A stretch of 64,000 bases of DNA from a bacterium (lineage in GTDB: Bacteria; SAR324; XYD2-FULL-50-16). Below, one piece after another: positions 1 to 64,000 of this stretch. The stretch is from assembly GCA_032250835.1 (NCBI GenBank), contig JAVVEA010000001.1, forward strand, positions 224,001 through 288,000, written 5' to 3'. Under the pieces are notes generated by a model. The model was given only the letters and a program-made list of their open reading frames with translations. It had not been told where the DNA came from and made no database searches. Position numbers and translations under genes: made by a program. Numbering within the stretch: the first letter of the stretch is position 1; each line of letters starts with the position of its first letter.

Positions 1-820
1 TTTCGTCGATAAGCACGTCTTCGGCTTCTTTTTGGAGCGAGGCATTGATTTTAGATAGATTTTCCAAAGCCCGCGCTCGATGTTGGTCGATCAGCCCGTC
101 TACCCGGCTGATCTGCGCCGCGCTGCCCTTGCCGCGTAGCAAAGGCATCATTTGTTGTCGGTAGACCGAAAGATAGGCGCGCAGCTCACCATTCACCTGT
201 TCTGCCCATTCTTTCTCTTGGGGCGTATCAACGAGCTTTCTTAGCCATTGGATGTCAGCATCCAATTGGTCCTCATACCGGCCCATTTGTCGCGAAGTGG
301 CCTCTAAATTGCGGTTGATCACCCCATCGGCCATCACAGAATAAATCCCTTCAACCTTTAATTCCAACCTTGCCACGGCCAGAGCGTCTTGCATGCGGCG
401 CTCAAGGTTTTCACCTTTTTCTAAAATCGGTAAGGTTCCTTCTAGGTAGGCATCTAAATATTGGTCTAAACCTTGTCCAAAGTCGCGGGACCATGCCTTC
501 TCTTCCTTGGTGTCCACCAAACTATCTATTTCGGCTATTAATGCAGGTTGGTGGTTATGAATTTTGTCCAGTTCCGTTTTTAATAGGCCTAAATCGCGGT
601 TGATGATCCCGTCGGCCATGACGGGGTAAATTTCCTCAATTTCAATAGCGATATGCAACACCCGCTCTGCATCGACACTGCGCTCTGTGACTATTTGCGA
701 GATCATGGATAGCTGGCGCAGCGTATAGACCTGAAACGACGCCACCCCAATGAATAGGACCAGCACCGCCCCAAACCCGAGGGAAAGTTTCGTTCCAATC
801 TTTAAGTCTTTAAATTTCAT
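1..820 (-). CDS. Methyl-accepting chemotaxis/sensor protein, N-terminal part (runs off the left edge; absent from the ORF track)
   Basis: Manual translation from ATG 820 gives MKFKDLKIGTKLSLGFGAVLVLFIGVASFQVYTL..., the typical MCP start plus TM1, then a helical periplasmic region. Frame is open to base 1. ATG overlaps the STAS stop (ATGA). Signalling domain lies outside the window. Confidence 0.75.
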   Translation of the reverse strand, partial: MKFKDLKIGTKLSLGFGAVLVLFIGVASFQVYTLRQLSMISQIVTERSVDAERVLHIAIEIEEIYPVMADGIINRDLGLLKTELDKIHNHQPALIAEIDSLVDTKEEKAWSRDFGQGLDQYLDAYLEGTLPILEKGENLERRMQDALAVARLELKVEGIYSVMADGVINRNLEATSRQMGRYEDQLDADIQWLRKLVDTPQEKEWAEQVNGELRAYLSVYRQQMMPLLRGKGSAAQISRVDGLIDQHRARALENLSKINASLQKEAEDVLIDE

Positions 821-1152
821 TGGGCCTCCTCTGGTGGTCCACATGGGTCCCAGTCCGCAACTGACAGCCCCAATTGGGCCAGTGCTTCCTGAAGGATTTG
901 GGGAAGTTCTCTGCGCAGGCATACTTTCTTGCCGCGCTTAATGGCCGCCTCTTTAAGGGCAATAAAAAGCTGAAGCGCTGTAAGGTCACAATCCTCAACG
1001 GAAGTGAGGTCGAATTCCAGCCGCTCAAACCGGTCTAAACCTTCGATTAAGTGGGTCCTAAGGGCTTGCGCAGAAGAAATCTTCAGGTCGCCCGCTAATT
1101 CCAGCAAACCGACCCCTGGATTTTCCTGTTCTTGCCACATGGTCTCATTCAT
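817..1152 (-). CDS. STAS-domain protein (chemotaxis-associated anti-anti-sigma-like)
   Basis: LELAGDLKISSAQAL...FDLTSVEDCDLTALQLFIALK fits the STAS pattern. Coupled by ATGA overlaps on both sides. Confidence 0.85.
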   Translation of the reverse strand: MNETMWQEQENPGVGLLELAGDLKISSAQALRTHLIEGLDRFERLEFDLTSVEDCDLTALQLFIALKEAAIKRGKKVCLRRELPQILQEALAQLGLSVADWDPCGPPEEAQ

Positions 1153-1514
1153 GGTTTGCTCTCCTGGCTCAGTTCTTTGACTGCTGCTAGTAATTGCTCA
1201 TAGTCCAGTGGCTTGGTGAAAACCTTCGAAGCCCCTAGGTGTTCGGCTAAAGCAAGATAGTTGGACGCCCGTCCTGAAATACCGATTACCGGGACCTGAG
1301 CACCGGTCTCCTTGAGTTCAGAGATCATCGAAATCCCATCCTGGTTCGGCATCGATAAATCAGTAATCACCAGATCCACCGGGTCATGGGCTAAGCAAGC
1401 GAGCCCATCACGGCCATCAGCCGCCTCGAGTACTTGATAGCCGGCTTCTCGCAGTAGGTTGCCGAGATAAAAACGGATTGATTTAGAATCGTCGACCAAC
1501 AGAATCTTCGGCAT
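1149..1514 (-). CDS. Single-domain response regulator (CheY-like receiver)
   Basis: KILLVDDS...DLVITDLSMP...ISG...KP: acidic pocket, phospho-Asp and Lys all present. ATG 1514 has a GGAG upstream (ORF track starts at 1529). Confidence 0.9.
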   Translation of the reverse strand: MPKILLVDDSKSIRFYLGNLLREAGYQVLEAADGRDGLACLAHDPVDLVITDLSMPNQDGISMISELKETGAQVPVIGISGRASNYLALAEHLGASKVFTKPLDYEQLLAAVKELSQESKP

Positions 1515-1643
1515 AACCACTCCAGACAAAATTGGGTCTAAGGTTGCTTCCTTGGCCGTGAGCTATTCAAATCACTGGAAGTTACGTGCCAAAAGCTATC
1601 TGGCTGTTTTATTGCATTATTAGATATCTTGTGGCGGGACGAA

Positions 1644-1772
1644 TGCAGAATATTCTGCAAGCAGAAAATTCATTAAGACCCTTTGAAAGGAAAAATAGAG
1701 GCTCTGTTGCCTTTGGCTAGGGATTTAGTTCGATGGAGTGCAGAAAATTTTGCGTATGCAAAAAATTCTGCA
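1644..1772. promoter_or_regulatory. Three 16-bp palindromic TGCAGAAWWTTCTGCA-type sites (candidate enhancer-binding-protein sites)
   Basis: TGCAGAATATTCTGCA 1644-1659 (perfect), TGCAGAAAATTTTGCG 1739-1754, TGCAAAAAATTCTGCA 1757-1772. Confidence 0.65.
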
Positions 1773-1800
1773 AAAAAAAATTTTTCGACTTTGTGTGGCC

Positions 1801-1816
1801 TGGCAACTGATTTGCA
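1801..1816 (+). promoter_or_regulatory. Sigma54 (-24/-12) promoter
   Basis: TGGCAACTGATTTGCA is GG-N10-GC and close to TGGCAC-N5-TTGCA. Lies ~60 bp upstream of ATG 1874. Confidence 0.65.
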
Positions 1817-1873
1817 TGTCAACACAAAAAGGTCTTTAGACCTCGAACACTCGTTCTTCTAAAGGAGAGGATC

Positions 1874-2137
1874 ATGAAAAAGTGGATCATGGCCGCAGCG
1901 GCGCTGGCCTGTTTTGGGATTAGTGCTCAAGCCCAAGAGGAAGTTAGTCTCGATAGCTTCGATAAATGCAACAATTGGGCTCGCCAATATTGCCAGATCG
2001 GCGCTCATGAAACAGCGGTTAATGCTGAATTATTGCGTTTGAAGAAGGCGGGCGTTCCGATCACTGTAGAGCGGATCAAGATGATGGCCCAAAGCATCAA
2101 CCCACACCGCGCTGAAGCACAAGCCCAACAGCAGTAA
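1874..2137 (+). CDS. Small secreted hypothetical protein
   Basis: Strong SD (AAAGGAGAGG), Sec signal MKKWIMAAAALACFGISAQA, two Cys in the mature part, downstream hairpin. Confidence 0.8.
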   Translation: MKKWIMAAAALACFGISAQAQEEVSLDSFDKCNNWARQYCQIGAHETAVNAELLRLKKAGVPITVERIKMMAQSINPHRAEAQAQQQ

Positions 2138-2143
2138 CCCAGG

Positions 2144-2167
2144 AAATGCGGGCCAAAATCCGCATTT
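2144..2167 (+). terminator. Hairpin/putative terminator
   Basis: AAATGCGG-N8-CCGCATTT immediately after the stop at 2137. Confidence 0.5.
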
Positions 2168-2245
2168 GCTTCGGTAGTATTGCTAGGTTGCCGCGCTGAG
2201 GTATCTGGGCTATCTTAAAGGTAAACCCAGTACGGAGGCGCGACT

Positions 2246-2731
2246 ATGCTTACTACTAAAGGCCGGGTCGTCAACGGCCAGATTGTCTTAGACGAGCCGG
2301 GCATTGCCTTGCCAAAGCGCTCGGAACTGATCGTTAGCTTCGCCAATATAGGGCCCAATTTGGTCCACTACCAGAGCCGCGCCGAAAGCGACGGCATCGC
2401 CCGTGGCAACCGCCACTACCCCCGCATCCATACCGAAAGTCGTATCACCATCGTGGAACAGGACCATAGTTCCAAGACCCATTACCGCTTACCGCTTTTA
2501 GACGTCTCTCGTGGTGGTTTGAGTTTTCTTGCGAACCGCCAATACCTTGAAGACAGTCTAATCTACGCAGGCATCACCAACCCGGAAAACCCTGCCGATC
2601 TTTGGTTAGAGCTGGCCATGGAAGTCCGGGGGATTTCGCCCTATAGTTCGGGATACAAAGTAGGCTGTAGGTTCCAGAACAGTCTAGACGAGGGGATTTT
2701 CTACGACTTCAGCCGGTTTTTAGGCCAATGA
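2246..2731 (+). CDS. PilZ-domain (c-di-GMP-binding) protein with short N-terminal AbrB/DUF104-like segment
   Basis: RHYPR (RxxxR), DVSRGG (DxSxxG) and C-terminal VGCRF. SD GGAGG present. Confidence 0.8.
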   Translation: MLTTKGRVVNGQIVLDEPGIALPKRSELIVSFANIGPNLVHYQSRAESDGIARGNRHYPRIHTESRITIVEQDHSSKTHYRLPLLDVSRGGLSFLANRQYLEDSLIYAGITNPENPADLWLELAMEVRGISPYSSGYKVGCRFQNSLDEGIFYDFSRFLGQ

Positions 2732-3012
2732 AGCCGTTGTTTTGGCTTGGGTGCTTCGGTTGTTTTGCTTCGGTAGCCTGGGCGAGCCTCCCGGTAGAGC
2801 CGGGAGTTGATGGTCTAACCAAACGCAAGATGGACTGGCTCGAAAAAAGGGGAACGCCCATCCGTTATGGCTCTGACGATGCCCGTTGGGGCACCGTGGC
2901 CTGCCGCATCGGCAACAAAGTATACCTGCGCCGCCAGTGGGGCATTGAGCAAACCTGGGTGAACGACGAGGTAGCGACCTGCCCGCCCTTTTTTGGCCCC
3001 TCGGCCCCTTAA
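2728..3012 (+). CDS. Hypothetical exported protein
   Basis: ATGA overlap with the PilZ gene, signal-peptide-like N-terminus (AWA), 4-bp stop overlap with the convergent transporter. Confidence 0.55.
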   Translation: MKPLFWLGCFGCFASVAWASLPVEPGVDGLTKRKMDWLEKRGTPIRYGSDDARWGTVACRIGNKVYLRRQWGIEQTWVNDEVATCPPFFGPSAP

Positions 3013-4286
3013 CCACCCAGCAGTAGGCTGCTCTGATTATAGAAGATCCCGGCCACCGCCCCGGTCGCCAAACAAGCCATGGTGGCCGCCACCAGAGCCC
3101 GTAAGCCCACTTGGCTGATTGCTTTGGTCCGCTCGGGCACCAAGGCGCTGATCCCGCCCACGAAGATCGCCATTGAGGCAAAATGGGCAAAGCCACAGAG
3201 CGCATAAGAGGTAATCACCAAACTGCGCGGGTCCGTGATTTGACCTAGCTTCATGGCCTGCGCTAGGTCTTGATAACTGACCACCTCAGTCAGCAACAAA
3301 CGTTCCCCCACAATCGCCGCCACCTGGGCCGCATCGCCGGTGGGGATGCCCATCAAGAGCACCAAGGGATAAAAAAGATGCCCCAAAAGGTCCCTGAGGG
3401 TCAGTGGCAGTCCCAACCAACCGCTGACGCCCCCAAAAATCAGGTCCAAAAGGGCCACCAAGCCCAAAACGGCAATCAGCAGGGCTGCCACGCCCACAAT
3501 CAGCTGAACACCGTTTTGAGCGCCGTTGATCACCGCTTCAAAGAGGTTTGATTCCTTTTCATAATGCGGGTTAACCTTTTCGCCTTGGGTCTCGGGTTTT
3601 TCGGTTTCCGGAAGCAAGATTTTGCTCATCAATACCGCCGCCGGGGCCGAGATGATCGACGCCGAGATCAAATGCCCGGCGATAGCCGGGAAGACGTCTT
3701 GCAACGTAAAGACGTAGAGCGCCAAGATATTACTGGCCACCGTCGCCATACCGGCCGTTAAGACCGTACAAAACTCACTGGCGGTCATCTTGGGCAGATG
3801 CGGCTTGATGGTCACCGCCGACTCAACACCCACAAAGATATTGCTGGCCACCGAGAGCGACTCGGCTCCCGAAATGCCCATGGTCTTAGCAAAGATACGG
3901 GCAAAGAGTTTGACCAACATAGGCATGAAACCAATGTAGTACAACAGGGCCACCAGAGCCGAAAAAAAGATAATCGCCGGAAGCGTCTGGAAGGCCAAGA
4001 TAAAGCCCAAGGACCCCTCGGAACCGGGGCCTGCCGCTAAGGGGCCAAACAGAAAGCTGGTGCCGGCTTGGGAAACGCTCAGCAGTTGAACCACCACCCC
4101 ATTGAGCCACCAAAAGAACTGGCGGCCCTGGGGGATCACAAAGACCACCAGCCCAAACAGCAACTGCAACCCTAAGGCCCAGAGCACCAACCTTTTGTCT
4201 ACTGCCCGGCGGTTGGTAGAAAAAACCCAAGCGAGGGCGATCAAGCCCAAGAGCCCGACCAAACTAACCAGATTATAGCCACTCAT
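3009..4286 (-). CDS. Concentrative nucleoside transporter (CNT/NupC family)
   Basis: Highly hydrophobic. Motifs FAFQTLPAIIFFSAL-like, ASNIFVG, GMATVA, YALCGFAHFAS. Confidence 0.93.
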   Translation of the reverse strand: MSGYNLVSLVGLLGLIALAWVFSTNRRAVDKRLVLWALGLQLLFGLVVFVIPQGRQFFWWLNGVVVQLLSVSQAGTSFLFGPLAAGPGSEGSLGFILAFQTLPAIIFFSALVALLYYIGFMPMLVKLFARIFAKTMGISGAESLSVASNIFVGVESAVTIKPHLPKMTASEFCTVLTAGMATVASNILALYVFTLQDVFPAIAGHLISASIISAPAAVLMSKILLPETEKPETQGEKVNPHYEKESNLFEAVINGAQNGVQLIVGVAALLIAVLGLVALLDLIFGGVSGWLGLPLTLRDLLGHLFYPLVLLMGIPTGDAAQVAAIVGERLLLTEVVSYQDLAQAMKLGQITDPRSLVITSYALCGFAHFASMAIFVGGISALVPERTKAISQVGLRALVAATMACLATGAVAGIFYNQSSLLLGG

Positions 4287-4307
4287 GTTCGGACCAACAA
4301 AGAAGGT

Positions 4308-5021
4308 TCAGGAGGCCAGATCGGCCACCAACTGCGGGGTGTGGGTGATATAATCGCTGGCCGTCAGGTAGCAGGCAATCCCGTCCACCATCCCTTTGGG
4401 GATAGACTCCCATTCATTTTGCATATGGAAGTGGCCATAGCTGCAACTGCGCACCGGGTACTGACAAATCAGTTTCCAAAAGGCTGTCTTTTCTCCGGCG
4501 GTAGTGAAGGGCGGAAAATGCATCAACAAATGCATGCCCCGCTGCTGGGCCCCTAATTCCATCGCTTGGTCTAACGCCGCTTTAAGCAGCCCCATTTCTT
4601 TTAGGTAGGTCTTGCCGTCCAAGGGGTCGCTACAGGGGTCGTTGGGTGCCAACCAACCTCGGGTCCCGCAGATGATCTGCCCTTCAATCTCCAACGCCGA
4701 ACCCTGTAAAGCCAGCATGCCAGGAGGCAGGGCCGCCTGTAGGACCTCGCGTTTCTTCCACCAATGGTCGTGGTTGCCTTTAACCAGAATTTTATAGCGA
4801 CCTGGTAGGTCATTAAATTGGCGCAGGTGCACCAGTGCAGCGTCCAGCTTGGTGGCCCAGGAGATATCGCCGCCAATCATGACGATGTCTAGGGGCTTTA
4901 CGGTCTTCTGCCAATTTCGTTTGATTTGGGTTTCATGGTCTACCCAGATTTCGCCGTAGGCGTTCATGTTGCGGTCTACGCGGCCTGAAAAATGGGGGTC
5001 TGAAATGGCCCATAACTTCAT
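4308..5021 (-). CDS. Calcineurin-like metallophosphoesterase
   Basis: Metal-binding motifs SDPH, GGD, KGNHD, HFPP and YGHFH. Confidence 0.9.
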   Translation of the reverse strand: MKLWAISDPHFSGRVDRNMNAYGEIWVDHETQIKRNWQKTVKPLDIVMIGGDISWATKLDAALVHLRQFNDLPGRYKILVKGNHDHWWKKREVLQAALPPGMLALQGSALEIEGQIICGTRGWLAPNDPCSDPLDGKTYLKEMGLLKAALDQAMELGAQQRGMHLLMHFPPFTTAGEKTAFWKLICQYPVRSCSYGHFHMQNEWESIPKGMVDGIACYLTASDYITHTPQLVADLAS

Positions 5022-6325
5022 GGCTTCAACCGTTCCATCAGCCTGGGGAAGGGGATCGCTTCGCGGATATGGTGGATACCGGCAATCCAGCCGACCAGCC
5101 GCTCTAAACCAATCCCAAAGCCCGCATGCTCGACGCTTCCGTAGCGGCGTAAATCAAGGTACCAGTCATAGTTTTCCGGCGGGAGACCGGCTTCGACAAT
5201 CCGTTGGAGCAAACGCTCCAATTCGGCTTCGCGCTGGGAGCCGCCAATGATTTCACCATGCCCTTCAGGAGCGATCAAGTCGGCGCATTTGACCCGGTCG
5301 GGCCGCTCAGGGTCTTCTTTCATATAAAAGGCTTTGACGGCCTTTGGGTAATCCATCACAAAGCAGGGCAGGCCGAAGTGCTCGCCTAAGACCGTCTCGT
5401 GCGGTGCGCCCAGATCATCCCCATAGCTGATCGATTCACCTAGCTTATTTAGCAGCCTTACCGCATCGCCGTAGTCTAGCCGGACGAAAGGTTCTTCTGC
5501 GGCGCGCTCTAGGGCGGCGGGGTTGCGTTCTAGGACTTCTAGGTGATAGCGGCAATGTTTCAACACCTCCCTCAAGACGCGCCGGATCAGGTCTTCTTGT
5601 AGGTCTATGTTGTCCTGAGAATCAAAAAAAGCCATCTCCGCTTCTAACATCCAAAATTCAGCCAGATGACGGCGGGTTTTGCTCTTTTCGGCCCGGAACG
5701 TGGGCCCAAAGCAGAACACCCGACCATGGGCGAAGATTGAGGCCTCAAGGTACAATTGGCCGGTTTGGGCCAAGTAGGCGGTGCCTAGGTCGAAATAGTC
5801 CAGCGCAAAGAGCCCCGAAGGGTCCTCACCTACCGCCGTGGTCAAGATGGGGGAGTCCATCTTGGTGAATTGAGACTCCGCAAAAAAAGCCCCAATCGAG
5901 CGGATCACTTGGTCTCGGATTTTAAAAATCGACACCTGCCGCTTGCTGCGGAGCCACAGATGACGCAGGCCTAGCAAAAAGTCAGGCCCATGTTCCTTAG
6001 GCGTGATCGGGTAGTCCACCGAAGCGCCCAACAGGCGGATTTGGCGGGCTTGTAACTCGACCCCAAAGGGCCCTTGTTGGCTTTGCGTAACCACTCCGCG
6101 GACGGCAATAGCGGCCTCTTGGCGTATATCAGGCCAAAGTTCAAAAGCCTCTTCGGGCGTCTCGCCCTTAACCAGCACCACTTGAATCGTCGCGGAACCA
6201 TCGCGCAGGCCGATGAACCGGATTTTGCTTGATTTACGACTGAACTGAACCCAGCCCTTCAACTCTACTTCTTCGCCTAAGTGCTGGGGTAGTTGGCTGA
6301 TCAGTAAACGTTGGTTCCAGCGCAT
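5018..6325 (-). CDS. asnS: Asparagine--tRNA ligase
   Basis: OB-fold N-terminus, TFRAEKSKTRRHLAEFWMLEAE, EIIGGSQRE, WYLDLRRYG, GFGIGLER. ATG 6325 overlaps the upstream TGA (track starts at 6355). Confidence 0.95.
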   Translation of the reverse strand: MRWNQRLLISQLPQHLGEEVELKGWVQFSRKSSKIRFIGLRDGSATIQVVLVKGETPEEAFELWPDIRQEAAIAVRGVVTQSQQGPFGVELQARQIRLLGASVDYPITPKEHGPDFLLGLRHLWLRSKRQVSIFKIRDQVIRSIGAFFAESQFTKMDSPILTTAVGEDPSGLFALDYFDLGTAYLAQTGQLYLEASIFAHGRVFCFGPTFRAEKSKTRRHLAEFWMLEAEMAFFDSQDNIDLQEDLIRRVLREVLKHCRYHLEVLERNPAALERAAEEPFVRLDYGDAVRLLNKLGESISYGDDLGAPHETVLGEHFGLPCFVMDYPKAVKAFYMKEDPERPDRVKCADLIAPEGHGEIIGGSQREAELERLLQRIVEAGLPPENYDWYLDLRRYGSVEHAGFGIGLERLVGWIAGIHHIREAIPFPRLMERLKP

Positions 6326-6861
6326 CAAAAACCTATGGAAGCGCCTAGGGCCCACATGGTTCCCCCGGCTTCTAGGTATTCGCTGCCGCTAAGGTACTTC
6401 AACTCCGCCTGGACTACGTGGTAGCTAAAATCCAGATTAAAGCCCACCGTGATCGGAATGCCCAGGCGCGCTAAGAACTGTAGAGCCGTACCGCGGTCAT
6501 ATTGCCCGGCATAGTCCCCTTTGAGGTTCACCGTACCGGCCCCAGCACCCATTGAAAGGTTCACAAAGGGTAGAGGGAAGGTATAAAAGTAGTCGACCAA
6601 TAGGTAAGAAAATTTGTGTTCCCCTTGGTTCTTCAGCTTAACCTCATAGGTCTCAAAGCTCACTCCGCCCAAGACCGGTAAACTAGCGCTCAACAGCAGA
6701 CCGGTGGGCGCCCCGTCGGCCTGGAAGCTATTCCCATCGTCAGCGGGGGAGAAGCTAAAGTCCATCGGAGTTTGGACTCCAATAAAAAGGTCGTCTGCCG
6801 CCCGAAGGGGGGTAACACTGCAAAGCAGCAAAACCAGAAAGGACCAGATCGTAAGACGCAT
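6325..6861 (-). CDS. Small outer-membrane beta-barrel protein
   Basis: Signal peptide, amphipathic beta-strands, C-terminal ALGASIGF beta-signal. Confidence 0.7.
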   Translation of the reverse strand: MRLTIWSFLVLLLCSVTPLRAADDLFIGVQTPMDFSFSPADDGNSFQADGAPTGLLLSASLPVLGGVSFETYEVKLKNQGEHKFSYLLVDYFYTFPLPFVNLSMGAGAGTVNLKGDYAGQYDRGTALQFLARLGIPITVGFNLDFSYHVVQAELKYLSGSEYLEAGGTMWALGASIGF

Positions 6862-6872
6862 GTTCTTAAGGG

Positions 6873-8561
6873 TTAGGGTTTTTCGACTACCGTCAAGGAT
6901 GCCCCAGTAGGCATCTCCACCGTAAAAGATTGCGTGCCACTCAGGCTCGAGCCGACTTTATAAATAGCGCCACCGGTTGTGTCTAGGCTGGTTAAGCCGC
7001 TGGTGAAGATTTTGGGCCCCGTGCCGTAGCCAAACAGATTGATAGAGCCCGCGTTATAATCCACTCCATTCAACGTACTGGTAAAATAACTGCCTTGATT
7101 CAATTGGTAGTTCGTTGGGGCGTTGGTCTGGCTTGACAAAAGGACCGCCGCCTGAAACCGCTGGATCAACTCGCTGTAGCTGACTGTATAGCCCAAAGAA
7201 CCCAGGGCGTTGACCACCGTGTTTTGGTTGTCGCCGCTGGTGGTCATCAAGGCTTTGGCTAAGGCAGCACCGCCATAGTTGCGCAACAAGTAGGCCCCGA
7301 AGACGTAATTGATGGCATATCGATACAAAACGGCATTGTCGTTGGCCCAGTAAGCCTGACCTAGGTAGGGGTAGTAATTGAACCAAGCCGGGCGGCTGCT
7401 GCTGTCGGTGCTGGTGCCCGCAGTGCCGTCATTATAAGCAACGCCGCGGGGGCCATTGACTAACATTTTATCGGACAGTAAGTCTTCGGTCATCATGGAC
7501 ATCATCTCTTCAATCCAAGAGTCCGTGTTGGAGCTAACCACCGAAAGCAACACGTTCTTTTGATAAAAGTGGATCATGTGTTGGAACTCGTGGGCCAAGG
7601 TACTGACCATCTCACCGGGCCATTCGTCGGTCACCTCCCAGGTCGTTCCGGTGGGTGTCGCGGTCATGACCGAATCAATATAAAAAACCAGCCGTTCATT
7701 TGAGGAACTAACAACGGTGCTCAGGTAATTGTCACGGCTGTAAAAGACGCCTAGGTATCCACCATTATCTGAGTTGTCCGATTGGATGTCGTACAACAAA
7801 ATATCGATGCTGTTGGCATTGCTAGCAGGGATCAAAACCGAGCTACTATGGCTGCCCCAGGGGGTTCCGTAGAGGTTGGTGACCCAGTCATAGATATCGT
7901 TGTTGCTACCGGTCTGGATGAACTTAGTGGCCAAGGCGTCCACCATGGTCTGGGTCACGCAGTGTTTTTTTGAACAAGTACCCCAGGAGTCGTCAGCCAC
8001 CCAAAGATTGACCGTAACGGTCCCGTCTGTGGTCACGCTACGCAGCGTCGAGGCCGGGGTCTCTCCGGAGAACACACCGTTAAAGGTGTGGGTATCGCCA
8101 AGGGCCGCAAAATTGGGTTCCTTAGGGGTCAGGCTGGCTTGATAGCGGGCCGATAACTCTTGTACCCGGTGGTTAAACTGGCTGGCCTCAGGAGTGCCTC
8201 GTAAGCCGATCCCCCGTTGGCGCGCCCAAGTGCCCATATCTTGACCTTGAAGGGACGCCTGAGGGATTTGGGCTGGGTCGAAAGGGGCCAAGTCAGCTTT
8301 GGGTGGAGCCTGATTGGCCGCCGTGGCGCTGAAGGTACCAGAAACGCTGGAACTGGTTCCGTTGGTGTAGATGAAATAGAGGTCCGCTTTTTGACTCATG
8401 GTCTGTGTATGGACGAAGGGAGCCCCCCCGCTAGCGCTGACATGAGTCACCGTACCCGTAGAGCTACTCGGCGGAGCCACGGTGGAGATGGTGGCGTTTT
8501 CGCTCTTGCAACCGGCAAAATAAAAGGCAATCAAAACCGCAATCACCCAGGATGCTTTCAT
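6873..8561 (-). CDS. Lipoprotein zinc metallopeptidase, M30 (hyicolysin)-like
   Basis: Lipobox FAGC, STLAHEFQHMIHF (HExxH) followed by WIEEMMS, GYLGVFYSRD, Ser/Thr-rich. Confidence 0.8.
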   Translation of the reverse strand: MKASWVIAVLIAFYFAGCKSENATISTVAPPSSSTGTVTHVSASGGAPFVHTQTMSQKADLYFIYTNGTSSSVSGTFSATAANQAPPKADLAPFDPAQIPQASLQGQDMGTWARQRGIGLRGTPEASQFNHRVQELSARYQASLTPKEPNFAALGDTHTFNGVFSGETPASTLRSVTTDGTVTVNLWVADDSWGTCSKKHCVTQTMVDALATKFIQTGSNNDIYDWVTNLYGTPWGSHSSSVLIPASNANSIDILLYDIQSDNSDNGGYLGVFYSRDNYLSTVVSSSNERLVFYIDSVMTATPTGTTWEVTDEWPGEMVSTLAHEFQHMIHFYQKNVLLSVVSSNTDSWIEEMMSMMTEDLLSDKMLVNGPRGVAYNDGTAGTSTDSSSRPAWFNYYPYLGQAYWANDNAVLYRYAINYVFGAYLLRNYGGAALAKALMTTSGDNQNTVVNALGSLGYTVSYSELIQRFQAAVLLSSQTNAPTNYQLNQGSYFTSTLNGVDYNAGSINLFGYGTGPKIFTSGLTSLDTTGGAIYKVGSSLSGTQSFTVEMPTGASLTVVEKP

Positions 8562-8619
8562 TTAGGTACCTCAAAAAAGGGAACCTTTAGAATAGCCTCC
8601 TATCCTAATCCTGTCAAAG

Positions 8620-9294
8620 CTAACGGGCTCCGAAGATGGCACTGCCGATGCGCAGCATGGTAGCTCCTTCTTCGAGTGCCGCCTGCCAATCATGGCTCAT
8701 GCCCATAGAAAGCTGATCCATCTGGGAGGACAACCCTAATTTGCTGGCAGTGGATTGGCGCAATTCGCGCAGCTGGGCAAAGAGCCGCCGGTTACCGGCC
8801 TCGTCAAACCCTGGATGACCGATGGTCATCAGCCCTTTGAGTTCCAAATGAGGGAGCTTTAAGATAGCTTCACAAAAGGGCAGCAGCTCGTCGGCCCGCC
8901 CAAGCCCAAACTTGCTGGCTTCTCCCGAAAGATTTACCTGCACCAAGACCTTGAGGTTCTGCCCTTTCTCAGCACATTTCTGGGAGAGCTTTTCGGCCAC
9001 TTCCAGGCGGTCTAAACTATGGACCCAGCTAAATAGATCGGGGCAGTATTTGGCTTTGTTCGATTGCAGGGGGCCGATCAGGTGCAACTCGGCGTCCTCA
9101 GGAAGCAAAGGGGCCTTGTCGCGGGCTTCTTGCACCTTATTTTCGCCAAAGATGCGCTGGCCTGCCTGATAGGCCTGCAACAGCGCTTCAATCGGATGGG
9201 TCTTGGAGACGGCCACCAGCGTAACCGGGCGGCCTTGGGCGGCTTGTTCGATCTGTTGGAGCGTTTCTAACAGGCGCTCTGGGATCGAAGACAT
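8620..9294 (-). CDS. yggS: PLP homeostasis protein (YggS/PLPBP family)
   Basis: LVAVSKT, FGENKVQE, HLIGPLQSNK, LSMGMSHD, RIGSAIFG. Start trimmed to MSSIPERL at 9294 because the track extension overlaps fabF. Confidence 0.95.
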   Translation of the reverse strand: MSSIPERLLETLQQIEQAAQGRPVTLVAVSKTHPIEALLQAYQAGQRIFGENKVQEARDKAPLLPEDAELHLIGPLQSNKAKYCPDLFSWVHSLDRLEVAEKLSQKCAEKGQNLKVLVQVNLSGEASKFGLGRADELLPFCEAILKLPHLELKGLMTIGHPGFDEAGNRRLFAQLRELRQSTASKLGLSSQMDQLSMGMSHDWQAALEEGATMLRIGSAIFGAR

Positions 9295-9295
9295 G

Positions 9296-10528
9296 TTAAA
9301 GCTTCTTGAAAACCAGCGTCGCGTTGGTTCCACCAAAACCAAAGCTGTTAGACATAGCCACGTTGATTTGGCGGGCCTTCCCCTGGTTCGGGGTGATGTC
9401 CAGATCACACTCGGGATCAAGGTTGGTGACGTTGATGGTCGGCGGGACAAAGCCCTCTTGCATGGCCATCAAGGTGATCACCGCTTCTAACCCACCGGCG
9501 GCACCCAAGAGGTGACCGGTCATGGATTTGGAACTGGAAATACTGACCTTTTTGGCAGCTTCTTCACCGAAGCAAGCCTTGATCGCCGTCAATTCGTTGA
9601 TGTCCCCAGCCGGGGTGCTGGTGCCGTGGGCGTTGATGTAGTCTACCTGCTCGGCGGTGATGCCCGCATCTTTTAAGGCCATGCGCATCGCCCGCTCAGG
9701 CCCTTGGGCCGAGGGGGTGGTGATGTGGTAGGCGTCCGAAGAAAATCCATAGCCGGTCAACTCGGCATAAATCTTGGCGCCCCGTGCTTTGGCGAACTCT
9801 AATTCTTCTAAAATTAAGATCCCGCAACCTTCGCCGAGTACAAAACCGTCCCGTTCTTGGTCATAAGGGCGGCTCGCGCCTTCTGGGTCGTCGTTGCGGC
9901 GTGAAAGGGCTTTCATGGCTCCGAAACCGCCAATCGCCAGTTCGCAAACCACCGCTTCAGAACCGCCCACGATCATTACCTTGGCATCGCCGCGTTCGAT
10001 CATCCGGGCGGCATCACCGATGCTGTGGTTAGAGGAGCTACAAGCACTGGTGGTGGTGGCGCTGTATCCCTTGGCACCGAATTCGATGCTCACATAGCCC
10101 GAGGCCATGTTGGAGATACTCATGGGGATAAAAAAGGGCGTAACCTTGCTAGGTCCGCGTTCCTTGATCACATTCGAATACAATTGGATGTTCGGCAGGC
10201 CGCCGATACCCACGCCGATGGAAACACCGGTTTCTTCGGCAATGTCCTCGCCGATCGTCAGGTTCGCGTCCTCCAAAGCCTCTTTGGCCGCAGCCAAGGC
10301 ATAGTGGATGAACACGTCCATCTTTTTGACTTCCTTCTTTTCAATAAACTGAAGCGGATCAAAGCCCTTAACCTCGCCGGCGATTTGGGTGGTGTACCCT
10401 TCGGCGTCAAACTTAGTGATCTTGGTGATCCCGCTACGGCCATTTTTGATGTTGTCCCAGGTCTCGGCTACGGTATTGCCGCAAGGACTAATGGCACCCA
10501 GGCCAGTGATGGCGATGCGCTTTCTCAT
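9296..10528 (-). CDS. fabF: Beta-ketoacyl-ACP synthase II
   Basis: SACSSS (active Cys), NAHGTST, KSMTGHLLGAAG, SNSFGFGGTN. Confidence 0.97.
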   Translation of the reverse strand: MRKRIAITGLGAISPCGNTVAETWDNIKNGRSGITKITKFDAEGYTTQIAGEVKGFDPLQFIEKKEVKKMDVFIHYALAAAKEALEDANLTIGEDIAEETGVSIGVGIGGLPNIQLYSNVIKERGPSKVTPFFIPMSISNMASGYVSIEFGAKGYSATTTSACSSSNHSIGDAARMIERGDAKVMIVGGSEAVVCELAIGGFGAMKALSRRNDDPEGASRPYDQERDGFVLGEGCGILILEELEFAKARGAKIYAELTGYGFSSDAYHITTPSAQGPERAMRMALKDAGITAEQVDYINAHGTSTPAGDINELTAIKACFGEEAAKKVSISSSKSMTGHLLGAAGGLEAVITLMAMQEGFVPPTINVTNLDPECDLDITPNQGKARQINVAMSNSFGFGGTNATLVFKKL

Positions 10529-10553
10529 GCTCTGGTACTAAAAAGAAGGTTCG

Positions 10554-10570
10554 GCCCCCAGATTGGGGGC
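10554..10570 (-). terminator. GC hairpin between acpP and fabF
   Basis: GCCCCCA-GAT-TGGGGGC with a U-run a few nt downstream on the minus strand. Confidence 0.45.
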
Positions 10571-10583
10571 ACTAAAGGCTGGC

Positions 10584-10820
10584 TTAACCGAGAGCGGCAG
10601 TGATGTGATCAATCGCCGCTTGAACGGTGGTGATCTCTTCTGCTTTGTCGTCGGGGATTTCTAAGCCAAATTCTTCTTCAAAAGCCATCACCAACTCAAC
10701 GGTGTCCAATGAGTCGGCACCCAGGTCGTCGATGAAGCTGGATTCGTTTTTGACGTCATCTTCTTTAACGCCCAGTTGTTCTACGATGATCTTTTTTACT
10801 CTATCTGCAACGTCGCTCAT
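10584..10820 (-). CDS. acpP: Acyl carrier protein
   Basis: [20 protein letters not shown] phosphopantetheine site. Confidence 0.98.
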
Positions 10821-10923
10821 TGACTACTCCGATGGTTCATTGTTTTGGCCAGGACTAGGCATCCTAATGCCTGGCCTGGGCAGTTTCCAATTATCTATTA
10901 AACTTGTCAAACCCTTTTGGGGC

Positions 10924-11667
10924 TCAATACATGCCGCCGTTAATGTGCAGCACCGTCCCGTTGACATAATCGGCCAAGGGGCTGGCTAAAAATAAAACGC
11001 CCCCGGCGATGTCTTCAACCTTACCCAACCGCTTCAAAGGGATTTGGGCCATCAGGGATTCTCTTTGGGCCTCGGGCAGTTCGTCGGTCATGTCGGTGAC
11101 GATAAAGCCGGGCGCAATGGCGTTACAGGTGATATTACGCCCGCCCAATTCCTTAGCTAAGGACTTGGTGAAGCCAATCAAACCTGCTTTGGTGGCCGAA
11201 TAGTTGACCTGTCCGGGATTACCCGTAGAGCCGACTACCGAGCCAATGTTAACGATCCGGCCATATTTGGCCTTCATCATCGGGCGGATCACCGCCTTGG
11301 TGACGTTAAAAAGGCCGGTGAGGTTGGTATCCACCACCTCGGACCAGTCTTCAGGCTTCATTTTCATGAACAATTGGTCTTTGGTGATCCCAGCGTTGTT
11401 GACCAGTAGGTCCAGCTGGCCGCCAAGAGCGTCCATCGCTTGGTCAACCAAAGCCGCACTGGCGTCGAAATCGGACACATCCGCGCCGAAGCCTATGGCC
11501 TCGACCCCAAGGGCCGCCAATTCCGCCTGGGCTTTTTGGGCCGACGCTTCGTTTCGGCCGCTAAAAGCGACCTTCATGCCTGCCTGGGCCAAGGCCACCA
11601 CGATAGCGCGACCAATGCCGCGGGTGCCGCCGGTTACCAGAGCCGTTTTACCGGATAGATCAATCAT
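10924..11667 (-). CDS. fabG: 3-oxoacyl-ACP reductase
   Basis: TGGTRGIG, NNAGITKD, NYSATKAG and fab cluster context. Confidence 0.96.
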   Translation of the reverse strand: MIDLSGKTALVTGGTRGIGRAIVVALAQAGMKVAFSGRNEASAQKAQAELAALGVEAIGFGADVSDFDASAALVDQAMDALGGQLDLLVNNAGITKDQLFMKMKPEDWSEVVDTNLTGLFNVTKAVIRPMMKAKYGRIVNIGSVVGSTGNPGQVNYSATKAGLIGFTKSLAKELGGRNITCNAIAPGFIVTDMTDELPEAQRESLMAQIPLKRLGKVEDIAGGVLFLASPLADYVNGTVLHINGGMY

Positions 11668-11681
11668 TAAAAGCCTTGTCT

Positions 11682-12605
11682 TTAAAGATACTCAGAAATC
11701 AGGTCATAGAGGTTATCTGCCTCTTCGATGCTGCTGCAAGAATAGACCGGTTTGGTCTTATCAATGCGCTTCATCAGACCACTCAAAACCTTTCCTTCGC
11801 CGAATTCAATGAAGGCATCGGCCCCTTCGTCGATCATTGCGCCCACCCCGGTGTCCCAACGGACCGGAGCGGTAACTTGCAGGACCAAAGAGTCCAAGAA
11901 GTCGCTGCCGCGCCGCAGGTGGCGGTTCTCGGCATTGGTCACAATCGGCCAAGCGGCATCTTCGAAATTCAAGCCCTTGAGCCGTTCGTTCAGTAGCGCG
12001 GCCGCCGGGGCCATCAACTGAGAATGGAAGGGAGCGCTCACTTCCAGCAACTTGCCTTTGGCGCGCGCAAGCACCCGCTGTACGGCCTCTAAATGGCCGG
12101 AGATGACAATCTGGCCATGGCAGTTGTAGTTAGCCGGGGCCACAAACTGCCCTTTGGCTTCAGCGGCGCAAAGCTCTTCTAAATCCGCTGCGTTCATGCC
12201 CAGAATCGCCGCCATACCGCCCTGACCGACCGGCACGGCCTCTTGCATGTATTTGCCGCGATAATACACCGCTTCGACGGCGTCACCAAAGTCCAAGACC
12301 CCAGCGGCGACCAAAGCGGAATATTCGCCTAAGGAGTGTCCGGCGGCCGCCAAAGGAGTGATTTCCATGCGCTCGACCATAACCCGAAAGGCAATCACCG
12401 AAACCGTCAGGATCGCTGGCTGGGCGTGCTGGGTAAGCGTTAGTTGGTCGGCGGGACCTTCCATGCAGAGTTTTTGGAGGTCAAAACCCAAACGGTCGTT
12501 GGCTTCTTCAAAGGCTTCGGCGGCCACTTGGCTGGCTAAAAATCCGTCACCCATGCCGGGGCGTTGGGACCCTTGGCCGGGAAAAAGGAAAGCGATTTTG
12601 CTCAT
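11682..12605 (-). CDS. fabD: Malonyl-CoA:ACP transacylase
   Basis: FPGQGSQ, GHSLGEY, VSAPFHS. Confidence 0.96.
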   Translation of the reverse strand: MSKIAFLFPGQGSQRPGMGDGFLASQVAAEAFEEANDRLGFDLQKLCMEGPADQLTLTQHAQPAILTVSVIAFRVMVERMEITPLAAAGHSLGEYSALVAAGVLDFGDAVEAVYYRGKYMQEAVPVGQGGMAAILGMNAADLEELCAAEAKGQFVAPANYNCHGQIVISGHLEAVQRVLARAKGKLLEVSAPFHSQLMAPAAALLNERLKGLNFEDAAWPIVTNAENRHLRRGSDFLDSLVLQVTAPVRWDTGVGAMIDEGADAFIEFGEGKVLSGLMKRIDKTKPVYSCSSIEEADNLYDLISEYL

Positions 12606-12610
12606 ACCGA

Positions 12611-13630
12611 TCAGGAGGCTTGGGGGTTGAGGACTTGTTGCGCCGCTTGCAGGCTATCGGTCATTTGCTGCACCAAGTGGGCTTTATCGGCCCAATGGGC
12701 AAACTGGATGCCGAAGTGGATCGCCGTTGCGTCGGAACTCCCGTGACAGACCACCCCCACGCCGTTGAGCCCCAAGAGGGGCGCACCACCGAAGTTCTGG
12801 TATGACGAACGGGCCTTGAGCGCGTTGAAGGCGGGCTTCATCATCGCCGCGCCCAGCATGCTGCGCTTAGATTTTTTGATTTCTTCTTTGAGTACACCCA
12901 TCATGAACTTGGCTGCGCCCTGGACGGATTTCAGCAACACGTTGCCTGAGAAGCCATCGCAGACCACCACATCCGCATTGCCGTCGAAGAATTCTTTGCC
13001 TTCGAGGTTGCCGATGAAATTGATGGGAAGTAACTTGATCAGCTCAAAGGCCTTTTTAGAGCGTTCGTCGCCCTTGCCTTCTTCAGAACCGATGTTCAGG
13101 AGCGCTACTCGGGGGCTAGGGATCTGGTGGATCACCCGCATATAGATTTCGCCGAGGGCGGCAAACTGGACTAGGTGGGCCGGATCGCAGTCCATGTTAG
13201 CCCCTGCGTCCACCAAAAGGAGTTTTCCCTTGAGGCTAGGCATCAACGCAGAGATACAAGGACGGTCCACCCCAGGAAGGGTTTTGAGCACAAACTTACC
13301 AATCGCCAACATGGCCCCGGAGCTACCGGCCGAAACCACCCCAGCCACCTCGCCCGCCTTATGGAGGTCGTAGCAGACGCGCATGCTGGCGTCTTTTTTG
13401 GTGCGCATGGCTTTAACGATCGGCTCGTGCATTTCGATCACCTCGCTGGCATGGTGGATCACCAGCTTGGCGGCGTCGTATCGTTTGCCCTGCAATTCTT
13501 TCTTAAGTGCCTTTTCGTCGCCTACCAGCACCACAGAAGTGCCTTCGGAGACGGCCAGCAAGGCCGCCTCAACGGGGACGCGGGGGTAGTAGTCACCCCC
13601 CATGGCATCCAGAGCTATGGGCATGGTCAA
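12611..13630 (-). CDS. plsX: Phosphate acyltransferase PlsX
   Basis: IALDAMGGD, DAGAN, NIGSEEGKG, VVCDGFSGN, GGAPLLG. Start is TTG 13630 or ATG 13624. Confidence 0.96.
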   Translation of the reverse strand: MTMPIALDAMGGDYYPRVPVEAALLAVSEGTSVVLVGDEKALKKELQGKRYDAAKLVIHHASEVIEMHEPIVKAMRTKKDASMRVCYDLHKAGEVAGVVSAGSSGAMLAIGKFVLKTLPGVDRPCISALMPSLKGKLLLVDAGANMDCDPAHLVQFAALGEIYMRVIHQIPSPRVALLNIGSEEGKGDERSKKAFELIKLLPINFIGNLEGKEFFDGNADVVVCDGFSGNVLLKSVQGAAKFMMGVLKEEIKKSKRSMLGAAMMKPAFNALKARSSYQNFGGAPLLGLNGVGVVCHGSSDATAIHFGIQFAHWADKAHLVQQMTDSLQAAQQVLNPQAS

Positions 13631-13635
13631 AAGAC

Positions 13636-13815
13636 CTATTCAGCCACTTCGACGATTTGCTTGCCGCCGTACTGACCGCACTTGGGGCAGACGCGGTGCG
13701 AAGGAGTCAGTTCGCCGCAGTTCGAGCAGGCAGACAGGTTGACGGGAGCCAACTTTTTATGGGTCCGGCGTGACTTGGTCACGGCACGAGAGGTTTTGCG
13801 CTTAGGTACGGCCAT
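13636..13815 (-). CDS. rpmF: 50S ribosomal protein L32 (zinc-ribbon type; absent from the ORF track)
   Basis: Manual translation: MAVPKRKTSRAVTKSRRTHKKLAPVNLSACSNCGELTPSHRVCPKCGQYGGKQIVEVAE (59 aa). SD AAGGAG. Sits between yceD and plsX. Confidence 0.97.
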   Translation of the reverse strand: MAVPKRKTSRAVTKSRRTHKKLAPVNLSACSNCGELTPSHRVCPKCGQYGGKQIVEVAE

Positions 13816-13827
13816 GGATTTCGCTCC

Positions 13828-14346
13828 TTATGTATCCTTAGAGGGTTTCCAGTCCTTCAAAATGGCGAAGGGACTATTTTCGTTGATCTCGCTGCAGCCA
13901 CAAGGGCCTTGATTGAGATCCGCTCCACAGCGTCCGCACATGCCAAGGCAATCTTCCTTGCACAATACACGAAACGGCAGGTCGAGCATCAATTGGTCTT
14001 CGAAGTAGGGGTCTAGGTTGATCGCATTGCCCGAATAATAATCCATATCCGGCGAATCCACACTAAGCTCCACATCTTCGGGCAGGTCTTCCACCAGGCT
14101 CGCAGGCACCAGGATTAAATCCAGGTTACCTTCTTGCTTGATCCGGGCCGGGGCGGTACATACGTCACAGGGCAAGGTCAACTCGGCTTGGTAGTGCCCA
14201 GTGAGCTTGATCTGTTCTCGGTGCGCTTCGAGCCGAACCCGGCAGGCCAGGGGGCCGTGCATTTGCGCGCCTTCGATCCGCTCGGTCTCGAAGGAAAAGT
14301 CCAATTCGAGCGGCCCCGCTTCTAATCGGTTGAGGTGGATTTCCAT
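13828..14346 (-). CDS. yceD: YceD/DUF177 family protein
   Basis: CDVC, LCKEDCLGMCGRCGADLN, PFAILK. Canonical position upstream of rpmF. Confidence 0.92.
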   Translation of the reverse strand: MEIHLNRLEAGPLELDFSFETERIEGAQMHGPLACRVRLEAHREQIKLTGHYQAELTLPCDVCTAPARIKQEGNLDLILVPASLVEDLPEDVELSVDSPDMDYYSGNAINLDPYFEDQLMLDLPFRVLCKEDCLGMCGRCGADLNQGPCGCSEINENSPFAILKDWKPSKDT

Positions 14347-14366
14347 CGTTCGAATAAATATTGCTT

Positions 14367-14394
14367 ATTATCGGCCCGCGCCGGGTTCTGTCAA
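14367..14394 (-). promoter_or_regulatory. Sigma70-type promoter for yceD-rpmF-fab
   Basis: Minus strand TTGACA-N16-GATAAT just upstream of yceD. Confidence 0.55.
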
Positions 14395-14402
14395 CGGTTT
14401 TC

Positions 14403-15206
14403 TTAGCCAGAGGCCCGAGTTTCCAGGTAATTTTTACGGACCACAGCAAAGTGAGGGGTCACGTAGAGATGCAGTTCGCTGTATTGGTCCGCCTGAGTCA
14501 AGTTTAATCCGCCATATTTGGCTAATTCCAAGATCGCCATAAAGGACAAAACTACCTCGGGCTTGCCTGCACCGGCTTCTAGTAAGGATGTGAAGCGGTG
14601 GTGCTGTTCGGGTTGGAGCCGGGTAAAAAGTTCGGTGATGCGCTGCTCTAAGCTTTTTAATTCCGGGTCCACATGATGGGCCTTTTGGTAACCCTTTTTG
14701 GTCAAAGTCCCCTTAAAGGCTTCTAGCAAACGGTATACACTAAGATCGACAAATTCTTCGGTAACCTCGGATTCTTCTAACTCTAACTCAAAGGGGCGGA
14801 CAAACTGGTCGCGACCTAATAGAGGCAAGCTATCTAAAGCACGAGCCAACCGGCGGTAGGTCTGGTAAGCTTCCAAGCGCCGCTTCAATTCTTCTTCAGG
14901 GTCCGGCCCTTCTTCTTCAATCGGCTCTTCCAGCGCCGGCAACAGAGATTTGGATTTAATCCAAACCAAGGTCGAGGCAATCTCTAAAAAGTCGACGGCC
15001 ACCTCTAAATCAAACCGCTCCATCATCTCAAGATACTCAAGATAGGGCGTGCAGATTTCCGCTAAGTTGATCTGATGGATTTCCACCCGATGCTTGCGGA
15101 TCAGCTCCAACAGAAGCGCCAGCGGCCCTTCAAAGGCCGTTTGCTGGACCTTGAGTAGGTCTAAGAAATTAAGCTGTAAGGGATGTTCGGTCTTTTTTTG
15201 GGCCAT
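14403..15206 (-). CDS. scpA: Segregation and condensation protein A
   Basis: FEGPLALLLELI, FLEIASTLVWIKSKSLLP, SFMAILELAK. ATG 15206 has SD GGAGAGG (track starts at 15269). Confidence 0.93.
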   Translation of the reverse strand: MAQKKTEHPLQLNFLDLLKVQQTAFEGPLALLLELIRKHRVEIHQINLAEICTPYLEYLEMMERFDLEVAVDFLEIASTLVWIKSKSLLPALEEPIEEEGPDPEEELKRRLEAYQTYRRLARALDSLPLLGRDQFVRPFELELEESEVTEEFVDLSVYRLLEAFKGTLTKKGYQKAHHVDPELKSLEQRITELFTRLQPEQHHRFTSLLEAGAGKPEVVLSFMAILELAKYGGLNLTQADQYSELHLYVTPHFAVVRKNYLETRASG

Positions 15207-15375
15207 CCTCTCCTCCGGTGCCAAACCATAGACAGGTGCCGGACATCCTGTAAAGCGGCCTGCTGCCAAGGTGGATTTCGCGTTTACAAACTACCCAAAA
15301 TGAGGTTACTGTTCCTAGTTCTACCAGATACGAGAGTGCCTACATTTAGCTCAAGATCTTGCTTTCCATAGACAT

Positions 15376-19893
<4,518 letters not shown>

Positions 19894-19900
19894 CTAAGGC

Positions 19901-21328
19901 ATGGGAAAACCGACTGGATTTCTTGAATATGTCCGAGAAAATCAGAAGAAGCAGCCTGTAGAAGAACGGGTCCAGCACTTTTCTGAATTTGAGGCCCCTT
20001 TAACGGCGCGCCGCCTAACCACTCAAGCGGCCCGTTGTATGGACTGCGGGGTTCCCTTCTGTAATTCCGGCTGTCCGGTGCAGAACCTCATTCCCGAATT
20101 CAACGAATATGTCTATCAGGGCCAATGGCACGCTGCCTACGGCACCCTGCAATCGACCAACAACTTCCCCGAGTTCACCGGGCGTGTCTGCCCGGCTCCT
20201 TGTGAATCTGCTTGTTGCGCCGGGTTGGTGGACGAGCCGGTGGCGATCAAACAGGTAGAGTTGGCGATCATCGAAAAGGCCTTTGCCGAAGGTTGGGTCA
20301 AGCCCAACAAACGGGTGCCTTCTACGGGCGTTCGCATCGCGGTGGTGGGTTCGGGCCCGGCTGGATTAGCGGCGGCTGACCAGTTGAACTTAGCCGGATA
20401 TGAGGTCACCGTATTCGAGAAAAACGAAGTGGTCGGTGGCTTGTTGGCCCTAGGGATTCCCGATTTTAAGTTAGAGAAACGCATCATCAAGCGCCGCGTA
20501 GACATCCTTAAAGAGCAGGGCGTCGACTTCCGCACCAACACCCACGTGGGGGTTAACTTTGATGTCGCCCGCCTACAAGAAGACTTTGACTATATCTGTC
20601 TGACCGGCGGTTCCGAACGCCCCCGCGATCTACCGGGGCGTGACCACAACCTAAAGGGCATCCACTTCGCCATGGATTTCCTGACCCAGCAAAACCGCCG
20701 GGTCGGCGGGCGCGAGGTGCCGGGCGAAGACATCTTGGCTACCGGCAAACATGTGGTGGTGATCGGCGGCGGGGACACTGGCTCGGACTGTGTGGGAACT
20801 TCAATCCGTCAGGACGCTGCCTCGGTAACCCAAATCGAGATTTTGCCGGAGCCTCCGAAGGAACGCCGCGAAAACAACCCCTGGCCCGAGTATCCCCAGG
20901 TCTACCGCACCTCTTCTAGCCAAGAAGAAGGCTGCGTGCGCCGCTTTTCGGTACTGACTAGGGAATTAAAAGGCCAAGGCAAGATCGAAGCCTTAGGTTG
21001 CGTCGAAGTTGAATGGACCCTAGACGAAGCAGGGCAATGGAAGATGGCCGAAAAAGCCGGGTCTGAATTTGAGTTGCAAGCGGACCTAGTCTTACTGGCC
21101 ATGGGTTTTGTTCACCCTGAGCCCGAAGGCATGCTCAAGCAATTGGGCGTCGAATTGGACGGACGGGGCAACGTGAAGACCAAAGACTTCCGTACCAGCA
21201 TTAAAAATGTCTATGCCGCTGGTGACATGGCCACCGGCCAGTCCTTAGTGGTACGCGCCATCAACTCAGGCCGCCGGATGGCCCAGGCGCTAGATAGAGA
21301 CATCAAAGGCTTCAGCCACTTAAGTTAA
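19901..21328 (+). CDS. gltD: Glutamate synthase small subunit
   Basis: MGKPTGFLEY, RCMDCGVPFC, GRVCPAPCE, GSGPAG, GGGDTGSDC. Confidence 0.97.
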   Translation: MGKPTGFLEYVRENQKKQPVEERVQHFSEFEAPLTARRLTTQAARCMDCGVPFCNSGCPVQNLIPEFNEYVYQGQWHAAYGTLQSTNNFPEFTGRVCPAPCESACCAGLVDEPVAIKQVELAIIEKAFAEGWVKPNKRVPSTGVRIAVVGSGPAGLAAADQLNLAGYEVTVFEKNEVVGGLLALGIPDFKLEKRIIKRRVDILKEQGVDFRTNTHVGVNFDVARLQEDFDYICLTGGSERPRDLPGRDHNLKGIHFAMDFLTQQNRRVGGREVPGEDILATGKHVVVIGGGDTGSDCVGTSIRQDAASVTQIEILPEPPKERRENNPWPEYPQVYRTSSSQEEGCVRRFSVLTRELKGQGKIEALGCVEVEWTLDEAGQWKMAEKAGSEFELQADLVLLAMGFVHPEPEGMLKQLGVELDGRGNVKTKDFRTSIKNVYAAGDMATGQSLVVRAINSGRRMAQALDRDIKGFSHLS

Positions 21329-21336
21329 AGGAACCG

Positions 21337-22320
21337 ATGGAGCAACCGATTCGACCGCGCCGCAACCGGCACACCCCGGCGATCCGTGACTTGGTTCGCG
21401 AAAATAGCTTTTCGGTCACCGATTTGGTGATGCCGTTGTTTGTTTTAGAAGGCGAAGGGCTCAAGCTCGAAGTCGCCAGCATGCCCGGCATCTTCCGCTA
21501 TAGTTTGGACCTATTGATCCCTGAAGTTAAAGAACTGTGGGCCTTAGGTATCCGCTCAGTAGTGCTCTTTCCCGCACTTCCCGAAAGCCGTAAAGATCCC
21601 CGTTCCACCGAATCAGCCAACCCCGAGGGCCTCTACCACCGGGCTTTAAAGGCGATCAAAGAGGCAGTACCCCAAATCTGCCTGATCACCGATGTGGCAA
21701 TGGACCCCTATAGCTCCGACGGTCATGACGGCTTGGTTAGTGACGATGGCCGGATTTTAAATGACGAAACTTTAGAAATTCTTTGCCAGCAAGCCGTTTC
21801 CCAGGCCCGTATGGGCGTGGATCTGGTCGCTCCTAGTGATATGATGGATGGCCGGGTTGCCGCCATCCGCGAAGCTTTGGACGATGCGGGATTCACCGAA
21901 GTGGGCATCATGGCTTACACCGCCAAATATGCCTCGGCCTTTTACGGCCCCTTCCGGGATGCGCTGGACTCTGCGCCCAAGAAAGGCGACAAGAAGACCT
22001 ACCAGATGGACCCGGCCAACGTGACCGAAGCGGTCCGCGAGGCCCAATTGGACCTAGCTGAAGGAGCCGACATGATCATGGTCAAGCCGGGGCTGCCCTA
22101 TTTGGACGTGGTCCGTGCCCTAGCTGAAGTGAGCGATGTGCCGGTGGCGGTTTACAATGTCTCCGGCGAATACGCCATGTTGCGCGCTGCCAGCCAAAAT
22201 GGATGGATCGATTATAAGGCCTGTGTGATGGAAAGCATGATCGCCTTCAAACGGGCCGGGGCCAAAATCATTCTGACCTACCACGCCAAGGAACTAGCCC
22301 AATGGTTGGCCGAAAAGTAG
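21337..22320 (+). CDS. hemB: Porphobilinogen synthase (delta-aminolevulinate dehydratase)
   Basis: RPRRNR, APSDMMDGR, KYASAFYGPFRDA, MVKPG, YNVSGEY. Confidence 0.97.
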   Translation: MEQPIRPRRNRHTPAIRDLVRENSFSVTDLVMPLFVLEGEGLKLEVASMPGIFRYSLDLLIPEVKELWALGIRSVVLFPALPESRKDPRSTESANPEGLYHRALKAIKEAVPQICLITDVAMDPYSSDGHDGLVSDDGRILNDETLEILCQQAVSQARMGVDLVAPSDMMDGRVAAIREALDDAGFTEVGIMAYTAKYASAFYGPFRDALDSAPKKGDKKTYQMDPANVTEAVREAQLDLAEGADMIMVKPGLPYLDVVRALAEVSDVPVAVYNVSGEYAMLRAASQNGWIDYKACVMESMIAFKRAGAKIILTYHAKELAQWLAEK

Positions 22321-22368
22321 GCCGCCATACAGCGCTATAAGGGGTTTTTATTACCCAAGACAACCTAC

Positions 22369-22392
22369 AAGAGCCCGGCAACGGGCTTTTTT
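22369..22392 (+). terminator. Intrinsic terminator after hemB
   Basis: AGCCCG-GCAA-CGGGCT followed by a T-run. Confidence 0.8.
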
Positions 22393-22420
22393 GGTTTTAG
22401 GGGCCTTTTCTACGCTTAAT

Positions 22421-23827
22421 TCAATAAATCAGGATTTCTTCCAGTTGGATCTCCCCATTTCGAATCCCCCGCAACAACCTTTCCAAGTCTGCTTTATCTT
22501 CAGTGCGCACCGACTGAACCTGATAATCTTGCAGCAGTTGTTCTAATTGCCCCACAAAAGGCTTCAGTTGCGCCACCGCTTCGGCGATGCCTTTTTCATC
22601 TACAATCCGGTACACCGCCGCTTCTTGGGGAGTTAAGTTCTCAGCCAAGCCGCCGCCTGGAAGCAGCTGTACAGACCGGTCCCGATTCAATTTATAGACA
22701 AGACCATCGTCAAAATGCAATTCCGCCCAACCTTCTGTGGCCCGCAGGCGATCACCGGGCGACAGGGCGTCACCGACCTTAAGGCCAATCCAGGTACCTG
22801 GGGCAACCTGCTTCAATAGCTTTCCGTCCAAAGCGGTGACTTGACCGATCGGCGCTGAACCCGAGACGACCTCAAATTTTCGCTCGGCCTCACCGCGGCG
22901 CCCTTTAACCTTGAGCACATGAGAACCGGCCTTAAGGCCCAAGCGCAAGCTGCCTGGTCCGGGGCGGAAGGGTTCCCCGTCCAGCGAATGCTGTAAATCA
23001 GCCCCACGCGCAAACAGATAGACCGGTTTGTTTTCCTGCAACACCGCTGCTTCGGGAGGACTGACGATTTCGATGGGTCCCTTTGGGTCAGGTACCAAGA
23101 GCCCTACCTGTTCTGATTGAACCAAGTTTCCTTGTGCATCTAGCCCCATAGCACGAACCCGGTTGTAACCAACCGAAAAACGGTCCGTCTTTAAGGATTC
23201 ACCAAAGCCGATCAGCCGCTGAACCCCTTCGACCTCAGCGGTCCAAATCACCAGCGGGCGCTGGCCCATTCCGTCGGCCCCAGAGGCACGCAGGGTGATG
23301 GATTGTCCGGGTTTTAAGACCTGATCTCCTTTAGGCTCTAAGAGCTGCATCCCCGGTTCCCCAGCGGCAATCCAGCGGTAAGAACGGCTTATTTGCAAAG
23401 GCTCGGGGCGGTCTTTGTGGCGGATTGAAGCGGTGACCACCAGATCAAAGGGACCGGCGCTCGGAGGCTCGTAACGGAATCTTGGGCCCCTTTGGGGTTC
23501 ATTTCCCGCAACGCTCCACTGCCAATCCACTCCGGCTATCTCGGGCCCGATGATTTCGGCCCGGCTCTTTAAAACGCCACCAAAAGGCACCAGAAGGGGC
23601 GCTTGGCGGGGCGTCGCTAAGCCGGCTTCTAGCAGCTTCAATTCTTTACCACCTACTTCCGCTTGGGCCCAGAGGCGCAGCTCATAGGCAGCCGCATCGG
23701 GTGCCGCGGGTTTGGGGGAGGTGCTGTTCAGGCCGCAGCTTGCAAGGATACTCAATAAAGCCCAAGCTACCCATGCTTTGCTTTGCTTTTTTGGAAATCC
23801 TGTGAATACCATGTTTTTCCAATCCAT
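22421..23827 (-). CDS. Lipoprotein with ~3 Ig/PKD-like domains and a C-terminal FecR-like beta domain
   Basis: Lipobox LASC, WQWSVAG...FRYEPPSAG (PKD-like), LEPKGDQV and IVSPPEAAV Ig starts, GQVTALDG...LKVGDALSPGDRL...AELHFDDG FecR-like pattern. Confidence 0.65.
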   Translation of the reverse strand: MDWKNMVFTGFPKKQSKAWVAWALLSILASCGLNSTSPKPAAPDAAAYELRLWAQAEVGGKELKLLEAGLATPRQAPLLVPFGGVLKSRAEIIGPEIAGVDWQWSVAGNEPQRGPRFRYEPPSAGPFDLVVTASIRHKDRPEPLQISRSYRWIAAGEPGMQLLEPKGDQVLKPGQSITLRASGADGMGQRPLVIWTAEVEGVQRLIGFGESLKTDRFSVGYNRVRAMGLDAQGNLVQSEQVGLLVPDPKGPIEIVSPPEAAVLQENKPVYLFARGADLQHSLDGEPFRPGPGSLRLGLKAGSHVLKVKGRRGEAERKFEVVSGSAPIGQVTALDGKLLKQVAPGTWIGLKVGDALSPGDRLRATEGWAELHFDDGLVYKLNRDRSVQLLPGGGLAENLTPQEAAVYRIVDEKGIAEAVAQLKPFVGQLEQLLQDYQVQSVRTEDKADLERLLRGIRNGEIQLEEILIY

Positions 23828-23842
23828 TATCTAGGCTGTTTA

Positions 23843-24730
23843 ATGTGGTACAAACCGCTGCTACTTCTTTTGATCCTGCTCCCTTGCAACCTGCAAGCTC
23901 AAATATTAGGTAGCTTGCTGCAAACCCAAGGTAACCTTACCCTTAACGGACAGGGCACCGCTCCGGGCACCTTGCTGCAACCTCCCTGGACTTTGGATGC
24001 ACCGCAAGGAGCCGCCGCTGGCATTCTTTTGGCCCAAGGGGGGTTAATGGTATTCCAAGGGCCGGGAACACTGGTATCCGGTCCAGGGGGCTCCATCGGC
24101 CTACGCAGTGGCCAATTATGGGTCCAAAGCTCACAGGGGCTAATGGTTTCGCTCCCCTTTGCCCAACTCCCACCCGCCTCGGGAAGTTTTTTACTCTACC
24201 AAAACCCCAAAGAGCTTAAAATACAAGCCCTACAGGGCGCAAGGCCGCTAAGTTTCAAGGGGAAAGACTGGCGTCTCGAAGAGGGCAACCAACTAACCTT
24301 ACAAGAAGACACCCAACGCCTTGAGCTACAGATCACCCGTATTCCAGGCCAACTCAACCTTAAGTTGCCCCCGGGAGCCAGCCTTCTGCTCCCGGCTTCG
24401 GGAGCCCTGCCCCAAAACCTACAAGTCCATTTGACCGGACCGGGGCCCTACCCCAAGGGTGCTTTCTCGGGCTTCGCTTTAAGCGACTCCCCCAAATTAC
24501 TAGCGCCTTCTGGACCCTTATATTTCGACAACGGCCAAGGGGAATTTATGGTCCAACTAACCAGCCCTGGACGATCCCACCTGACCCTATTGTTTGCACC
24601 GCAAGATGATTTTCCAGGTGCCGTCGGAACCATCGAGCTAGAGGGATATTACCCCCCCGGTCAACGCCGCATCGAACTACGCACCAGTAGCGGAAGTAAC
24701 ATCGAGCTAGAATTGCGCAAAAAGCCCTAA
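23843..24730 (+). CDS. Exported protein with degenerate FecR-like N-terminal domain
   Basis: Signal peptide MWYKPLLLLLILLPCNLQA, LGSLLQTQGNLTLNG...LRSGQLWV...IQALQG...LEEGNQL. Track start is 23783. Confidence 0.6.
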   Translation: MWYKPLLLLLILLPCNLQAQILGSLLQTQGNLTLNGQGTAPGTLLQPPWTLDAPQGAAAGILLAQGGLMVFQGPGTLVSGPGGSIGLRSGQLWVQSSQGLMVSLPFAQLPPASGSFLLYQNPKELKIQALQGARPLSFKGKDWRLEEGNQLTLQEDTQRLELQITRIPGQLNLKLPPGASLLLPASGALPQNLQVHLTGPGPYPKGAFSGFALSDSPKLLAPSGPLYFDNGQGEFMVQLTSPGRSHLTLLFAPQDDFPGAVGTIELEGYYPPGQRRIELRTSSGSNIELELRKKP

Positions 24731-26337
24731 TCCAACGCCCCTGCGGCCAAAGCGGTCCAAGCCTCGGTCCGCTGAGGCGAGAGTGGATATTGCTGGATCA
24801 AACGCCGCAACAAGTCCTGCGCTCTCTCTTGCTCTCCTAACTCCCTTAGAACCTGAGCCGACCAGAGCAGCCAACGGGCCGCTAAGGGCTCGGGTATTTG
24901 GTGGCTATTTGATTCGATGGCTTTAACCCCCGGTTGCGCCAAGGTCCAGGCTTCTTTCCAATCCTGCCGTTTGATCAGAGCCCCTAAGGCTTGCTCTCGC
25001 TCTAACCAAGCGTCTTTTGCCTGCCCAGCCAAGGCCTTTAAATAGGTTCGGTCCCTTGAGTTTAAATCCAAGTCAAATTGCCAAACCCTACCGCCCGATT
25101 GCAAGGCCAAGGACCGGTCCGCTTGAACCAGTTCCCTATTGAGCGGAAATAGTAGGTAGTTGACTCCATCAGGCTGTACTTGCCCCAGGGCTTGACGCAC
25201 CAAAGGACGAACCCGACCAGGCGGCTGGGTAAAGGGGCCTAGGTCAACAAACACTAATTCTAGCTGCTCGGGACGGTAACGGTAGTTAGGCTCCTGGGGG
25301 CTCACCAACTCCGCATCTAGGTAAATTACCTGCCCAATGCGGCTAAAGACCAAACGTTCCTTACCGGGCTGGGCTCTGCCCTGGGCTTCTAGAGCAACGC
25401 TGGGCAACGTTTCAGCCGCAGCCACCGGGGGCGGCCGGTGGGCCACCTCTAAAGCCAGCCGCCGCCCCTCAAGACCCAATTGACGAGTCCAGAGCTCTAG
25501 GCTACTGCGCAGGGCCGGATCGGAGACTTTCCATTGCTGGGGCGCGTCGCTGCGGCCTGAAGCCATCCAATCTTGTTGGGGTAGTCGCTGAGAAGAAGCC
25601 GCCAGTTTACTGCGGAGGGGATGATCCGCCGGGAGTCTGGCGGCCAGCAACACCAAATCACCGGGGCTTTGGCCCAAGCCGCCCCGCAACTCGAAGGATT
25701 TGACCTCTGACCAATCATTGGCCGATTTAGGTTGGGCCAAGTGCATGGGAGGCAAAGAAACCCCCTCTCCGCTGGCCCAGGATCGACGCAAAGGCCTAAG
25801 CAGGTCTTCGGAGGCGCTTAAAAGAGGTTGTGGATTTCTAGGTGACCAAATTCCATCCAGACCGGGCCGCCCCAACAAACTGCGCCCAAGTCGCTTGAGC
25901 AGTTCGGGTAGGTCTTTGCGGTTTACTTCTATAGAGATCGCCCGCTCGCCCCGGAAGTCCTGTAGATGAGTCTGCCGTAAAGATAGCCAGTGGGCATCGC
26001 GAGCTAGGCCAGCAAGTAGGCCTTTAAGACCGCCTAATTTTTCTAAGTTGCGTCGCAGGGTCAAGCCCGGCCCCTGGGTCATAGCCAGACCGCGCAGTCC
26101 AGGGCGGAATTCTAGTTGCCACCAGTCTAAAGGCGCACCACCAACGCGCAAGTCTGCCAAATCGGTTGGGACTAATGCCAGCCCGTTGCCCCGCTCGTCT
26201 AGAGCCCTCAAAGGCAACGCCAGTAGGTTATCACCGACCAACCGAACCGGTTGGGATACCAGCAGGGGTTTTTCTGCGCCTTGCAGGCCCCACCCACCGC
26301 AGAGCAACAGCCCGATCAGGCAAGATAGGGCGCGCAT
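24727..26337 (-). CDS. Exported hypothetical protein with C-terminal TPR (CpoB/YbgF-like tail)
   Basis: Signal peptide and tail WSAQVLRELGEQERAQDLLRRLIQQYPLSP. Begins 5 bp downstream of the 26343 gene. Confidence 0.65.
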   Translation of the reverse strand: MRALSCLIGLLLCGGWGLQGAEKPLLVSQPVRLVGDNLLALPLRALDERGNGLALVPTDLADLRVGGAPLDWWQLEFRPGLRGLAMTQGPGLTLRRNLEKLGGLKGLLAGLARDAHWLSLRQTHLQDFRGERAISIEVNRKDLPELLKRLGRSLLGRPGLDGIWSPRNPQPLLSASEDLLRPLRRSWASGEGVSLPPMHLAQPKSANDWSEVKSFELRGGLGQSPGDLVLLAARLPADHPLRSKLAASSQRLPQQDWMASGRSDAPQQWKVSDPALRSSLELWTRQLGLEGRRLALEVAHRPPPVAAAETLPSVALEAQGRAQPGKERLVFSRIGQVIYLDAELVSPQEPNYRYRPEQLELVFVDLGPFTQPPGRVRPLVRQALGQVQPDGVNYLLFPLNRELVQADRSLALQSGGRVWQFDLDLNSRDRTYLKALAGQAKDAWLEREQALGALIKRQDWKEAWTLAQPGVKAIESNSHQIPEPLAARWLLWSAQVLRELGEQERAQDLLRRLIQQYPLSPQRTEAWTALAAGALD

Positions 26338-26342
26338 GGTTG

Positions 26343-27455
26343 TCAGTATAAATAGCGGAAGCTAATACCGGTCGCGCTCCCACTGAACTGGTTGACCCGC
26401 TGGGTACCGGTAGCATCGCTCAGGTAGCTGTCAACATCTGCCGACCCCAGGCTATAGATATCCAAACCAATACTTAAACCTTGGTTGATAAAAAATTCAG
26501 CCCCCAATTTGATACCCAATTGGCTGTTGCCCTCAACCATCGCCGGACCGAAACCTCCGTAGACGTACACCAACGGCTCGCCACCGATCAGGAAGGGGGC
26601 CCGATAGCGCACCAGCGGGGTGACCGCCACCACCGAAATATTCAAGGTTTCGGTGGCGCTGGTGGTGGTCGCCGAGAAGCTATCGAAGTCGATCCCCACG
26701 TCCATAGAATCCCAGAAAGTGGGGGTCAAGAGACGCAACGAAAGCCCAGAAAAGCTGGATACTTCTTCTTGTGAATGGGTTCCGTTGCTCTCGACCCAAC
26801 CGCTGTACTTAAACCCCAAAAAGGGCGAAAGGCCAAATCCAATATGGGATTCGCGGTCACTGGGCCGAGCCAAACCCTGATCCGAAGCCTCCGATTGGGC
26901 GACTAAACTAGCCGTTTTGACCACCGAGCCATCACCGGTCCGGACCAATTTTAAATTCAACGCCAACACACCGTTTTTTTCATCTAACTCTAAAAAGCCC
27001 TGCAAGGTCGAGTCTATGTTCAACTCCTTGCCCAGCGCTTTATATTGCTCGTTGGTCTCTACGGTACGGCTTAAGATCAGTGAGTCTTGCTCAACATAAA
27101 TCTTTAGGTTGGCACATTGGCGGCATTCAACCATTTCCAATCGACCATTAGCCACCAGGGCATGTAACAAGCGGTGGCGAAGGCGCAGCGGCCGAAGGTC
27201 GTAGTTAGGGTCGCCTTCAAGTTGCAACAGGGTTACCCGCTTGATGTTCTGGGGCAATTCTTTGAGTACCCCAGGAAGCTGGGTTAGGACTTGGTCAAAA
27301 AGCTTTTCAGTGTCCCACCGGCTGGCTGGGAGGCCAGCCCCTTCTTGCAACACCGGTAGTGCCAAGGCCTGTTCTTCGGCAGCTCTCAAAGAGCCGGGAA
27401 GCAACAAAAAGCTGGCCAACCACGCGGCACAACCTATTTGAAAAAAACGATTCAT
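26343..27455 (-). CDS. CsgG/TolB_N/LpoB-like alpha/beta domain fused to an outer-membrane beta-barrel
   Basis: Signal peptide, RVTLL...LVANGRLEMVE...LGKELNIDSTLQG...LNLKLVRTGDGSVV, then amphipathic strands ending GISFRYLY. Confidence 0.65.
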   Translation of the reverse strand: MNRFFQIGCAAWLASFLLLPGSLRAAEEQALALPVLQEGAGLPASRWDTEKLFDQVLTQLPGVLKELPQNIKRVTLLQLEGDPNYDLRPLRLRHRLLHALVANGRLEMVECRQCANLKIYVEQDSLILSRTVETNEQYKALGKELNIDSTLQGFLELDEKNGVLALNLKLVRTGDGSVVKTASLVAQSEASDQGLARPSDRESHIGFGLSPFLGFKYSGWVESNGTHSQEEVSSFSGLSLRLLTPTFWDSMDVGIDFDSFSATTTSATETLNISVVAVTPLVRYRAPFLIGGEPLVYVYGGFGPAMVEGNSQLGIKLGAEFFINQGLSIGLDIYSLGSADVDSYLSDATGTQRVNQFSGSATGISFRYLY

Positions 27456-27519
27456 CCTGTACCCATGAAAATATTTAAACCCACCGCACTAGGCTTAGGG
27501 TCCTAACTAACTAGCATTA

Positions 27520-30500
27520 TTAAGGGCGGTTCCTCAAGCGCAATCGCCTTGGCCCACTGGCCAATTCGGTGTGACTCAAGCCCTGGCCTTCGACCCGCCA
27601 ATAAAGAGGTCGGTTTCCGTTTTGCGACAAAGACCAGATCAGGTTCCACTGCAATGCCGAGGGCAACTGCTCGGACTGCTCGGTCCAATCAAGCCGCAAG
27701 ACCGTACCGCGCCCCTTAAAATCAGGGTCTGGCGAAAAAGCCAAACGGTATTTGCCCGATCCTACCGCGCTCCAACGGAACGACGGAGCCTGCCCGGGCA
27801 AAAACACCTGCATCTCGCTGGGGCTTTCGGCCCTTAAAGGGCGCACCGAAAGGTCTTCTTTACTGCGCGCCGCTAGTTGGTCCCCTTGGATCAGCAAACG
27901 GTAATTATCCTGGGCTAAGTCCTTAGGTAAGGACCAACGCCCTTCGATCAATTTAGCATCAGCACTCGGAGGCAGGGGAGCCAGCTTGAGTTCGCCTAAA
28001 CTATAGGTCTTAGCGCCCACCAACGAAAGTTTAAGTGACTGGGATTGGCTGGTGGAATAACCGCTGTTTTCTATGGCCAACTTCAAGCGTAGTTCGCCGC
28101 CAGGCAGTAAGTCTTGCCCCAAAAGGTCCACAAATTTCACCTGGAGTTTTGCGGGGCCGGACTTGAGCTGTTCGCTAGCCAGCCATTCCAAGCCATCGAC
28201 CTGCAACGCCACCCGGTAGCTACCTGCGGGGATGTCCGGGCAGGTCGCCTGTAGCGCATAGACCTGTTCACCTGATGGGCCCTTTTGGGCCTTGGGCAAA
28301 GCTAGGTTCCCCAGCAAAATTTTGCCCTGCGGCGACTGTAACCAAAGTTTCGCGGCACCTTTCGGTTCACCTTGCAACCGTAAAAGCAGGTTGAGCGGTT
28401 GCCCAGCAACCAAGCGGCGCTCGCGCAGTTCAACCCCCAAAAGCTGTAAATCTAAACCGGCACCACCGAGCGGATTCGCGCTAAAGGCTTGGTTATCGAG
28501 CGCCAAAAAACCTTCGGGTCCGTCGCTTTGGATTTGGGCTCGCAGCCTACCTGCCGGCAAGTCCTTTAGCTGCTCCCACCGGAAACTGCGCTGGATTTGG
28601 CGCTGGCCCACACTGGGCGCTAAATCGGGCAATTGGACGGTGGCCAACAAGAACTGCTCCCCGCCCTCGTTGGGATGATGCCAAAGCAACAATCGACTGT
28701 TAGATGAATCGCCACCGCCTAAGTTCTTCCATGCCAATTGGATTTCAATCTGAGCGCCTTTTCGGTGGTGGGCGAAGCCTTGAATCGCCAAATTGGCGGG
28801 GCCATGGAGCCACAGAGCCGGAGCCTGGGCCCGCGTCGTCCCAGCCAACCCTTCGCTCCAGGCCCGTAGGCGGAACACACCCGGCGGCAGGAAGTCTGGT
28901 AGCTTAACCTGCCGGTTGACCTGCTGGCGTCCTTTAGGCAGTCGGTTCACTCGAAGCGGCTGGTGTAGGTCTAAGACATAGCCCGACTGTTCCACCAGTT
29001 GGAAATGGACCTCAAGCGATTTTTCGATGGCCTGTTCTGAAGCCAAACTAAGATCAAAAGACAGGATCTGTCCTGGGGTTACCTTGGCTCGCTCCGCCAA
29101 GCCCCGAATGGCTATTTGTAGTTTATCGGTCTGGGGTAACGCAGGCTTAAGGGTTTTGAGGGCTTGCTGCGCCTCTTCGGGCTGTTTCTGGGTCGAAGCC
29201 CAGGCCTTCCAACCGGCGTTTAAGGAGCGCCAAGTAGCCGGCCTTGGGTCGGATTGGTGTAGCGGCGTCAAAGCCAACAACAACCCCTTGTCCGGCTGGA
29301 GCGCTAGGGCTTTTACTAAGGTCTGGCGCGCGGCGTTTGGTCGGCCTATTTTGACTTGCAACGCCGCCAGCTGGCTTGCGGTAGCCGGTTCTCCCGGCAC
29401 CAGCGCAAGCAACCGCTGTAGGAGGTCTAGGGCCGTTTGGCTTTCTCCGGTAGCCGCTAATTTGGCCGCCAAGTTACGGAAGTCTTCAAAAGCGAAGCGC
29501 GCATCACCCAAGACCCCTTTGGCCTGCTCTGGGGTTTTAAGCGAAGCGGCCAACCCCCGTTGAGCTTCCCAGGGGAGTTGATCGAAGTAAGCAGAGACAC
29601 CTAAGAGTAGCTGGACCCTCTGTTTCGCCTCGGCATTGAGGTGCGCCAAACCCAAAGACGCGCTCAGGTCGCTCGGCTGGGTTTGTAACCGCTGGGTCAA
29701 CTCCTGGCGTGCTTGGGCAAGGACCCCACGCCGGTAGAGCGGTAAAATATGCACGGGCTCTGGTGCCAGGAGCTGGTTGTTGGCGGACTGGCGGTCTTCG
29801 GCTAGAGCGGCACCTTCCAAACGCGCAACTAAACGGTAAGCTCCTTGGGGCAGGTCGGTGCCTGGGCGCAATTCACGGTCCCAGCTTTGAGGTCCCGCGG
29901 CGGGATCTAGCCCTTTAAAGGGGTCCAAGCCCTCTAAGGGATGCTCGACGCCTTGATCGTCAATCAATCGATAACCAACGGCAAAGTCCTGGCTGCGTTG
30001 GTTGCCTTGATTTACCAGCCCTAATTGGATTTTAAAAGGTTGTCCTGGTTTAACCCATACGTCTTTTGGGGGTTGTGTCCAAGCCAATCCTAGGTCGATG
30101 AAAGGCGCAGTGTAGCGATAGGTCACCAAGGATTGGGTCGGTTCGGAATCGGCTAAGGGCTTGCCCTGCGCATCTAAGAGCCGCGCGGCAAGGTGATAGC
30201 TACCTTCAACTAAGCGCTCTGGTAGCGTAACCGAAGGCTCCCAGCTTTGGCTGGCTTGCGGTTCGCCTAGCGGTTCGAATAGCGGGCTCGTGACTAAGTT
30301 AACCTCTTGACCCTTTTGGTGGCGTAAATACAGCTCAACCCGGTAGGCCTGACTGGCCAGGAAGCCTTGATTCTGGATTTGTAGTTTGACACCAAAAGCC
30401 GCGCCCCGCTGTAGGTCCTGTTTTTGCGGCTGGTCTGTCAAGGCCACCTTCAAGTCCGCCCGAGGTTCGACAATGCCCAGTGCATACCCCCCGTCGGCGC

Positions 30501-33036
30501 GGTTGTTAGCTAAATCAACCTCGCTACCTTCGCCGTCCAGTTCCAGGTGAACAACCAAGCGGTAATTACCCGGAGGCGCATTAACAGGGACTTCTAGGCG
30601 CTTATTCCAGCGCAAATCCTGGGACTCGGCTTTTAGGCCTTCAAAGCGATCACTGCCCTGTAAGTCAAAGGCCAACTTGGCTTCATGCTCCAACCGATAG
30701 TGAACACGAAAGGCACCACTAGACTTTTGCCCGAGATTCCCGGCCTTTAGATCGACATAAAAACCCTGTCCCGGTTGTAGACCCCCAACCGCCGCCTTCT
30801 CGTCCAGCCGTACCCAGAGATCAGGCAAGCCCGCTAAACGAGCGGCTTCCAACTCGTTGTAAAGATCATCCAGTTCTTCTAATTCGTCATCCAAATCAGC
30901 ATCCAGAGCGGCCTGTTTATTCTTCGCCAGAACCTCTCGGATGCCTTTGCGGGCCGTTTCGATGCTGTCTAAATCAGGCCGTTTTTGGATTACCGCAGAT
31001 AGTTGTTTGAGGTTCGAGATTAGCTGTTGCAACGCAACCTCTTGCTGGCCCTGCTCAATAAAAGCTTCCTTAGCTTGGTTGTATTGCGAGAGGCCGCGCC
31101 TTGCCAGACCCATCCGGTAATAGATCATCGGATAATCTTGGGCCAAGGAAAAAAGCGACTGGAAGGCCGAAAGGGATTCTTCGTAACGACCTTCATCTAA
31201 TAGTTTTTGCCCCAACTTGGCGAACTCTTCGATCAAGAAAGATTCGTCGCTTTGGCTGCTTAGGTTGCTCTTGCCTTCTTTCACCTGGGTTTTTAATTCC
31301 TGGTTCAAGGCGGCCCTAGCCGATAAAGAGATGCGGCTGAGCGAAGCGTTTAAGACATTCAAGGCGGTCTTTACGTCCCCTTGTTCGGCGTAGACTTTAC
31401 TTAAGGATAGCGAAAGATTTAGGTTGGCGGGCTCCTCGTCTAATTGGTCTTGCAGGGCGGCGGCGATGCGGTCGCCGCGGCCTTCGGCCAGATAGAGGGC
31501 GATCATTTCTTCTCGGGCCTTAAAGTCCAAAGCTTCCAACTGCTTGGCCCGCTGCAGGTCTAGTTTCTGGGCCTGTTCCTGGTCGGCTATCGGGTAGGAC
31601 AGTTCAGGCAGGCCTTTAAACAAGGTAAATTCCTCAACCCGCAGTCCGCTTAATTGTTCCTCAAGGCTGGGCTCCATCACCTGAGGCAGTTGGGGCACGG
31701 CTCTGAGCGTTTTGGAAGCGGGACCGGGACCGTCGGGGCCGATGGACCGTATACGATAATAGACCGCCTGATCGTTGGTCAGGTTTAGGTGCTCAAACTG
31801 GGGTACTTGCAGCTGTTTACTTTGAACTTTGTCTTGCGGCCACTGGGGATCAAAGCAATATTCTAACCGGTAACCTAGGGCCCCGGCCACTTCGGGCCAA
31901 CCCAACAAAACCCGCTGATCCCCCACCTGTGCCGCCAAGTTAGGGGCCGACAGCTGGACCGGAACCCTCAACTTGACTGGAGCCGAAGCGGCACTCTCTT
32001 GGGCGTCTGTAAAAGCCGCCACCCGGCAATATTTGGTGGTCCCCACCGCGAGACCGCTGATCCGGTGACCTGGGTCAACGGGTTCTCCGGTTCCGGGCAC
32101 AAATTCAAAATCTGCTTGGTCGCCGCAATACAACCGGTATCCGGTAACATCAGGTAGGGCTGGCCACGCCAAAACAAAGGCCCCCTCTTCTGCGGAAAGT
32201 TCGACTACCGGCGCACTTAGCCTGGACTCCTGAGACCAACCCGAAACTAGGTCGCCGGGCCGCTTAGCGGTGTTAGCCTGCCTGAACTGCGGCTCCGAGA
32301 CGGGGCCCCCTGCATACTGTAGGGTGATTTGCTCAAGCGTCAGATCGTCGGATTTTAAGGGGGGTTGGTTGAAGACATAGTCTTGTGGGTTCGCCATCTG
32401 CCCACCCCGACGGTCTTCTACCACCACTCCCCGGCCATTAGGCAATTGCCTAAAGCGGAGCGATTGGTAGGCCGAACTTTTGTCTAACAGGGTTCCGAAA
32501 GAAGCATCAAAAAGCTTCACCTCCAACCAGGCTTCAGATTCGCGCAGAATAAATCCCGCCCCTAACCATAACTGCACTCGGTTGCTGGTTTGGTATTGCG
32601 GTGCTGATAGGGTGACCCCGCGCCAACGGCGGCGTTCACCTTGACTAACCACCACCAAGGCCACCGGTTCAAAGGATTTTTCAGACTGCCCTGTGAGGGT
32701 AAAAGATAGCGCGAAAGCCCGCCGTTCGGGATCATAGATAAAATCGATAGGCGATATTGTGATGTCTTGCCCTTTCCGATAGATTGGGGCTAAAGGTTTG
32801 ATTTGGCGGTTCGGTTTGGGCGAGGAACTTTCGGTTGGCTCGGGAGGCTCGGCCAACGGAAGTGAGCTGGATTGCACCGGTAAAGGTTCTCGTTTCAGCG
32901 CACTAGGCTCAACAATTTGTTTTTTTACGGCGGGTTTTGGATCTTGGCAACTCGCTGCATATCCCAGACATAGCAACACCAGACCGCACTTGCGGCCATA
33001 GCTAACCCATTTTTTTATGCTGTTTAAAAACAACAA
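27520..33036 (-). CDS. Giant lipoprotein with FN3-like, TPR and multiple CARDB-like Ig domains
   Basis: Lipobox AASC, two LSAP...W...GYRL FN3 repeats, two TPR blocks, ~7 DL...G...N.G...S...G.YRL...(ANN) CARDB-like repeats, terminal FRW...Y...YWRVEG domain. TTG start is uncertain. Confidence 0.8.
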   Translation of the reverse strand: MLFLNSIKKWVSYGRKCGLVLLCLGYAASCQDPKPAVKKQIVEPSALKREPLPVQSSSLPLAEPPEPTESSSPKPNRQIKPLAPIYRKGQDITISPIDFIYDPERRAFALSFTLTGQSEKSFEPVALVVVSQGERRRWRGVTLSAPQYQTSNRVQLWLGAGFILRESEAWLEVKLFDASFGTLLDKSSAYQSLRFRQLPNGRGVVVEDRRGGQMANPQDYVFNQPPLKSDDLTLEQITLQYAGGPVSEPQFRQANTAKRPGDLVSGWSQESRLSAPVVELSAEEGAFVLAWPALPDVTGYRLYCGDQADFEFVPGTGEPVDPGHRISGLAVGTTKYCRVAAFTDAQESAASAPVKLRVPVQLSAPNLAAQVGDQRVLLGWPEVAGALGYRLEYCFDPQWPQDKVQSKQLQVPQFEHLNLTNDQAVYYRIRSIGPDGPGPASKTLRAVPQLPQVMEPSLEEQLSGLRVEEFTLFKGLPELSYPIADQEQAQKLDLQRAKQLEALDFKAREEMIALYLAEGRGDRIAAALQDQLDEEPANLNLSLSLSKVYAEQGDVKTALNVLNASLSRISLSARAALNQELKTQVKEGKSNLSSQSDESFLIEEFAKLGQKLLDEGRYEESLSAFQSLFSLAQDYPMIYYRMGLARRGLSQYNQAKEAFIEQGQQEVALQQLISNLKQLSAVIQKRPDLDSIETARKGIREVLAKNKQAALDADLDDELEELDDLYNELEAARLAGLPDLWVRLDEKAAVGGLQPGQGFYVDLKAGNLGQKSSGAFRVHYRLEHEAKLAFDLQGSDRFEGLKAESQDLRWNKRLEVPVNAPPGNYRLVVHLELDGEGSEVDLANNRADGGYALGIVEPRADLKVALTDQPQKQDLQRGAAFGVKLQIQNQGFLASQAYRVELYLRHQKGQEVNLVTSPLFEPLGEPQASQSWEPSVTLPERLVEGSYHLAARLLDAQGKPLADSEPTQSLVTYRYTAPFIDLGLAWTQPPKDVWVKPGQPFKIQLGLVNQGNQRSQDFAVGYRLIDDQGVEHPLEGLDPFKGLDPAAGPQSWDRELRPGTDLPQGAYRLVARLEGAALAEDRQSANNQLLAPEPVHILPLYRRGVLAQARQELTQRLQTQPSDLSASLGLAHLNAEAKQRVQLLLGVSAYFDQLPWEAQRGLAASLKTPEQAKGVLGDARFAFEDFRNLAAKLAATGESQTALDLLQRLLALVPGEPATASQLAALQVKIGRPNAARQTLVKALALQPDKGLLLALTPLHQSDPRPATWRSLNAGWKAWASTQKQPEEAQQALKTLKPALPQTDKLQIAIRGLAERAKVTPGQILSFDLSLASEQAIEKSLEVHFQLVEQSGYVLDLHQPLRVNRLPKGRQQVNRQVKLPDFLPPGVFRLRAWSEGLAGTTRAQAPALWLHGPANLAIQGFAHHRKGAQIEIQLAWKNLGGGDSSNSRLLLWHHPNEGGEQFLLATVQLPDLAPSVGQRQIQRSFRWEQLKDLPAGRLRAQIQSDGPEGFLALDNQAFSANPLGGAGLDLQLLGVELRERRLVAGQPLNLLLRLQGEPKGAAKLWLQSPQGKILLGNLALPKAQKGPSGEQVYALQATCPDIPAGSYRVALQVDGLEWLASEQLKSGPAKLQVKFVDLLGQDLLPGGELRLKLAIENSGYSTSQSQSLKLSLVGAKTYSLGELKLAPLPPSADAKLIEGRWSLPKDLAQDNYRLLIQGDQLAARSKEDLSVRPLRAESPSEMQVFLPGQAPSFRWSAVGSGKYRLAFSPDPDFKGRGTVLRLDWTEQSEQLPSALQWNLIWSLSQNGNRPLYWRVEGQGLSHTELASGPRRLRLRNRP

Positions 33037-36000
33037 AGATTCTATCCAGATAAAAGTGGTTGCCGCTGTGGCGGGGGTCCTTTTGTCTTTGAGCGTCGCT
33101 CAGAGCCCGTCCCAAGCAGCCCAGTTGAGCGATAAACGTATCCAAGAAATAGGCCAATCTATTGAAAAAGAGCCATCATTTGAACGGAAAACCAAACTAT
33201 TTCTATTATTGATCGAAGACCGTCAGTTAGCCAAGGATGCGTTGGGTGAAACGAAATGGCGCACCGCGTTAGAAGCCCAATTGGCGGCCCACCCAGAGGA
33301 ACAAAAAAAACTTCGTTGGGCGAATTTGCTTTCGCTCGCCGCTGCCGCCTGGCAAGCCGAGCAAGCGCCCCAAGCCAAAGAAGCGCTCAACAGACTGCTG
33401 ACGTTGCTGCCGCCCCAAGAAACTCAGGCCCGCTATTTAGCCCAGCAGCATTTGGCTAAAATCGCCGAAATTGAAGGGGACCTGAAGGCCCAGGAAAGCC
33501 ATCTTTCCAAATATGTGTTGTCTTATGCGCCGGGCGCAGAGTTTTACGCAAGTGCTGGCGGATTCCCTCGATTAGTGCAGTTGGCGGCCAAGACCCAAAG
33601 CGGCAAAGAACACTTGTACTACCGTACCTGGGCCCAGGTGGCCGCCGCACGGGGCAAAGCAGAAGACCGCAAGCAGGTCTTAACTGCTTGGGTCAACTTT
33701 GCCGCCTCAGGTGCCTCAAATTACCAGCCCGAACCCTTTGAGCAATTGGCTGAGGTCTACCGCAGCGAAGGAGACTTAGAACGCTTGCGGGAATTATTGG
33801 AGCTACAAGCCCAACAAGAACCGGACGATCAGCGCAGGATGTCGGTCTTTGAAGCCCAAATTGCTTTGGAACGCAGCGCGGGCCGTCCCCCGAGTCTTCC
33901 GGTGGTCACCCGGCTGTTGCAGTTACGCCGTGCCGCGGGCTTGGAAGTGCGTGACTTGCTTGAGGAGTTGGCCCAACGCAGCGACTATTCGGGCCGCGCC
34001 GAAGCCTTGCGTGAGTTGGCCAGTTTAACGCTCAAGGCCGAAGACTGGCTGCCGGCGCTCAAAACCCATCAAGACCTTTTAGCGCTCACGCCCAAGGCCT
34101 CGCAAGAAGCGCAATTACTGTTAAATAACTTAATCCAAATCAGCGATAAGTTGGGCAAAGTCGAGCTTTCCATTTTGTACCGACGCCAAAAGGTCTTAGG
34201 CGAAGCACCGGGAGACCCGCAGAACAAAGCCGCCGCCTTTGGCTGGTTGATGGACCGCCTGTGGGCAGCAGAAGACCACCAAGCCGCCGTCCAGTTATAC
34301 AAAGACACCACCAGCCGTACCTGGGCACAAGCCAGTTTTGAAGGCTCCGCTCAGTTGCATTATTTGGGCGCGCGGGCCTTTGAAGCCCAGGGCGACTTCG
34401 CCAAAGCCAACCTGCTTTATGGACAAGCCTTAGAACAAAACCAAGCCCAGGGACAAGCAGCCCAAGCAATCGCTTTAGCGCGAAAATTAGCGGCACTGGC
34501 TAAAGCCCACTTCCCTGGAGAGCCCGAGGCGCAGGCCCAAGAGCGGCTGCGGGATCTATATGCCGCCCAAGGAAATCCCTCTGGAGAAGCCAAAGCTACG
34601 CTATTATTAGCCCAAAAGCGCGAAAGCTTGGGCCAACAAAAGCTGGCCGTTTCCTTATACGAACGGGCCCTTAAGCTATACCGACAGGTCGGCGACCAGA
34701 ACCGGGTGGATGAACTATTGACCCTTTTAGCCAACGCCCGAGGTGGAGCGCCTGAGGAGCGCTTGGCTCGGCTGAAAGAACTGGAATCGACCCAAGGGGA
34801 AGACCCCAAGTCGCAGATCGTCACCCGCGTCGAGTTGGGCCATCTATACAGCCAGCTAAAAAAGACCGACTTGGCGCTGGCCGCTTACCAAGACGCCTTC
34901 GCCATGAATCAACAAGACCCGCAGCTTCGCCTTCAAGCCGCTGAACGGGCGGCTAACTTGCTGGTTCAGTTAGGGCAGGCTCAAGCAGCCGACCAACTCT
35001 TTAGCCAAGCCGAAGAGCTCTTAAAAGAACCGCCCCAGGACCCCAAAACCACGGATCTTTTGGTTGCCCTCTTGCGGGCCCACGCCAACCAGCTAAACCT
35101 TCAGGGCCAATCTGAACGAGCCTTACAGCGCCTAGATCTTTGGCTTAACCGGCTTAGCGGCGAAGCCAGACTGGACCTGATGCAAGCCAAGGGCGCGGTC
35201 CTTCTGCAAGCCCAACGCCCTCAAGAGGCGGCTCAGCTGCTAGAACAAGCCAGCCAAGGCTTGCCCTACGAGCAGGCGCTGCGCCTCCGAGGCCTCTTGG
35301 CAAAGGCCCAATTAGCTCAAGGTGATTACGCCCCGGCCTTAAAAACGATCGAGGCCCTGTTGGAACAACAAAAGACCCCCTTAAACGAGGCCCAGGTTGA
35401 GTTGACCAGCCTCAAAAGCTATGCCTTAAACCGCTTGGGCCGCCTCAACGAGGCCTTGGCTAACCAGCAGGCCTTGGTCCAAAGCCTCACCACCCAGGGG
35501 CCCGAGGGACCCCTTTCGTCTGCGGAGCTTCAACTAGCGGGTTATCAGTTAGAAGGCGGCCAACCGGGAAAGGCCCAAGAGGTTTTAGAGCGGATCAAGC
35601 TGCGTGAAGGGGTGGGTGCGGAATTACAGGCCAAGGCCTTATTATTAGAAGCTAAAATAGCCCAACAACGCAGCCAACCCGCCAAAGCGCACCAGGCCTT
35701 TGAAGCCCTTGAGCCCCTCCTTGCGGGCGGGCAGTTCCCGGAGCTAAGCGCCGAGGCTCACTACCAACGGGGCTTTTTGCAGTTAAAACAGCAGCAATTT
35801 GCCCAAGCGCTTGAGTCCTTTAGCCAAGCCGAAAAGGAATACTTCCGCCTGGGCCGACCCCAAGAACGCGACCAATGCCGTTTGGCCCAAGCCAACTTAC
35901 AAGCCCAAAGGGGTCAGTACAAACCCGCCAGGGAAGCGATTGACAAGGTCCTGAGCGAAGCCCCACAGGCCAGCCCATTGCGCGGCGACGCCTTAAACCT

Positions 36001-38518
36001 ACGCGGCTTTTTACAGTCCGAGCAGGGGCAATATTCCGAGGCTCTAGAAACCAGCCAAGCAGCCGAGGATTTTTATCAAGCCCAAGGCCAAGAAGCCCAA
36101 CTGCCGGAGGTACTTAACTCCCGAGGTCTGATCTACCTAAAGATGCGCGATCTACAGCAGGCCGAGATCACCCTGAATGCCGCCTGGGAGGCGGCCCAAA
36201 AGTCGGGTAACCGGGTCTTGATGGCTGAAGTGGCCAATAACCTGGGCGGGTTGTACCGAGGCTTAGGGCAGCTAGAAAAGGCCCAAAAAAGCCTGCTCAA
36301 GGCCTCGGAACTACAACGCGAATTGGGCTTGGATAGTCAGTTGGCCTTAACCTACAACAACCTAGGGGCCCTTTACTTGGAACAGGAAGACTACCCCCAA
36401 GCCCTAGACTTCCTCCAACGCGCCCAACAGCAAGCCCGAAGCTTTGACCTCAAGAAAGAAGAAGCCCTAGCTTGGAACAACCTGGGGATTTTACACTTCC
36501 GCCAAGACCAACGCCCAGCAGCTCAAAAGGCCTTTGAAGAAGCCATCAAAGGACAAAAAGTCCTAGGTCTAGACCTCGAGCAGGCCCGCTCGCTCAACAA
36601 CTTGGCCTTTTTAGCCCAGGCCAGCGGCAACTTGGAGTTAGCCTTAGAGCGGGTCCAAGAAGCGGTGGCGCTGTTGTCCTTTAAGCCCTTAGATAAAAAA
36701 ACTCGATTCCCTACGCCTGAAGCGGCTTCGGTTTTAGCACCGGATCTAATGACCGGCTTTTTGCTGAACCGGGGAAGTTTTTTGAAACAACTGGCCGATT
36801 CCAAAAAAGGCAAAGAACAACGTCAGTTGCAGGTTTCCGGCTATGAAAGCTTCGCGCTGGCCATTGAGCTATTAGAAACCCAGCGCAGCAGCATCAAAGG
36901 CGAAGAGTCCCAGCAAATGCTGATGCAGAGCAATATCGACCTCTACCAACAGTTGATCGCTCTGCTTTTTGACCTAGGAAAAAATGACCCCGGCGGTCCG
37001 TACCACCAAAAGGCCTTTTACTACGCCGAAGCCTCGCGGGCCCGTAGCTTTTTAGACCGCCTCCAAGAACAAGCCGCCAAAGCGAGCCTAACGCTCCCAG
37101 CGGATTTACGACAAAAGGAAGAGGGCCTGAGGCTGCGCCAAGAGGAACTGAACCTAGCGATCTTCGCCGAGTTAAGCAAAGAACCGGCGCTCAGGGACCG
37201 CAAAAAAATAGAACAGTGGCAGCTAGAAAAGGTTGAGGTGCAATTAGCCTTCACCAAGCTGGCAACGGCCATCGAAAAGCAGTTTCCGGCCTTTGCTAGC
37301 CTCAAATACCCAAAGATTATGGACGTAGAAGGGGTCCGCAAAAATCTATTAGATGCAGACAGCCGATTACTCAGCTATTTTCTTGGGGACGACCGCAGCT
37401 TTGGTTGGAGTATTGGCAAAGGGGGCTTTGAGATGCTGCAACTGCCCCCGGCCGGGGACATTGACGCTCTGGTTCGCTCTTACCGGGATACGTTGGTCAA
37501 CCCTTTGGTGGACGAAAACGACGACTCCAATGAGCTGATTCAGGACATGACCCAAATCCACCTAGCCACCGGGCTTAAGCTCTACCGGCAGTTGATCGCC
37601 CCGCTGATTGAGAAGAGTGAAGACCACAAAAAGTTGCTGATCATCCCCGATGGGGTGTTATATTATTTACCCTTCGAGACGACGCTGGTCAAAATCCACG
37701 CCCCCTCGGATACCCGTTATCCTAAAGGACGCGAATATTTGCTCTTTGAGCATGCGGTGCGATACGCCCCTTCGGCTAGCGTCTTGGCGACCATTGAAGA
37801 CCAGTTAGCGCGCCGTGACCCCGCCAAAACTAAGGCCCGTAAGGACTTTATCGGCTTTGGTGACCCAGAATATGGCCCCGAAAAAGCCGACGAAGCCAAC
37901 TTTAAATTCAACCCAGCCTTAAAGGCCCAAGGCTTTTACGACCTAGCCCGTCTTTTTGGAACCCGCAGCGAATTGAACAACATCTCGGAAATCTTCGCTG
38001 ATTCTAACCAGGTGTATCTACGCGAAGAGGCCCAGGAAAGCCGCGTCAAAAGCAGCCTACAGGGCTATAAATACGTCCACTTCGCCACCCACGGCATCTT
38101 GGACGAAAAAAACCCCGAGTTCAGCGGCGTGGTGTTGAACTTAGTTCAGCCAGATGGGGTAGAAGACGGCTTCTTGCAAACTTCCGAAGTGTTCGACCTT
38201 AAGGTAGATGCGGACTTGGTGGTTCTTTCGGCCTGCGAAACCGGCTTAGGTAAAGTAATCAAAGGGGAGGGCATGGTTGGCTTGACCCGCAGCTTTCTCT
38301 TTGCCGGCTCACCTTCGATTGTCGTATCCCTCTGGAGCGTCGCCGACGACAGCACCGCTCAGTTGATGATCCATTTTTACAAAAACCTAAACCAAGGGAT
38401 GGGTAAGACCGAGGCGCTTCGACAAGCGAAGATCACCTTGCTCCGCCAACAAGACGGTGACTACCTCCCCTACGCGGACCCTTTCTTTTGGGGTCCCTTC
38501 ATCCTCAACGGTGGTTAG
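33017..38518 (+). CDS. TPR-CHAT domain protein (caspase-clan cysteine peptidase) with predicted signal peptide
   Basis: Long TPR solenoid with NNLG repeats. CHAT motifs IIPDGVLYYLPFE, YAPSAS, HFATHG, LSACETG, SLWSVAD, ALRQAK, PFFWGPF. Confidence 0.92.
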   Translation: MLFKNNKDSIQIKVVAAVAGVLLSLSVAQSPSQAAQLSDKRIQEIGQSIEKEPSFERKTKLFLLLIEDRQLAKDALGETKWRTALEAQLAAHPEEQKKLRWANLLSLAAAAWQAEQAPQAKEALNRLLTLLPPQETQARYLAQQHLAKIAEIEGDLKAQESHLSKYVLSYAPGAEFYASAGGFPRLVQLAAKTQSGKEHLYYRTWAQVAAARGKAEDRKQVLTAWVNFAASGASNYQPEPFEQLAEVYRSEGDLERLRELLELQAQQEPDDQRRMSVFEAQIALERSAGRPPSLPVVTRLLQLRRAAGLEVRDLLEELAQRSDYSGRAEALRELASLTLKAEDWLPALKTHQDLLALTPKASQEAQLLLNNLIQISDKLGKVELSILYRRQKVLGEAPGDPQNKAAAFGWLMDRLWAAEDHQAAVQLYKDTTSRTWAQASFEGSAQLHYLGARAFEAQGDFAKANLLYGQALEQNQAQGQAAQAIALARKLAALAKAHFPGEPEAQAQERLRDLYAAQGNPSGEAKATLLLAQKRESLGQQKLAVSLYERALKLYRQVGDQNRVDELLTLLANARGGAPEERLARLKELESTQGEDPKSQIVTRVELGHLYSQLKKTDLALAAYQDAFAMNQQDPQLRLQAAERAANLLVQLGQAQAADQLFSQAEELLKEPPQDPKTTDLLVALLRAHANQLNLQGQSERALQRLDLWLNRLSGEARLDLMQAKGAVLLQAQRPQEAAQLLEQASQGLPYEQALRLRGLLAKAQLAQGDYAPALKTIEALLEQQKTPLNEAQVELTSLKSYALNRLGRLNEALANQQALVQSLTTQGPEGPLSSAELQLAGYQLEGGQPGKAQEVLERIKLREGVGAELQAKALLLEAKIAQQRSQPAKAHQAFEALEPLLAGGQFPELSAEAHYQRGFLQLKQQQFAQALESFSQAEKEYFRLGRPQERDQCRLAQANLQAQRGQYKPAREAIDKVLSEAPQASPLRGDALNLRGFLQSEQGQYSEALETSQAAEDFYQAQGQEAQLPEVLNSRGLIYLKMRDLQQAEITLNAAWEAAQKSGNRVLMAEVANNLGGLYRGLGQLEKAQKSLLKASELQRELGLDSQLALTYNNLGALYLEQEDYPQALDFLQRAQQQARSFDLKKEEALAWNNLGILHFRQDQRPAAQKAFEEAIKGQKVLGLDLEQARSLNNLAFLAQASGNLELALERVQEAVALLSFKPLDKKTRFPTPEAASVLAPDLMTGFLLNRGSFLKQLADSKKGKEQRQLQVSGYESFALAIELLETQRSSIKGEESQQMLMQSNIDLYQQLIALLFDLGKNDPGGPYHQKAFYYAEASRARSFLDRLQEQAAKASLTLPADLRQKEEGLRLRQEELNLAIFAELSKEPALRDRKKIEQWQLEKVEVQLAFTKLATAIEKQFPAFASLKYPKIMDVEGVRKNLLDADSRLLSYFLGDDRSFGWSIGKGGFEMLQLPPAGDIDALVRSYRDTLVNPLVDENDDSNELIQDMTQIHLATGLKLYRQLIAPLIEKSEDHKKLLIIPDGVLYYLPFETTLVKIHAPSDTRYPKGREYLLFEHAVRYAPSASVLATIEDQLARRDPAKTKARKDFIGFGDPEYGPEKADEANFKFNPALKAQGFYDLARLFGTRSELNNISEIFADSNQVYLREEAQESRVKSSLQGYKYVHFATHGILDEKNPEFSGVVLNLVQPDGVEDGFLQTSEVFDLKVDADLVVLSACETGLGKVIKGEGMVGLTRSFLFAGSPSIVVSLWSVADDSTAQLMIHFYKNLNQGMGKTEALRQAKITLLRQQDGDYLPYADPFFWGPFILNGG

Positions 38519-39025
38519 CGCGGGCCCGCCTAAGCGGGCCTAAGACGCACCCCTTCGGATTCTTTAAGAAACCGCCGCGTTGCCTTAAAACTTAGGCCCC
38601 TTAACATTCTGGGTAACTTAAGTGAATCCAGCCCATGCATTCATCAAAAAACCTCCCGGTAGGGCTCGGATTATAGGCTTTTTAACTTAGCCCGCTAAGG
38701 GTCGTCCCGAGGGGCTAAGGTTCAAGATAGAAGCCGCCGATTCAGTGGAGTCAAGCTAGGTAAATTCCGGCAGAAGCTTTCTTCTGGTTACCTTTTCGGT
38801 TAGCTACCCCGACCAGGGAAAGGCGCTTTGGTTGGTCTTTGCGTAGGGACCTTTTCTCTTGCTGCTTTCTTGCTTTTTCCTCATCGATCGTACATCGTCT
38901 AGCTTGGCCTGATCGCCCCATTGGGCAGGGATTATCGACCGCCAAAGAATTTTAAGCCGCCCTTGGATTCTCGAACCTATTCGAAACTTGGAAGGGGCAC
39001 CACCGCTGCCAACTTTAAGGGCCTC

Positions 39026-39904
39026 ATGAGACCAGACTTGAATCTGAAAAAATGGCCCCAGAGCCAATTGCTTTGGTTTTCAAGGTTGGTGGTCTACGCC
39101 ATCAAATCGGACCGCCGGATTTCGCCCATAGAAATAGACTATCTAGGGCGCATCGTTCAACTCATTGAAGATGAGGAACAAAGGTCCGAGTTATTAGACC
39201 TCGTTGATTCCGACCAACCGGCCCCCCTCCCCCAGCCGCCGGATTTATCTCCCCAAACCAGGGCTGCCGTCTTTACGGAGTTGGGGGCTTTGCTGGTCGC
39301 CGACTTTGACTTCGACCAAGCGGAACGGGATTTCCTACTGGTCCTTTCCGGGCAGTTTCGTTTTTCTAGCAAGTATGCTGAAGAGCTCATGGCTTGGTGT
39401 AACCAAGGTTGCCTTTGGAAACGGATTCAGTTGAGTTTATTGGGGTTAAGCGGTCCCGAGGATCGGGCTCCGGTGATTCCGGTGGACGATTTTTCGATGG
39501 AACAACGGCTTTGGTATGCCGAAGTCTGTGTCATTGCCATTGTCATCGACGGACGGATCACCGATGAAGAAGTGGCTATGCTGCGGACTACCCTGGGATT
39601 TGTAGAGAACAAAGTAGAAGCTGAAAACCTGATAAACTACATCAAAATACGCCTGCGCCCCCAAGTGCGGCAACCTAGCGGCATTTCTGATGAAGCTTTA
39701 CGGCTGATCTATTTTGAAATGATCACCCATTTTGTTTTACAGTTCCAGATGAGCGATAAAGAGCAGGTCTTCATCCGCCAGCTTGCCTCCTTATCGGGGC
39801 TGAACAACGATCTACTACAAAAGTCACTGAATTGGTGGAAGATGGGTCTGGAATGGCGAAAACACTCGCTAGACCTAGTGCAGCAGGTTGAACTGGCCGA
39901 ATAG
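39026..39904 (+). CDS. Tandem TerB-like domain protein
   Basis: Two repeats: WFSRLVVYAIKSDRRISPIE and WYAEVCVIAIVIDGRITDEE, each followed by AD...E..F-type helices. Track start is 38921. Confidence 0.75.
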   Translation: MRPDLNLKKWPQSQLLWFSRLVVYAIKSDRRISPIEIDYLGRIVQLIEDEEQRSELLDLVDSDQPAPLPQPPDLSPQTRAAVFTELGALLVADFDFDQAERDFLLVLSGQFRFSSKYAEELMAWCNQGCLWKRIQLSLLGLSGPEDRAPVIPVDDFSMEQRLWYAEVCVIAIVIDGRITDEEVAMLRTTLGFVENKVEAENLINYIKIRLRPQVRQPSGISDEALRLIYFEMITHFVLQFQMSDKEQVFIRQLASLSGLNNDLLQKSLNWWKMGLEWRKHSLDLVQQVELAE

Positions 39905-39997
39905 GGCTCCGGCCAGCAAACAAGCGTTCGTCCCAGTGATTTTGCGTAAAATCATCCTCCCAGCCAGTTGAGAGAACCCAACCCCCGGCTCTAGCGC

Positions 39998-40726
39998 CTA
40001 AAGCGTTTCGCCTAGGCTGATCCGCAGGATATTGGGGCGTTCGGGTAGGTCGCGGGTACCGGCCCCGTAGCCGATCTTTTCGACCTTCATGAGCGGCAAG
40101 CCGGGCTCAAAAGCATGGGCCAAGGTTTTCGCGATCGCCGCGCCGGTCGGCGTGGTCAATTCAAAGGGGAGATGGCCGGAGTGGACCGGTAGGCCCTTGA
40201 GGATTTCTAAGGTAGCCAGGGCGGGGACCGGGTAGACCCCGTGACGACATTTAACCTCTCCGTAGCCTAAAGCCAGGGGCGAAAAGACGATGCGCTCCGG
40301 TTGCAACTGCTCGACCGCCAAAGCGACGCCGATCACGTCCACAATCGAGTCTATGGCCGCCACTTCGTGGAAGTGGACTGCTTCAATGGGCAACCCGTGG
40401 ATCGCCCCTTCAGCGACGGCGATGGCTTCAAAGATCGCCAAGGCCCGCTGCCGGGCTCCGTCCTTTAAACCCGCTCGTTCGATCAACCCGACCACTTCGC
40501 GGTAGTGGTGGTGGTGAAACTGCGGGAACGGCTCGGCCAGCTCCATTTTCAACGCCGAAACCCCACATTTATCGACCCGCTTGAACTCCAACCGGATCGG
40601 CAAATCCGGGCTGAGTGAACCTAAGTCGGCCTCCAATTGTCGGGGGTCCACTCCTAAGTCCACCAATGCGGCCAAGGTCATGTCCCCGGCAATGCCAGCG
40701 GGGCAATCAAAGTAGAGTATTTTCAT
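39998..40726 (-). CDS. larC: Nickel-pincer cofactor protein LarC, N-terminal domain only
   Basis: MKILYFDCPAGIAGDM, AEGAIHG...VHFHEV, DSIVD, HGVYPVPALAT, ELTTPTGAA, IGYGAG...PNILR. 242 aa. Confidence 0.88.
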   Translation of the reverse strand: MKILYFDCPAGIAGDMTLAALVDLGVDPRQLEADLGSLSPDLPIRLEFKRVDKCGVSALKMELAEPFPQFHHHHYREVVGLIERAGLKDGARQRALAIFEAIAVAEGAIHGLPIEAVHFHEVAAIDSIVDVIGVALAVEQLQPERIVFSPLALGYGEVKCRHGVYPVPALATLEILKGLPVHSGHLPFELTTPTGAAIAKTLAHAFEPGLPLMKVEKIGYGAGTRDLPERPNILRISLGETL

Positions 40727-40737
40727 AAAGAGGTAGG

Positions 40738-41166
40738 TTATTGGGCGCGGGCAAGGATTTGGCGGCGTTCGCGTTCCAGGTCGTAGACACGCTCGCCCCA
40801 ATCCATCAGCTCTTTGGTGGTGCTGGCGGGGATGCTGCATTTTTCGGCGGTAACCAATAAAAAGTTGCGCTCTTTAGAGGTCAATTTAGCATCCGCAACC
40901 ATCAACAAAATCAACTCGGAAAAGATACTGGCTAGGGCGGCCAAGGAGAATCCGTCGGGCGGAACTTGGGTGGCATCGACGGGCGTTTTGGAACGCAGCA
41001 TCTGGTTCACCCACAGGCGTTCTTTTTGATCTAAGAAATGAAGCATCCGGAAGATAAAGTCCATTTCATCGATATCTACCACCCCATCGACTCGGATCGC
41101 TTGAACGATCAATTCGACGTACCAACGACGCTGGGCGTCGGAAAATTTATCTACCGAGATATGCAT
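40738..41166 (-). CDS. TerB-like single-domain protein
   Basis: WYVELIVQAIRVDGVVDIDE...ADAKLTSKERNFL; homologous to both halves of 39026-39904. Confidence 0.75.
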   Translation of the reverse strand: MHISVDKFSDAQRRWYVELIVQAIRVDGVVDIDEMDFIFRMLHFLDQKERLWVNQMLRSKTPVDATQVPPDGFSLAALASIFSELILLMVADAKLTSKERNFLLVTAEKCSIPASTTKELMDWGERVYDLERERRQILARAQ

Positions 41167-41288
41167 AGGGCCGAGCCAAGAGGGATTAATCAACCTCAAT
41201 ACTAAAGCATGACCCGCCGCACTGGCAAGGCAAAAGGCCCTCTTCCAAGAATGCTAAAATTGGGTTAAAGCTAATCCTCAACTTACCT

Positions 41289-42404
41289 TTGGAGTCAATA
41301 CCCTTGAAAACCACCCCCTTAAACGCATGGCACCACCAGTCCGGTGCCCGAATGGTTGACTTTTCTGGCTGGGAAATGCCCATCCAATATGACGGCATCA
41401 TCGCCGAGCACCAACGCACCCGCACCCAAGCCGGTCTGTTTGACGTGAGCCATATGGGGGAGTTGCACCTTGAAGGCCCCGATGCGCTGGCCAATCTCCA
41501 GCGCCTCCTGCCCAATGACTTTAGGGACCTGCAAATCGGTCAGGTACGCTATTCTCCGCTGCTTTACGACAACGGTACCTGTGTAGATGACCTTTCGGTA
41601 TACAAACTCTGCGACGAGAAATACCTGCTCTGCGTCAATGCTTCGAACATCGACAAAGACCGCGAATGGATCCAAAGCCATTTGCAGGGCGATGTCACCC
41701 TTACCGACAAAAGCGCCGAAACCGGCCAAATCGCCATCCAGGGCCCCGCAGCCCTGTCGATTGTCGAAAAGCTAGTGGGCCGAGATCTTTCGGCCATCAA
41801 GTATTGGTGGTTCGACTGGGCTTTGGTGGAGGGCAAAGAGTTGATGTTGGCCCGTATGGGCTACACCGGCGAAGATGGTTTTGAGATCTTCTGCAAGGCT
41901 GGCGATACCCAATGGGTTTGGGATCAACTGCTAATTTTAGGCAAAGATCAGGGTATTGGCCCGGTGGGCTTAGGGGCCCGTGATACGCTACGCCTGGAAG
42001 TGACCTTTCCGCTTTATGGCCAGGAATTAAACGAAACCCACCCCGCCTTGGCCGCCGGTTTGGGTAGCTTCATCAAGCTAGATAAGGCCGAAGATTTTAT
42101 CGGCAAGGCCGCGCTGGTGCAGGCCAAACAGAACGGGATGAGCGAACGTTTGGTGAAGTTTGTGCTCGAAGGCAAGGGCGTACCCCGGCCTCATTACCGG
42201 GTCCTGGATCTGGAGACCGGTGAGCCGATTGGGGAAGTCACCAGCGGCACCCATTCCCCCATGACCAGCCAAGGCATCGGGATGGCCTACGTCAAGACCT
42301 CCTATGCCGAAGTAGACCGCCAGATTGGCATTGAAGTACGCAACCGAGTGATTGCCGCGAAAATCATCAAAGGCGCTTTTGTGAAGGTTGCACGCAAAGG
42401 CTAA
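41289..42404 (+). CDS. gcvT: Glycine cleavage aminomethyltransferase T
   Basis: FSGWEMPIQY, FDVSHMGE, GYTGEDGFE, GLGARDTLRLE. The true start may be TTG 41304, which follows GGAG. Confidence 0.97.
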   Translation: MESIPLKTTPLNAWHHQSGARMVDFSGWEMPIQYDGIIAEHQRTRTQAGLFDVSHMGELHLEGPDALANLQRLLPNDFRDLQIGQVRYSPLLYDNGTCVDDLSVYKLCDEKYLLCVNASNIDKDREWIQSHLQGDVTLTDKSAETGQIAIQGPAALSIVEKLVGRDLSAIKYWWFDWALVEGKELMLARMGYTGEDGFEIFCKAGDTQWVWDQLLILGKDQGIGPVGLGARDTLRLEVTFPLYGQELNETHPALAAGLGSFIKLDKAEDFIGKAALVQAKQNGMSERLVKFVLEGKGVPRPHYRVLDLETGEPIGEVTSGTHSPMTSQGIGMAYVKTSYAEVDRQIGIEVRNRVIAAKIIKGAFVKVARKG

Positions 42405-42477
42405 AAAGGGCTTGATTTTTTCGGGTCAGTAAAATCATGATCAGGGCCTAAGTCGAACCTGCAACCTGGGAGAATAA

Positions 42478-42864
42478 ATGGAAGTACGCGCAGAATTAAA
42501 GTACACCGAAGAGCATGAATGGCTGTCAATTCAGGGCAACAAAGCCACCCTGGGGATTACAGACTTTGCTCAGAACAAATTGGGCGATATTGTGTTCGTC
42601 GAGCTACCCGAAGTGGGCACCATCGTCGAAGCTGGTGAAACGATTGGTAACATCGAATCGGTTAAGGCCGTTTCAGAAATTTTTTGCCCCGTTGCCGGCG
42701 AAGTGACAGAAGTCAACAAGGACCTCGAAGACGAGCCCGACTTGGTCAACACCTCTTGCTTTGATGATGGCTGGATCGTTAAAATCCGCATCGACTCATC
42801 GGACCTAACCGACGCAAACTTGATGAGCGACGAAGAATACACCCAACATTGCGCCAACGAGTAA
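42478..42864 (+). CDS. gcvH: Glycine cleavage protein H
   Basis: YTEEHEW, GITDFAQ, IESVKAVSE (lipoyl-Lys). Confidence 0.97.
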   Translation: MEVRAELKYTEEHEWLSIQGNKATLGITDFAQNKLGDIVFVELPEVGTIVEAGETIGNIESVKAVSEIFCPVAGEVTEVNKDLEDEPDLVNTSCFDDGWIVKIRIDSSDLTDANLMSDEEYTQHCANE

Positions 42865-42874
42865 CCAACCGCCC

Positions 42875-44215
42875 ATGCGCTATTTCCCCAACGACCCGCA
42901 AACCCGCCAGGAGATGCTGCAACGCATTGGCGTCTCCCGGCCCGAAGATCTCTTTGCCGCCATCCCGGCGAATCTTCAGCTAACTTCACTGCTCAACATT
43001 TCGGCTCCGCGTTCTGAATACGCGCTGCTTAAGGAGCTAAAAGCCAAAGCCGCCTCTTACCCGAGCGAGCTGCCGAGCTTTTTAGGCGCAGGCGTTTACC
43101 GGCGGTTTATCCCCTCGGCCATTGCGCCTATTGTCTCTAGGGCCGAGTTCTTGACGGCCTACACGCCCTATCAGCCCGAAGTGAGCCAGGGGACGTTGCA
43201 GGCTATGTTCGAGTTCCAGACCATGCTGTCTTTATTGACGGGTATGGAAGTCGCAAACGCCTCGATGTACGAAGGTGCCAGCGCCACCGCCGAGGCGGTG
43301 ATGATGGCCAAGCGGGTTTACGCCAAGGGAAGCAAAGTTCTGGTCAGCGCGGGTTTACACCCCGAATATTTAGAAACCCTACGGACCTACCTTTCCTTTG
43401 GGGATTTGGAACTGGTCTTGATCCCGCTGCAAGCTAACGGCCAGACCGATCTGGAGGCCTTAAAAGCCCAATTGGACGAAACCGCGCTTTGTTCGGTATT
43501 GCAACGGGTTAACTTTTACGGGGTGATCGAGGACGCATCGGCCCACGCCGCGCTGCTGGAGGGATTTAAGGCCCTCAACATTGAGGTGCTGCCCGAAATG
43601 ACCGCCTTAGGCCTGCTCAAGACTCCCGGCGAACTGGGGGTAGATATTTTTGTCGGTGAAGGCCAGTCTTTGGGCTTACCGGTCAGCTACGGCGGACCGA
43701 ACCTGGGCGTGTTCGCCTGTAAGGCTGAATTTATGCGCAAGATGCCGGGCCGCTTGAGCGGTATGACCGAAGACTCCCGCGGTGAGCGGGCCTTCTGTTT
43801 GACCCTCTCGACCCGCGAACAACACATCCGGCGCGAAAAGGCGACCAGCAACATTTGCAGCAACCAAGCCCTGATGGCGCTTTGGGTCACCATCTACCTT
43901 TCGCTGTTAGGCAAGTCGGGCTTACGCCAATTAGCCCAGACCAACCTGACCTTGGCCGACTACGCCCGCCAGCAGATGGGCGCTGCGGGCCTTAAGTTGC
44001 GTTACAGCGGGGCGGTGTACAATGAGTTTGTGCTGGAGCTGCCCTGTAACGCAGGGCTTTGGGTAGATAAAATCCAGCATGAAGGGCTCCTGGCCGGAGT
44101 CAATTTGAACCGCTTCAACGCCGAAGACGAAAGTGGGCTGTTGCTGAGTTTTACAGAATTAAACAGCAAGCAGGAGATCGACCTCTTGGTGTCCAAACTC
44201 AAGGAGCTGTTATGA
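42875..44215 (+). CDS. gcvPA: Glycine dehydrogenase subunit 1
   Basis: EFLTAYTPYQPEVSQG, NASMYEG, TREQHIRREKATSNIC. Confidence 0.96.
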   Translation: MRYFPNDPQTRQEMLQRIGVSRPEDLFAAIPANLQLTSLLNISAPRSEYALLKELKAKAASYPSELPSFLGAGVYRRFIPSAIAPIVSRAEFLTAYTPYQPEVSQGTLQAMFEFQTMLSLLTGMEVANASMYEGASATAEAVMMAKRVYAKGSKVLVSAGLHPEYLETLRTYLSFGDLELVLIPLQANGQTDLEALKAQLDETALCSVLQRVNFYGVIEDASAHAALLEGFKALNIEVLPEMTALGLLKTPGELGVDIFVGEGQSLGLPVSYGGPNLGVFACKAEFMRKMPGRLSGMTEDSRGERAFCLTLSTREQHIRREKATSNICSNQALMALWVTIYLSLLGKSGLRQLAQTNLTLADYARQQMGAAGLKLRYSGAVYNEFVLELPCNAGLWVDKIQHEGLLAGVNLNRFNAEDESGLLLSFTELNSKQEIDLLVSKLKELL

Positions 44216-45684
44216 GCGTCGGCAAACATGGCATGGTATTCAGCGAGCCCCTGCTGTTTGAACTCAAAGGCGGCGGTAAGTCCGGCATGGACCTGCCTGA
44301 ATTAGACCTTCCGTTAATCGACGCCGCCGAGCTACTGCCTGCTGAGTTTTTGCGTGAAGCCGCCGAACTGCCGGAGTTGAGCGAGCCCGAGGTAGTGCGC
44401 CACTTCACCCGGTTGAGCCAATGGAACTATTCGGTAGACGGCGGATTTTATCCGCTCGGCTCTTGCACCATGAAGTACAACCCCAAGGTCAACGAAGTCG
44501 CCGCCTCTATCGAAGGCTTCGCCAATGGCCACCCCTATGCGCCCTATGGCTGCAACCAGGGGATCAAGCGGTTGCTCTTTGAATTCGAGCAAGATTTGGC
44601 CGAAATTTCGGGCATGGACGCGGTCAGCTTACACCCCGCCGCCGGTTCCCATGGGGAACTGACTGGGATGATGCTGATCCGGGCGTACCATTTGGACCGA
44701 GGCGACCTCAAACGCACCAAGGTCTTGATCCCCGATTCGGCCCACGGCACCAACCCTTCAAGCGCTTCGGTCTGCCACTTAGAGTCCGTAGAACTGCCTT
44801 CGGGGCCCGATGGCTTGATCGACATGGAAGCCTTAGACCGCTTGATGGACGAGAACGTCGCCGGGATTATGCTGACCAACCCCAACACCTGCGGCCTTTT
44901 TGAGACCAACATCGAGCGGGTCTGCCAGTTGGTGCATGAACGCGGCGGCTTGGTCTATCTGGACGGGGCCAACATGAACGCGATGGTCGGGGTGACCCGG
45001 CCCGGCGACATGGGTGCTGACGTATTGCACTTTAACACCCACAAGACCTTCTCCACCCCCCACGGGGGCGGCGGCCCCGGAGCCGGTCCGATTGGCGTCA
45101 AGAGCCTCTTGGAGCCCTATCTCCCCCGCCCGGTGCTCTTTGAAAAAGACGGACGGATTGAGATGGATTTTGACCGGCCCAAGTCCATCGGCAAGGTCCG
45201 CAGCTTTTACGGCAGCACCGGCGTCTTGATCCGCGCCTGGACCTACATCAAAACCTTGGGGGCCGAAGGTTTGCGGGAAATGACCCTGTGGGCGGTGACC
45301 AACGCCAACTACCTCAAAGCGCGGCTCGCCGGGGATTTCCACCTGCCCTTCGACAGCCAGCATTGCATGCATGAAGTCTTACTGACCGATAAGTTCCAAC
45401 AGGAACGCCACGTCAGCACCATGGACTTGGCCAAGGGATTGATCGAGGCGGGCTTCCACCCGCCGACCGTCTATTTCCCGCTGGTCGTCTCCGGCGCGCT
45501 CTTGATCGAGCCGACGGAAACGGAGTCCAAGGAAACGCTGGACCACTTCGCCGACGCCCTTTTGGAACTTTCAAAAAAGAGCCACGAGGAACTAGCCGAA
45601 CTACCGAAGATGCCGCCCGTCGGGCGGGTAGACGAGGTCCTAGCCAACCGCAAGCCCATCCTCCGCTGGCAACCGGAGTCCTAG
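44212..45684 (+). CDS. gcvPB: Glycine dehydrogenase subunit 2
   Basis: YPLGSCTMKYNP, SAHGTNP, NTHKTFSTPHGGGGPG, EPTETES. ATGA overlap with gcvPA. Confidence 0.96.
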   Translation: MSVGKHGMVFSEPLLFELKGGGKSGMDLPELDLPLIDAAELLPAEFLREAAELPELSEPEVVRHFTRLSQWNYSVDGGFYPLGSCTMKYNPKVNEVAASIEGFANGHPYAPYGCNQGIKRLLFEFEQDLAEISGMDAVSLHPAAGSHGELTGMMLIRAYHLDRGDLKRTKVLIPDSAHGTNPSSASVCHLESVELPSGPDGLIDMEALDRLMDENVAGIMLTNPNTCGLFETNIERVCQLVHERGGLVYLDGANMNAMVGVTRPGDMGADVLHFNTHKTFSTPHGGGGPGAGPIGVKSLLEPYLPRPVLFEKDGRIEMDFDRPKSIGKVRSFYGSTGVLIRAWTYIKTLGAEGLREMTLWAVTNANYLKARLAGDFHLPFDSQHCMHEVLLTDKFQQERHVSTMDLAKGLIEAGFHPPTVYFPLVVSGALLIEPTETESKETLDHFADALLELSKKSHEELAELPKMPPVGRVDEVLANRKPILRWQPES

Positions 45685-45703
45685 CCTAAGACTTTCACGT
45701 CAT

Positions 45704-45727
45704 ACCCCGGCCCTTCACGGCTGGGGT
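45704..45727 (+). terminator. Hairpin after gcvPB
   Basis: ACCCCGGCC-CTTCAC-GGCTGGGGT with a weak U-tail. Confidence 0.45.
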
Positions 45728-45981
45728 TCCCCCCTGATAGAAATCCACTGTTTCCAGTTCCATAGGTTTAAATTCCTTGGAATTTGTCCACTAGGTATAA
45801 GATATATCTTTGTAATTACAACTCTAAAAAATCTAATATCCATTGAGCCGAGGCAGCAGTTCGCTAGAAATTGTGCCCCTTAAGAAATGGACGTCTTCGT
45901 CCACACCAAAAAGAAGGCGGAACCCTTGCGTAGTTATAATGCTTGTTGTAATGTATTCATACGACATACAGGAGAAAGGTC

Positions 45982-46209
45982 ATGCAATATATCAGCGTAG
46001 ACGATGCCCGCAAGCGGTTTGGGCAACTTGGCAAAGAGGAAGTCGCCGTCACCAATCGGGGCAAAATCGCTTTTTACATCTTACCGCCCGAGGACATGGC
46101 CGACTTACGCCTATTCCGGCGCAAGCAGCGGATCGCCGAATCTAAACAGATTGGTGAGGGGATGAAGGCAGGGACCATTGCCAAGGCTCCCTTTGATGAA
46201 CTGCCATGA
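45982..46209 (+). CDS. Phd/YefM-like antitoxin
   Basis: ISVDDARKRFGQL...EVAVTNRGKIAF matches the Phd N-terminal pattern. Has an SD and an ATGA overlap with the next gene. Confidence 0.75.
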   Translation: MQYISVDDARKRFGQLGKEEVAVTNRGKIAFYILPPEDMADLRLFRRKQRIAESKQIGEGMKAGTIAKAPFDELP

Positions 46210-46487
46210 ATCGGGTAAGCTTTAGCCCGCAGTTTTATGCGGATTGTGAAGTCCTCAAAGCCTTGGCCCCCAGTGTATACAATAGGGTCAAAGAAAACCT
46301 AGGTCTCCTTCGAAATGCCGAACCCGGGACTATAGACGGCGTGACCTGGGACCAGGAGGCTGAAGTCTATACTTGGGTCTTTGAACCCGCCGATACGGGG
46401 AGCCCTTTTTGCGTTGAGGCCGATTTTGTAGTAGAGGGTCATGAAATCTATTTAACCAGACTAGAATCCTTCGAGTTGCCTTTATAA
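46206..46487 (+). CDS. Putative type II toxin, RelE/ParE-like by position and terminal patterns
   Basis: 93 aa, coupled to the antitoxin. RVSFSPQFYAD...L, NRVKENLGLL and FVVEGHEIYLTRL. Confidence 0.5.
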   Translation: MNRVSFSPQFYADCEVLKALAPSVYNRVKENLGLLRNAEPGTIDGVTWDQEAEVYTWVFEPADTGSPFCVEADFVVEGHEIYLTRLESFELPL

Positions 46488-46652
46488 TACCACACAAAAA
46501 CCATCCGCCTGTACCCTATACAAGGCTTGGCAAACAATCTCCAGTGGAGTGATAGCCCTGGAGGTTTCGGATATCTGGCCTTTTTTTTAATTAACTAACC
46601 GCAAGCTAATCCTTAAGGATAGACTTACATACAGTCTTTAGGAGAGGACTCA

Positions 46653-46880
46653 ATGCGTTATATCAGCATCGAAGAGGCCCGCAAAACTCTGGGCTCCTTA
46701 GACCAAGAGGAAGTCGCCGTCACCAAGCGTGGTAAAATCGCTTTTTATACCATACCCACTGCCGAAATAGCCGAATTCCGCCTCTTCCAGCGCAAGCGCC
46801 GCTTGGAAGATTCAGCACGGCGCGTTGAGGCGATGAAAGCTGGGCAGGTCGAAAAATTGGGATTTGAGGACTTGCCCTGA
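46653..46880 (+). CDS. Second Phd/YefM-like antitoxin (paralog of 45982-46209)
   Basis: Gap-free 75-aa alignment, 40/75 identical by hand count. SD AGGAGAGG. Confidence 0.75.
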   Translation: MRYISIEEARKTLGSLDQEEVAVTKRGKIAFYTIPTAEIAEFRLFQRKRRLEDSARRVEAMKAGQVEKLGFEDLP

Positions 46881-46930
46881 ACCGGCTAACGCTACCCCCG
46901 CCAGTTCGTCGCAAGCCAAGAGGATCATAA
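46877..46930 (+). pseudogene. Decayed remnant of a second toxin gene
   Basis: CTGAACCGGCTAACGCTACCCCCGCCAGTTC aligns to toxin start ATGAATCGGGTAAGCTTTAGCCCG-CAGTTT at the same overlap position, with ATG->CTG, a +1 insertion and an early stop. Confidence 0.5.
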
Positions 46931-46986
46931 ACAAACTCCCGGCGGCCTGAGGCACAGATTGTCAAATAGAACCATAAAATCTTGCC

Positions 46987-48246
46987 TTACTCAGCCAGCC
47001 AAGCCTTCATGGCTGCGATCAAATAATCTAAATCCTTGGCGGCGATGGTTTCGCGGATGCTGTGCATGGCTAGATTGGGGATGCCTACGTCTAGGCCCTT
47101 GATACCGATGCGGCGGGCCGTCAAGGGGCCGATGGTGGAGCCGCAGCGCAGGTCGCTACGGGTGGCGAAGCGTTGGGTGGGGATGTTGGCCGCCCGGCAG
47201 CGTTGGACAAAGCGCGCGCTGGACTCGGCGTCGGTGATGTAGCTTTGGTTGGCGTTGACCTTGACCACCGGCCCCCCGCCCAGTAACGGCGCATGGGCCT
47301 CGTCATGGAGGTCCGCATAGTTGGGGTGCTGGGCGTGGGCGTTATCGGCCGACAAAAACCAGCTTTGGGCCAAGGCGCGGCCACGGGCTTGGGGGTCCGG
47401 TAGGATGCGCTCTAAGACAGACTCCAAGAAATTACCGGCCGCGCCGCTCTGGGTGCCGCTGCCCACCTCTTCATGGTCGTTGAACACCACCATAGCGCTA
47501 GGATCCCCTTCTTGGTCCGCTAGGGCCTCTAGGGCCGAAAAGCAACTAACTAAATTGTCCAACCGGGCCCCGCAGACCAACTCTTCAGCTACCCCCACCA
47601 AGCCAGCCGCCTCGGTTGGGTAGAGATACAAATCAAATTCCAGCACCTCGGCCACTTGGGGGCCAAATTCCTTTTGGATCAAGGCGCGTAGGTCGCCCTG
47701 GGCTTCCTCGGGCAGGCGCAGGACCGGCGAGAGTTCCTTTTGGGCGTTGATCTTCCAGCCCTCATTAGCGCCAGGACGCAAGTGAATAGCTAAGTTGGGG
47801 ATGATGCCCAGCGGGCGTTTGAAGTCAATCAACCGGGTTTTCAGGTCACCCTGTTCGTCTAGGTAAGCGATCTTTCCGGCAATCGAAAGGTCCCGGTCCA
47901 GCCAAGTGGCCATCAACACCCCGCCGTAGGTCTCTACGCCAAGCGTCCAGTGCCCCTGGCGTTTTTGGTCCGGTTGGGGCTTGACCTTCAGGCCCGGCGA
48001 GTCGGTGTGGGCCCCGATCAGGCGGATGCCGCCAGAACCTAAATCAGCCCCTAACTTAAAGGCGATCAGGCTCGAGCCATTGCGGCTGATCATGTACTTC
48101 CCGCCGGCTTTTAAGTCCCAGGCGTCGGCCTCGTTTAGGGCCACAAAACCGCTGTTTAACAACCGGTCCTGGGCGGCCAAAACCGCGTGAAAGGGGGTGG
48201 GGGAGGCTTTGAGGAATTGGATCAGGCCCAATGAGCAAGGATTCAT
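46987..48246 (-). CDS. M18 family (aspartyl) aminopeptidase
   Basis: SPTPFHAV, GAHTDSP, RLDNL, DHEEVGS, SADNAHAQHPNY, CGSTIGP, AMHSIRE. Start trimmed to ATG 48246. Confidence 0.95.
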   Translation of the reverse strand: MNPCSLGLIQFLKASPTPFHAVLAAQDRLLNSGFVALNEADAWDLKAGGKYMISRNGSSLIAFKLGADLGSGGIRLIGAHTDSPGLKVKPQPDQKRQGHWTLGVETYGGVLMATWLDRDLSIAGKIAYLDEQGDLKTRLIDFKRPLGIIPNLAIHLRPGANEGWKINAQKELSPVLRLPEEAQGDLRALIQKEFGPQVAEVLEFDLYLYPTEAAGLVGVAEELVCGARLDNLVSCFSALEALADQEGDPSAMVVFNDHEEVGSGTQSGAAGNFLESVLERILPDPQARGRALAQSWFLSADNAHAQHPNYADLHDEAHAPLLGGGPVVKVNANQSYITDAESSARFVQRCRAANIPTQRFATRSDLRCGSTIGPLTARRIGIKGLDVGIPNLAMHSIRETIAAKDLDYLIAAMKAWLAE

Positions 48247-48247
48247 G

Positions 48248-49063
48248 TTATTTTCCGAAGGGGTCCGGTTGGATTTTGGCCACCCAATGGGGCAGCCCCA
48301 AGCCCAGGTGGGGCTCAAGTTGTTTGGCGCGGCCCTGGCGGCTGCGGGCGTCGGGCGGCTGGGCCCCTGCGCCGAAGGCAAAAAGAATTTTATTGGTCCG
48401 TTCGGGCACCATCAGGCTCAAGATACGCCGATCAAAAACCTCGGCCAAGTGGTAATGGTTGATCTGGTAGCGGGACTGGGGCTCGGTCCACAAATTCAAA
48501 GCCACCAACCCGCCACGACTGACTAACCGGCCCAAGGCCCGAAAGAAACCGGGGCCCTGCACCGATTCGGCAACGCCCTCTTTATCAAAGGCATCGACCA
48601 GCACTAGGTCATAGTCAAAGCGCTTGGCGTGGACCAGATAGTCCTTCACGTCGGCGATGATCAGGTTCAAACGGGGCGAAGCGAGCAGGCCAAAGTGTTC
48701 CTGGGCTAATTGGACCACCGATTCACGCAGTTCCACCGCGTCCACCCGGCAGTTAGGGTAGCGCTGCAAGAGGTACTTGACCATCGAGCCACCGCCCAAT
48801 CCAATAAACAGAACCCTTTGCGGCTCCTCATCCAGCAAAGCCAATGAACACATCATGGCTTGGGTGTAGTCGAGAATTAGCCGGTCTGGCTGAGACACGG
48901 ACATGGCGCTTTGCTTTTCGGGCCGGTCAAAGTGTAAGCTCCGTTCACCCTTGCGCTCGATCACCTGGATTTCGCCCCACTCGTCTTCAAGGGATTCCAA
49001 AAGTCGCCCTCCGAAGCGGCTGCTACCCCAGTGGCCAATCAGTTCTTTTAGTCCCCTTTGCAT
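48248..49063 (-). CDS. Spermidine-synthase-like SAM-dependent transferase
   Basis: QSAM...LDYTQAM, LFIGLGGG, VELRESV, DLVLVDAFD. Start uncertain (track gives 49126). Confidence 0.85.
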   Translation of the reverse strand: MQRGLKELIGHWGSSRFGGRLLESLEDEWGEIQVIERKGERSLHFDRPEKQSAMSVSQPDRLILDYTQAMMCSLALLDEEPQRVLFIGLGGGSMVKYLLQRYPNCRVDAVELRESVVQLAQEHFGLLASPRLNLIIADVKDYLVHAKRFDYDLVLVDAFDKEGVAESVQGPGFFRALGRLVSRGGLVALNLWTEPQSRYQINHYHLAEVFDRRILSLMVPERTNKILFAFGAGAQPPDARSRQGRAKQLEPHLGLGLPHWVAKIQPDPFGK

Positions 49064-49126
49064 ACTTGCCTTTAAAAGGTTGGGCGGGCTAGTCTGCAGG
49101 ATACCAACCTGCTGATGGAATGACAA

Positions 49127-49546
49127 ATGGCAAAACCAACCCCCGATGACTTCCGCTTCAAGCTAGAGCTGGCGGTACGTGATTATGAATTGGACCTTTT
49201 GGGCATGGTGAATAACTCGGTGTACCAAAGTTATTTGGAACATGCCCGGCATGAATTCCTCAAGGAAATCGGCATCGATTTTGCCGGGATGTTTAAGGAA
49301 GGCTACCGGCTGGTGGTGGTTCGCTCGGAACTGGACTACAGACAAACCTTACATTCAGGCGATCGTTTTTTGGTCTGCGTCCGCCTAGAACGGGACTCTA
49401 AGGTACGCTTCCGCTTCCACCAAGCCATCTTTAGGCTGCCTGACCTTACCCTAGCGATTGAAGCCCAGATTCTGGGCACTTGCCTCAAAGAAACTGGCCG
49501 CCCCTGTTTTCCCCCAGGATGGGAATCTTTGGTTGAGCCTCTATAA
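49127..49546 (+). CDS. Acyl-CoA thioesterase (4HBT/YbgC hotdog family)
   Basis: VRDYELDLLGMVNNSVYQSYLEHAR. Confidence 0.9.
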   Translation: MAKPTPDDFRFKLELAVRDYELDLLGMVNNSVYQSYLEHARHEFLKEIGIDFAGMFKEGYRLVVVRSELDYRQTLHSGDRFLVCVRLERDSKVRFRFHQAIFRLPDLTLAIEAQILGTCLKETGRPCFPPGWESLVEPL

Positions 49547-49577
49547 CCATATCCGCCAATATCTTTAACAAATCAAA

Positions 49578-51005
49578 ATGACCCTTGAACCTGCCGCTTT
49601 GGTGCTGTTGATCTTTTTACTGCTTTGGGCTTTGGCTGCGCTCTTTTGGGGCTTTAAGCAAAAAGGGCGAGCGGACCTCAGCGAAGCCGGGGCCCAAAGC
49701 GCCGAAAGCAGGGCTCTGGCCTTAAGCCAAGAGCTGAGCGCCTTAAAGGTGGACCAAGAAACGAGCCGCGAAGAATTGCAAGAGCTTTTCAGCCAACGCA
49801 GCGGATTGAGCGAAAAGGTGGAGTCCGCCCAGTCTCAGCTATCCAAGGCTGAAGCACGCTCAGCGGCCTTAGAAGCCGAACTTAACCAAGCCCGTCAAAG
49901 CGAATCTAAGCTCAGCCGCCTGCTGGGCGAAGCGGAAACGAGGCTAGAAGACGAAGCCAAAGCCCGCAAAGAACAATTCGAGCGCCTAGAGGAACAGCGC
50001 AACCAGCTCAAGGAACAGTTTGAAAATTTAGCGAACCGGATCTTTGAAGAGAAGCACAAACGCTTCTCCGAGACCAGCCAAGAGGGCCTCAAAACGCTGC
50101 TCAACCCGCTACGCGAACAGCTAGGGGATTTTAAGAAAAAGGTCGAGGAAACCCACGAAAAGCGCACCAGCGACCAAGCCCAGCTATTGGAGCAGATCCG
50201 TAACCTCAAGGACCTCAACCAAACCTTAGCCCAAGAGGCCCACGCCTTGACCAGCGCCCTGAAGGGGGAATCAAAAACCCAGGGTGACTGGGGCGAACTG
50301 ATCTTAGAGCGCATCTTAGAGCAGTCGGGCTTGACCAAGGGCCGTGAATACGACCTCCAGCCAAGCTACCAAAACGCCGAGGGCAACTTATCCCGCCCCG
50401 ACGCGGTGATCCACCTGCCCGAGGGGCGCGACTTGGTGGTGGACTCTAAGGTTTCGTTGACCGCCTTCGAGCGCTTCCATAACGCCGAGGACGAGGAACA
50501 ACGGGCAGCGGCCTTAAAAGAACACCTTAGTAGCGTTAAAGGGCATATCAAAGGGCTTTCGGCCAAAAATTACCAAGGCCTAGAACAGCTCAAGACCTTA
50601 GACTTTGTTTTGATGTTTGTGCCCTTAGAAGCGGCCTTTTTGGCGGCCCACAACCAAGACCCCGGCCTATTTAAGCTGGCCTTTGATGCCAACGTGCTGC
50701 TGGCGAGCCCTTCGACCCTGTTGGTGACCCTGCGCACCGTCGCCAACCTCTGGCGCTATGAGGACCAAAACCAAAATGCCCGTGAAATTGCCGCCCAGGC
50801 GGGGCGGATGTTAGAAAAGTTCAGCCTCTTTGCGGACTCTTTAAGCGAGGTGGGCAGCCGGATTGGGCAGGCACAAACGGCCTACGATACCGCTCTGAAG
50901 CGTTTCAGCGATGGCCGCGGCAGTTTGGTGGATCAAGCCAACAAGCTACAAGCCATGGGGGTAGAAACCAAAAAGAAACTACCGGCCCCAAATTTGGACG
51001 AATAG
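49578..51005 (+). CDS. rmuC: DNA recombination protein RmuC
   Basis: N-terminal TM, coiled coil, QGDWGELILERILE, RPDAVIHLP, VDSKVSL, FVLMFVP. Confidence 0.95.
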   Translation: MTLEPAALVLLIFLLLWALAALFWGFKQKGRADLSEAGAQSAESRALALSQELSALKVDQETSREELQELFSQRSGLSEKVESAQSQLSKAEARSAALEAELNQARQSESKLSRLLGEAETRLEDEAKARKEQFERLEEQRNQLKEQFENLANRIFEEKHKRFSETSQEGLKTLLNPLREQLGDFKKKVEETHEKRTSDQAQLLEQIRNLKDLNQTLAQEAHALTSALKGESKTQGDWGELILERILEQSGLTKGREYDLQPSYQNAEGNLSRPDAVIHLPEGRDLVVDSKVSLTAFERFHNAEDEEQRAAALKEHLSSVKGHIKGLSAKNYQGLEQLKTLDFVLMFVPLEAAFLAAHNQDPGLFKLAFDANVLLASPSTLLVTLRTVANLWRYEDQNQNAREIAAQAGRMLEKFSLFADSLSEVGSRIGQAQTAYDTALKRFSDGRGSLVDQANKLQAMGVETKKKLPAPNLDE

Positions 51006-51082
51006 CGCCTCCTGAAGATTGACGCTCGCTTTTTTTTAGTCCTTTCCTTAAACTGAAAAGTTGAATCCAGCGGAGTGAGGCT

Positions 51083-51838
51083 ATGGACTATCGAGAAATC
51101 TTAATCGTTCACCCTGAACAAACGATCCGGGGCCTAATGGAGGGATACCTCCATTCGGAATTCGAGGATATGATGGTCGTCGAAGCGAGTTCTTCGGAAC
51201 AGGCCGAAGAGCTGCTGAGCGAAAAGGCTTTTGACCTCATCCTGGGTTCGAGCGCTTTGCCCGATGCCTTGGGCGTTCAGTTTTACGTCCGCGCCCGCCG
51301 CTCGCTACAAAATGCCGAGACCCCCTTTGTGATGGTCGTTGACGCCGACTCAAAAGAACCCAGTTCGCGGTTCTTCCAGCACGGCATTGAGCATGTTTTA
51401 CACCTCCCCTTTAGTTCTGACGCCCTACACAAAAAGGTGCGCGCACTGACCAACCCCCGCAACAAGCGCAAGATGCCGCGCTTTTCCTTCCCGGGCATTG
51501 AGGTGCATTTGCTAGATAACAAGGAACGTTTTAAGGGCCGGGTGATCAATTTAAGCCAAAATTCGATTCTTAGTGAAGTGGACTGTTCCAAGGGCTTTCC
51601 TCATCTGCTAGGATCATCCGTTATGGACCTTGTATTTCCCGCTGAGTTAAACGGCATCCATATTGAGGGCATTTCCTGCCGTTTGTCTCGGGTGCGTGTG
51701 TTGGAGTGGAACGACTTCAACGGCCCCCAAAAAATCCGGGTCGCCTGGGCCTTTGTCTCTTTAGAAGGCAGAGCCGCCCGCGATCTCGGTGAAGCCCTCG
51801 ACTTGATTGAACAGGCCTATATCGGCGTGGGCCAGTAG
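51083..51838 (+). CDS. Atypical receiver domain plus PilZ-like domain
   Basis: Receiver-like fold lacking the acidic residues, then RKMPRF and INLSQNS. Confidence 0.65.
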   Translation: MDYREILIVHPEQTIRGLMEGYLHSEFEDMMVVEASSSEQAEELLSEKAFDLILGSSALPDALGVQFYVRARRSLQNAETPFVMVVDADSKEPSSRFFQHGIEHVLHLPFSSDALHKKVRALTNPRNKRKMPRFSFPGIEVHLLDNKERFKGRVINLSQNSILSEVDCSKGFPHLLGSSVMDLVFPAELNGIHIEGISCRLSRVRVLEWNDFNGPQKIRVAWAFVSLEGRAARDLGEALDLIEQAYIGVGQ

Positions 51839-51870
51839 CCCCGCCAGTACCCAACCCCCCAAGGAGTCCC

Positions 51871-52890
51871 ATGAAGGTTGCCATTGCAGGCGCCACCGGC
51901 GCGGTCGGCGCAGACTTGATCGACTTGTTAGAGCGGCGTAATTTTCCGCTCTCTTCTTTGAAATTGCTGGCCTCAGCTCGTTCTGTGGGCAAAAAGTTGA
52001 CCTTCAAAGGGCAAGAGATCACCGTCGAAGAACTGACCGCAGATAGCTTCGAAGGGATTGATTTGGCTTTCTTTTCAGCCGGTGGGTCGCGTAGCGAAGA
52101 GTTTGCCCCGGCGGCCGTCAAGGCTGGCGCAATCGTGGTGGACAACTCCTCGGCCTTCCGCATGGACGAAGGGGTTCCCTTGGTGGTTCCTGAAGTCAAC
52201 GGGGAGGCGGCCTTTAGCCACCACGGCCTGATCGCCAACCCGAACTGCACCACTATCCAGATGGTCGTCGCGCTCAACCCCTTGCACCAAAAAAGCCCGA
52301 TCCAACGGATCGTGGTCAGTACCTATCAGGCGGTCTCGGGCTCTGGCGCTAAGGCGCTTGAGGAATTGAAGCAACAAACCAAGGATTGGGCGGCTGGAAA
52401 GCCGATGAAAAATGAAATCTACCCCTATCCGATTGCTTTCAACGTGATCCCTCACGTAGACGTCTTTAAGGAGAACGACTACACCAAAGAAGAAATGAAG
52501 ATGGTCTTCGAAACCCGCAAGATCATGAGCGCACCGGACATACGCGTTTCGGCGACTTGTGTGCGGGTGCCGGTGTTCCGTGCCCACTCCGAGTCGATCA
52601 ACATTGAGACCCGAGACAAGATCACCGCTGCCGAGGCGCGCGCGATTTTAGAGCAGGCCCCTGGGGTGGTGGTGTTCGACGAGAAGAAGCCCGGTGGTTA
52701 CCCCGTACCCGCCGAGATCAGCGGCAAATTTGACACCTATGTGGGCCGCATCCGCGAGGATATTTCCTGCGACAACGGCTTAGCCTTATGGGTAGTCGCC
52801 GATCAGCTCTATAAGGGAGCGGCACTCAACGCGATCCAGATTGCCGAAATCTTACTCACCCGCCCCAAAAACCAAGGCGGCTTAGGCTAG
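51871..52890 (+). CDS. asd: Aspartate-semialdehyde dehydrogenase
   Basis: GATGAVG, DNSSAFR, IANPNCTTIQ, CVRVPVFRAHSES, KGAALNA. Confidence 0.97.
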   Translation: MKVAIAGATGAVGADLIDLLERRNFPLSSLKLLASARSVGKKLTFKGQEITVEELTADSFEGIDLAFFSAGGSRSEEFAPAAVKAGAIVVDNSSAFRMDEGVPLVVPEVNGEAAFSHHGLIANPNCTTIQMVVALNPLHQKSPIQRIVVSTYQAVSGSGAKALEELKQQTKDWAAGKPMKNEIYPYPIAFNVIPHVDVFKENDYTKEEMKMVFETRKIMSAPDIRVSATCVRVPVFRAHSESINIETRDKITAAEARAILEQAPGVVVFDEKKPGGYPVPAEISGKFDTYVGRIREDISCDNGLALWVVADQLYKGAALNAIQIAEILLTRPKNQGGLG

Positions 52891-52945
52891 GCAATTTCTA
52901 CCGATCGGGCAAAGACCTGAAAGTCGGTAAACTAAGCCTTTAGAG

Positions 52946-52985
52946 AAAAAAGCCCGGTTACCTAATAGGTAACCGGGCTTTTTTT
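52946..52985. terminator. Bidirectional intrinsic terminator after asd
   Basis: AAAAAAGCCCGGTTACCT-AAT-AGGTAACCGGGCTTTTTTT. Confidence 0.9.
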
Positions 52986-53091
52986 ATTGCTCTTGGCAAC
53001 GCCGCGGAGACGATCTGAAAGGTTCTTGCACCTTATCCCTTACGCTGGGGCCCAAGCTGGTGTCTCCGGTCGAAGCTAACCTCCCAGAGAC

Positions 53092-53133
53092 AAAAAAAGC
53101 CCCGCCGCCCACTTGGGGCCACGGGGCTTTTTT
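53092..53133. terminator. Bidirectional intrinsic terminator after cysK
   Basis: AAAAAAAGCCCCG...CGGGGCTTTTTT. Confidence 0.75.
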
Positions 53134-53179
53134 ATTTTCTTCGACCTGCGCTCCTCTACCAAAGCCGCAAATGGGCCTT

Positions 53180-54106
53180 TTATGCCTCGTAAAGGGGGGT
53201 AGAAAGGTATCGTTCGCCGGTGTCGGGTAAGATCACCACAATCTTCTTACCGGCGTTTTCGGGCCGTTTAGCCAACTGCATAGAGGCGAAGATTGCCGCT
53301 CCCGCCGAGATACCCGCCAAGACACCTTCTTTGGAAGCCAACAGGCGGGCCGATTGGGCCGCGTCGTCATCGGCCACCTGGATCACTTCGTCGATCACCT
53401 GGGTGTTTAAGACCTCCGGCACAAAGCCCGCGCCGATCCCTTGGATCTTATGTAAGCCCGGCTGCCCGCCCGAAAGGACCGGGGAGTTTTTGGGCTCTAC
53501 GGCCACGATCTTGACGTTAGGGTTCTTTTCCTTGAGCACTTCACCCACACCGGTGATGGTGCCACCGGTGCCGACGCCGGCCACGAAGATATCCACCGTA
53601 CCTTCGGTGTCTTCCCAGATTTCAATGGCAGTGGTTTCGCGGTGCTTGGCCGGGTTGGCGGGGTTGGCAAACTGCTGGGGAACAAAATAACCGGGGCCCT
53701 GTTCGGAAATCTCTTGGGCTTTGTCTATCGCACCGCGCATCCCTTTGGAACCATCGGTTAAGACCAACTCAGCTCCCAAGGCGCTTAAGAGCTTGCGGCG
53801 CTCTAGGCTCATGGTTTCGGGCATGGTGAGGATCAGGCGGTAGCCTTTGGCGGCGGCCACCCAGGCTAGGGCGACGCCCGTGTTGCCACTGGTGGGCTCC
53901 ACGATGATGGTGTCTTTACTCAGCAACCCGGCCGCTTCAGCGGCTTCAATCATGGCTAGGCCAATGCGGTCTTTGACGCTGCCGCCGGGATTGAACATTT
54001 CCATTTTACCCAAAATTTGGGCGTCAAGCCCCTCACCCAAGCGGGTGAGGCGGACTAGAGGAGTGTGTCCAATGCACTCGGCGAGGCTCTGGTAAATTTT
54101 TCCCAT
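53180..54106 (-). CDS. cysK: Cysteine synthase A
   Basis: [44 protein letters not shown]. Confidence 0.97.
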
Positions 54107-54146
54107 GATTCTTCCTGCAAGGTATTCTAGATAACAGTTTATCGGA

Positions 54147-54176
54147 ATTCTTGCGCGGAACTGGACGGGATGTCAA
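54147..54176 (-). promoter_or_regulatory. Sigma70-type promoter for cysK
   Basis: Minus strand TTGACA-N18-AAGAAT. Confidence 0.45.
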
Positions 54177-54260
54177 ATAAAAGCGTTAAATTGCTATATT
54201 CGACTATTCAAAGTCTAATTACCCATAGGGCAAGCCCCCCCGGACTTGGAGGGGGGGGAA

Positions 54261-54758
54261 TTAGACGGCCTTGCGCTCGCTGCTTTCGCGGGTCCTTTGC
54301 GGCTCAACCGGTGCTGTTTGCTCTTCGCTAGAAGAACTAGTGATCAGGGCTTCACGGGTAGTGTAGTCCGAATCGATCAGCACGTATTGGTGGCCGATAT
54401 GCGCATCAGAGTTGATCACCAGCGGGCCTTGCAGGTTCACCGTAACGTCGGCGACCTCTTTGGCCATCGTGACGATGCAGTAGACCACCAAGTTGTCCGT
54501 ATCTTCGGCCTTGATCAACTTCAAGTCATTCATGGTGACGTTGAAGTGGTAGTCTGGGCGAACCACCAAAGGATCAACCACCACAAAAGCCAAGGCAGGA
54601 TTATCTAACGATTGCAGCATCATAAAGGGCTGCGAACGTTCTTCTTCCACCAAGGTAAAGCGGGTGCAATCCGGGAAGCCCAAGGGACCTTCTGGAAAAA
54701 TCACGATGTCTTCATGCTCGACTTCGATCATCCCAAAACGGGTAGTTTCGAATTTCAT
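54261..54758 (-). CDS. fliW: Flagellar assembly factor / CsrA antagonist FliW
   Basis: TTRFG, IFPEGPLGF, LQSLDNPALAFVVVDP, TVNLQGPLVIN. Adjacent to csrA. Confidence 0.95.
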   Translation of the reverse strand: MKFETTRFGMIEVEHEDIVIFPEGPLGFPDCTRFTLVEEERSQPFMMLQSLDNPALAFVVVDPLVVRPDYHFNVTMNDLKLIKAEDTDNLVVYCIVTMAKEVADVTVNLQGPLVINSDAHIGHQYVLIDSDYTTREALITSSSSEEQTAPVEPQRTRESSERKAV

Positions 54759-54835
54759 TGTACGCCTCGAATTTGGAGTTGTAGCCCCTTACGGGGGGTG
54801 TTTAGGCCCAAGGCCCGAGTCTAAATCTGAATCTG

Positions 54836-55069
54836 TCAGTCTTTTTTCTTCCAGATATCAGAAATGCTTTTTAAGCTGAGCGGGCTTTGTTGGGCCGCCA
54901 GTTTGTTCTCCTCTTGAATCCGCTGGTAGATCTCTTCTCGGTGGATCGAGTACTTTTTAGGTGCCTGGATACCCAAGCGCACCTGTTTTCCTTTGATCTC
55001 CAAGACCTGAATCTTGATGTCGTCACCGATCGTGATCGATTCCCCCAGTTTCCTCGTTAGGATCAACAT
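54836..55069 (-). CDS. csrA: Carbon storage regulator CsrA
   Basis: [18 protein letters not shown]...VRLGIQAP...IHREEIY. Confidence 0.98.
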
Positions 55070-55070
55070 A

Positions 55071-55084
55071 CGCCCTCCATGGCG
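55071..55084 (-). promoter_or_regulatory. CsrA-binding-type hairpin overlapping the csrA SD
   Basis: mRNA CGCC-AUGGAG-GGCG directly before the AUG matches CANGGANG. Confidence 0.55.
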
Positions 55085-55152
55085 AACGGTTAGCCGCGCC
55101 TCTTATTTCCCGAAGGTTTAAGAGGCCGGAGCTTCAAGCTCCATGCAAATTA

Positions 55153-56859
55153 TCATTTCAAGAACTGGACCAGAGTCGGCTGAATTAAGCGAGCCGAAGC
55201 ATCTAATGCCGTTTGGTGCTTTAATTCTGCTTTGTTCAAATCCAAAGCACCCTTGGCTAGATCCATATCCTGGATTTCCGAGAGCTCACCAGCTTTATAG
55301 TCCATGTTCTGCTTAAGCCGGTCTTCAGACGATTCCAACTCTAACACCCTAGAACCGATTTCGGAGCGGGCCTTCAAGAGCTGGTTGATCGCCTTATCCA
55401 TATCGGAGATGGACTCCAATACGGCTTCCTGCTCGTCGTCTCGCAACGATTGGATCAGCCGGTTGAGCACCTCGAAGGTGTTGACCGAATCAGGATCTTC
55501 GTCGCGCTTCATGAACATCTCTGGCGCGGTGGTGTTCAAAGCAACTTTGATACCATTATCAATGGGCACTTGTTTGACCACGTCGTTTCCATGGTATTCT
55601 ACAAACTCATTGCCTTCGAACTGGAACTCAACACCCTCTAAGAAATAAGGTTTGCCCGGTGCATCAAAAATCAACCGAACTTTATCCGACGGTTTCCCTT
55701 CTGGATTGTAGATTTCATTTTGCTTATTTAACACCTCTGGGCGAGACCAAGTCTCCCCCCCATCGTCGGAAACAACAAACCGCGCCGTGCCGTAGGTGCC
55801 CGCTTTTGAGACCCGGACCAAGTAACTTTCCTTCGAATAGCCCTTAAAGGTCGGCGAATAGGTTTCAAAGGGAATGGGCTCGTCGGTCGGCTTGGGCGCG
55901 TTGTCGCCCGCCACGTCCTCGGCTCCTTGTAGGGGTTGAAGCTGCTGATCTGCCGTCTGGCCTAAGAACTTAAACCCCATGGCCTTCACGAACCCGGTGG
56001 TGTCTTCGCCAAACTTAAAGCTATGCTGCGGGCTAGGGTCCAGATATAGATGCCCATCTACCCCGATCTGCGCAAAGAGGCGGGTCTTAAAGCCCACAGG
56101 ACTCTCTGGATCTTCCATAAAGCCCTCGGCTTCAATGAAGGCGTCATTTAGCTTTTTAACCACCTCTTCAAGGCTCTCATCCCCCATCAAGTCGATTTCT
56201 ACCGGCTTGGGACCGGCCTCTTCACCCTCCAGAGGCGGCAGGGGGTTTCCTTCGGCGTCTAATATAGGCGGCGGCTCCACAAAGAGCTGGAGTTTTCCGG
56301 GCATCATGCCTGGAACCACCTGATTGATCGGCTTGTCCTGATCCAAGGGGATCACCTCACGATCGGCCTTAATCCGCAGACCGTCGAATTGGATCTCTGC
56401 TGGTTTTAATTCGCTGTTTAACTTAAGCGGCTCCGTGAAGGTCTTGGTCCCCGAAAAGAGGAAAAGTTTGCCTTCGCGCTTGTTGGCCAGCTTGATGAGG
56501 TCATCGGTGATCATCTTGATCTCTGTAGACAACACGGCCCGCTGCTCTTTGGGGATACCACCGTTGGCCCCTTGTAGCGCCATTTCCTTGAGCTTCATCA
56601 TGGTCTCAGTAATCTGGCTGGTCGCCGCTTCGGTGGCATTCAGCCAGACCTTGTCGGAGCCAATGTTTTTTTCCAGATTCTGGGAGCGGTTGATGCTGGT
56701 ATGGAAGTCTTGGACCATAGCCGCGCCGACCGGGTCGTCTGAAGGCTTGTTCAACTTCTTACCGTTGGACATACCGATCATCAATTCCTGCAACTCCTCG
56801 GCATTTTTGCCCAGGTTTGCCGAAACGGCCTTATGTTTTGTCTGATCAGTAACGCGCAT
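55153..56859 (-). CDS. flgL: Flagellar hook-associated protein 3
   Basis: MRVT...GKKLNKPSDDPVGA, FLFSGTKT, C-terminal PTLVQFLK. Confidence 0.93.
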   Translation of the reverse strand: MRVTDQTKHKAVSANLGKNAEELQELMIGMSNGKKLNKPSDDPVGAAMVQDFHTSINRSQNLEKNIGSDKVWLNATEAATSQITETMMKLKEMALQGANGGIPKEQRAVLSTEIKMITDDLIKLANKREGKLFLFSGTKTFTEPLKLNSELKPAEIQFDGLRIKADREVIPLDQDKPINQVVPGMMPGKLQLFVEPPPILDAEGNPLPPLEGEEAGPKPVEIDLMGDESLEEVVKKLNDAFIEAEGFMEDPESPVGFKTRLFAQIGVDGHLYLDPSPQHSFKFGEDTTGFVKAMGFKFLGQTADQQLQPLQGAEDVAGDNAPKPTDEPIPFETYSPTFKGYSKESYLVRVSKAGTYGTARFVVSDDGGETWSRPEVLNKQNEIYNPEGKPSDKVRLIFDAPGKPYFLEGVEFQFEGNEFVEYHGNDVVKQVPIDNGIKVALNTTAPEMFMKRDEDPDSVNTFEVLNRLIQSLRDDEQEAVLESISDMDKAINQLLKARSEIGSRVLELESSEDRLKQNMDYKAGELSEIQDMDLAKGALDLNKAELKHQTALDASARLIQPTLVQFLK

Positions 56860-56869
56860 TTTGCCTGCC

Positions 56870-58597
56870 TTACATGTTGATCAAGGTCTGGGTCATCTGG
56901 TCCACCGTGCTCATATACCGCGCACTGGACTCATAGGCCCGCTGATACTTGACCATATTGGCCATTTCCTCATCCAAGTTGACCGAAGACACCGAGTCGC
57001 GCAGCGCCTCGTACTGTTGGAGCATGTCGCTGTGGTTAGAAAGCCCCTTTTGGCTGTCTTGTACCTTCAGGCCGATATCCGTGATTTGGACGTTGTAAAA
57101 CTCGTCAAAACTTAAGTCGCCACTAGAGCCTAAGACCCCTTTCATCCGCAGGTCCGTCATCGCAGTAGCTACCGAGTTGTCGCCGGGGGTCATATTGTGG
57201 CCCGTGGCGATCTTCATTTCGTCGTCGAGCAATTCTTGGTTCACCCGGATGTCTCCGGCACCGCCTAGGGCCTGAAAAAAACCATTGAAGCCCAAAACCG
57301 CCAGCGCATTGGAGCTGTCCCCGTTGTAGTGGAACTGATGTCCCTGGTCGGCCTTTAAGTGAACCGCTCCATCGGCACCGATGTTGGCCAGGAACAGGGG
57401 GTTTTCCTTTAGTTTTTCGTTGCCCTCAGCATCGACCTCATAAGACCCTGCGGCCCGGTTGATCTTTTCGACCAAGCTACGCACGCTGTCCTTTCCGGCT
57501 TCTACCTGCACATTTATGGTTAGGTCCTGGTTTTGGTCTTTGTCGTAAAGCTTGATTTCAAAGGCCCCGTTTTGTAGGAACGGCAAAGGCTGGTCCAAGG
57601 CTTCTGGGTTGAGCGAGTAGGCGCTGGTTTCGGTGGTCTGTAAGGCATTGATGCCCGTACCGCCTGCGTGGATCGAGTTCACCTGAAAGGCTAGCTCTTT
57701 AGCCAGCAGGTCGATGTTTTGCTGGTACTGGCGCACGTTGGTGTCGCGCTGGGTGATGTACTCTTTGATCGCGCCGCCGGTGACAATATCGGTCACGTCG
57801 GCTTCTTGGCCCGTGGGGGTCTTTAAGCCCAAACGGAAATCACCCTTGAGTTCCGCGTTGGTCAGTGCGGTCATCTCGTAGGCCGTACGTCCATGGACAA
57901 TCGCTTGTCCGTTGGGAATCTGGACTTCCATGGTGCCGCGCTCATTTTCGAAGTAGCGCACTTCCACCAGAGTCGATAGATCCTGTAACATCTTCTCGCG
58001 TGCGTCGCGCGCATCGTTCGCCGGGCGGCCCTGCTTTTCCAGCTGTTCCACCTGTTTGTTGAGTTCAGCAATCTGGCGGGCGGCTTGGTTGACCTCTAAA
58101 ATCTTCGCTTTGATGCGGCCGTTGAGGTTGCCCTGCAATTCCTTGAGGCGGCCATCAAAAATATTGAAGCGGTCGGCCAGGGCGCTGGCCTTGGACAATA
58201 GGTTTTTGCGCATGGTCACCGATTCCGGCTCGTGGCCCAGGTTGTTCCAGGCATCCCAGAACTCGTCTAAAGAGCCGCGCAGGCGGTTGCCCTCCAGATC
58301 GGTGAAAATAATTTCCGCTTCGTTGAGGACCTTCTCACGGGTTTCCCAGCTACCTACCTTGGTCTGTTCGCCGATCACTTTTTCTTTGGTAAATCCGTCG
58401 GTATGGCGGCGGATGCCTTGGATGTCGACACCGTTCCCTCGGCCTCCGTTGTTCGGCTGGGCGCTGGTCTGTAGGACTTCCTGGCGGGAAAAGCCCTCAG
58501 TATCCACGTTGGCAATGTTGTGCCCGGTGGTCTGCTGGCCCTGCTGGGCAGCGCTTAGGGATTTTTTACCGACCTCGAAGGCCCCAAGAATTGACAT
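56870..58597 (-). CDS. flgK: Flagellar hook-associated protein 1
   Basis: TGHNIANVDTEGFSRQ, SVNLDEEMANMVKYQRAYESSAR. Confidence 0.95.
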   Translation of the reverse strand: MSILGAFEVGKKSLSAAQQGQQTTGHNIANVDTEGFSRQEVLQTSAQPNNGGRGNGVDIQGIRRHTDGFTKEKVIGEQTKVGSWETREKVLNEAEIIFTDLEGNRLRGSLDEFWDAWNNLGHEPESVTMRKNLLSKASALADRFNIFDGRLKELQGNLNGRIKAKILEVNQAARQIAELNKQVEQLEKQGRPANDARDAREKMLQDLSTLVEVRYFENERGTMEVQIPNGQAIVHGRTAYEMTALTNAELKGDFRLGLKTPTGQEADVTDIVTGGAIKEYITQRDTNVRQYQQNIDLLAKELAFQVNSIHAGGTGINALQTTETSAYSLNPEALDQPLPFLQNGAFEIKLYDKDQNQDLTINVQVEAGKDSVRSLVEKINRAAGSYEVDAEGNEKLKENPLFLANIGADGAVHLKADQGHQFHYNGDSSNALAVLGFNGFFQALGGAGDIRVNQELLDDEMKIATGHNMTPGDNSVATAMTDLRMKGVLGSSGDLSFDEFYNVQITDIGLKVQDSQKGLSNHSDMLQQYEALRDSVSSVNLDEEMANMVKYQRAYESSARYMSTVDQMTQTLINM

Positions 58598-58683
58598 GGG
58601 AACTTGTCCTTAAGAGTGTGTGACTGGCCGCCTTCTAAACCCGAACGGTCTAGAGGCCGCAAGACTCCTAAGGTCTTAAATGC

Positions 58684-58710
58684 AAAAAGCCGACACTTTG
58701 GCCGGCTTTT
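58684..58710 (-). terminator. Terminator-like hairpin between flgN and flgK
   Basis: Minus strand AAAAGCCGGC-CAAAGT-GTCGGCTTTTT. Confidence 0.6.
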
Positions 58711-58735
58711 CTAAAAAAAAATGAGATTTTTGGGA

Positions 58736-59227
58736 TTAGACCGATTTCTCAAGGAAAAGGGCTCCCTTGGGCTGGTTGACTTTGCCGTACTGGCTATAGG
58801 TCGGCTGGCGTTTGAAGGTCTTATGCAAAGAATTGCTGACCTCAGAAAAACAATTGGCCCGGTTTTGGGCGCGGCGCGCATTTTCTCGGGCTTGGGCTTG
58901 AATTGGCTCCATAAGGCCCAACAATGAACTTTTAAGTTCTTTAAGTAATTTGGCCTCGGCCTCGGGGGCTTTGGCGGCTATGGCCTCTAAATTAGAGTCC
59001 GGTTCGAGTTGATGTTCCCTAATAAAAGCGGTCACCATTTTCAGGCGGCCCTGCTCTAGCCCTTGGATCCGCTCGCTGATCCGGTCCCGTTGCGACAGCA
59101 CATCTTCGATGTCACTCAAAGAGCTACGGGGGCCAATTTCTTGGGCCTCCATCACCAAAACCTGATGCAACAGCTGATGCCATTCCACCTGGGCTTTGAG
59201 GTTATCAATTAGGGATTTAAGGATCAT
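58736..59227 (-). CDS. flgN: Flagellar export chaperone FlgN
   Basis: Helical 163 aa with TYSQYG near the C-terminus. Located between flgM and flgK. Confidence 0.85.
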   Translation of the reverse strand: MILKSLIDNLKAQVEWHQLLHQVLVMEAQEIGPRSSLSDIEDVLSQRDRISERIQGLEQGRLKMVTAFIREHQLEPDSNLEAIAAKAPEAEAKLLKELKSSLLGLMEPIQAQARENARRAQNRANCFSEVSNSLHKTFKRQPTYSQYGKVNQPKGALFLEKSV

Positions 59228-59236
59228 CGGGGTTCC

Positions 59237-59536
59237 TTAGGTGTCTTCAATGGCTGAGTCTTTCAGCAAATTGGCCGCCAATTTGGCGCTATCTACTTGG
59301 TACTCGCCTTTCTTGATCCGCTCTTTAAGTGCTTTGACCTTTTCCAGATTAACGTCCGGCTCGCCGTCGATTTTGGCGCGCACTTTATTTAACGTTAGAT
59401 TCTGGGTGACTGGGCGGTTTTCAATGGGGCCTTTGGCCTCCGCCTTGGCGGATTTCGAAGCCCCATCTTTTCCTCCCGGCCCTTGGACATTGCGATCTTG
59501 GGCGGTCGGTTTAGTGTATTGACCGTGAATCTTCAT
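59237..59536 (-). CDS. flgM: Anti-sigma28 factor FlgM
   Basis: PDVNLEKVKALKERIKKGEYQVDSAKLA. Confidence 0.92.
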   Translation of the reverse strand: MKIHGQYTKPTAQDRNVQGPGGKDGASKSAKAEAKGPIENRPVTQNLTLNKVRAKIDGEPDVNLEKVKALKERIKKGEYQVDSAKLAANLLKDSAIEDT

Positions 59537-59584
59537 CGCTTCCCTTTGCTTTGAGGGTCCCTTGTGAAAAAACCTGTTGCTTCC

Positions 59585-59611
59585 TTATCGGAAGTCTTGG
59601 GAAAAACTTTA
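59585..59611 (-). promoter_or_regulatory. Sigma28 (FliA) promoter, proximal
   Basis: Minus strand TAAA-N15-TCCGATAA (TAAAGTTT...). Confidence 0.75.
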
Positions 59612-59664
59612 ACAAAATCTTCAGGTGCCGTCATGTCATTTCCATTTAAGCCCTGATGCCTCCC

Positions 59665-59692
59665 TTATCGGCTAGCGGGACCCAAAACTTTA
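59665..59692 (-). promoter_or_regulatory. Sigma28 (FliA) promoter, distal
   Basis: Minus strand TAAA-N16-GCCGATAA, with the -35 overlapping the flgJ stop codon. Confidence 0.7.
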
Positions 59693-60043
59693 AGACTTCT
59701 TGGTATTTTCGTAAATCCAGTCCGAAAGCCCCAAGGAGCGGGTGCGCGTCAGGAGCTGAGAATAATTTTCATCCAGCATGTCTTGAAAAATCTCTTCACC
59801 GGCACCGCCGCTGATGAAATCTGACTTAAAAACATTGCTGCGCATAGACTGCAACATCTTCTTGGTAAAGATTTCTTCAAAACCGTCGCTGGCCACTTTC
59901 AACTCTTTGTTGAACTGCGCCTTTTCTGCGTCTCCTTCAACCGCATTCTTGCGGTTAGCCAGACGGGCGAGATCGTTTTGTCCACCCACCGCTGGGCGCC
60001 GCATCCGTACGGCGGAGATTTGGGCTTGAATATCGTTGAGCAT
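59690..60043 (-). CDS. flgJ: FlgJ rod-binding domain protein (no muramidase domain)
   Basis: LKVASDGFEEIF..KMLQSMR...EEIFQDMLDENY...LGLSDWIY. Confidence 0.85.
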   Translation of the reverse strand: MLNDIQAQISAVRMRRPAVGGQNDLARLANRKNAVEGDAEKAQFNKELKVASDGFEEIFTKKMLQSMRSNVFKSDFISGGAGEEIFQDMLDENYSQLLTRTRSLGLSDWIYENTKKS

Positions 60044-60067
60044 AACCTTTCCTTGGTGTTGCTTGGA

Positions 60068-61198
60068 CTATTTGATGATCAATTCGGCCTGAAGAGCGCC
60101 AGCGGACTTGATGGTCTTTAAGACCTCGATCAAGTCAGAGTTGCTGATGCCGATCTTGTTGAGGCCGTCTACCACTTCCTTAATGTCTACGCCGCCTTTA
60201 AAGAGGATCACGTTACCCTGTTCTTCTGGTTCCGGTGGCGGTTCGGGCTGGTTGCCTCGGCGTGCGTTGGGGTCAGCGACCTTGCGCTTCTCGCCGATGC
60301 GGATGTTTAGATTCCCGTAAGAGATGGCAATCGGCAAGATACGCACATGGGTGCCCATCACAATCGTGCCGGTGCGCTCGTCTAAGACCACCTTAGCGAT
60401 GGCGTCGGGTTCGATGTCCATATTCTCAATCCGGCTCATCAACTCTACGGTTTGGCCTAGGTAACTCGAAGGTACCGAGATTTCCACGGTGCCGGCGTCC
60501 GAAGCGCGGGCCGAGCCGTCACCTAAATTACGGTTGATTACCTTGGCTAGGCGGAAGCTGGTGGTGAAGTCCGGTTCTTTAAGATTTAAGAAGAGGCGGG
60601 TGCGGGTGTTCAACTCAAGGTTGATTTCGCGTTCCACTAAGGCCCCACCAACGACACGGCCCACGGTAGGCACAATATTCCGGCGGGGGTCAAATTTGAA
60701 CTCTTCAGCACCGATCATGGCGCGCGCCTCGGGCAGTTCCACACCCATCGGCACGTCCACTACCGGGCCTTGGGCGACTGCAAAGACTTCACGCGAAGGG
60801 GCCCGCAGCGGGGTCATGATCAAGATACCGCCGCGTAGGCTGACTGAGTCGCCGAGGGCACTGACGGTAACATCTAGTTTTTGGCCCTGCTTAGCGAAGG
60901 CCGGTAGGGTGGCGGTGACCATGACGGCCGCAATCGAGCGGCCTTTGATCTCGTTTAATGCCATCGAGACGCCCATCCGTTCTAAAGCGTTGCGCAGCGG
61001 TTTGCGGCTCATCAGCGAGTCGGGCGTGTCACCGGTTCCGTTGAGGCCGATCACAATAGAAAAGCCAATCAATTGGTTGTCACGCATCCCGCGGATGCCC
61101 GCCAAGTCTTTGATCCTAACCGCCCAAGCGGTGTCGGCAAAGGCCAAGAGGGCCATCAGGAAAATTATGCTGGTGCGTTTTAAACTGGCAGTGCTCAT
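60068..61198 (-). CDS. flgI: Flagellar P-ring protein
   Basis: RIKDL...RDNQLIG..IVIGLNGTGD, AAVMVTATLP, ERTGTIVMG, IKSAGALQAEL. Confidence 0.96.
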   Translation of the reverse strand: MSTASLKRTSIIFLMALLAFADTAWAVRIKDLAGIRGMRDNQLIGFSIVIGLNGTGDTPDSLMSRKPLRNALERMGVSMALNEIKGRSIAAVMVTATLPAFAKQGQKLDVTVSALGDSVSLRGGILIMTPLRAPSREVFAVAQGPVVDVPMGVELPEARAMIGAEEFKFDPRRNIVPTVGRVVGGALVEREINLELNTRTRLFLNLKEPDFTTSFRLAKVINRNLGDGSARASDAGTVEISVPSSYLGQTVELMSRIENMDIEPDAIAKVVLDERTGTIVMGTHVRILPIAISYGNLNIRIGEKRKVADPNARRGNQPEPPPEPEEQGNVILFKGGVDIKEVVDGLNKIGISNSDLIEVLKTIKSAGALQAELIIK

Positions 61199-61256
61199 CA
61201 GCGTCTCGCTTCAGTGGGTAGTCGGTTGCCTACGGATAGGTCTTCTATCACTATAA

Positions 61257-61272
61257 TGCACAGGCCGTACCT
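61257..61272 (-). promoter_or_regulatory. Candidate sigma54 promoter for flgI-flgJ
   Basis: Minus strand AGGTACGGCCTGTGCA (GG-N10-GC), downstream of the flgH terminator. Confidence 0.5.
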
Positions 61273-61316
61273 TTTGAACGAGGATGGCGGCATGATGAGC
61301 TGCGTAGAGCGGGGGC

Positions 61317-61351
61317 AAAAAAAAAGCCCCCATTTTGGGGGCCTCTTTTTT
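61317..61351 (-). terminator. Intrinsic terminator between flgH and flgI
   Basis: Minus strand GCCCCC-AAAAT-GGGGGC followed by T9. Confidence 0.75.
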
Positions 61352-61363
61352 GATTGGGGGACG

Positions 61364-62167
61364 TTACTGGGTACCTACCGCCTGCTGGCGGTTGTCTGGC
61401 GTGGGGGTGGCAATGTGGCTCAAGCGGTCCAAGAAACCGGCCTTTTGCTGGCCCACCAACGGAGCCAAGGCCCCTAGGTTCAGCTTGCGGGCCTGTACTT
61501 GACGCTTGATCTGCACTTCTGAGCGCGCCAGCTTAAGAGAGCCAATCTCGTTTTTATCGCTCACGTCTTCGGGCCGGATGATCCCCTTGATCTTGGTCAC
61601 GTACCGGATGGTGTTCTGTTGGCGGTAGTCAATTTTTTCGCCAATCACCACCATGTTCCCATTGGGAAGCACCTGGGTGACCCTAGCGCTGATCGTCTTG
61701 AGCGACGCCAACACTTCGTTTTGCTCTTCTTCAACCTTGTCTTCACCGGTCACGGCGGCGGCGACGTCCAGAATCTGGTTAGCCCTGGCTGCGGCGGCTT
61801 CGGCACCGGTTCCGGCCAATGCTTGTTCGGTCACCGGGGCGGGCTTCTTCTCCTTTTTGGGGATAATGATAATGTCCGTCAGATCGGTGATGGTCAACAC
61901 GTCGTTTTTAAACCGGGCCCGATGGTCGCGCAGCAGGTTGCCCCAGCTAGATTCGTCGCGCCATAAGGAGCCTTCATAGCGGTTTTGCTCGGTCGGCACC
62001 GGCGCGCGCATGCGGTAGCTGTGTTCGCGGGTGGTGGTATAGTCCACTGCCGGTTTCTCGGGCGGCGGCGGCGGTGCAGTCATCGGCGGCAAGGGCATCG
62101 GTGACGAAGAACAGGCCGCCACAAGTCCCATGATGATCAAGCTCATCCAGATTGATTTCATTTTCAT
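61364..62167 (-). CDS. flgH: Flagellar L-ring lipoprotein
   Basis: Lipobox AAC, GSLW, RARFKNDVLTI, VTQVLPNGNMVVIGEK, GIIRPEDV. Confidence 0.9.
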   Translation of the reverse strand: MKMKSIWMSLIIMGLVAACSSSPMPLPPMTAPPPPPEKPAVDYTTTREHSYRMRAPVPTEQNRYEGSLWRDESSWGNLLRDHRARFKNDVLTITDLTDIIIIPKKEKKPAPVTEQALAGTGAEAAAARANQILDVAAAVTGEDKVEEEQNEVLASLKTISARVTQVLPNGNMVVIGEKIDYRQQNTIRYVTKIKGIIRPEDVSDKNEIGSLKLARSEVQIKRQVQARKLNLGALAPLVGQQKAGFLDRLSHIATPTPDNRQQAVGTQ

Positions 62168-62175
62168 CTCCTCGC

Positions 62176-63159
62176 CTACAGGGCTACTTCAACACGTTTT
62201 TCGCTGACCACTTTCGCGTAGATGGTGCGTCCATGTTCACCTAAGATACGAACCGGAATCACGTCTCCCAGCTTAGCGCTACGCAGGGCAATGGCGGTGT
62301 TCGACAGAAACAGGCGCTCGGTCTCGTAAACTAATTGTACCGGCTGGCCTTTCTCTAAAATCACCGGTTCTTCTACCAGATGGCTGCGGATCGCCTCGTT
62401 TTTGGAGATGTCGCGCCGGGCCTGCTGGCCCACCACTAAATCAGCGTCCCGTTTGATCCCGCGCGGCTCGTTGGAAATGTCTTTGGTGAGGGTCGTTAAA
62501 TCGCCTTGGGCGATCACTTGATCTTGAGGGATCATGCCCTTAGCCACCACCACCTCGTCGATCACCGACACCTTGGCGCGGACAATCAACTTCTTATAGA
62601 GCTTACCGTCCACTTCCAACCGCAAGGTCCATGAGCCCACGCCGCCCACTCTTTGGGGCGAGCCGATCCGGTTGATTTGGTAACTAGCCTCTCCTTTGGG
62701 GATAAACTCGTCACGCAGGTGGCTGCTGATTTCGACGTTGACCTCTTTATATTCCTTAAAGTTCTTTTTGATCTCTTCGGTGATCACTTCGGTCAATTGC
62801 TCTTTGGTGACCTTAATGCTCGCACGGCTGACCAGGACGTTTTTAGGCGTCTTGAGCTTAAATTGGTCCGGATGGATCAGGCCTTTTAGCTTAGCCGAAA
62901 CCTGAGCTTCAGAAATCCGGTAGCTGCGTCCGGGCATGGGGCTGCGGCCAATTTCCAGCTTAGACAGCTTATCAATTAAATCAATATCAAAGCCGTCTAA
63001 CTCGGCAATATCGCCCAGTGCATAGGTCTCTGAGTAGACCACCGACTCGGGCAGCACCCTAATCTCGATCTGATGCAAGGTAGAATCCGCCGGAGCCGCC
63101 CAGAGCAAAGGAGCGTAGATCAAGGCCAAAAGGCTAAAAAGTAGGCTGATGCGTTTCAT
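62176..63159 (-). CDS. flgA: P-ring formation chaperone FlgA
   Basis: Signal peptide, SAF-like VVVAKGMI...GQQARRDI and C-terminal ALRSAKLGDVIPVR. Start trimmed from 63180. Confidence 0.88.
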   Translation of the reverse strand: MKRISLLFSLLALIYAPLLWAAPADSTLHQIEIRVLPESVVYSETYALGDIAELDGFDIDLIDKLSKLEIGRSPMPGRSYRISEAQVSAKLKGLIHPDQFKLKTPKNVLVSRASIKVTKEQLTEVITEEIKKNFKEYKEVNVEISSHLRDEFIPKGEASYQINRIGSPQRVGGVGSWTLRLEVDGKLYKKLIVRAKVSVIDEVVVAKGMIPQDQVIAQGDLTTLTKDISNEPRGIKRDADLVVGQQARRDISKNEAIRSHLVEEPVILEKGQPVQLVYETERLFLSNTAIALRSAKLGDVIPVRILGEHGRTIYAKVVSEKRVEVAL

Positions 63160-63169
63160 GGTCATCCCC

Positions 63170-63958
63170 TTAGCGAACAATGTTCACCGCTGTTTGCAAC
63201 ATATTGTCTGAAGTCTGGATCGACTTGGAGTTCACCTCATAGGCCCGCTGGGCGACGATCATGTTAACCATCTCGTCCACCACACTGACGTTGGACTTTT
63301 CCAAGAAACCTTGGCTAACCAGTCCGATCCCGTCTTGACCGGGGTCCGCATTGACCGGAGCGCCCGAAGCAGCCGTGGCCATAAAGAGGTTTTTGCCGAT
63401 TGGGTTTAGACCTGCGGGGTTGATGAATTTGGCTAATTGGATGTTGCCGATCCTAGTCGGGGTCGGGTCATCGCCCACTAAAATCTGGACCACGCCGTCT
63501 TGAGAGATCACTAATTTGGTAGCCTCAGGGGGCACCACGATTTCGGGTTCCATGGGGTACCCATCTGCATTAACCACCCGCCCGTTGGCATCGCGCTGCC
63601 AAGCCCCATCGCGCGAATAGCTGATCGAGCCGTTGGGGCGCAGGACCTGAAAAAAGCCGTCGCCATCGATGCTGATGTCGAGGTCGTGGCCCGTGTGGGT
63701 CAAGTTACCCTGACTGAATACCTTTTGGGTGCCGATCAACTTAACACCGTGGCCTTTATGTAAACCCGTGGGGCTGATGGTGTTGGAGCTAGTGGCGCTA
63801 CCGGCGACGATCTCGTTAGAATAGAGCAGGTCCTGGAAGTTGTTGCGGCTTTGTTTGAAGCCGTTGGTATTAACGTTCGCCAGGTTGTTCGAAATGGTAT
63901 CGATTTGTGACTGCTGGGCGCTCATGCCGGTCGCCGAGGTATAAAGTGAGGTCATCAT
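63170..63958 (-). CDS. flgG: Flagellar basal-body distal rod protein
   Basis: SLYTSATGM, ISNNLANVNTNGFK, FQDLLY, YSRDG, LEKSNVSVVDEMV, QRAYEVNSK. Confidence 0.96.
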   Translation of the reverse strand: MMTSLYTSATGMSAQQSQIDTISNNLANVNTNGFKQSRNNFQDLLYSNEIVAGSATSSNTISPTGLHKGHGVKLIGTQKVFSQGNLTHTGHDLDISIDGDGFFQVLRPNGSISYSRDGAWQRDANGRVVNADGYPMEPEIVVPPEATKLVISQDGVVQILVGDDPTPTRIGNIQLAKFINPAGLNPIGKNLFMATAASGAPVNADPGQDGIGLVSQGFLEKSNVSVVDEMVNMIVAQRAYEVNSKSIQTSDNMLQTAVNIVR

Positions 63959-63982
63959 GACGGGTTATCTCCTGATATTTGG

Positions 63983-64000
63983 TTAAACGCGGGCGATGTT
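63983..64000 (-). CDS. Probable 3' end of the upstream flagellar rod gene (flgF-like), partial
   Basis: Minus strand ...NIARV-stop just upstream of flgG. Identity is inferred from gene order only. Confidence 0.4.
   Translation of the reverse strand, partial: NIARV

Follow-up and report, generated by a model that had tools for sequence, protein, structure and literature searches.

TPR-CHAT proteases are known in chromosome segregation, through separase, and in CRISPR immunity, through Csx29 of the type III-E CRISPR Craspase; these enzymes are cytoplasmic or nuclear, and their activity is switched on by RNA-bound Cas7-11 or kept under the control of securin. Many database proteins join a TPR-CHAT architecture to an export signal, and we know of no substrate for any of them. 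One periplasmic anti-sigma factor, DdvA of Myxococcus xanthus, also has this architecture, and a cryo-EM structure of its periplasmic TPR-CHAT domain is described (PMC11506125). DdvA was proposed to be a signal-triggered protease; its CHAT domain was captured in a resting state, with proteolysis not demonstrated (PMC11506125). The initial annotation of the locus described here had taken characterised CHAT proteases to be cytoplasmic, a premise that DdvA makes outdated; in addition, a crude rule gave signal-peptide-like N termini for 86 of the 120 TPR-CHAT proteins nearest to the one encoded at this locus.

The protein in question, g6 (33017–38518, forward strand), is the last in a block of six genes, g1 to g6, within a window of 64,000 nucleotides (the whole stretch of DNA that was analysed). 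It is a predicted TPR-CHAT cysteine protease of 1833 residues, in which a Sec signal peptide (residues ~1–34) is followed by ~1200 residues of TPR, seen as many separate TPR matches, and by a CHAT domain at 1518–1832. The domain aligned to positions 3–288 of the 289 in the CHAT profile (Pfam PF12770; E = 1.5e-69, 235.1 bits against a cut-off of 24), together with a weak Peptidase_C50 match (E = 0.02). On this evidence g6 is a member of the clan CD CHAT family with predicted endopeptidase activity, and its TPR-gated clan CD architecture is the one seen in Csx29 and separase. His1692 and Cys1740, which we take to be the catalytic dyad from motifs rather than from mapping onto a structure, were invariant in 20 of 20 aligned orthologues, in agreement with the intact dyad claimed earlier. 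The orthologues form 18 full-length clusters at 34–51% identity, and the invariance of the dyad and its flanking motifs at that level of overall identity argues for selection on catalysis. PDB sequence searches with g6 and with its orthologue profile matched TPR proteins only, the CHAT domain alone returned nothing meaningful, and none of the solved CHAT chains matched g6 at the sequence level.

g6 resembles DdvA in its TPR solenoid and in the CHAT domain, bearing a His/Cys dyad, that comes after it; the location is (for g6, presumably) extracytoplasmic, and signal-gated proteolysis of an envelope-side target is proposed. Where DdvA begins with a zinc anti-sigma domain and then crosses the membrane once before its TPR-CHAT part, g6 has a cleavable signal peptide instead, which runs directly into the mature protein with no zf-HC2 or anti-sigma match anywhere in g6. 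A DdvA-type gene would also be expected to have a cognate ECF sigma gene beside it, and none is found in the g6 block or among its neighbours; g6 is about twice the length of DdvA and, in contrast to DdvA, is accompanied by genes for outer-membrane proteins and lipoproteins rather than for defence. With no zf-HC2 or anti-sigma match and no sigma-70-family gene nearby, membership of the DdvA-type anti-sigma TPR-CHAT proteins was rejected.

The six open reading frames claimed at 22421–38518 are present with exact coordinates. Upstream lie the housekeeping genes gltB, gltD and hemB, and a terminator-like hairpin 3′ of hemB (22369–22390, forward strand), between hemB and the 3′ end of g1, provides the left boundary that had been proposed. 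Downstream lie a TerB-like gene, a larC-like gene and gcvT/P, separated from the block by a gap that measured 402 bp rather than the ~500 bp first given. The six genes are not one operon: the strand order (−, +, −, −, −, +) puts genes on both strands, which implies a minimum of three or four transcription units. The g1 and g2 genes are divergent, with the likely g2 start at an ATG at position 23843, 15 nt from the g1 start; the stops of g2 and g3 overlap by 4 nt, while g5 and g6 are divergent and head-to-head with their 5′ ends overlapping by 20 nt. A promoter and terminator scan remained at chance level (6 against 7.0 expected, and 36 against 31.8), and an Rfam search of the whole window gave zero matches.

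The same block, with all six genes in preserved order and orientation, was found in a Candidatus Lambdaproteobacteria MAG (L001), where the identities from g1 to g6 are 35 (over 466 residues), 32, 32, 59, 38 and 51%. Proteins in ENA at 58–59% (g4), 38% (g5) and 51% (g6) seem to be closely related to the L001 copies. None of the five window flank genes was matched in L001, in which the block is flanked by MFS, FabMG and pentapeptide genes. The packing is nevertheless kept: g5 and g6 are head-to-head, g2 retains its opposite-strand arrangement, the g1–g2 start spacing is 9–15 nt across the window and L001, and the g2/g3 stop overlap is 11 nt. The expected co-occurrence across genomes therefore held in part, the full block being present between different flanks in a diverged genome, although in a single extra lineage. 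Because the whole block recurs in one related uncultured bacterium, the six genes probably function jointly, and this conservation, in one further lineage only, supports a functional module. The window organism may, however, be so closely related to L001 that the synteny was simply inherited.

The neighbour of g6 is a giant protein, g5 (27520–33036, reverse strand), a predicted lipoprotein of 1838 residues whose lipobox is kept in the L001 copy (L-V-S-C). The profile matches to TPR_19 and CARDB exceeded their cut-offs and that to fn3 was weak, which bears out the FN3/TPR/CARDB composition first described. The N-terminal part comprises a Pro/Ser-rich linker, an N-domain and two FN3-like domains (~280–450), and two TPR blocks (~490–660 and ~1104–1256) alternate with seven CARDB-like repeats, three at 740–1073 and four at 1306–1717. 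The database gene model for g5 (P0006) starts 124 codons late.

The adjacent g4 (26343–27455, reverse strand) encodes a predicted outer-membrane protein of 370 residues, and its AlphaFold2 model (pLDDT 86) has a predicted periplasmic N-domain (~45–187), carrying an invariant CxxC, followed by a small beta-barrel (~204–369). In Foldseek the N-domain resembled the LpoB C-domain (TMt 0.67–0.68) and also TolB, while the barrel resembled OmpA/OmpW/Ail. Pfam gave weak matches to FlgO (18.8 bits against a cut-off of 22.6) and OMP_b-brl, and among 25 relatives of g4 the FlgO cut-off was passed by 4 and that of LpoB by 2. The model thus supports a CsgG/LpoB/FlgO/TolB-N-like fold with no single family membership, consistent with the CsgG/TolB_N-like domain and barrel originally assigned. 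A PDB search with the g4 profile returned nothing meaningful, and there were no ShlB, POTRA or Omp85 matches in g4. The family numbers 10 representatives (E ≤ 1e-30) among 1.84 billion; it and the g6 orthologue set are both rare, of similar breadth, and both include the SAR324 MAG series COB67. Searches of plasmids by tblastn with g4 and g2 gave zero matches. A complex predicted between g4 (26–370) and g2 (20–295) scored 0.00 against a mark of 0.32, a value that neither supports nor opposes an interaction.

The remaining genes yielded less. For g3 (24727–26337, reverse strand), a predicted exported protein of 536 residues, a C-terminal TPR at ~474–531 (TPR_14, 23.6 bits against a cut-off of 23.5) was the sole feature found by Pfam and ESM Atlas, the latter returning only TPR look-alikes from a poor model (pLDDT 0.44), so that its description as a TPR-tailed orphan stands. 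The g1 product (22421–23827, reverse strand) is a predicted lipoprotein of 468 residues, beta-rich with C-terminal helices and with the lipobox L-A-S-C (L-F-G-C in the L001 orthologue). Its Ig-type matches were weak (PKD, E = 0.018; BiPBP_C, E = 1.7e-4 in the L001 orthologue), and a PDB sequence search gave nothing meaningful. Both g1 and g2 had been called FecR-like, and Pfam FecR (PF04773) was absent from both, and from their L001 orthologues, even at E ≤ 10. For g1, whose AlphaFold2 model from a two-row alignment was unusable (pLDDT 47), the assignment was dropped. For g2 (23783–24730, forward strand), a predicted exported protein of ~295 residues, the assignment fails in Pfam but survives as a structural lead only, through an ESM Atlas match (TM 0.66) to a cluster that is 94% FecR. 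No relation between g1 and g2 was detected by hhalign (probability 0.4%).

Export signals had been proposed for all six products, and signal-peptide-like N termini, kept in the orthologues, were indeed found on each, with lipoboxes on g1 and g5; the L001 orthologues of g1, g2, g3, g5 and g6 likewise begin with signal-like peptides. A crude hydrophobicity rule called five of the six exported, g4 falling just below the threshold (2.17 against 2.2). Applied to the 34 other open reading frames of the window, the same rule called six, of which five are plausibly exported and one is false.

One interpretation of these data, which leads the field while being held tentatively, is that the block is a lineage-restricted, conserved envelope module of the SAR324/Lambdaproteobacteria type, in which g6 acts as a gated protease that cuts a co-encoded partner. 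Under this reading g6 would be a soluble TPR-CHAT cysteine protease of very large size that Sec exports to the periplasm. Head-to-head with it, a g5-g4-g3 operon would supply the giant outer-membrane lipoprotein, the OmpA/OmpW-type barrel and a TPR-tailed periplasmic protein, while g2 would add a periplasmic protein of FecR-type fold and g1 a beta-rich lipoprotein. The TPR solenoid of g6 would dock at least one co-encoded envelope protein and keep the CHAT site gated until a cue led it to cut its partner. Among the co-encoded envelope proteins the most likely substrate is g5, and cutting would lead to its maturation, its release or a change of its state. The analysis establishes which genes the block contains, the dyad, the export-type N termini, the g4 fold and the conservation of the block, whereas we infer the localisation of these proteins, all contacts between them, and any cleavage and its substrate; the sensing, anchoring and partner cleavage put forward in the initial annotation are likewise conjecture.

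It could also be, although we consider this rather unlikely, that at least two unrelated units have stayed syntenic by chance in two related genomes: a stand-alone exported TPR-CHAT protease with its partners elsewhere, a surface-lipoprotein or adhesin operon of g5-g4-g3, perhaps with g1, and an independent g2. The strand changes that split the block fit such a view. So does the g5 family at two further loci (L002 and L003), where the gene lies behind a CHASE2-adenylate/guanylate cyclase and ahead of Big_2 proteins, with no CHAT gene and no relative of g1–g4 within 10 kb. The g5 search also found only two true relatives, against 18 orthologues for g6, and because of this imbalance many g6 orthologues may lack a g5 partner, a conclusion made uncertain by the word pre-filter of the search, with 8000 candidates scored. 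Plasmid neighbourhoods of other CHAT genes (n = 12, chosen for taxonomic spread) point both ways. An envelope partner was absent from five of the 12, while a ShlB-type outer-membrane transporter with a giant exoprotein stood beside CHAT in three, CHASE2 sensors lay near it in two and a sigma-70-family factor or zf-HC2 protein adjoined it in three. On the basis of these 12 sampled neighbourhoods, CHAT genes with envelope partners are therefore a recurring pattern. Against chance synteny, the flanks of the window and L001 blocks are wholly different, yet all six genes persist at 32–59% identity with the same orientation and with their overlaps retained, and the head-to-head g5/g6 start region is present in both genomes.

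A bolder form of the module reading, for which we hold distinctly low expectations, would make g6 a free-standing periplasmic caspase-like switch, mounted on a scaffold of barrel, FecR-fold and TPR proteins, that on a cue sheds or remodels the surface by cutting g5. In that reading the giant-lipoprotein family plugs into CHASE2-cyclase sensors in other bacteria, and a single, so far undescribed logic of envelope signalling would be read out in two ways, through exported CHAT proteases and through CHASE2 receptors.

Improbable, in our view, is a periplasmic sensor like DdvA, in which g6 would detect a foreign or stress protein, for example a phage component, and respond by proteolysis, with the FecR-fold and outer-membrane proteins relaying the signal inwards. 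Such a role is favoured by the existence of a class of anti-sigma regulators whose periplasmic domain has the FecR fold, by the sigma-70-family or zf-HC2 genes adjoining CHAT in the plasmid loci and by the association of a CHASE2-cyclase with CHAT in Sphingobium (L012) and with the g5-like genes of L002 and L003. However, profile annotation found no sigma, anti-sigma, CHASE2, kinase or cyclase gene within or adjoining the block, neither g1 nor g2 has a transmembrane or cytoplasmic part, the g6 signal peptide is cleavable with neither an anti-sigma domain nor a transmembrane helix, and no defence genes were seen among the annotated open reading frames of the window. The precedent for the idea is DdvA itself (PMC11506125). 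Least probable of all is a structural envelope or adhesion complex with an inactive or merely scaffolding CHAT domain and functional TPR arrays, which the extent of TPR in g6, g3 and g5 and the resting CHAT domain of DdvA, for which proteolysis was not demonstrated (PMC11506125), would suit, but which the invariant dyad and flanking motifs of the orthologues oppose.

The block is compact, conserved and composed entirely of envelope genes, and it narrows the candidate substrates and partners to a few; the targets of exported CHAT proteases thereby become open to test. The links of CHASE2-cyclases to the g5 family, and of CHASE2 to plasmid CHAT genes, are in addition a possible handle on the ligands of CHASE2 sensors.

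Literature searches yielded no description of this gene set, as the initial annotation had supposed, and several known systems were compared with it. A Craspase, which is encoded with Cas7-11/gRAMP and a CRISPR array, was rejected, as no Cas family was present among the annotated open reading frames of the window, and a curli-type CsgG secretion channel was rejected since a small barrel is already part of g4, whose CsgG matches were below cut-off. On plasmids of Burkholderiaceae and Sphingobium, by annotation only, TPR-CHAT genes likewise neighbour genes for an outer-membrane beta-barrel and for a giant exported protein. Two-partner secretion on those plasmids, however, pairs a ShlB/FhaC transporter with an FHA-type exoprotein, whereas g4 joins an LpoB-like domain to a small barrel of the OmpA/OmpW kind, and g5 is a predicted lipoprotein with CARDB-like domains rather than an FHA-type beta-helix; without POTRA or a 16-strand ShlB/Omp85 barrel, g4 was not accepted as a TpsB/ShlB component. 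The LapA/LapG/LapD system relies on a periplasmic cysteine protease to cleave a giant surface protein retained at the outer membrane. Lap-type adhesin release was itself rejected: retention_LapA (NCBIfam) matched g1 only, at noise level (17.4 bits against a cut-off of 50), and Pfam and NCBIfam gave no LapG-type family match. LapG belongs to a protease family different from that of g6, and neither LapD nor LapE is encoded in the block. What the Lap system shares with the proposed reading of the block is the pairing of a periplasmic cysteine protease with a giant protein held at the outer membrane.

The six genes proposed to form a cell-envelope block were found at exactly the coordinates first annotated: g1 (22421-23827, minus strand, 468 aa), g2 (23783-24730, plus strand, about 295 aa from a likely true ATG start at 23843), g3 (24727-26337, minus strand, 536 aa), g4 (26343-27455, minus strand, 370 aa), g5 (27520-33036, minus strand, 1838 aa), and g6 (33017-38518, plus strand, 1833 aa). 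The genes occupy both strands (-,+,-,-,-,+ from g1 to g6), which had been overlooked. The 5' ends of the divergent g5 and g6 overlap by 20 nt (33017-33036), the divergent starts of g1 and g2 lie 15 nt apart (23827-23843), the stops of the convergent g2 and g3 overlap by 4 nt (24727-24730), and the same-strand run g5-g4-g3 is tight, its genes lying 64 and 5 nt apart. With starts and stops packed or overlapping in this way, promoters must therefore sit within adjoining coding sequence, and a g5-g4-g3 transcript, running on antisense through g2, could enter g1.

The block is flanked by housekeeping genes, with gltB, gltD, and hemB on one side and a TerB-like ORF, a larC-like ORF, and gcvT/gcvP on the other. 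A terminator-like hairpin after hemB (22369-22390) bears out the boundary assigned there, while the gap downstream of g6, given as ~ 500 bp, measured 402 bp (38518 to 38921) and contained neither an Rfam family nor an ORF of more than 87 aa. The larC-like ORF (39998-40840) matches only positions 1-234 of the 375 in the profile of this nickel-insertion family, and no ORF for the remainder was seen downstream; the gene may be split or truncated. Elsewhere in the window, a minus-strand flagellar run (54261-63958; fliW, a flagellin-family/flgL-like gene, flgK, flgN, flgI, flgH, flgA, and flgG) was observed, which marks the organism as a flagellated diderm.

The sequence of g6 identifies it unambiguously as a TPR-CHAT protein. 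Residues 1518-1832 match CHAT at 235 bits against a cut-off of 24, placing g6 in the CHAT family, and TPR matches span about 1200 residues ahead of this domain. The His/Cys dyad described as intact, His1692 and Cys1740, is invariant together with its flanking motifs in all 20 aligned orthologues. A protein search (635 matches among 7996 scored candidates) yielded 18 full-length orthologue clusters, at 34-51% identity and at least 96% coverage, plus one partial cluster; where named, these are labelled Proteobacteria, Deltaproteobacteria, or SAR324 MAGs.

Export signals were assessed with a crude rule (a basic residue followed by an uncharged 10-mer that starts no later than residue 30 and has a hydrophobicity score of 2.2 or more). 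Five of the six block genes were positive and g4 fell just under at 2.17, its N terminus being a normal signal peptide by eye, in agreement with the earlier assignment of export signals to all six and lipoboxes to two. Among the 34 other ORFs in the window, six were positive: five plausibly exported proteins (FlgI, FlgH, FlgA, a lipoprotein, and a 178-aa protein) and one false call on a mis-started ORF. The predicted lipoprotein (562 aa, peptidase family M30) and the 178-aa protein, which has no family, are encoded one after the other at 6325-8561. Signal-like N termini were called for 13 of the first 20 g6 proteins listed, the window's own included, and most of those lacking a call look like start-codon errors.

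For g4, initially described as a CsgG/TolB_N-like and β-barrel protein, the profile matches, to FlgO and OMP_b-brl, are both sub-threshold. In the AlphaFold2 model (pLDDT 86, 23-row alignment), the C-terminal barrel resembles OmpA, OmpW, Ail, and OmpX, and the N-domain resembles the LpoB C-domain (TMt 0.67-0.68) and TolB. Of 25 relatives scanned, four passed the FlgO cut-off and two that for LpoB. At E<=1e-30, 10 family representatives were found among 1.84 billion, and two or three N-domains are present in most of them; most relatives (P0005, P0136-P0142) are 530-770 aa long, with two or three tandem LpoB/FlgO-like domains preceding the barrel. A CxxC pair in the predicted periplasmic N-domain (residues 111-114, about 27114-27125), invariant in five of five aligned family members, could be a disulfide or metal site.

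For g5, annotated as an FN3/TPR/CARDB lipoprotein, TPR_19 and CARDB exceed their cut-offs and the lipobox is present, but the fn3 match is weak. A profile built from one unit located seven CARDB-like units (740-1073 and 1306-1717). Only two of nine protein matches were true relatives. The database gene model for g5 (P0006, 1714 aa) starts 124 codons too far downstream (window 32665-33036) and that of a relative (P0007) begins within the lipobox, so that both miss a conserved lipoprotein signal visible in the DNA.

The remaining three proteins are less readily classified. A C-terminal TPR was the sole domain found in g3, as expected of a TPR-tailed orphan. The FecR-like label on g2 drew no match in Pfam or NCBIfam, but FecR-domain clusters were matched by an ESM Atlas model of identical sequence (best TM 0.66), a lead towards a FecR-type fold that falls short of proof. 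Of the Ig and FecR likenesses ascribed to g1, which is beta-rich, the former is matched weakly (PKD, E=0.018; BiPBP_C, E=1.7e-4, in its orthologue at locus L001, described below) while the latter is backed by no tool; hhalign found no relation between g1 and g2, and the AlphaFold2 model of g1 (pLDDT 47) was unusable.

A scan of species-representative genomes seeded by the g5 alignment gave six loci from 310 pattern matches, and the full block is conserved in one further lineage only. This locus, L001, from Candidatus Lambdaproteobacteria bacterium RIFOXYD2_FULL_56_26, carries all six genes in identical order and relative orientation (protein identities: g1, 35%; g2, 32%; g3, 32%; g4, 59%; g5, 38%; g6, 51%). 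The g1 and g5 lipoboxes are kept, and signal-like peptides also open g2, g3, and g6. L001 retains the head-to-head and overlapping junctions (about 8020-8060, 16537-16547, and 17478-17488); starts overlapping or 9-20 nt apart, and the g2/g3 stop overlap, are common to both loci. None of five window flank genes tested matched L001, which is flanked by MFS, FabMG, and pentapeptide proteins. The ENA proteins nearest L001 appear to be its kin.

The block is read most economically as a conserved envelope module, in which the localisation, contacts, and cleavage of the proteins are inferred by us: the Sec-exported protease g6 would act on, or be gated by, the co-encoded outer-membrane and periplasmic proteins. 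The first candidate substrate would be g5, because it lies head-to-head with g6 in both the window and L001. Its main rival treats the protease and the lipoprotein operon as distinct units that shared descent has kept side by side. Co-occurrence speaks to both sides, since the whole block recurs between unrelated flanks in L001, whereas, in support of the rival, two other MAGs (L002 and L003) carry only a shorter, 1298-aa g5 relative, with three CARDB-like units and a signal peptide without lipobox, and no CHAT gene or g1-g4 relative within 10 kb of it. These two loci (L002, 7662-23018; L003, 6409-22966) have a second conserved arrangement, in which the g5 relative comes after a CHASE2-adenylate/guanylate cyclase gene and ahead of several large Big_2 genes and then Sua5, with an MtxA-like gene (magnetotaxis protein domain) just upstream in L003 (6409-7368). 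The remaining three loci have the FN3 stretch alone in common with g5.

Exported CHAT genes were also sought elsewhere. By the crude rule, 86 of the 120 TPR-CHAT matches listed have signal-like N termini, and tblastn with the g6 CHAT domain matched 202 plasmid records. Twelve plasmid neighbourhoods, picked non-randomly for taxonomic spread, were inspected. A ShlB/POTRA transporter with a giant exoprotein was present in three (Caballeronia, Burkholderia YI23, and Sphingobium), CHASE2 proteins in two (a CHASE2-cyclase in Sphingobium; Calothrix, with DUF928 and TIR), and a sigma-70-family factor or zf-HC2 protein in three (two Chondrinema plasmids and Granulicella); five had none of these partners. 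In the Caballeronia (L007, 6621-16839) and Burkholderia YI23 (L015, 4813-12939) plasmids, the TPR-CHAT, ShlB transporter, and giant FHA-type genes lie within a type VI secretion gene cluster. The CHASE2-cyclase is tied to CHAT and g5-like genes alike, as it occurs in Sphingobium and in L002 and L003.

No literature joining a CHAT domain with FecR or CHASE2 was found, and passages of CHAT articles touching on periplasm, secretion, or outer membrane (PMC10907252, PMC6722718, PMC11854122, PMC8055020) describe no such system; in Burkholderia, FecR-domain proteins adjoin CHASE2 kinases (PMC5192318). The view that the CHAT proteases characterised so far act only in the cytoplasm needs correcting, because Myxococcus xanthus DdvA, a transmembrane anti-sigma factor, carries a TPR-CHAT in its periplasmic part of ~ 900 residues. 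In PMC11506125, a cryo-EM structure and a canonical His/Cys dyad are reported, self-cleavage upon signal is a proposal and not demonstrated, and DdvA is, per its authors, the only characterised anti-sigma with TPR-CHAT; Table S7, a list of DdvA-like proteins, may bear on distribution. By analogy, a DdvA-like sensing role for the block is possible, although it encodes no kinase or cyclase and, unlike the DdvA case, no sigma or anti-sigma factor. The block is in no named system, and it extends the recently recognised theme of periplasmic TPR-CHAT proteins.
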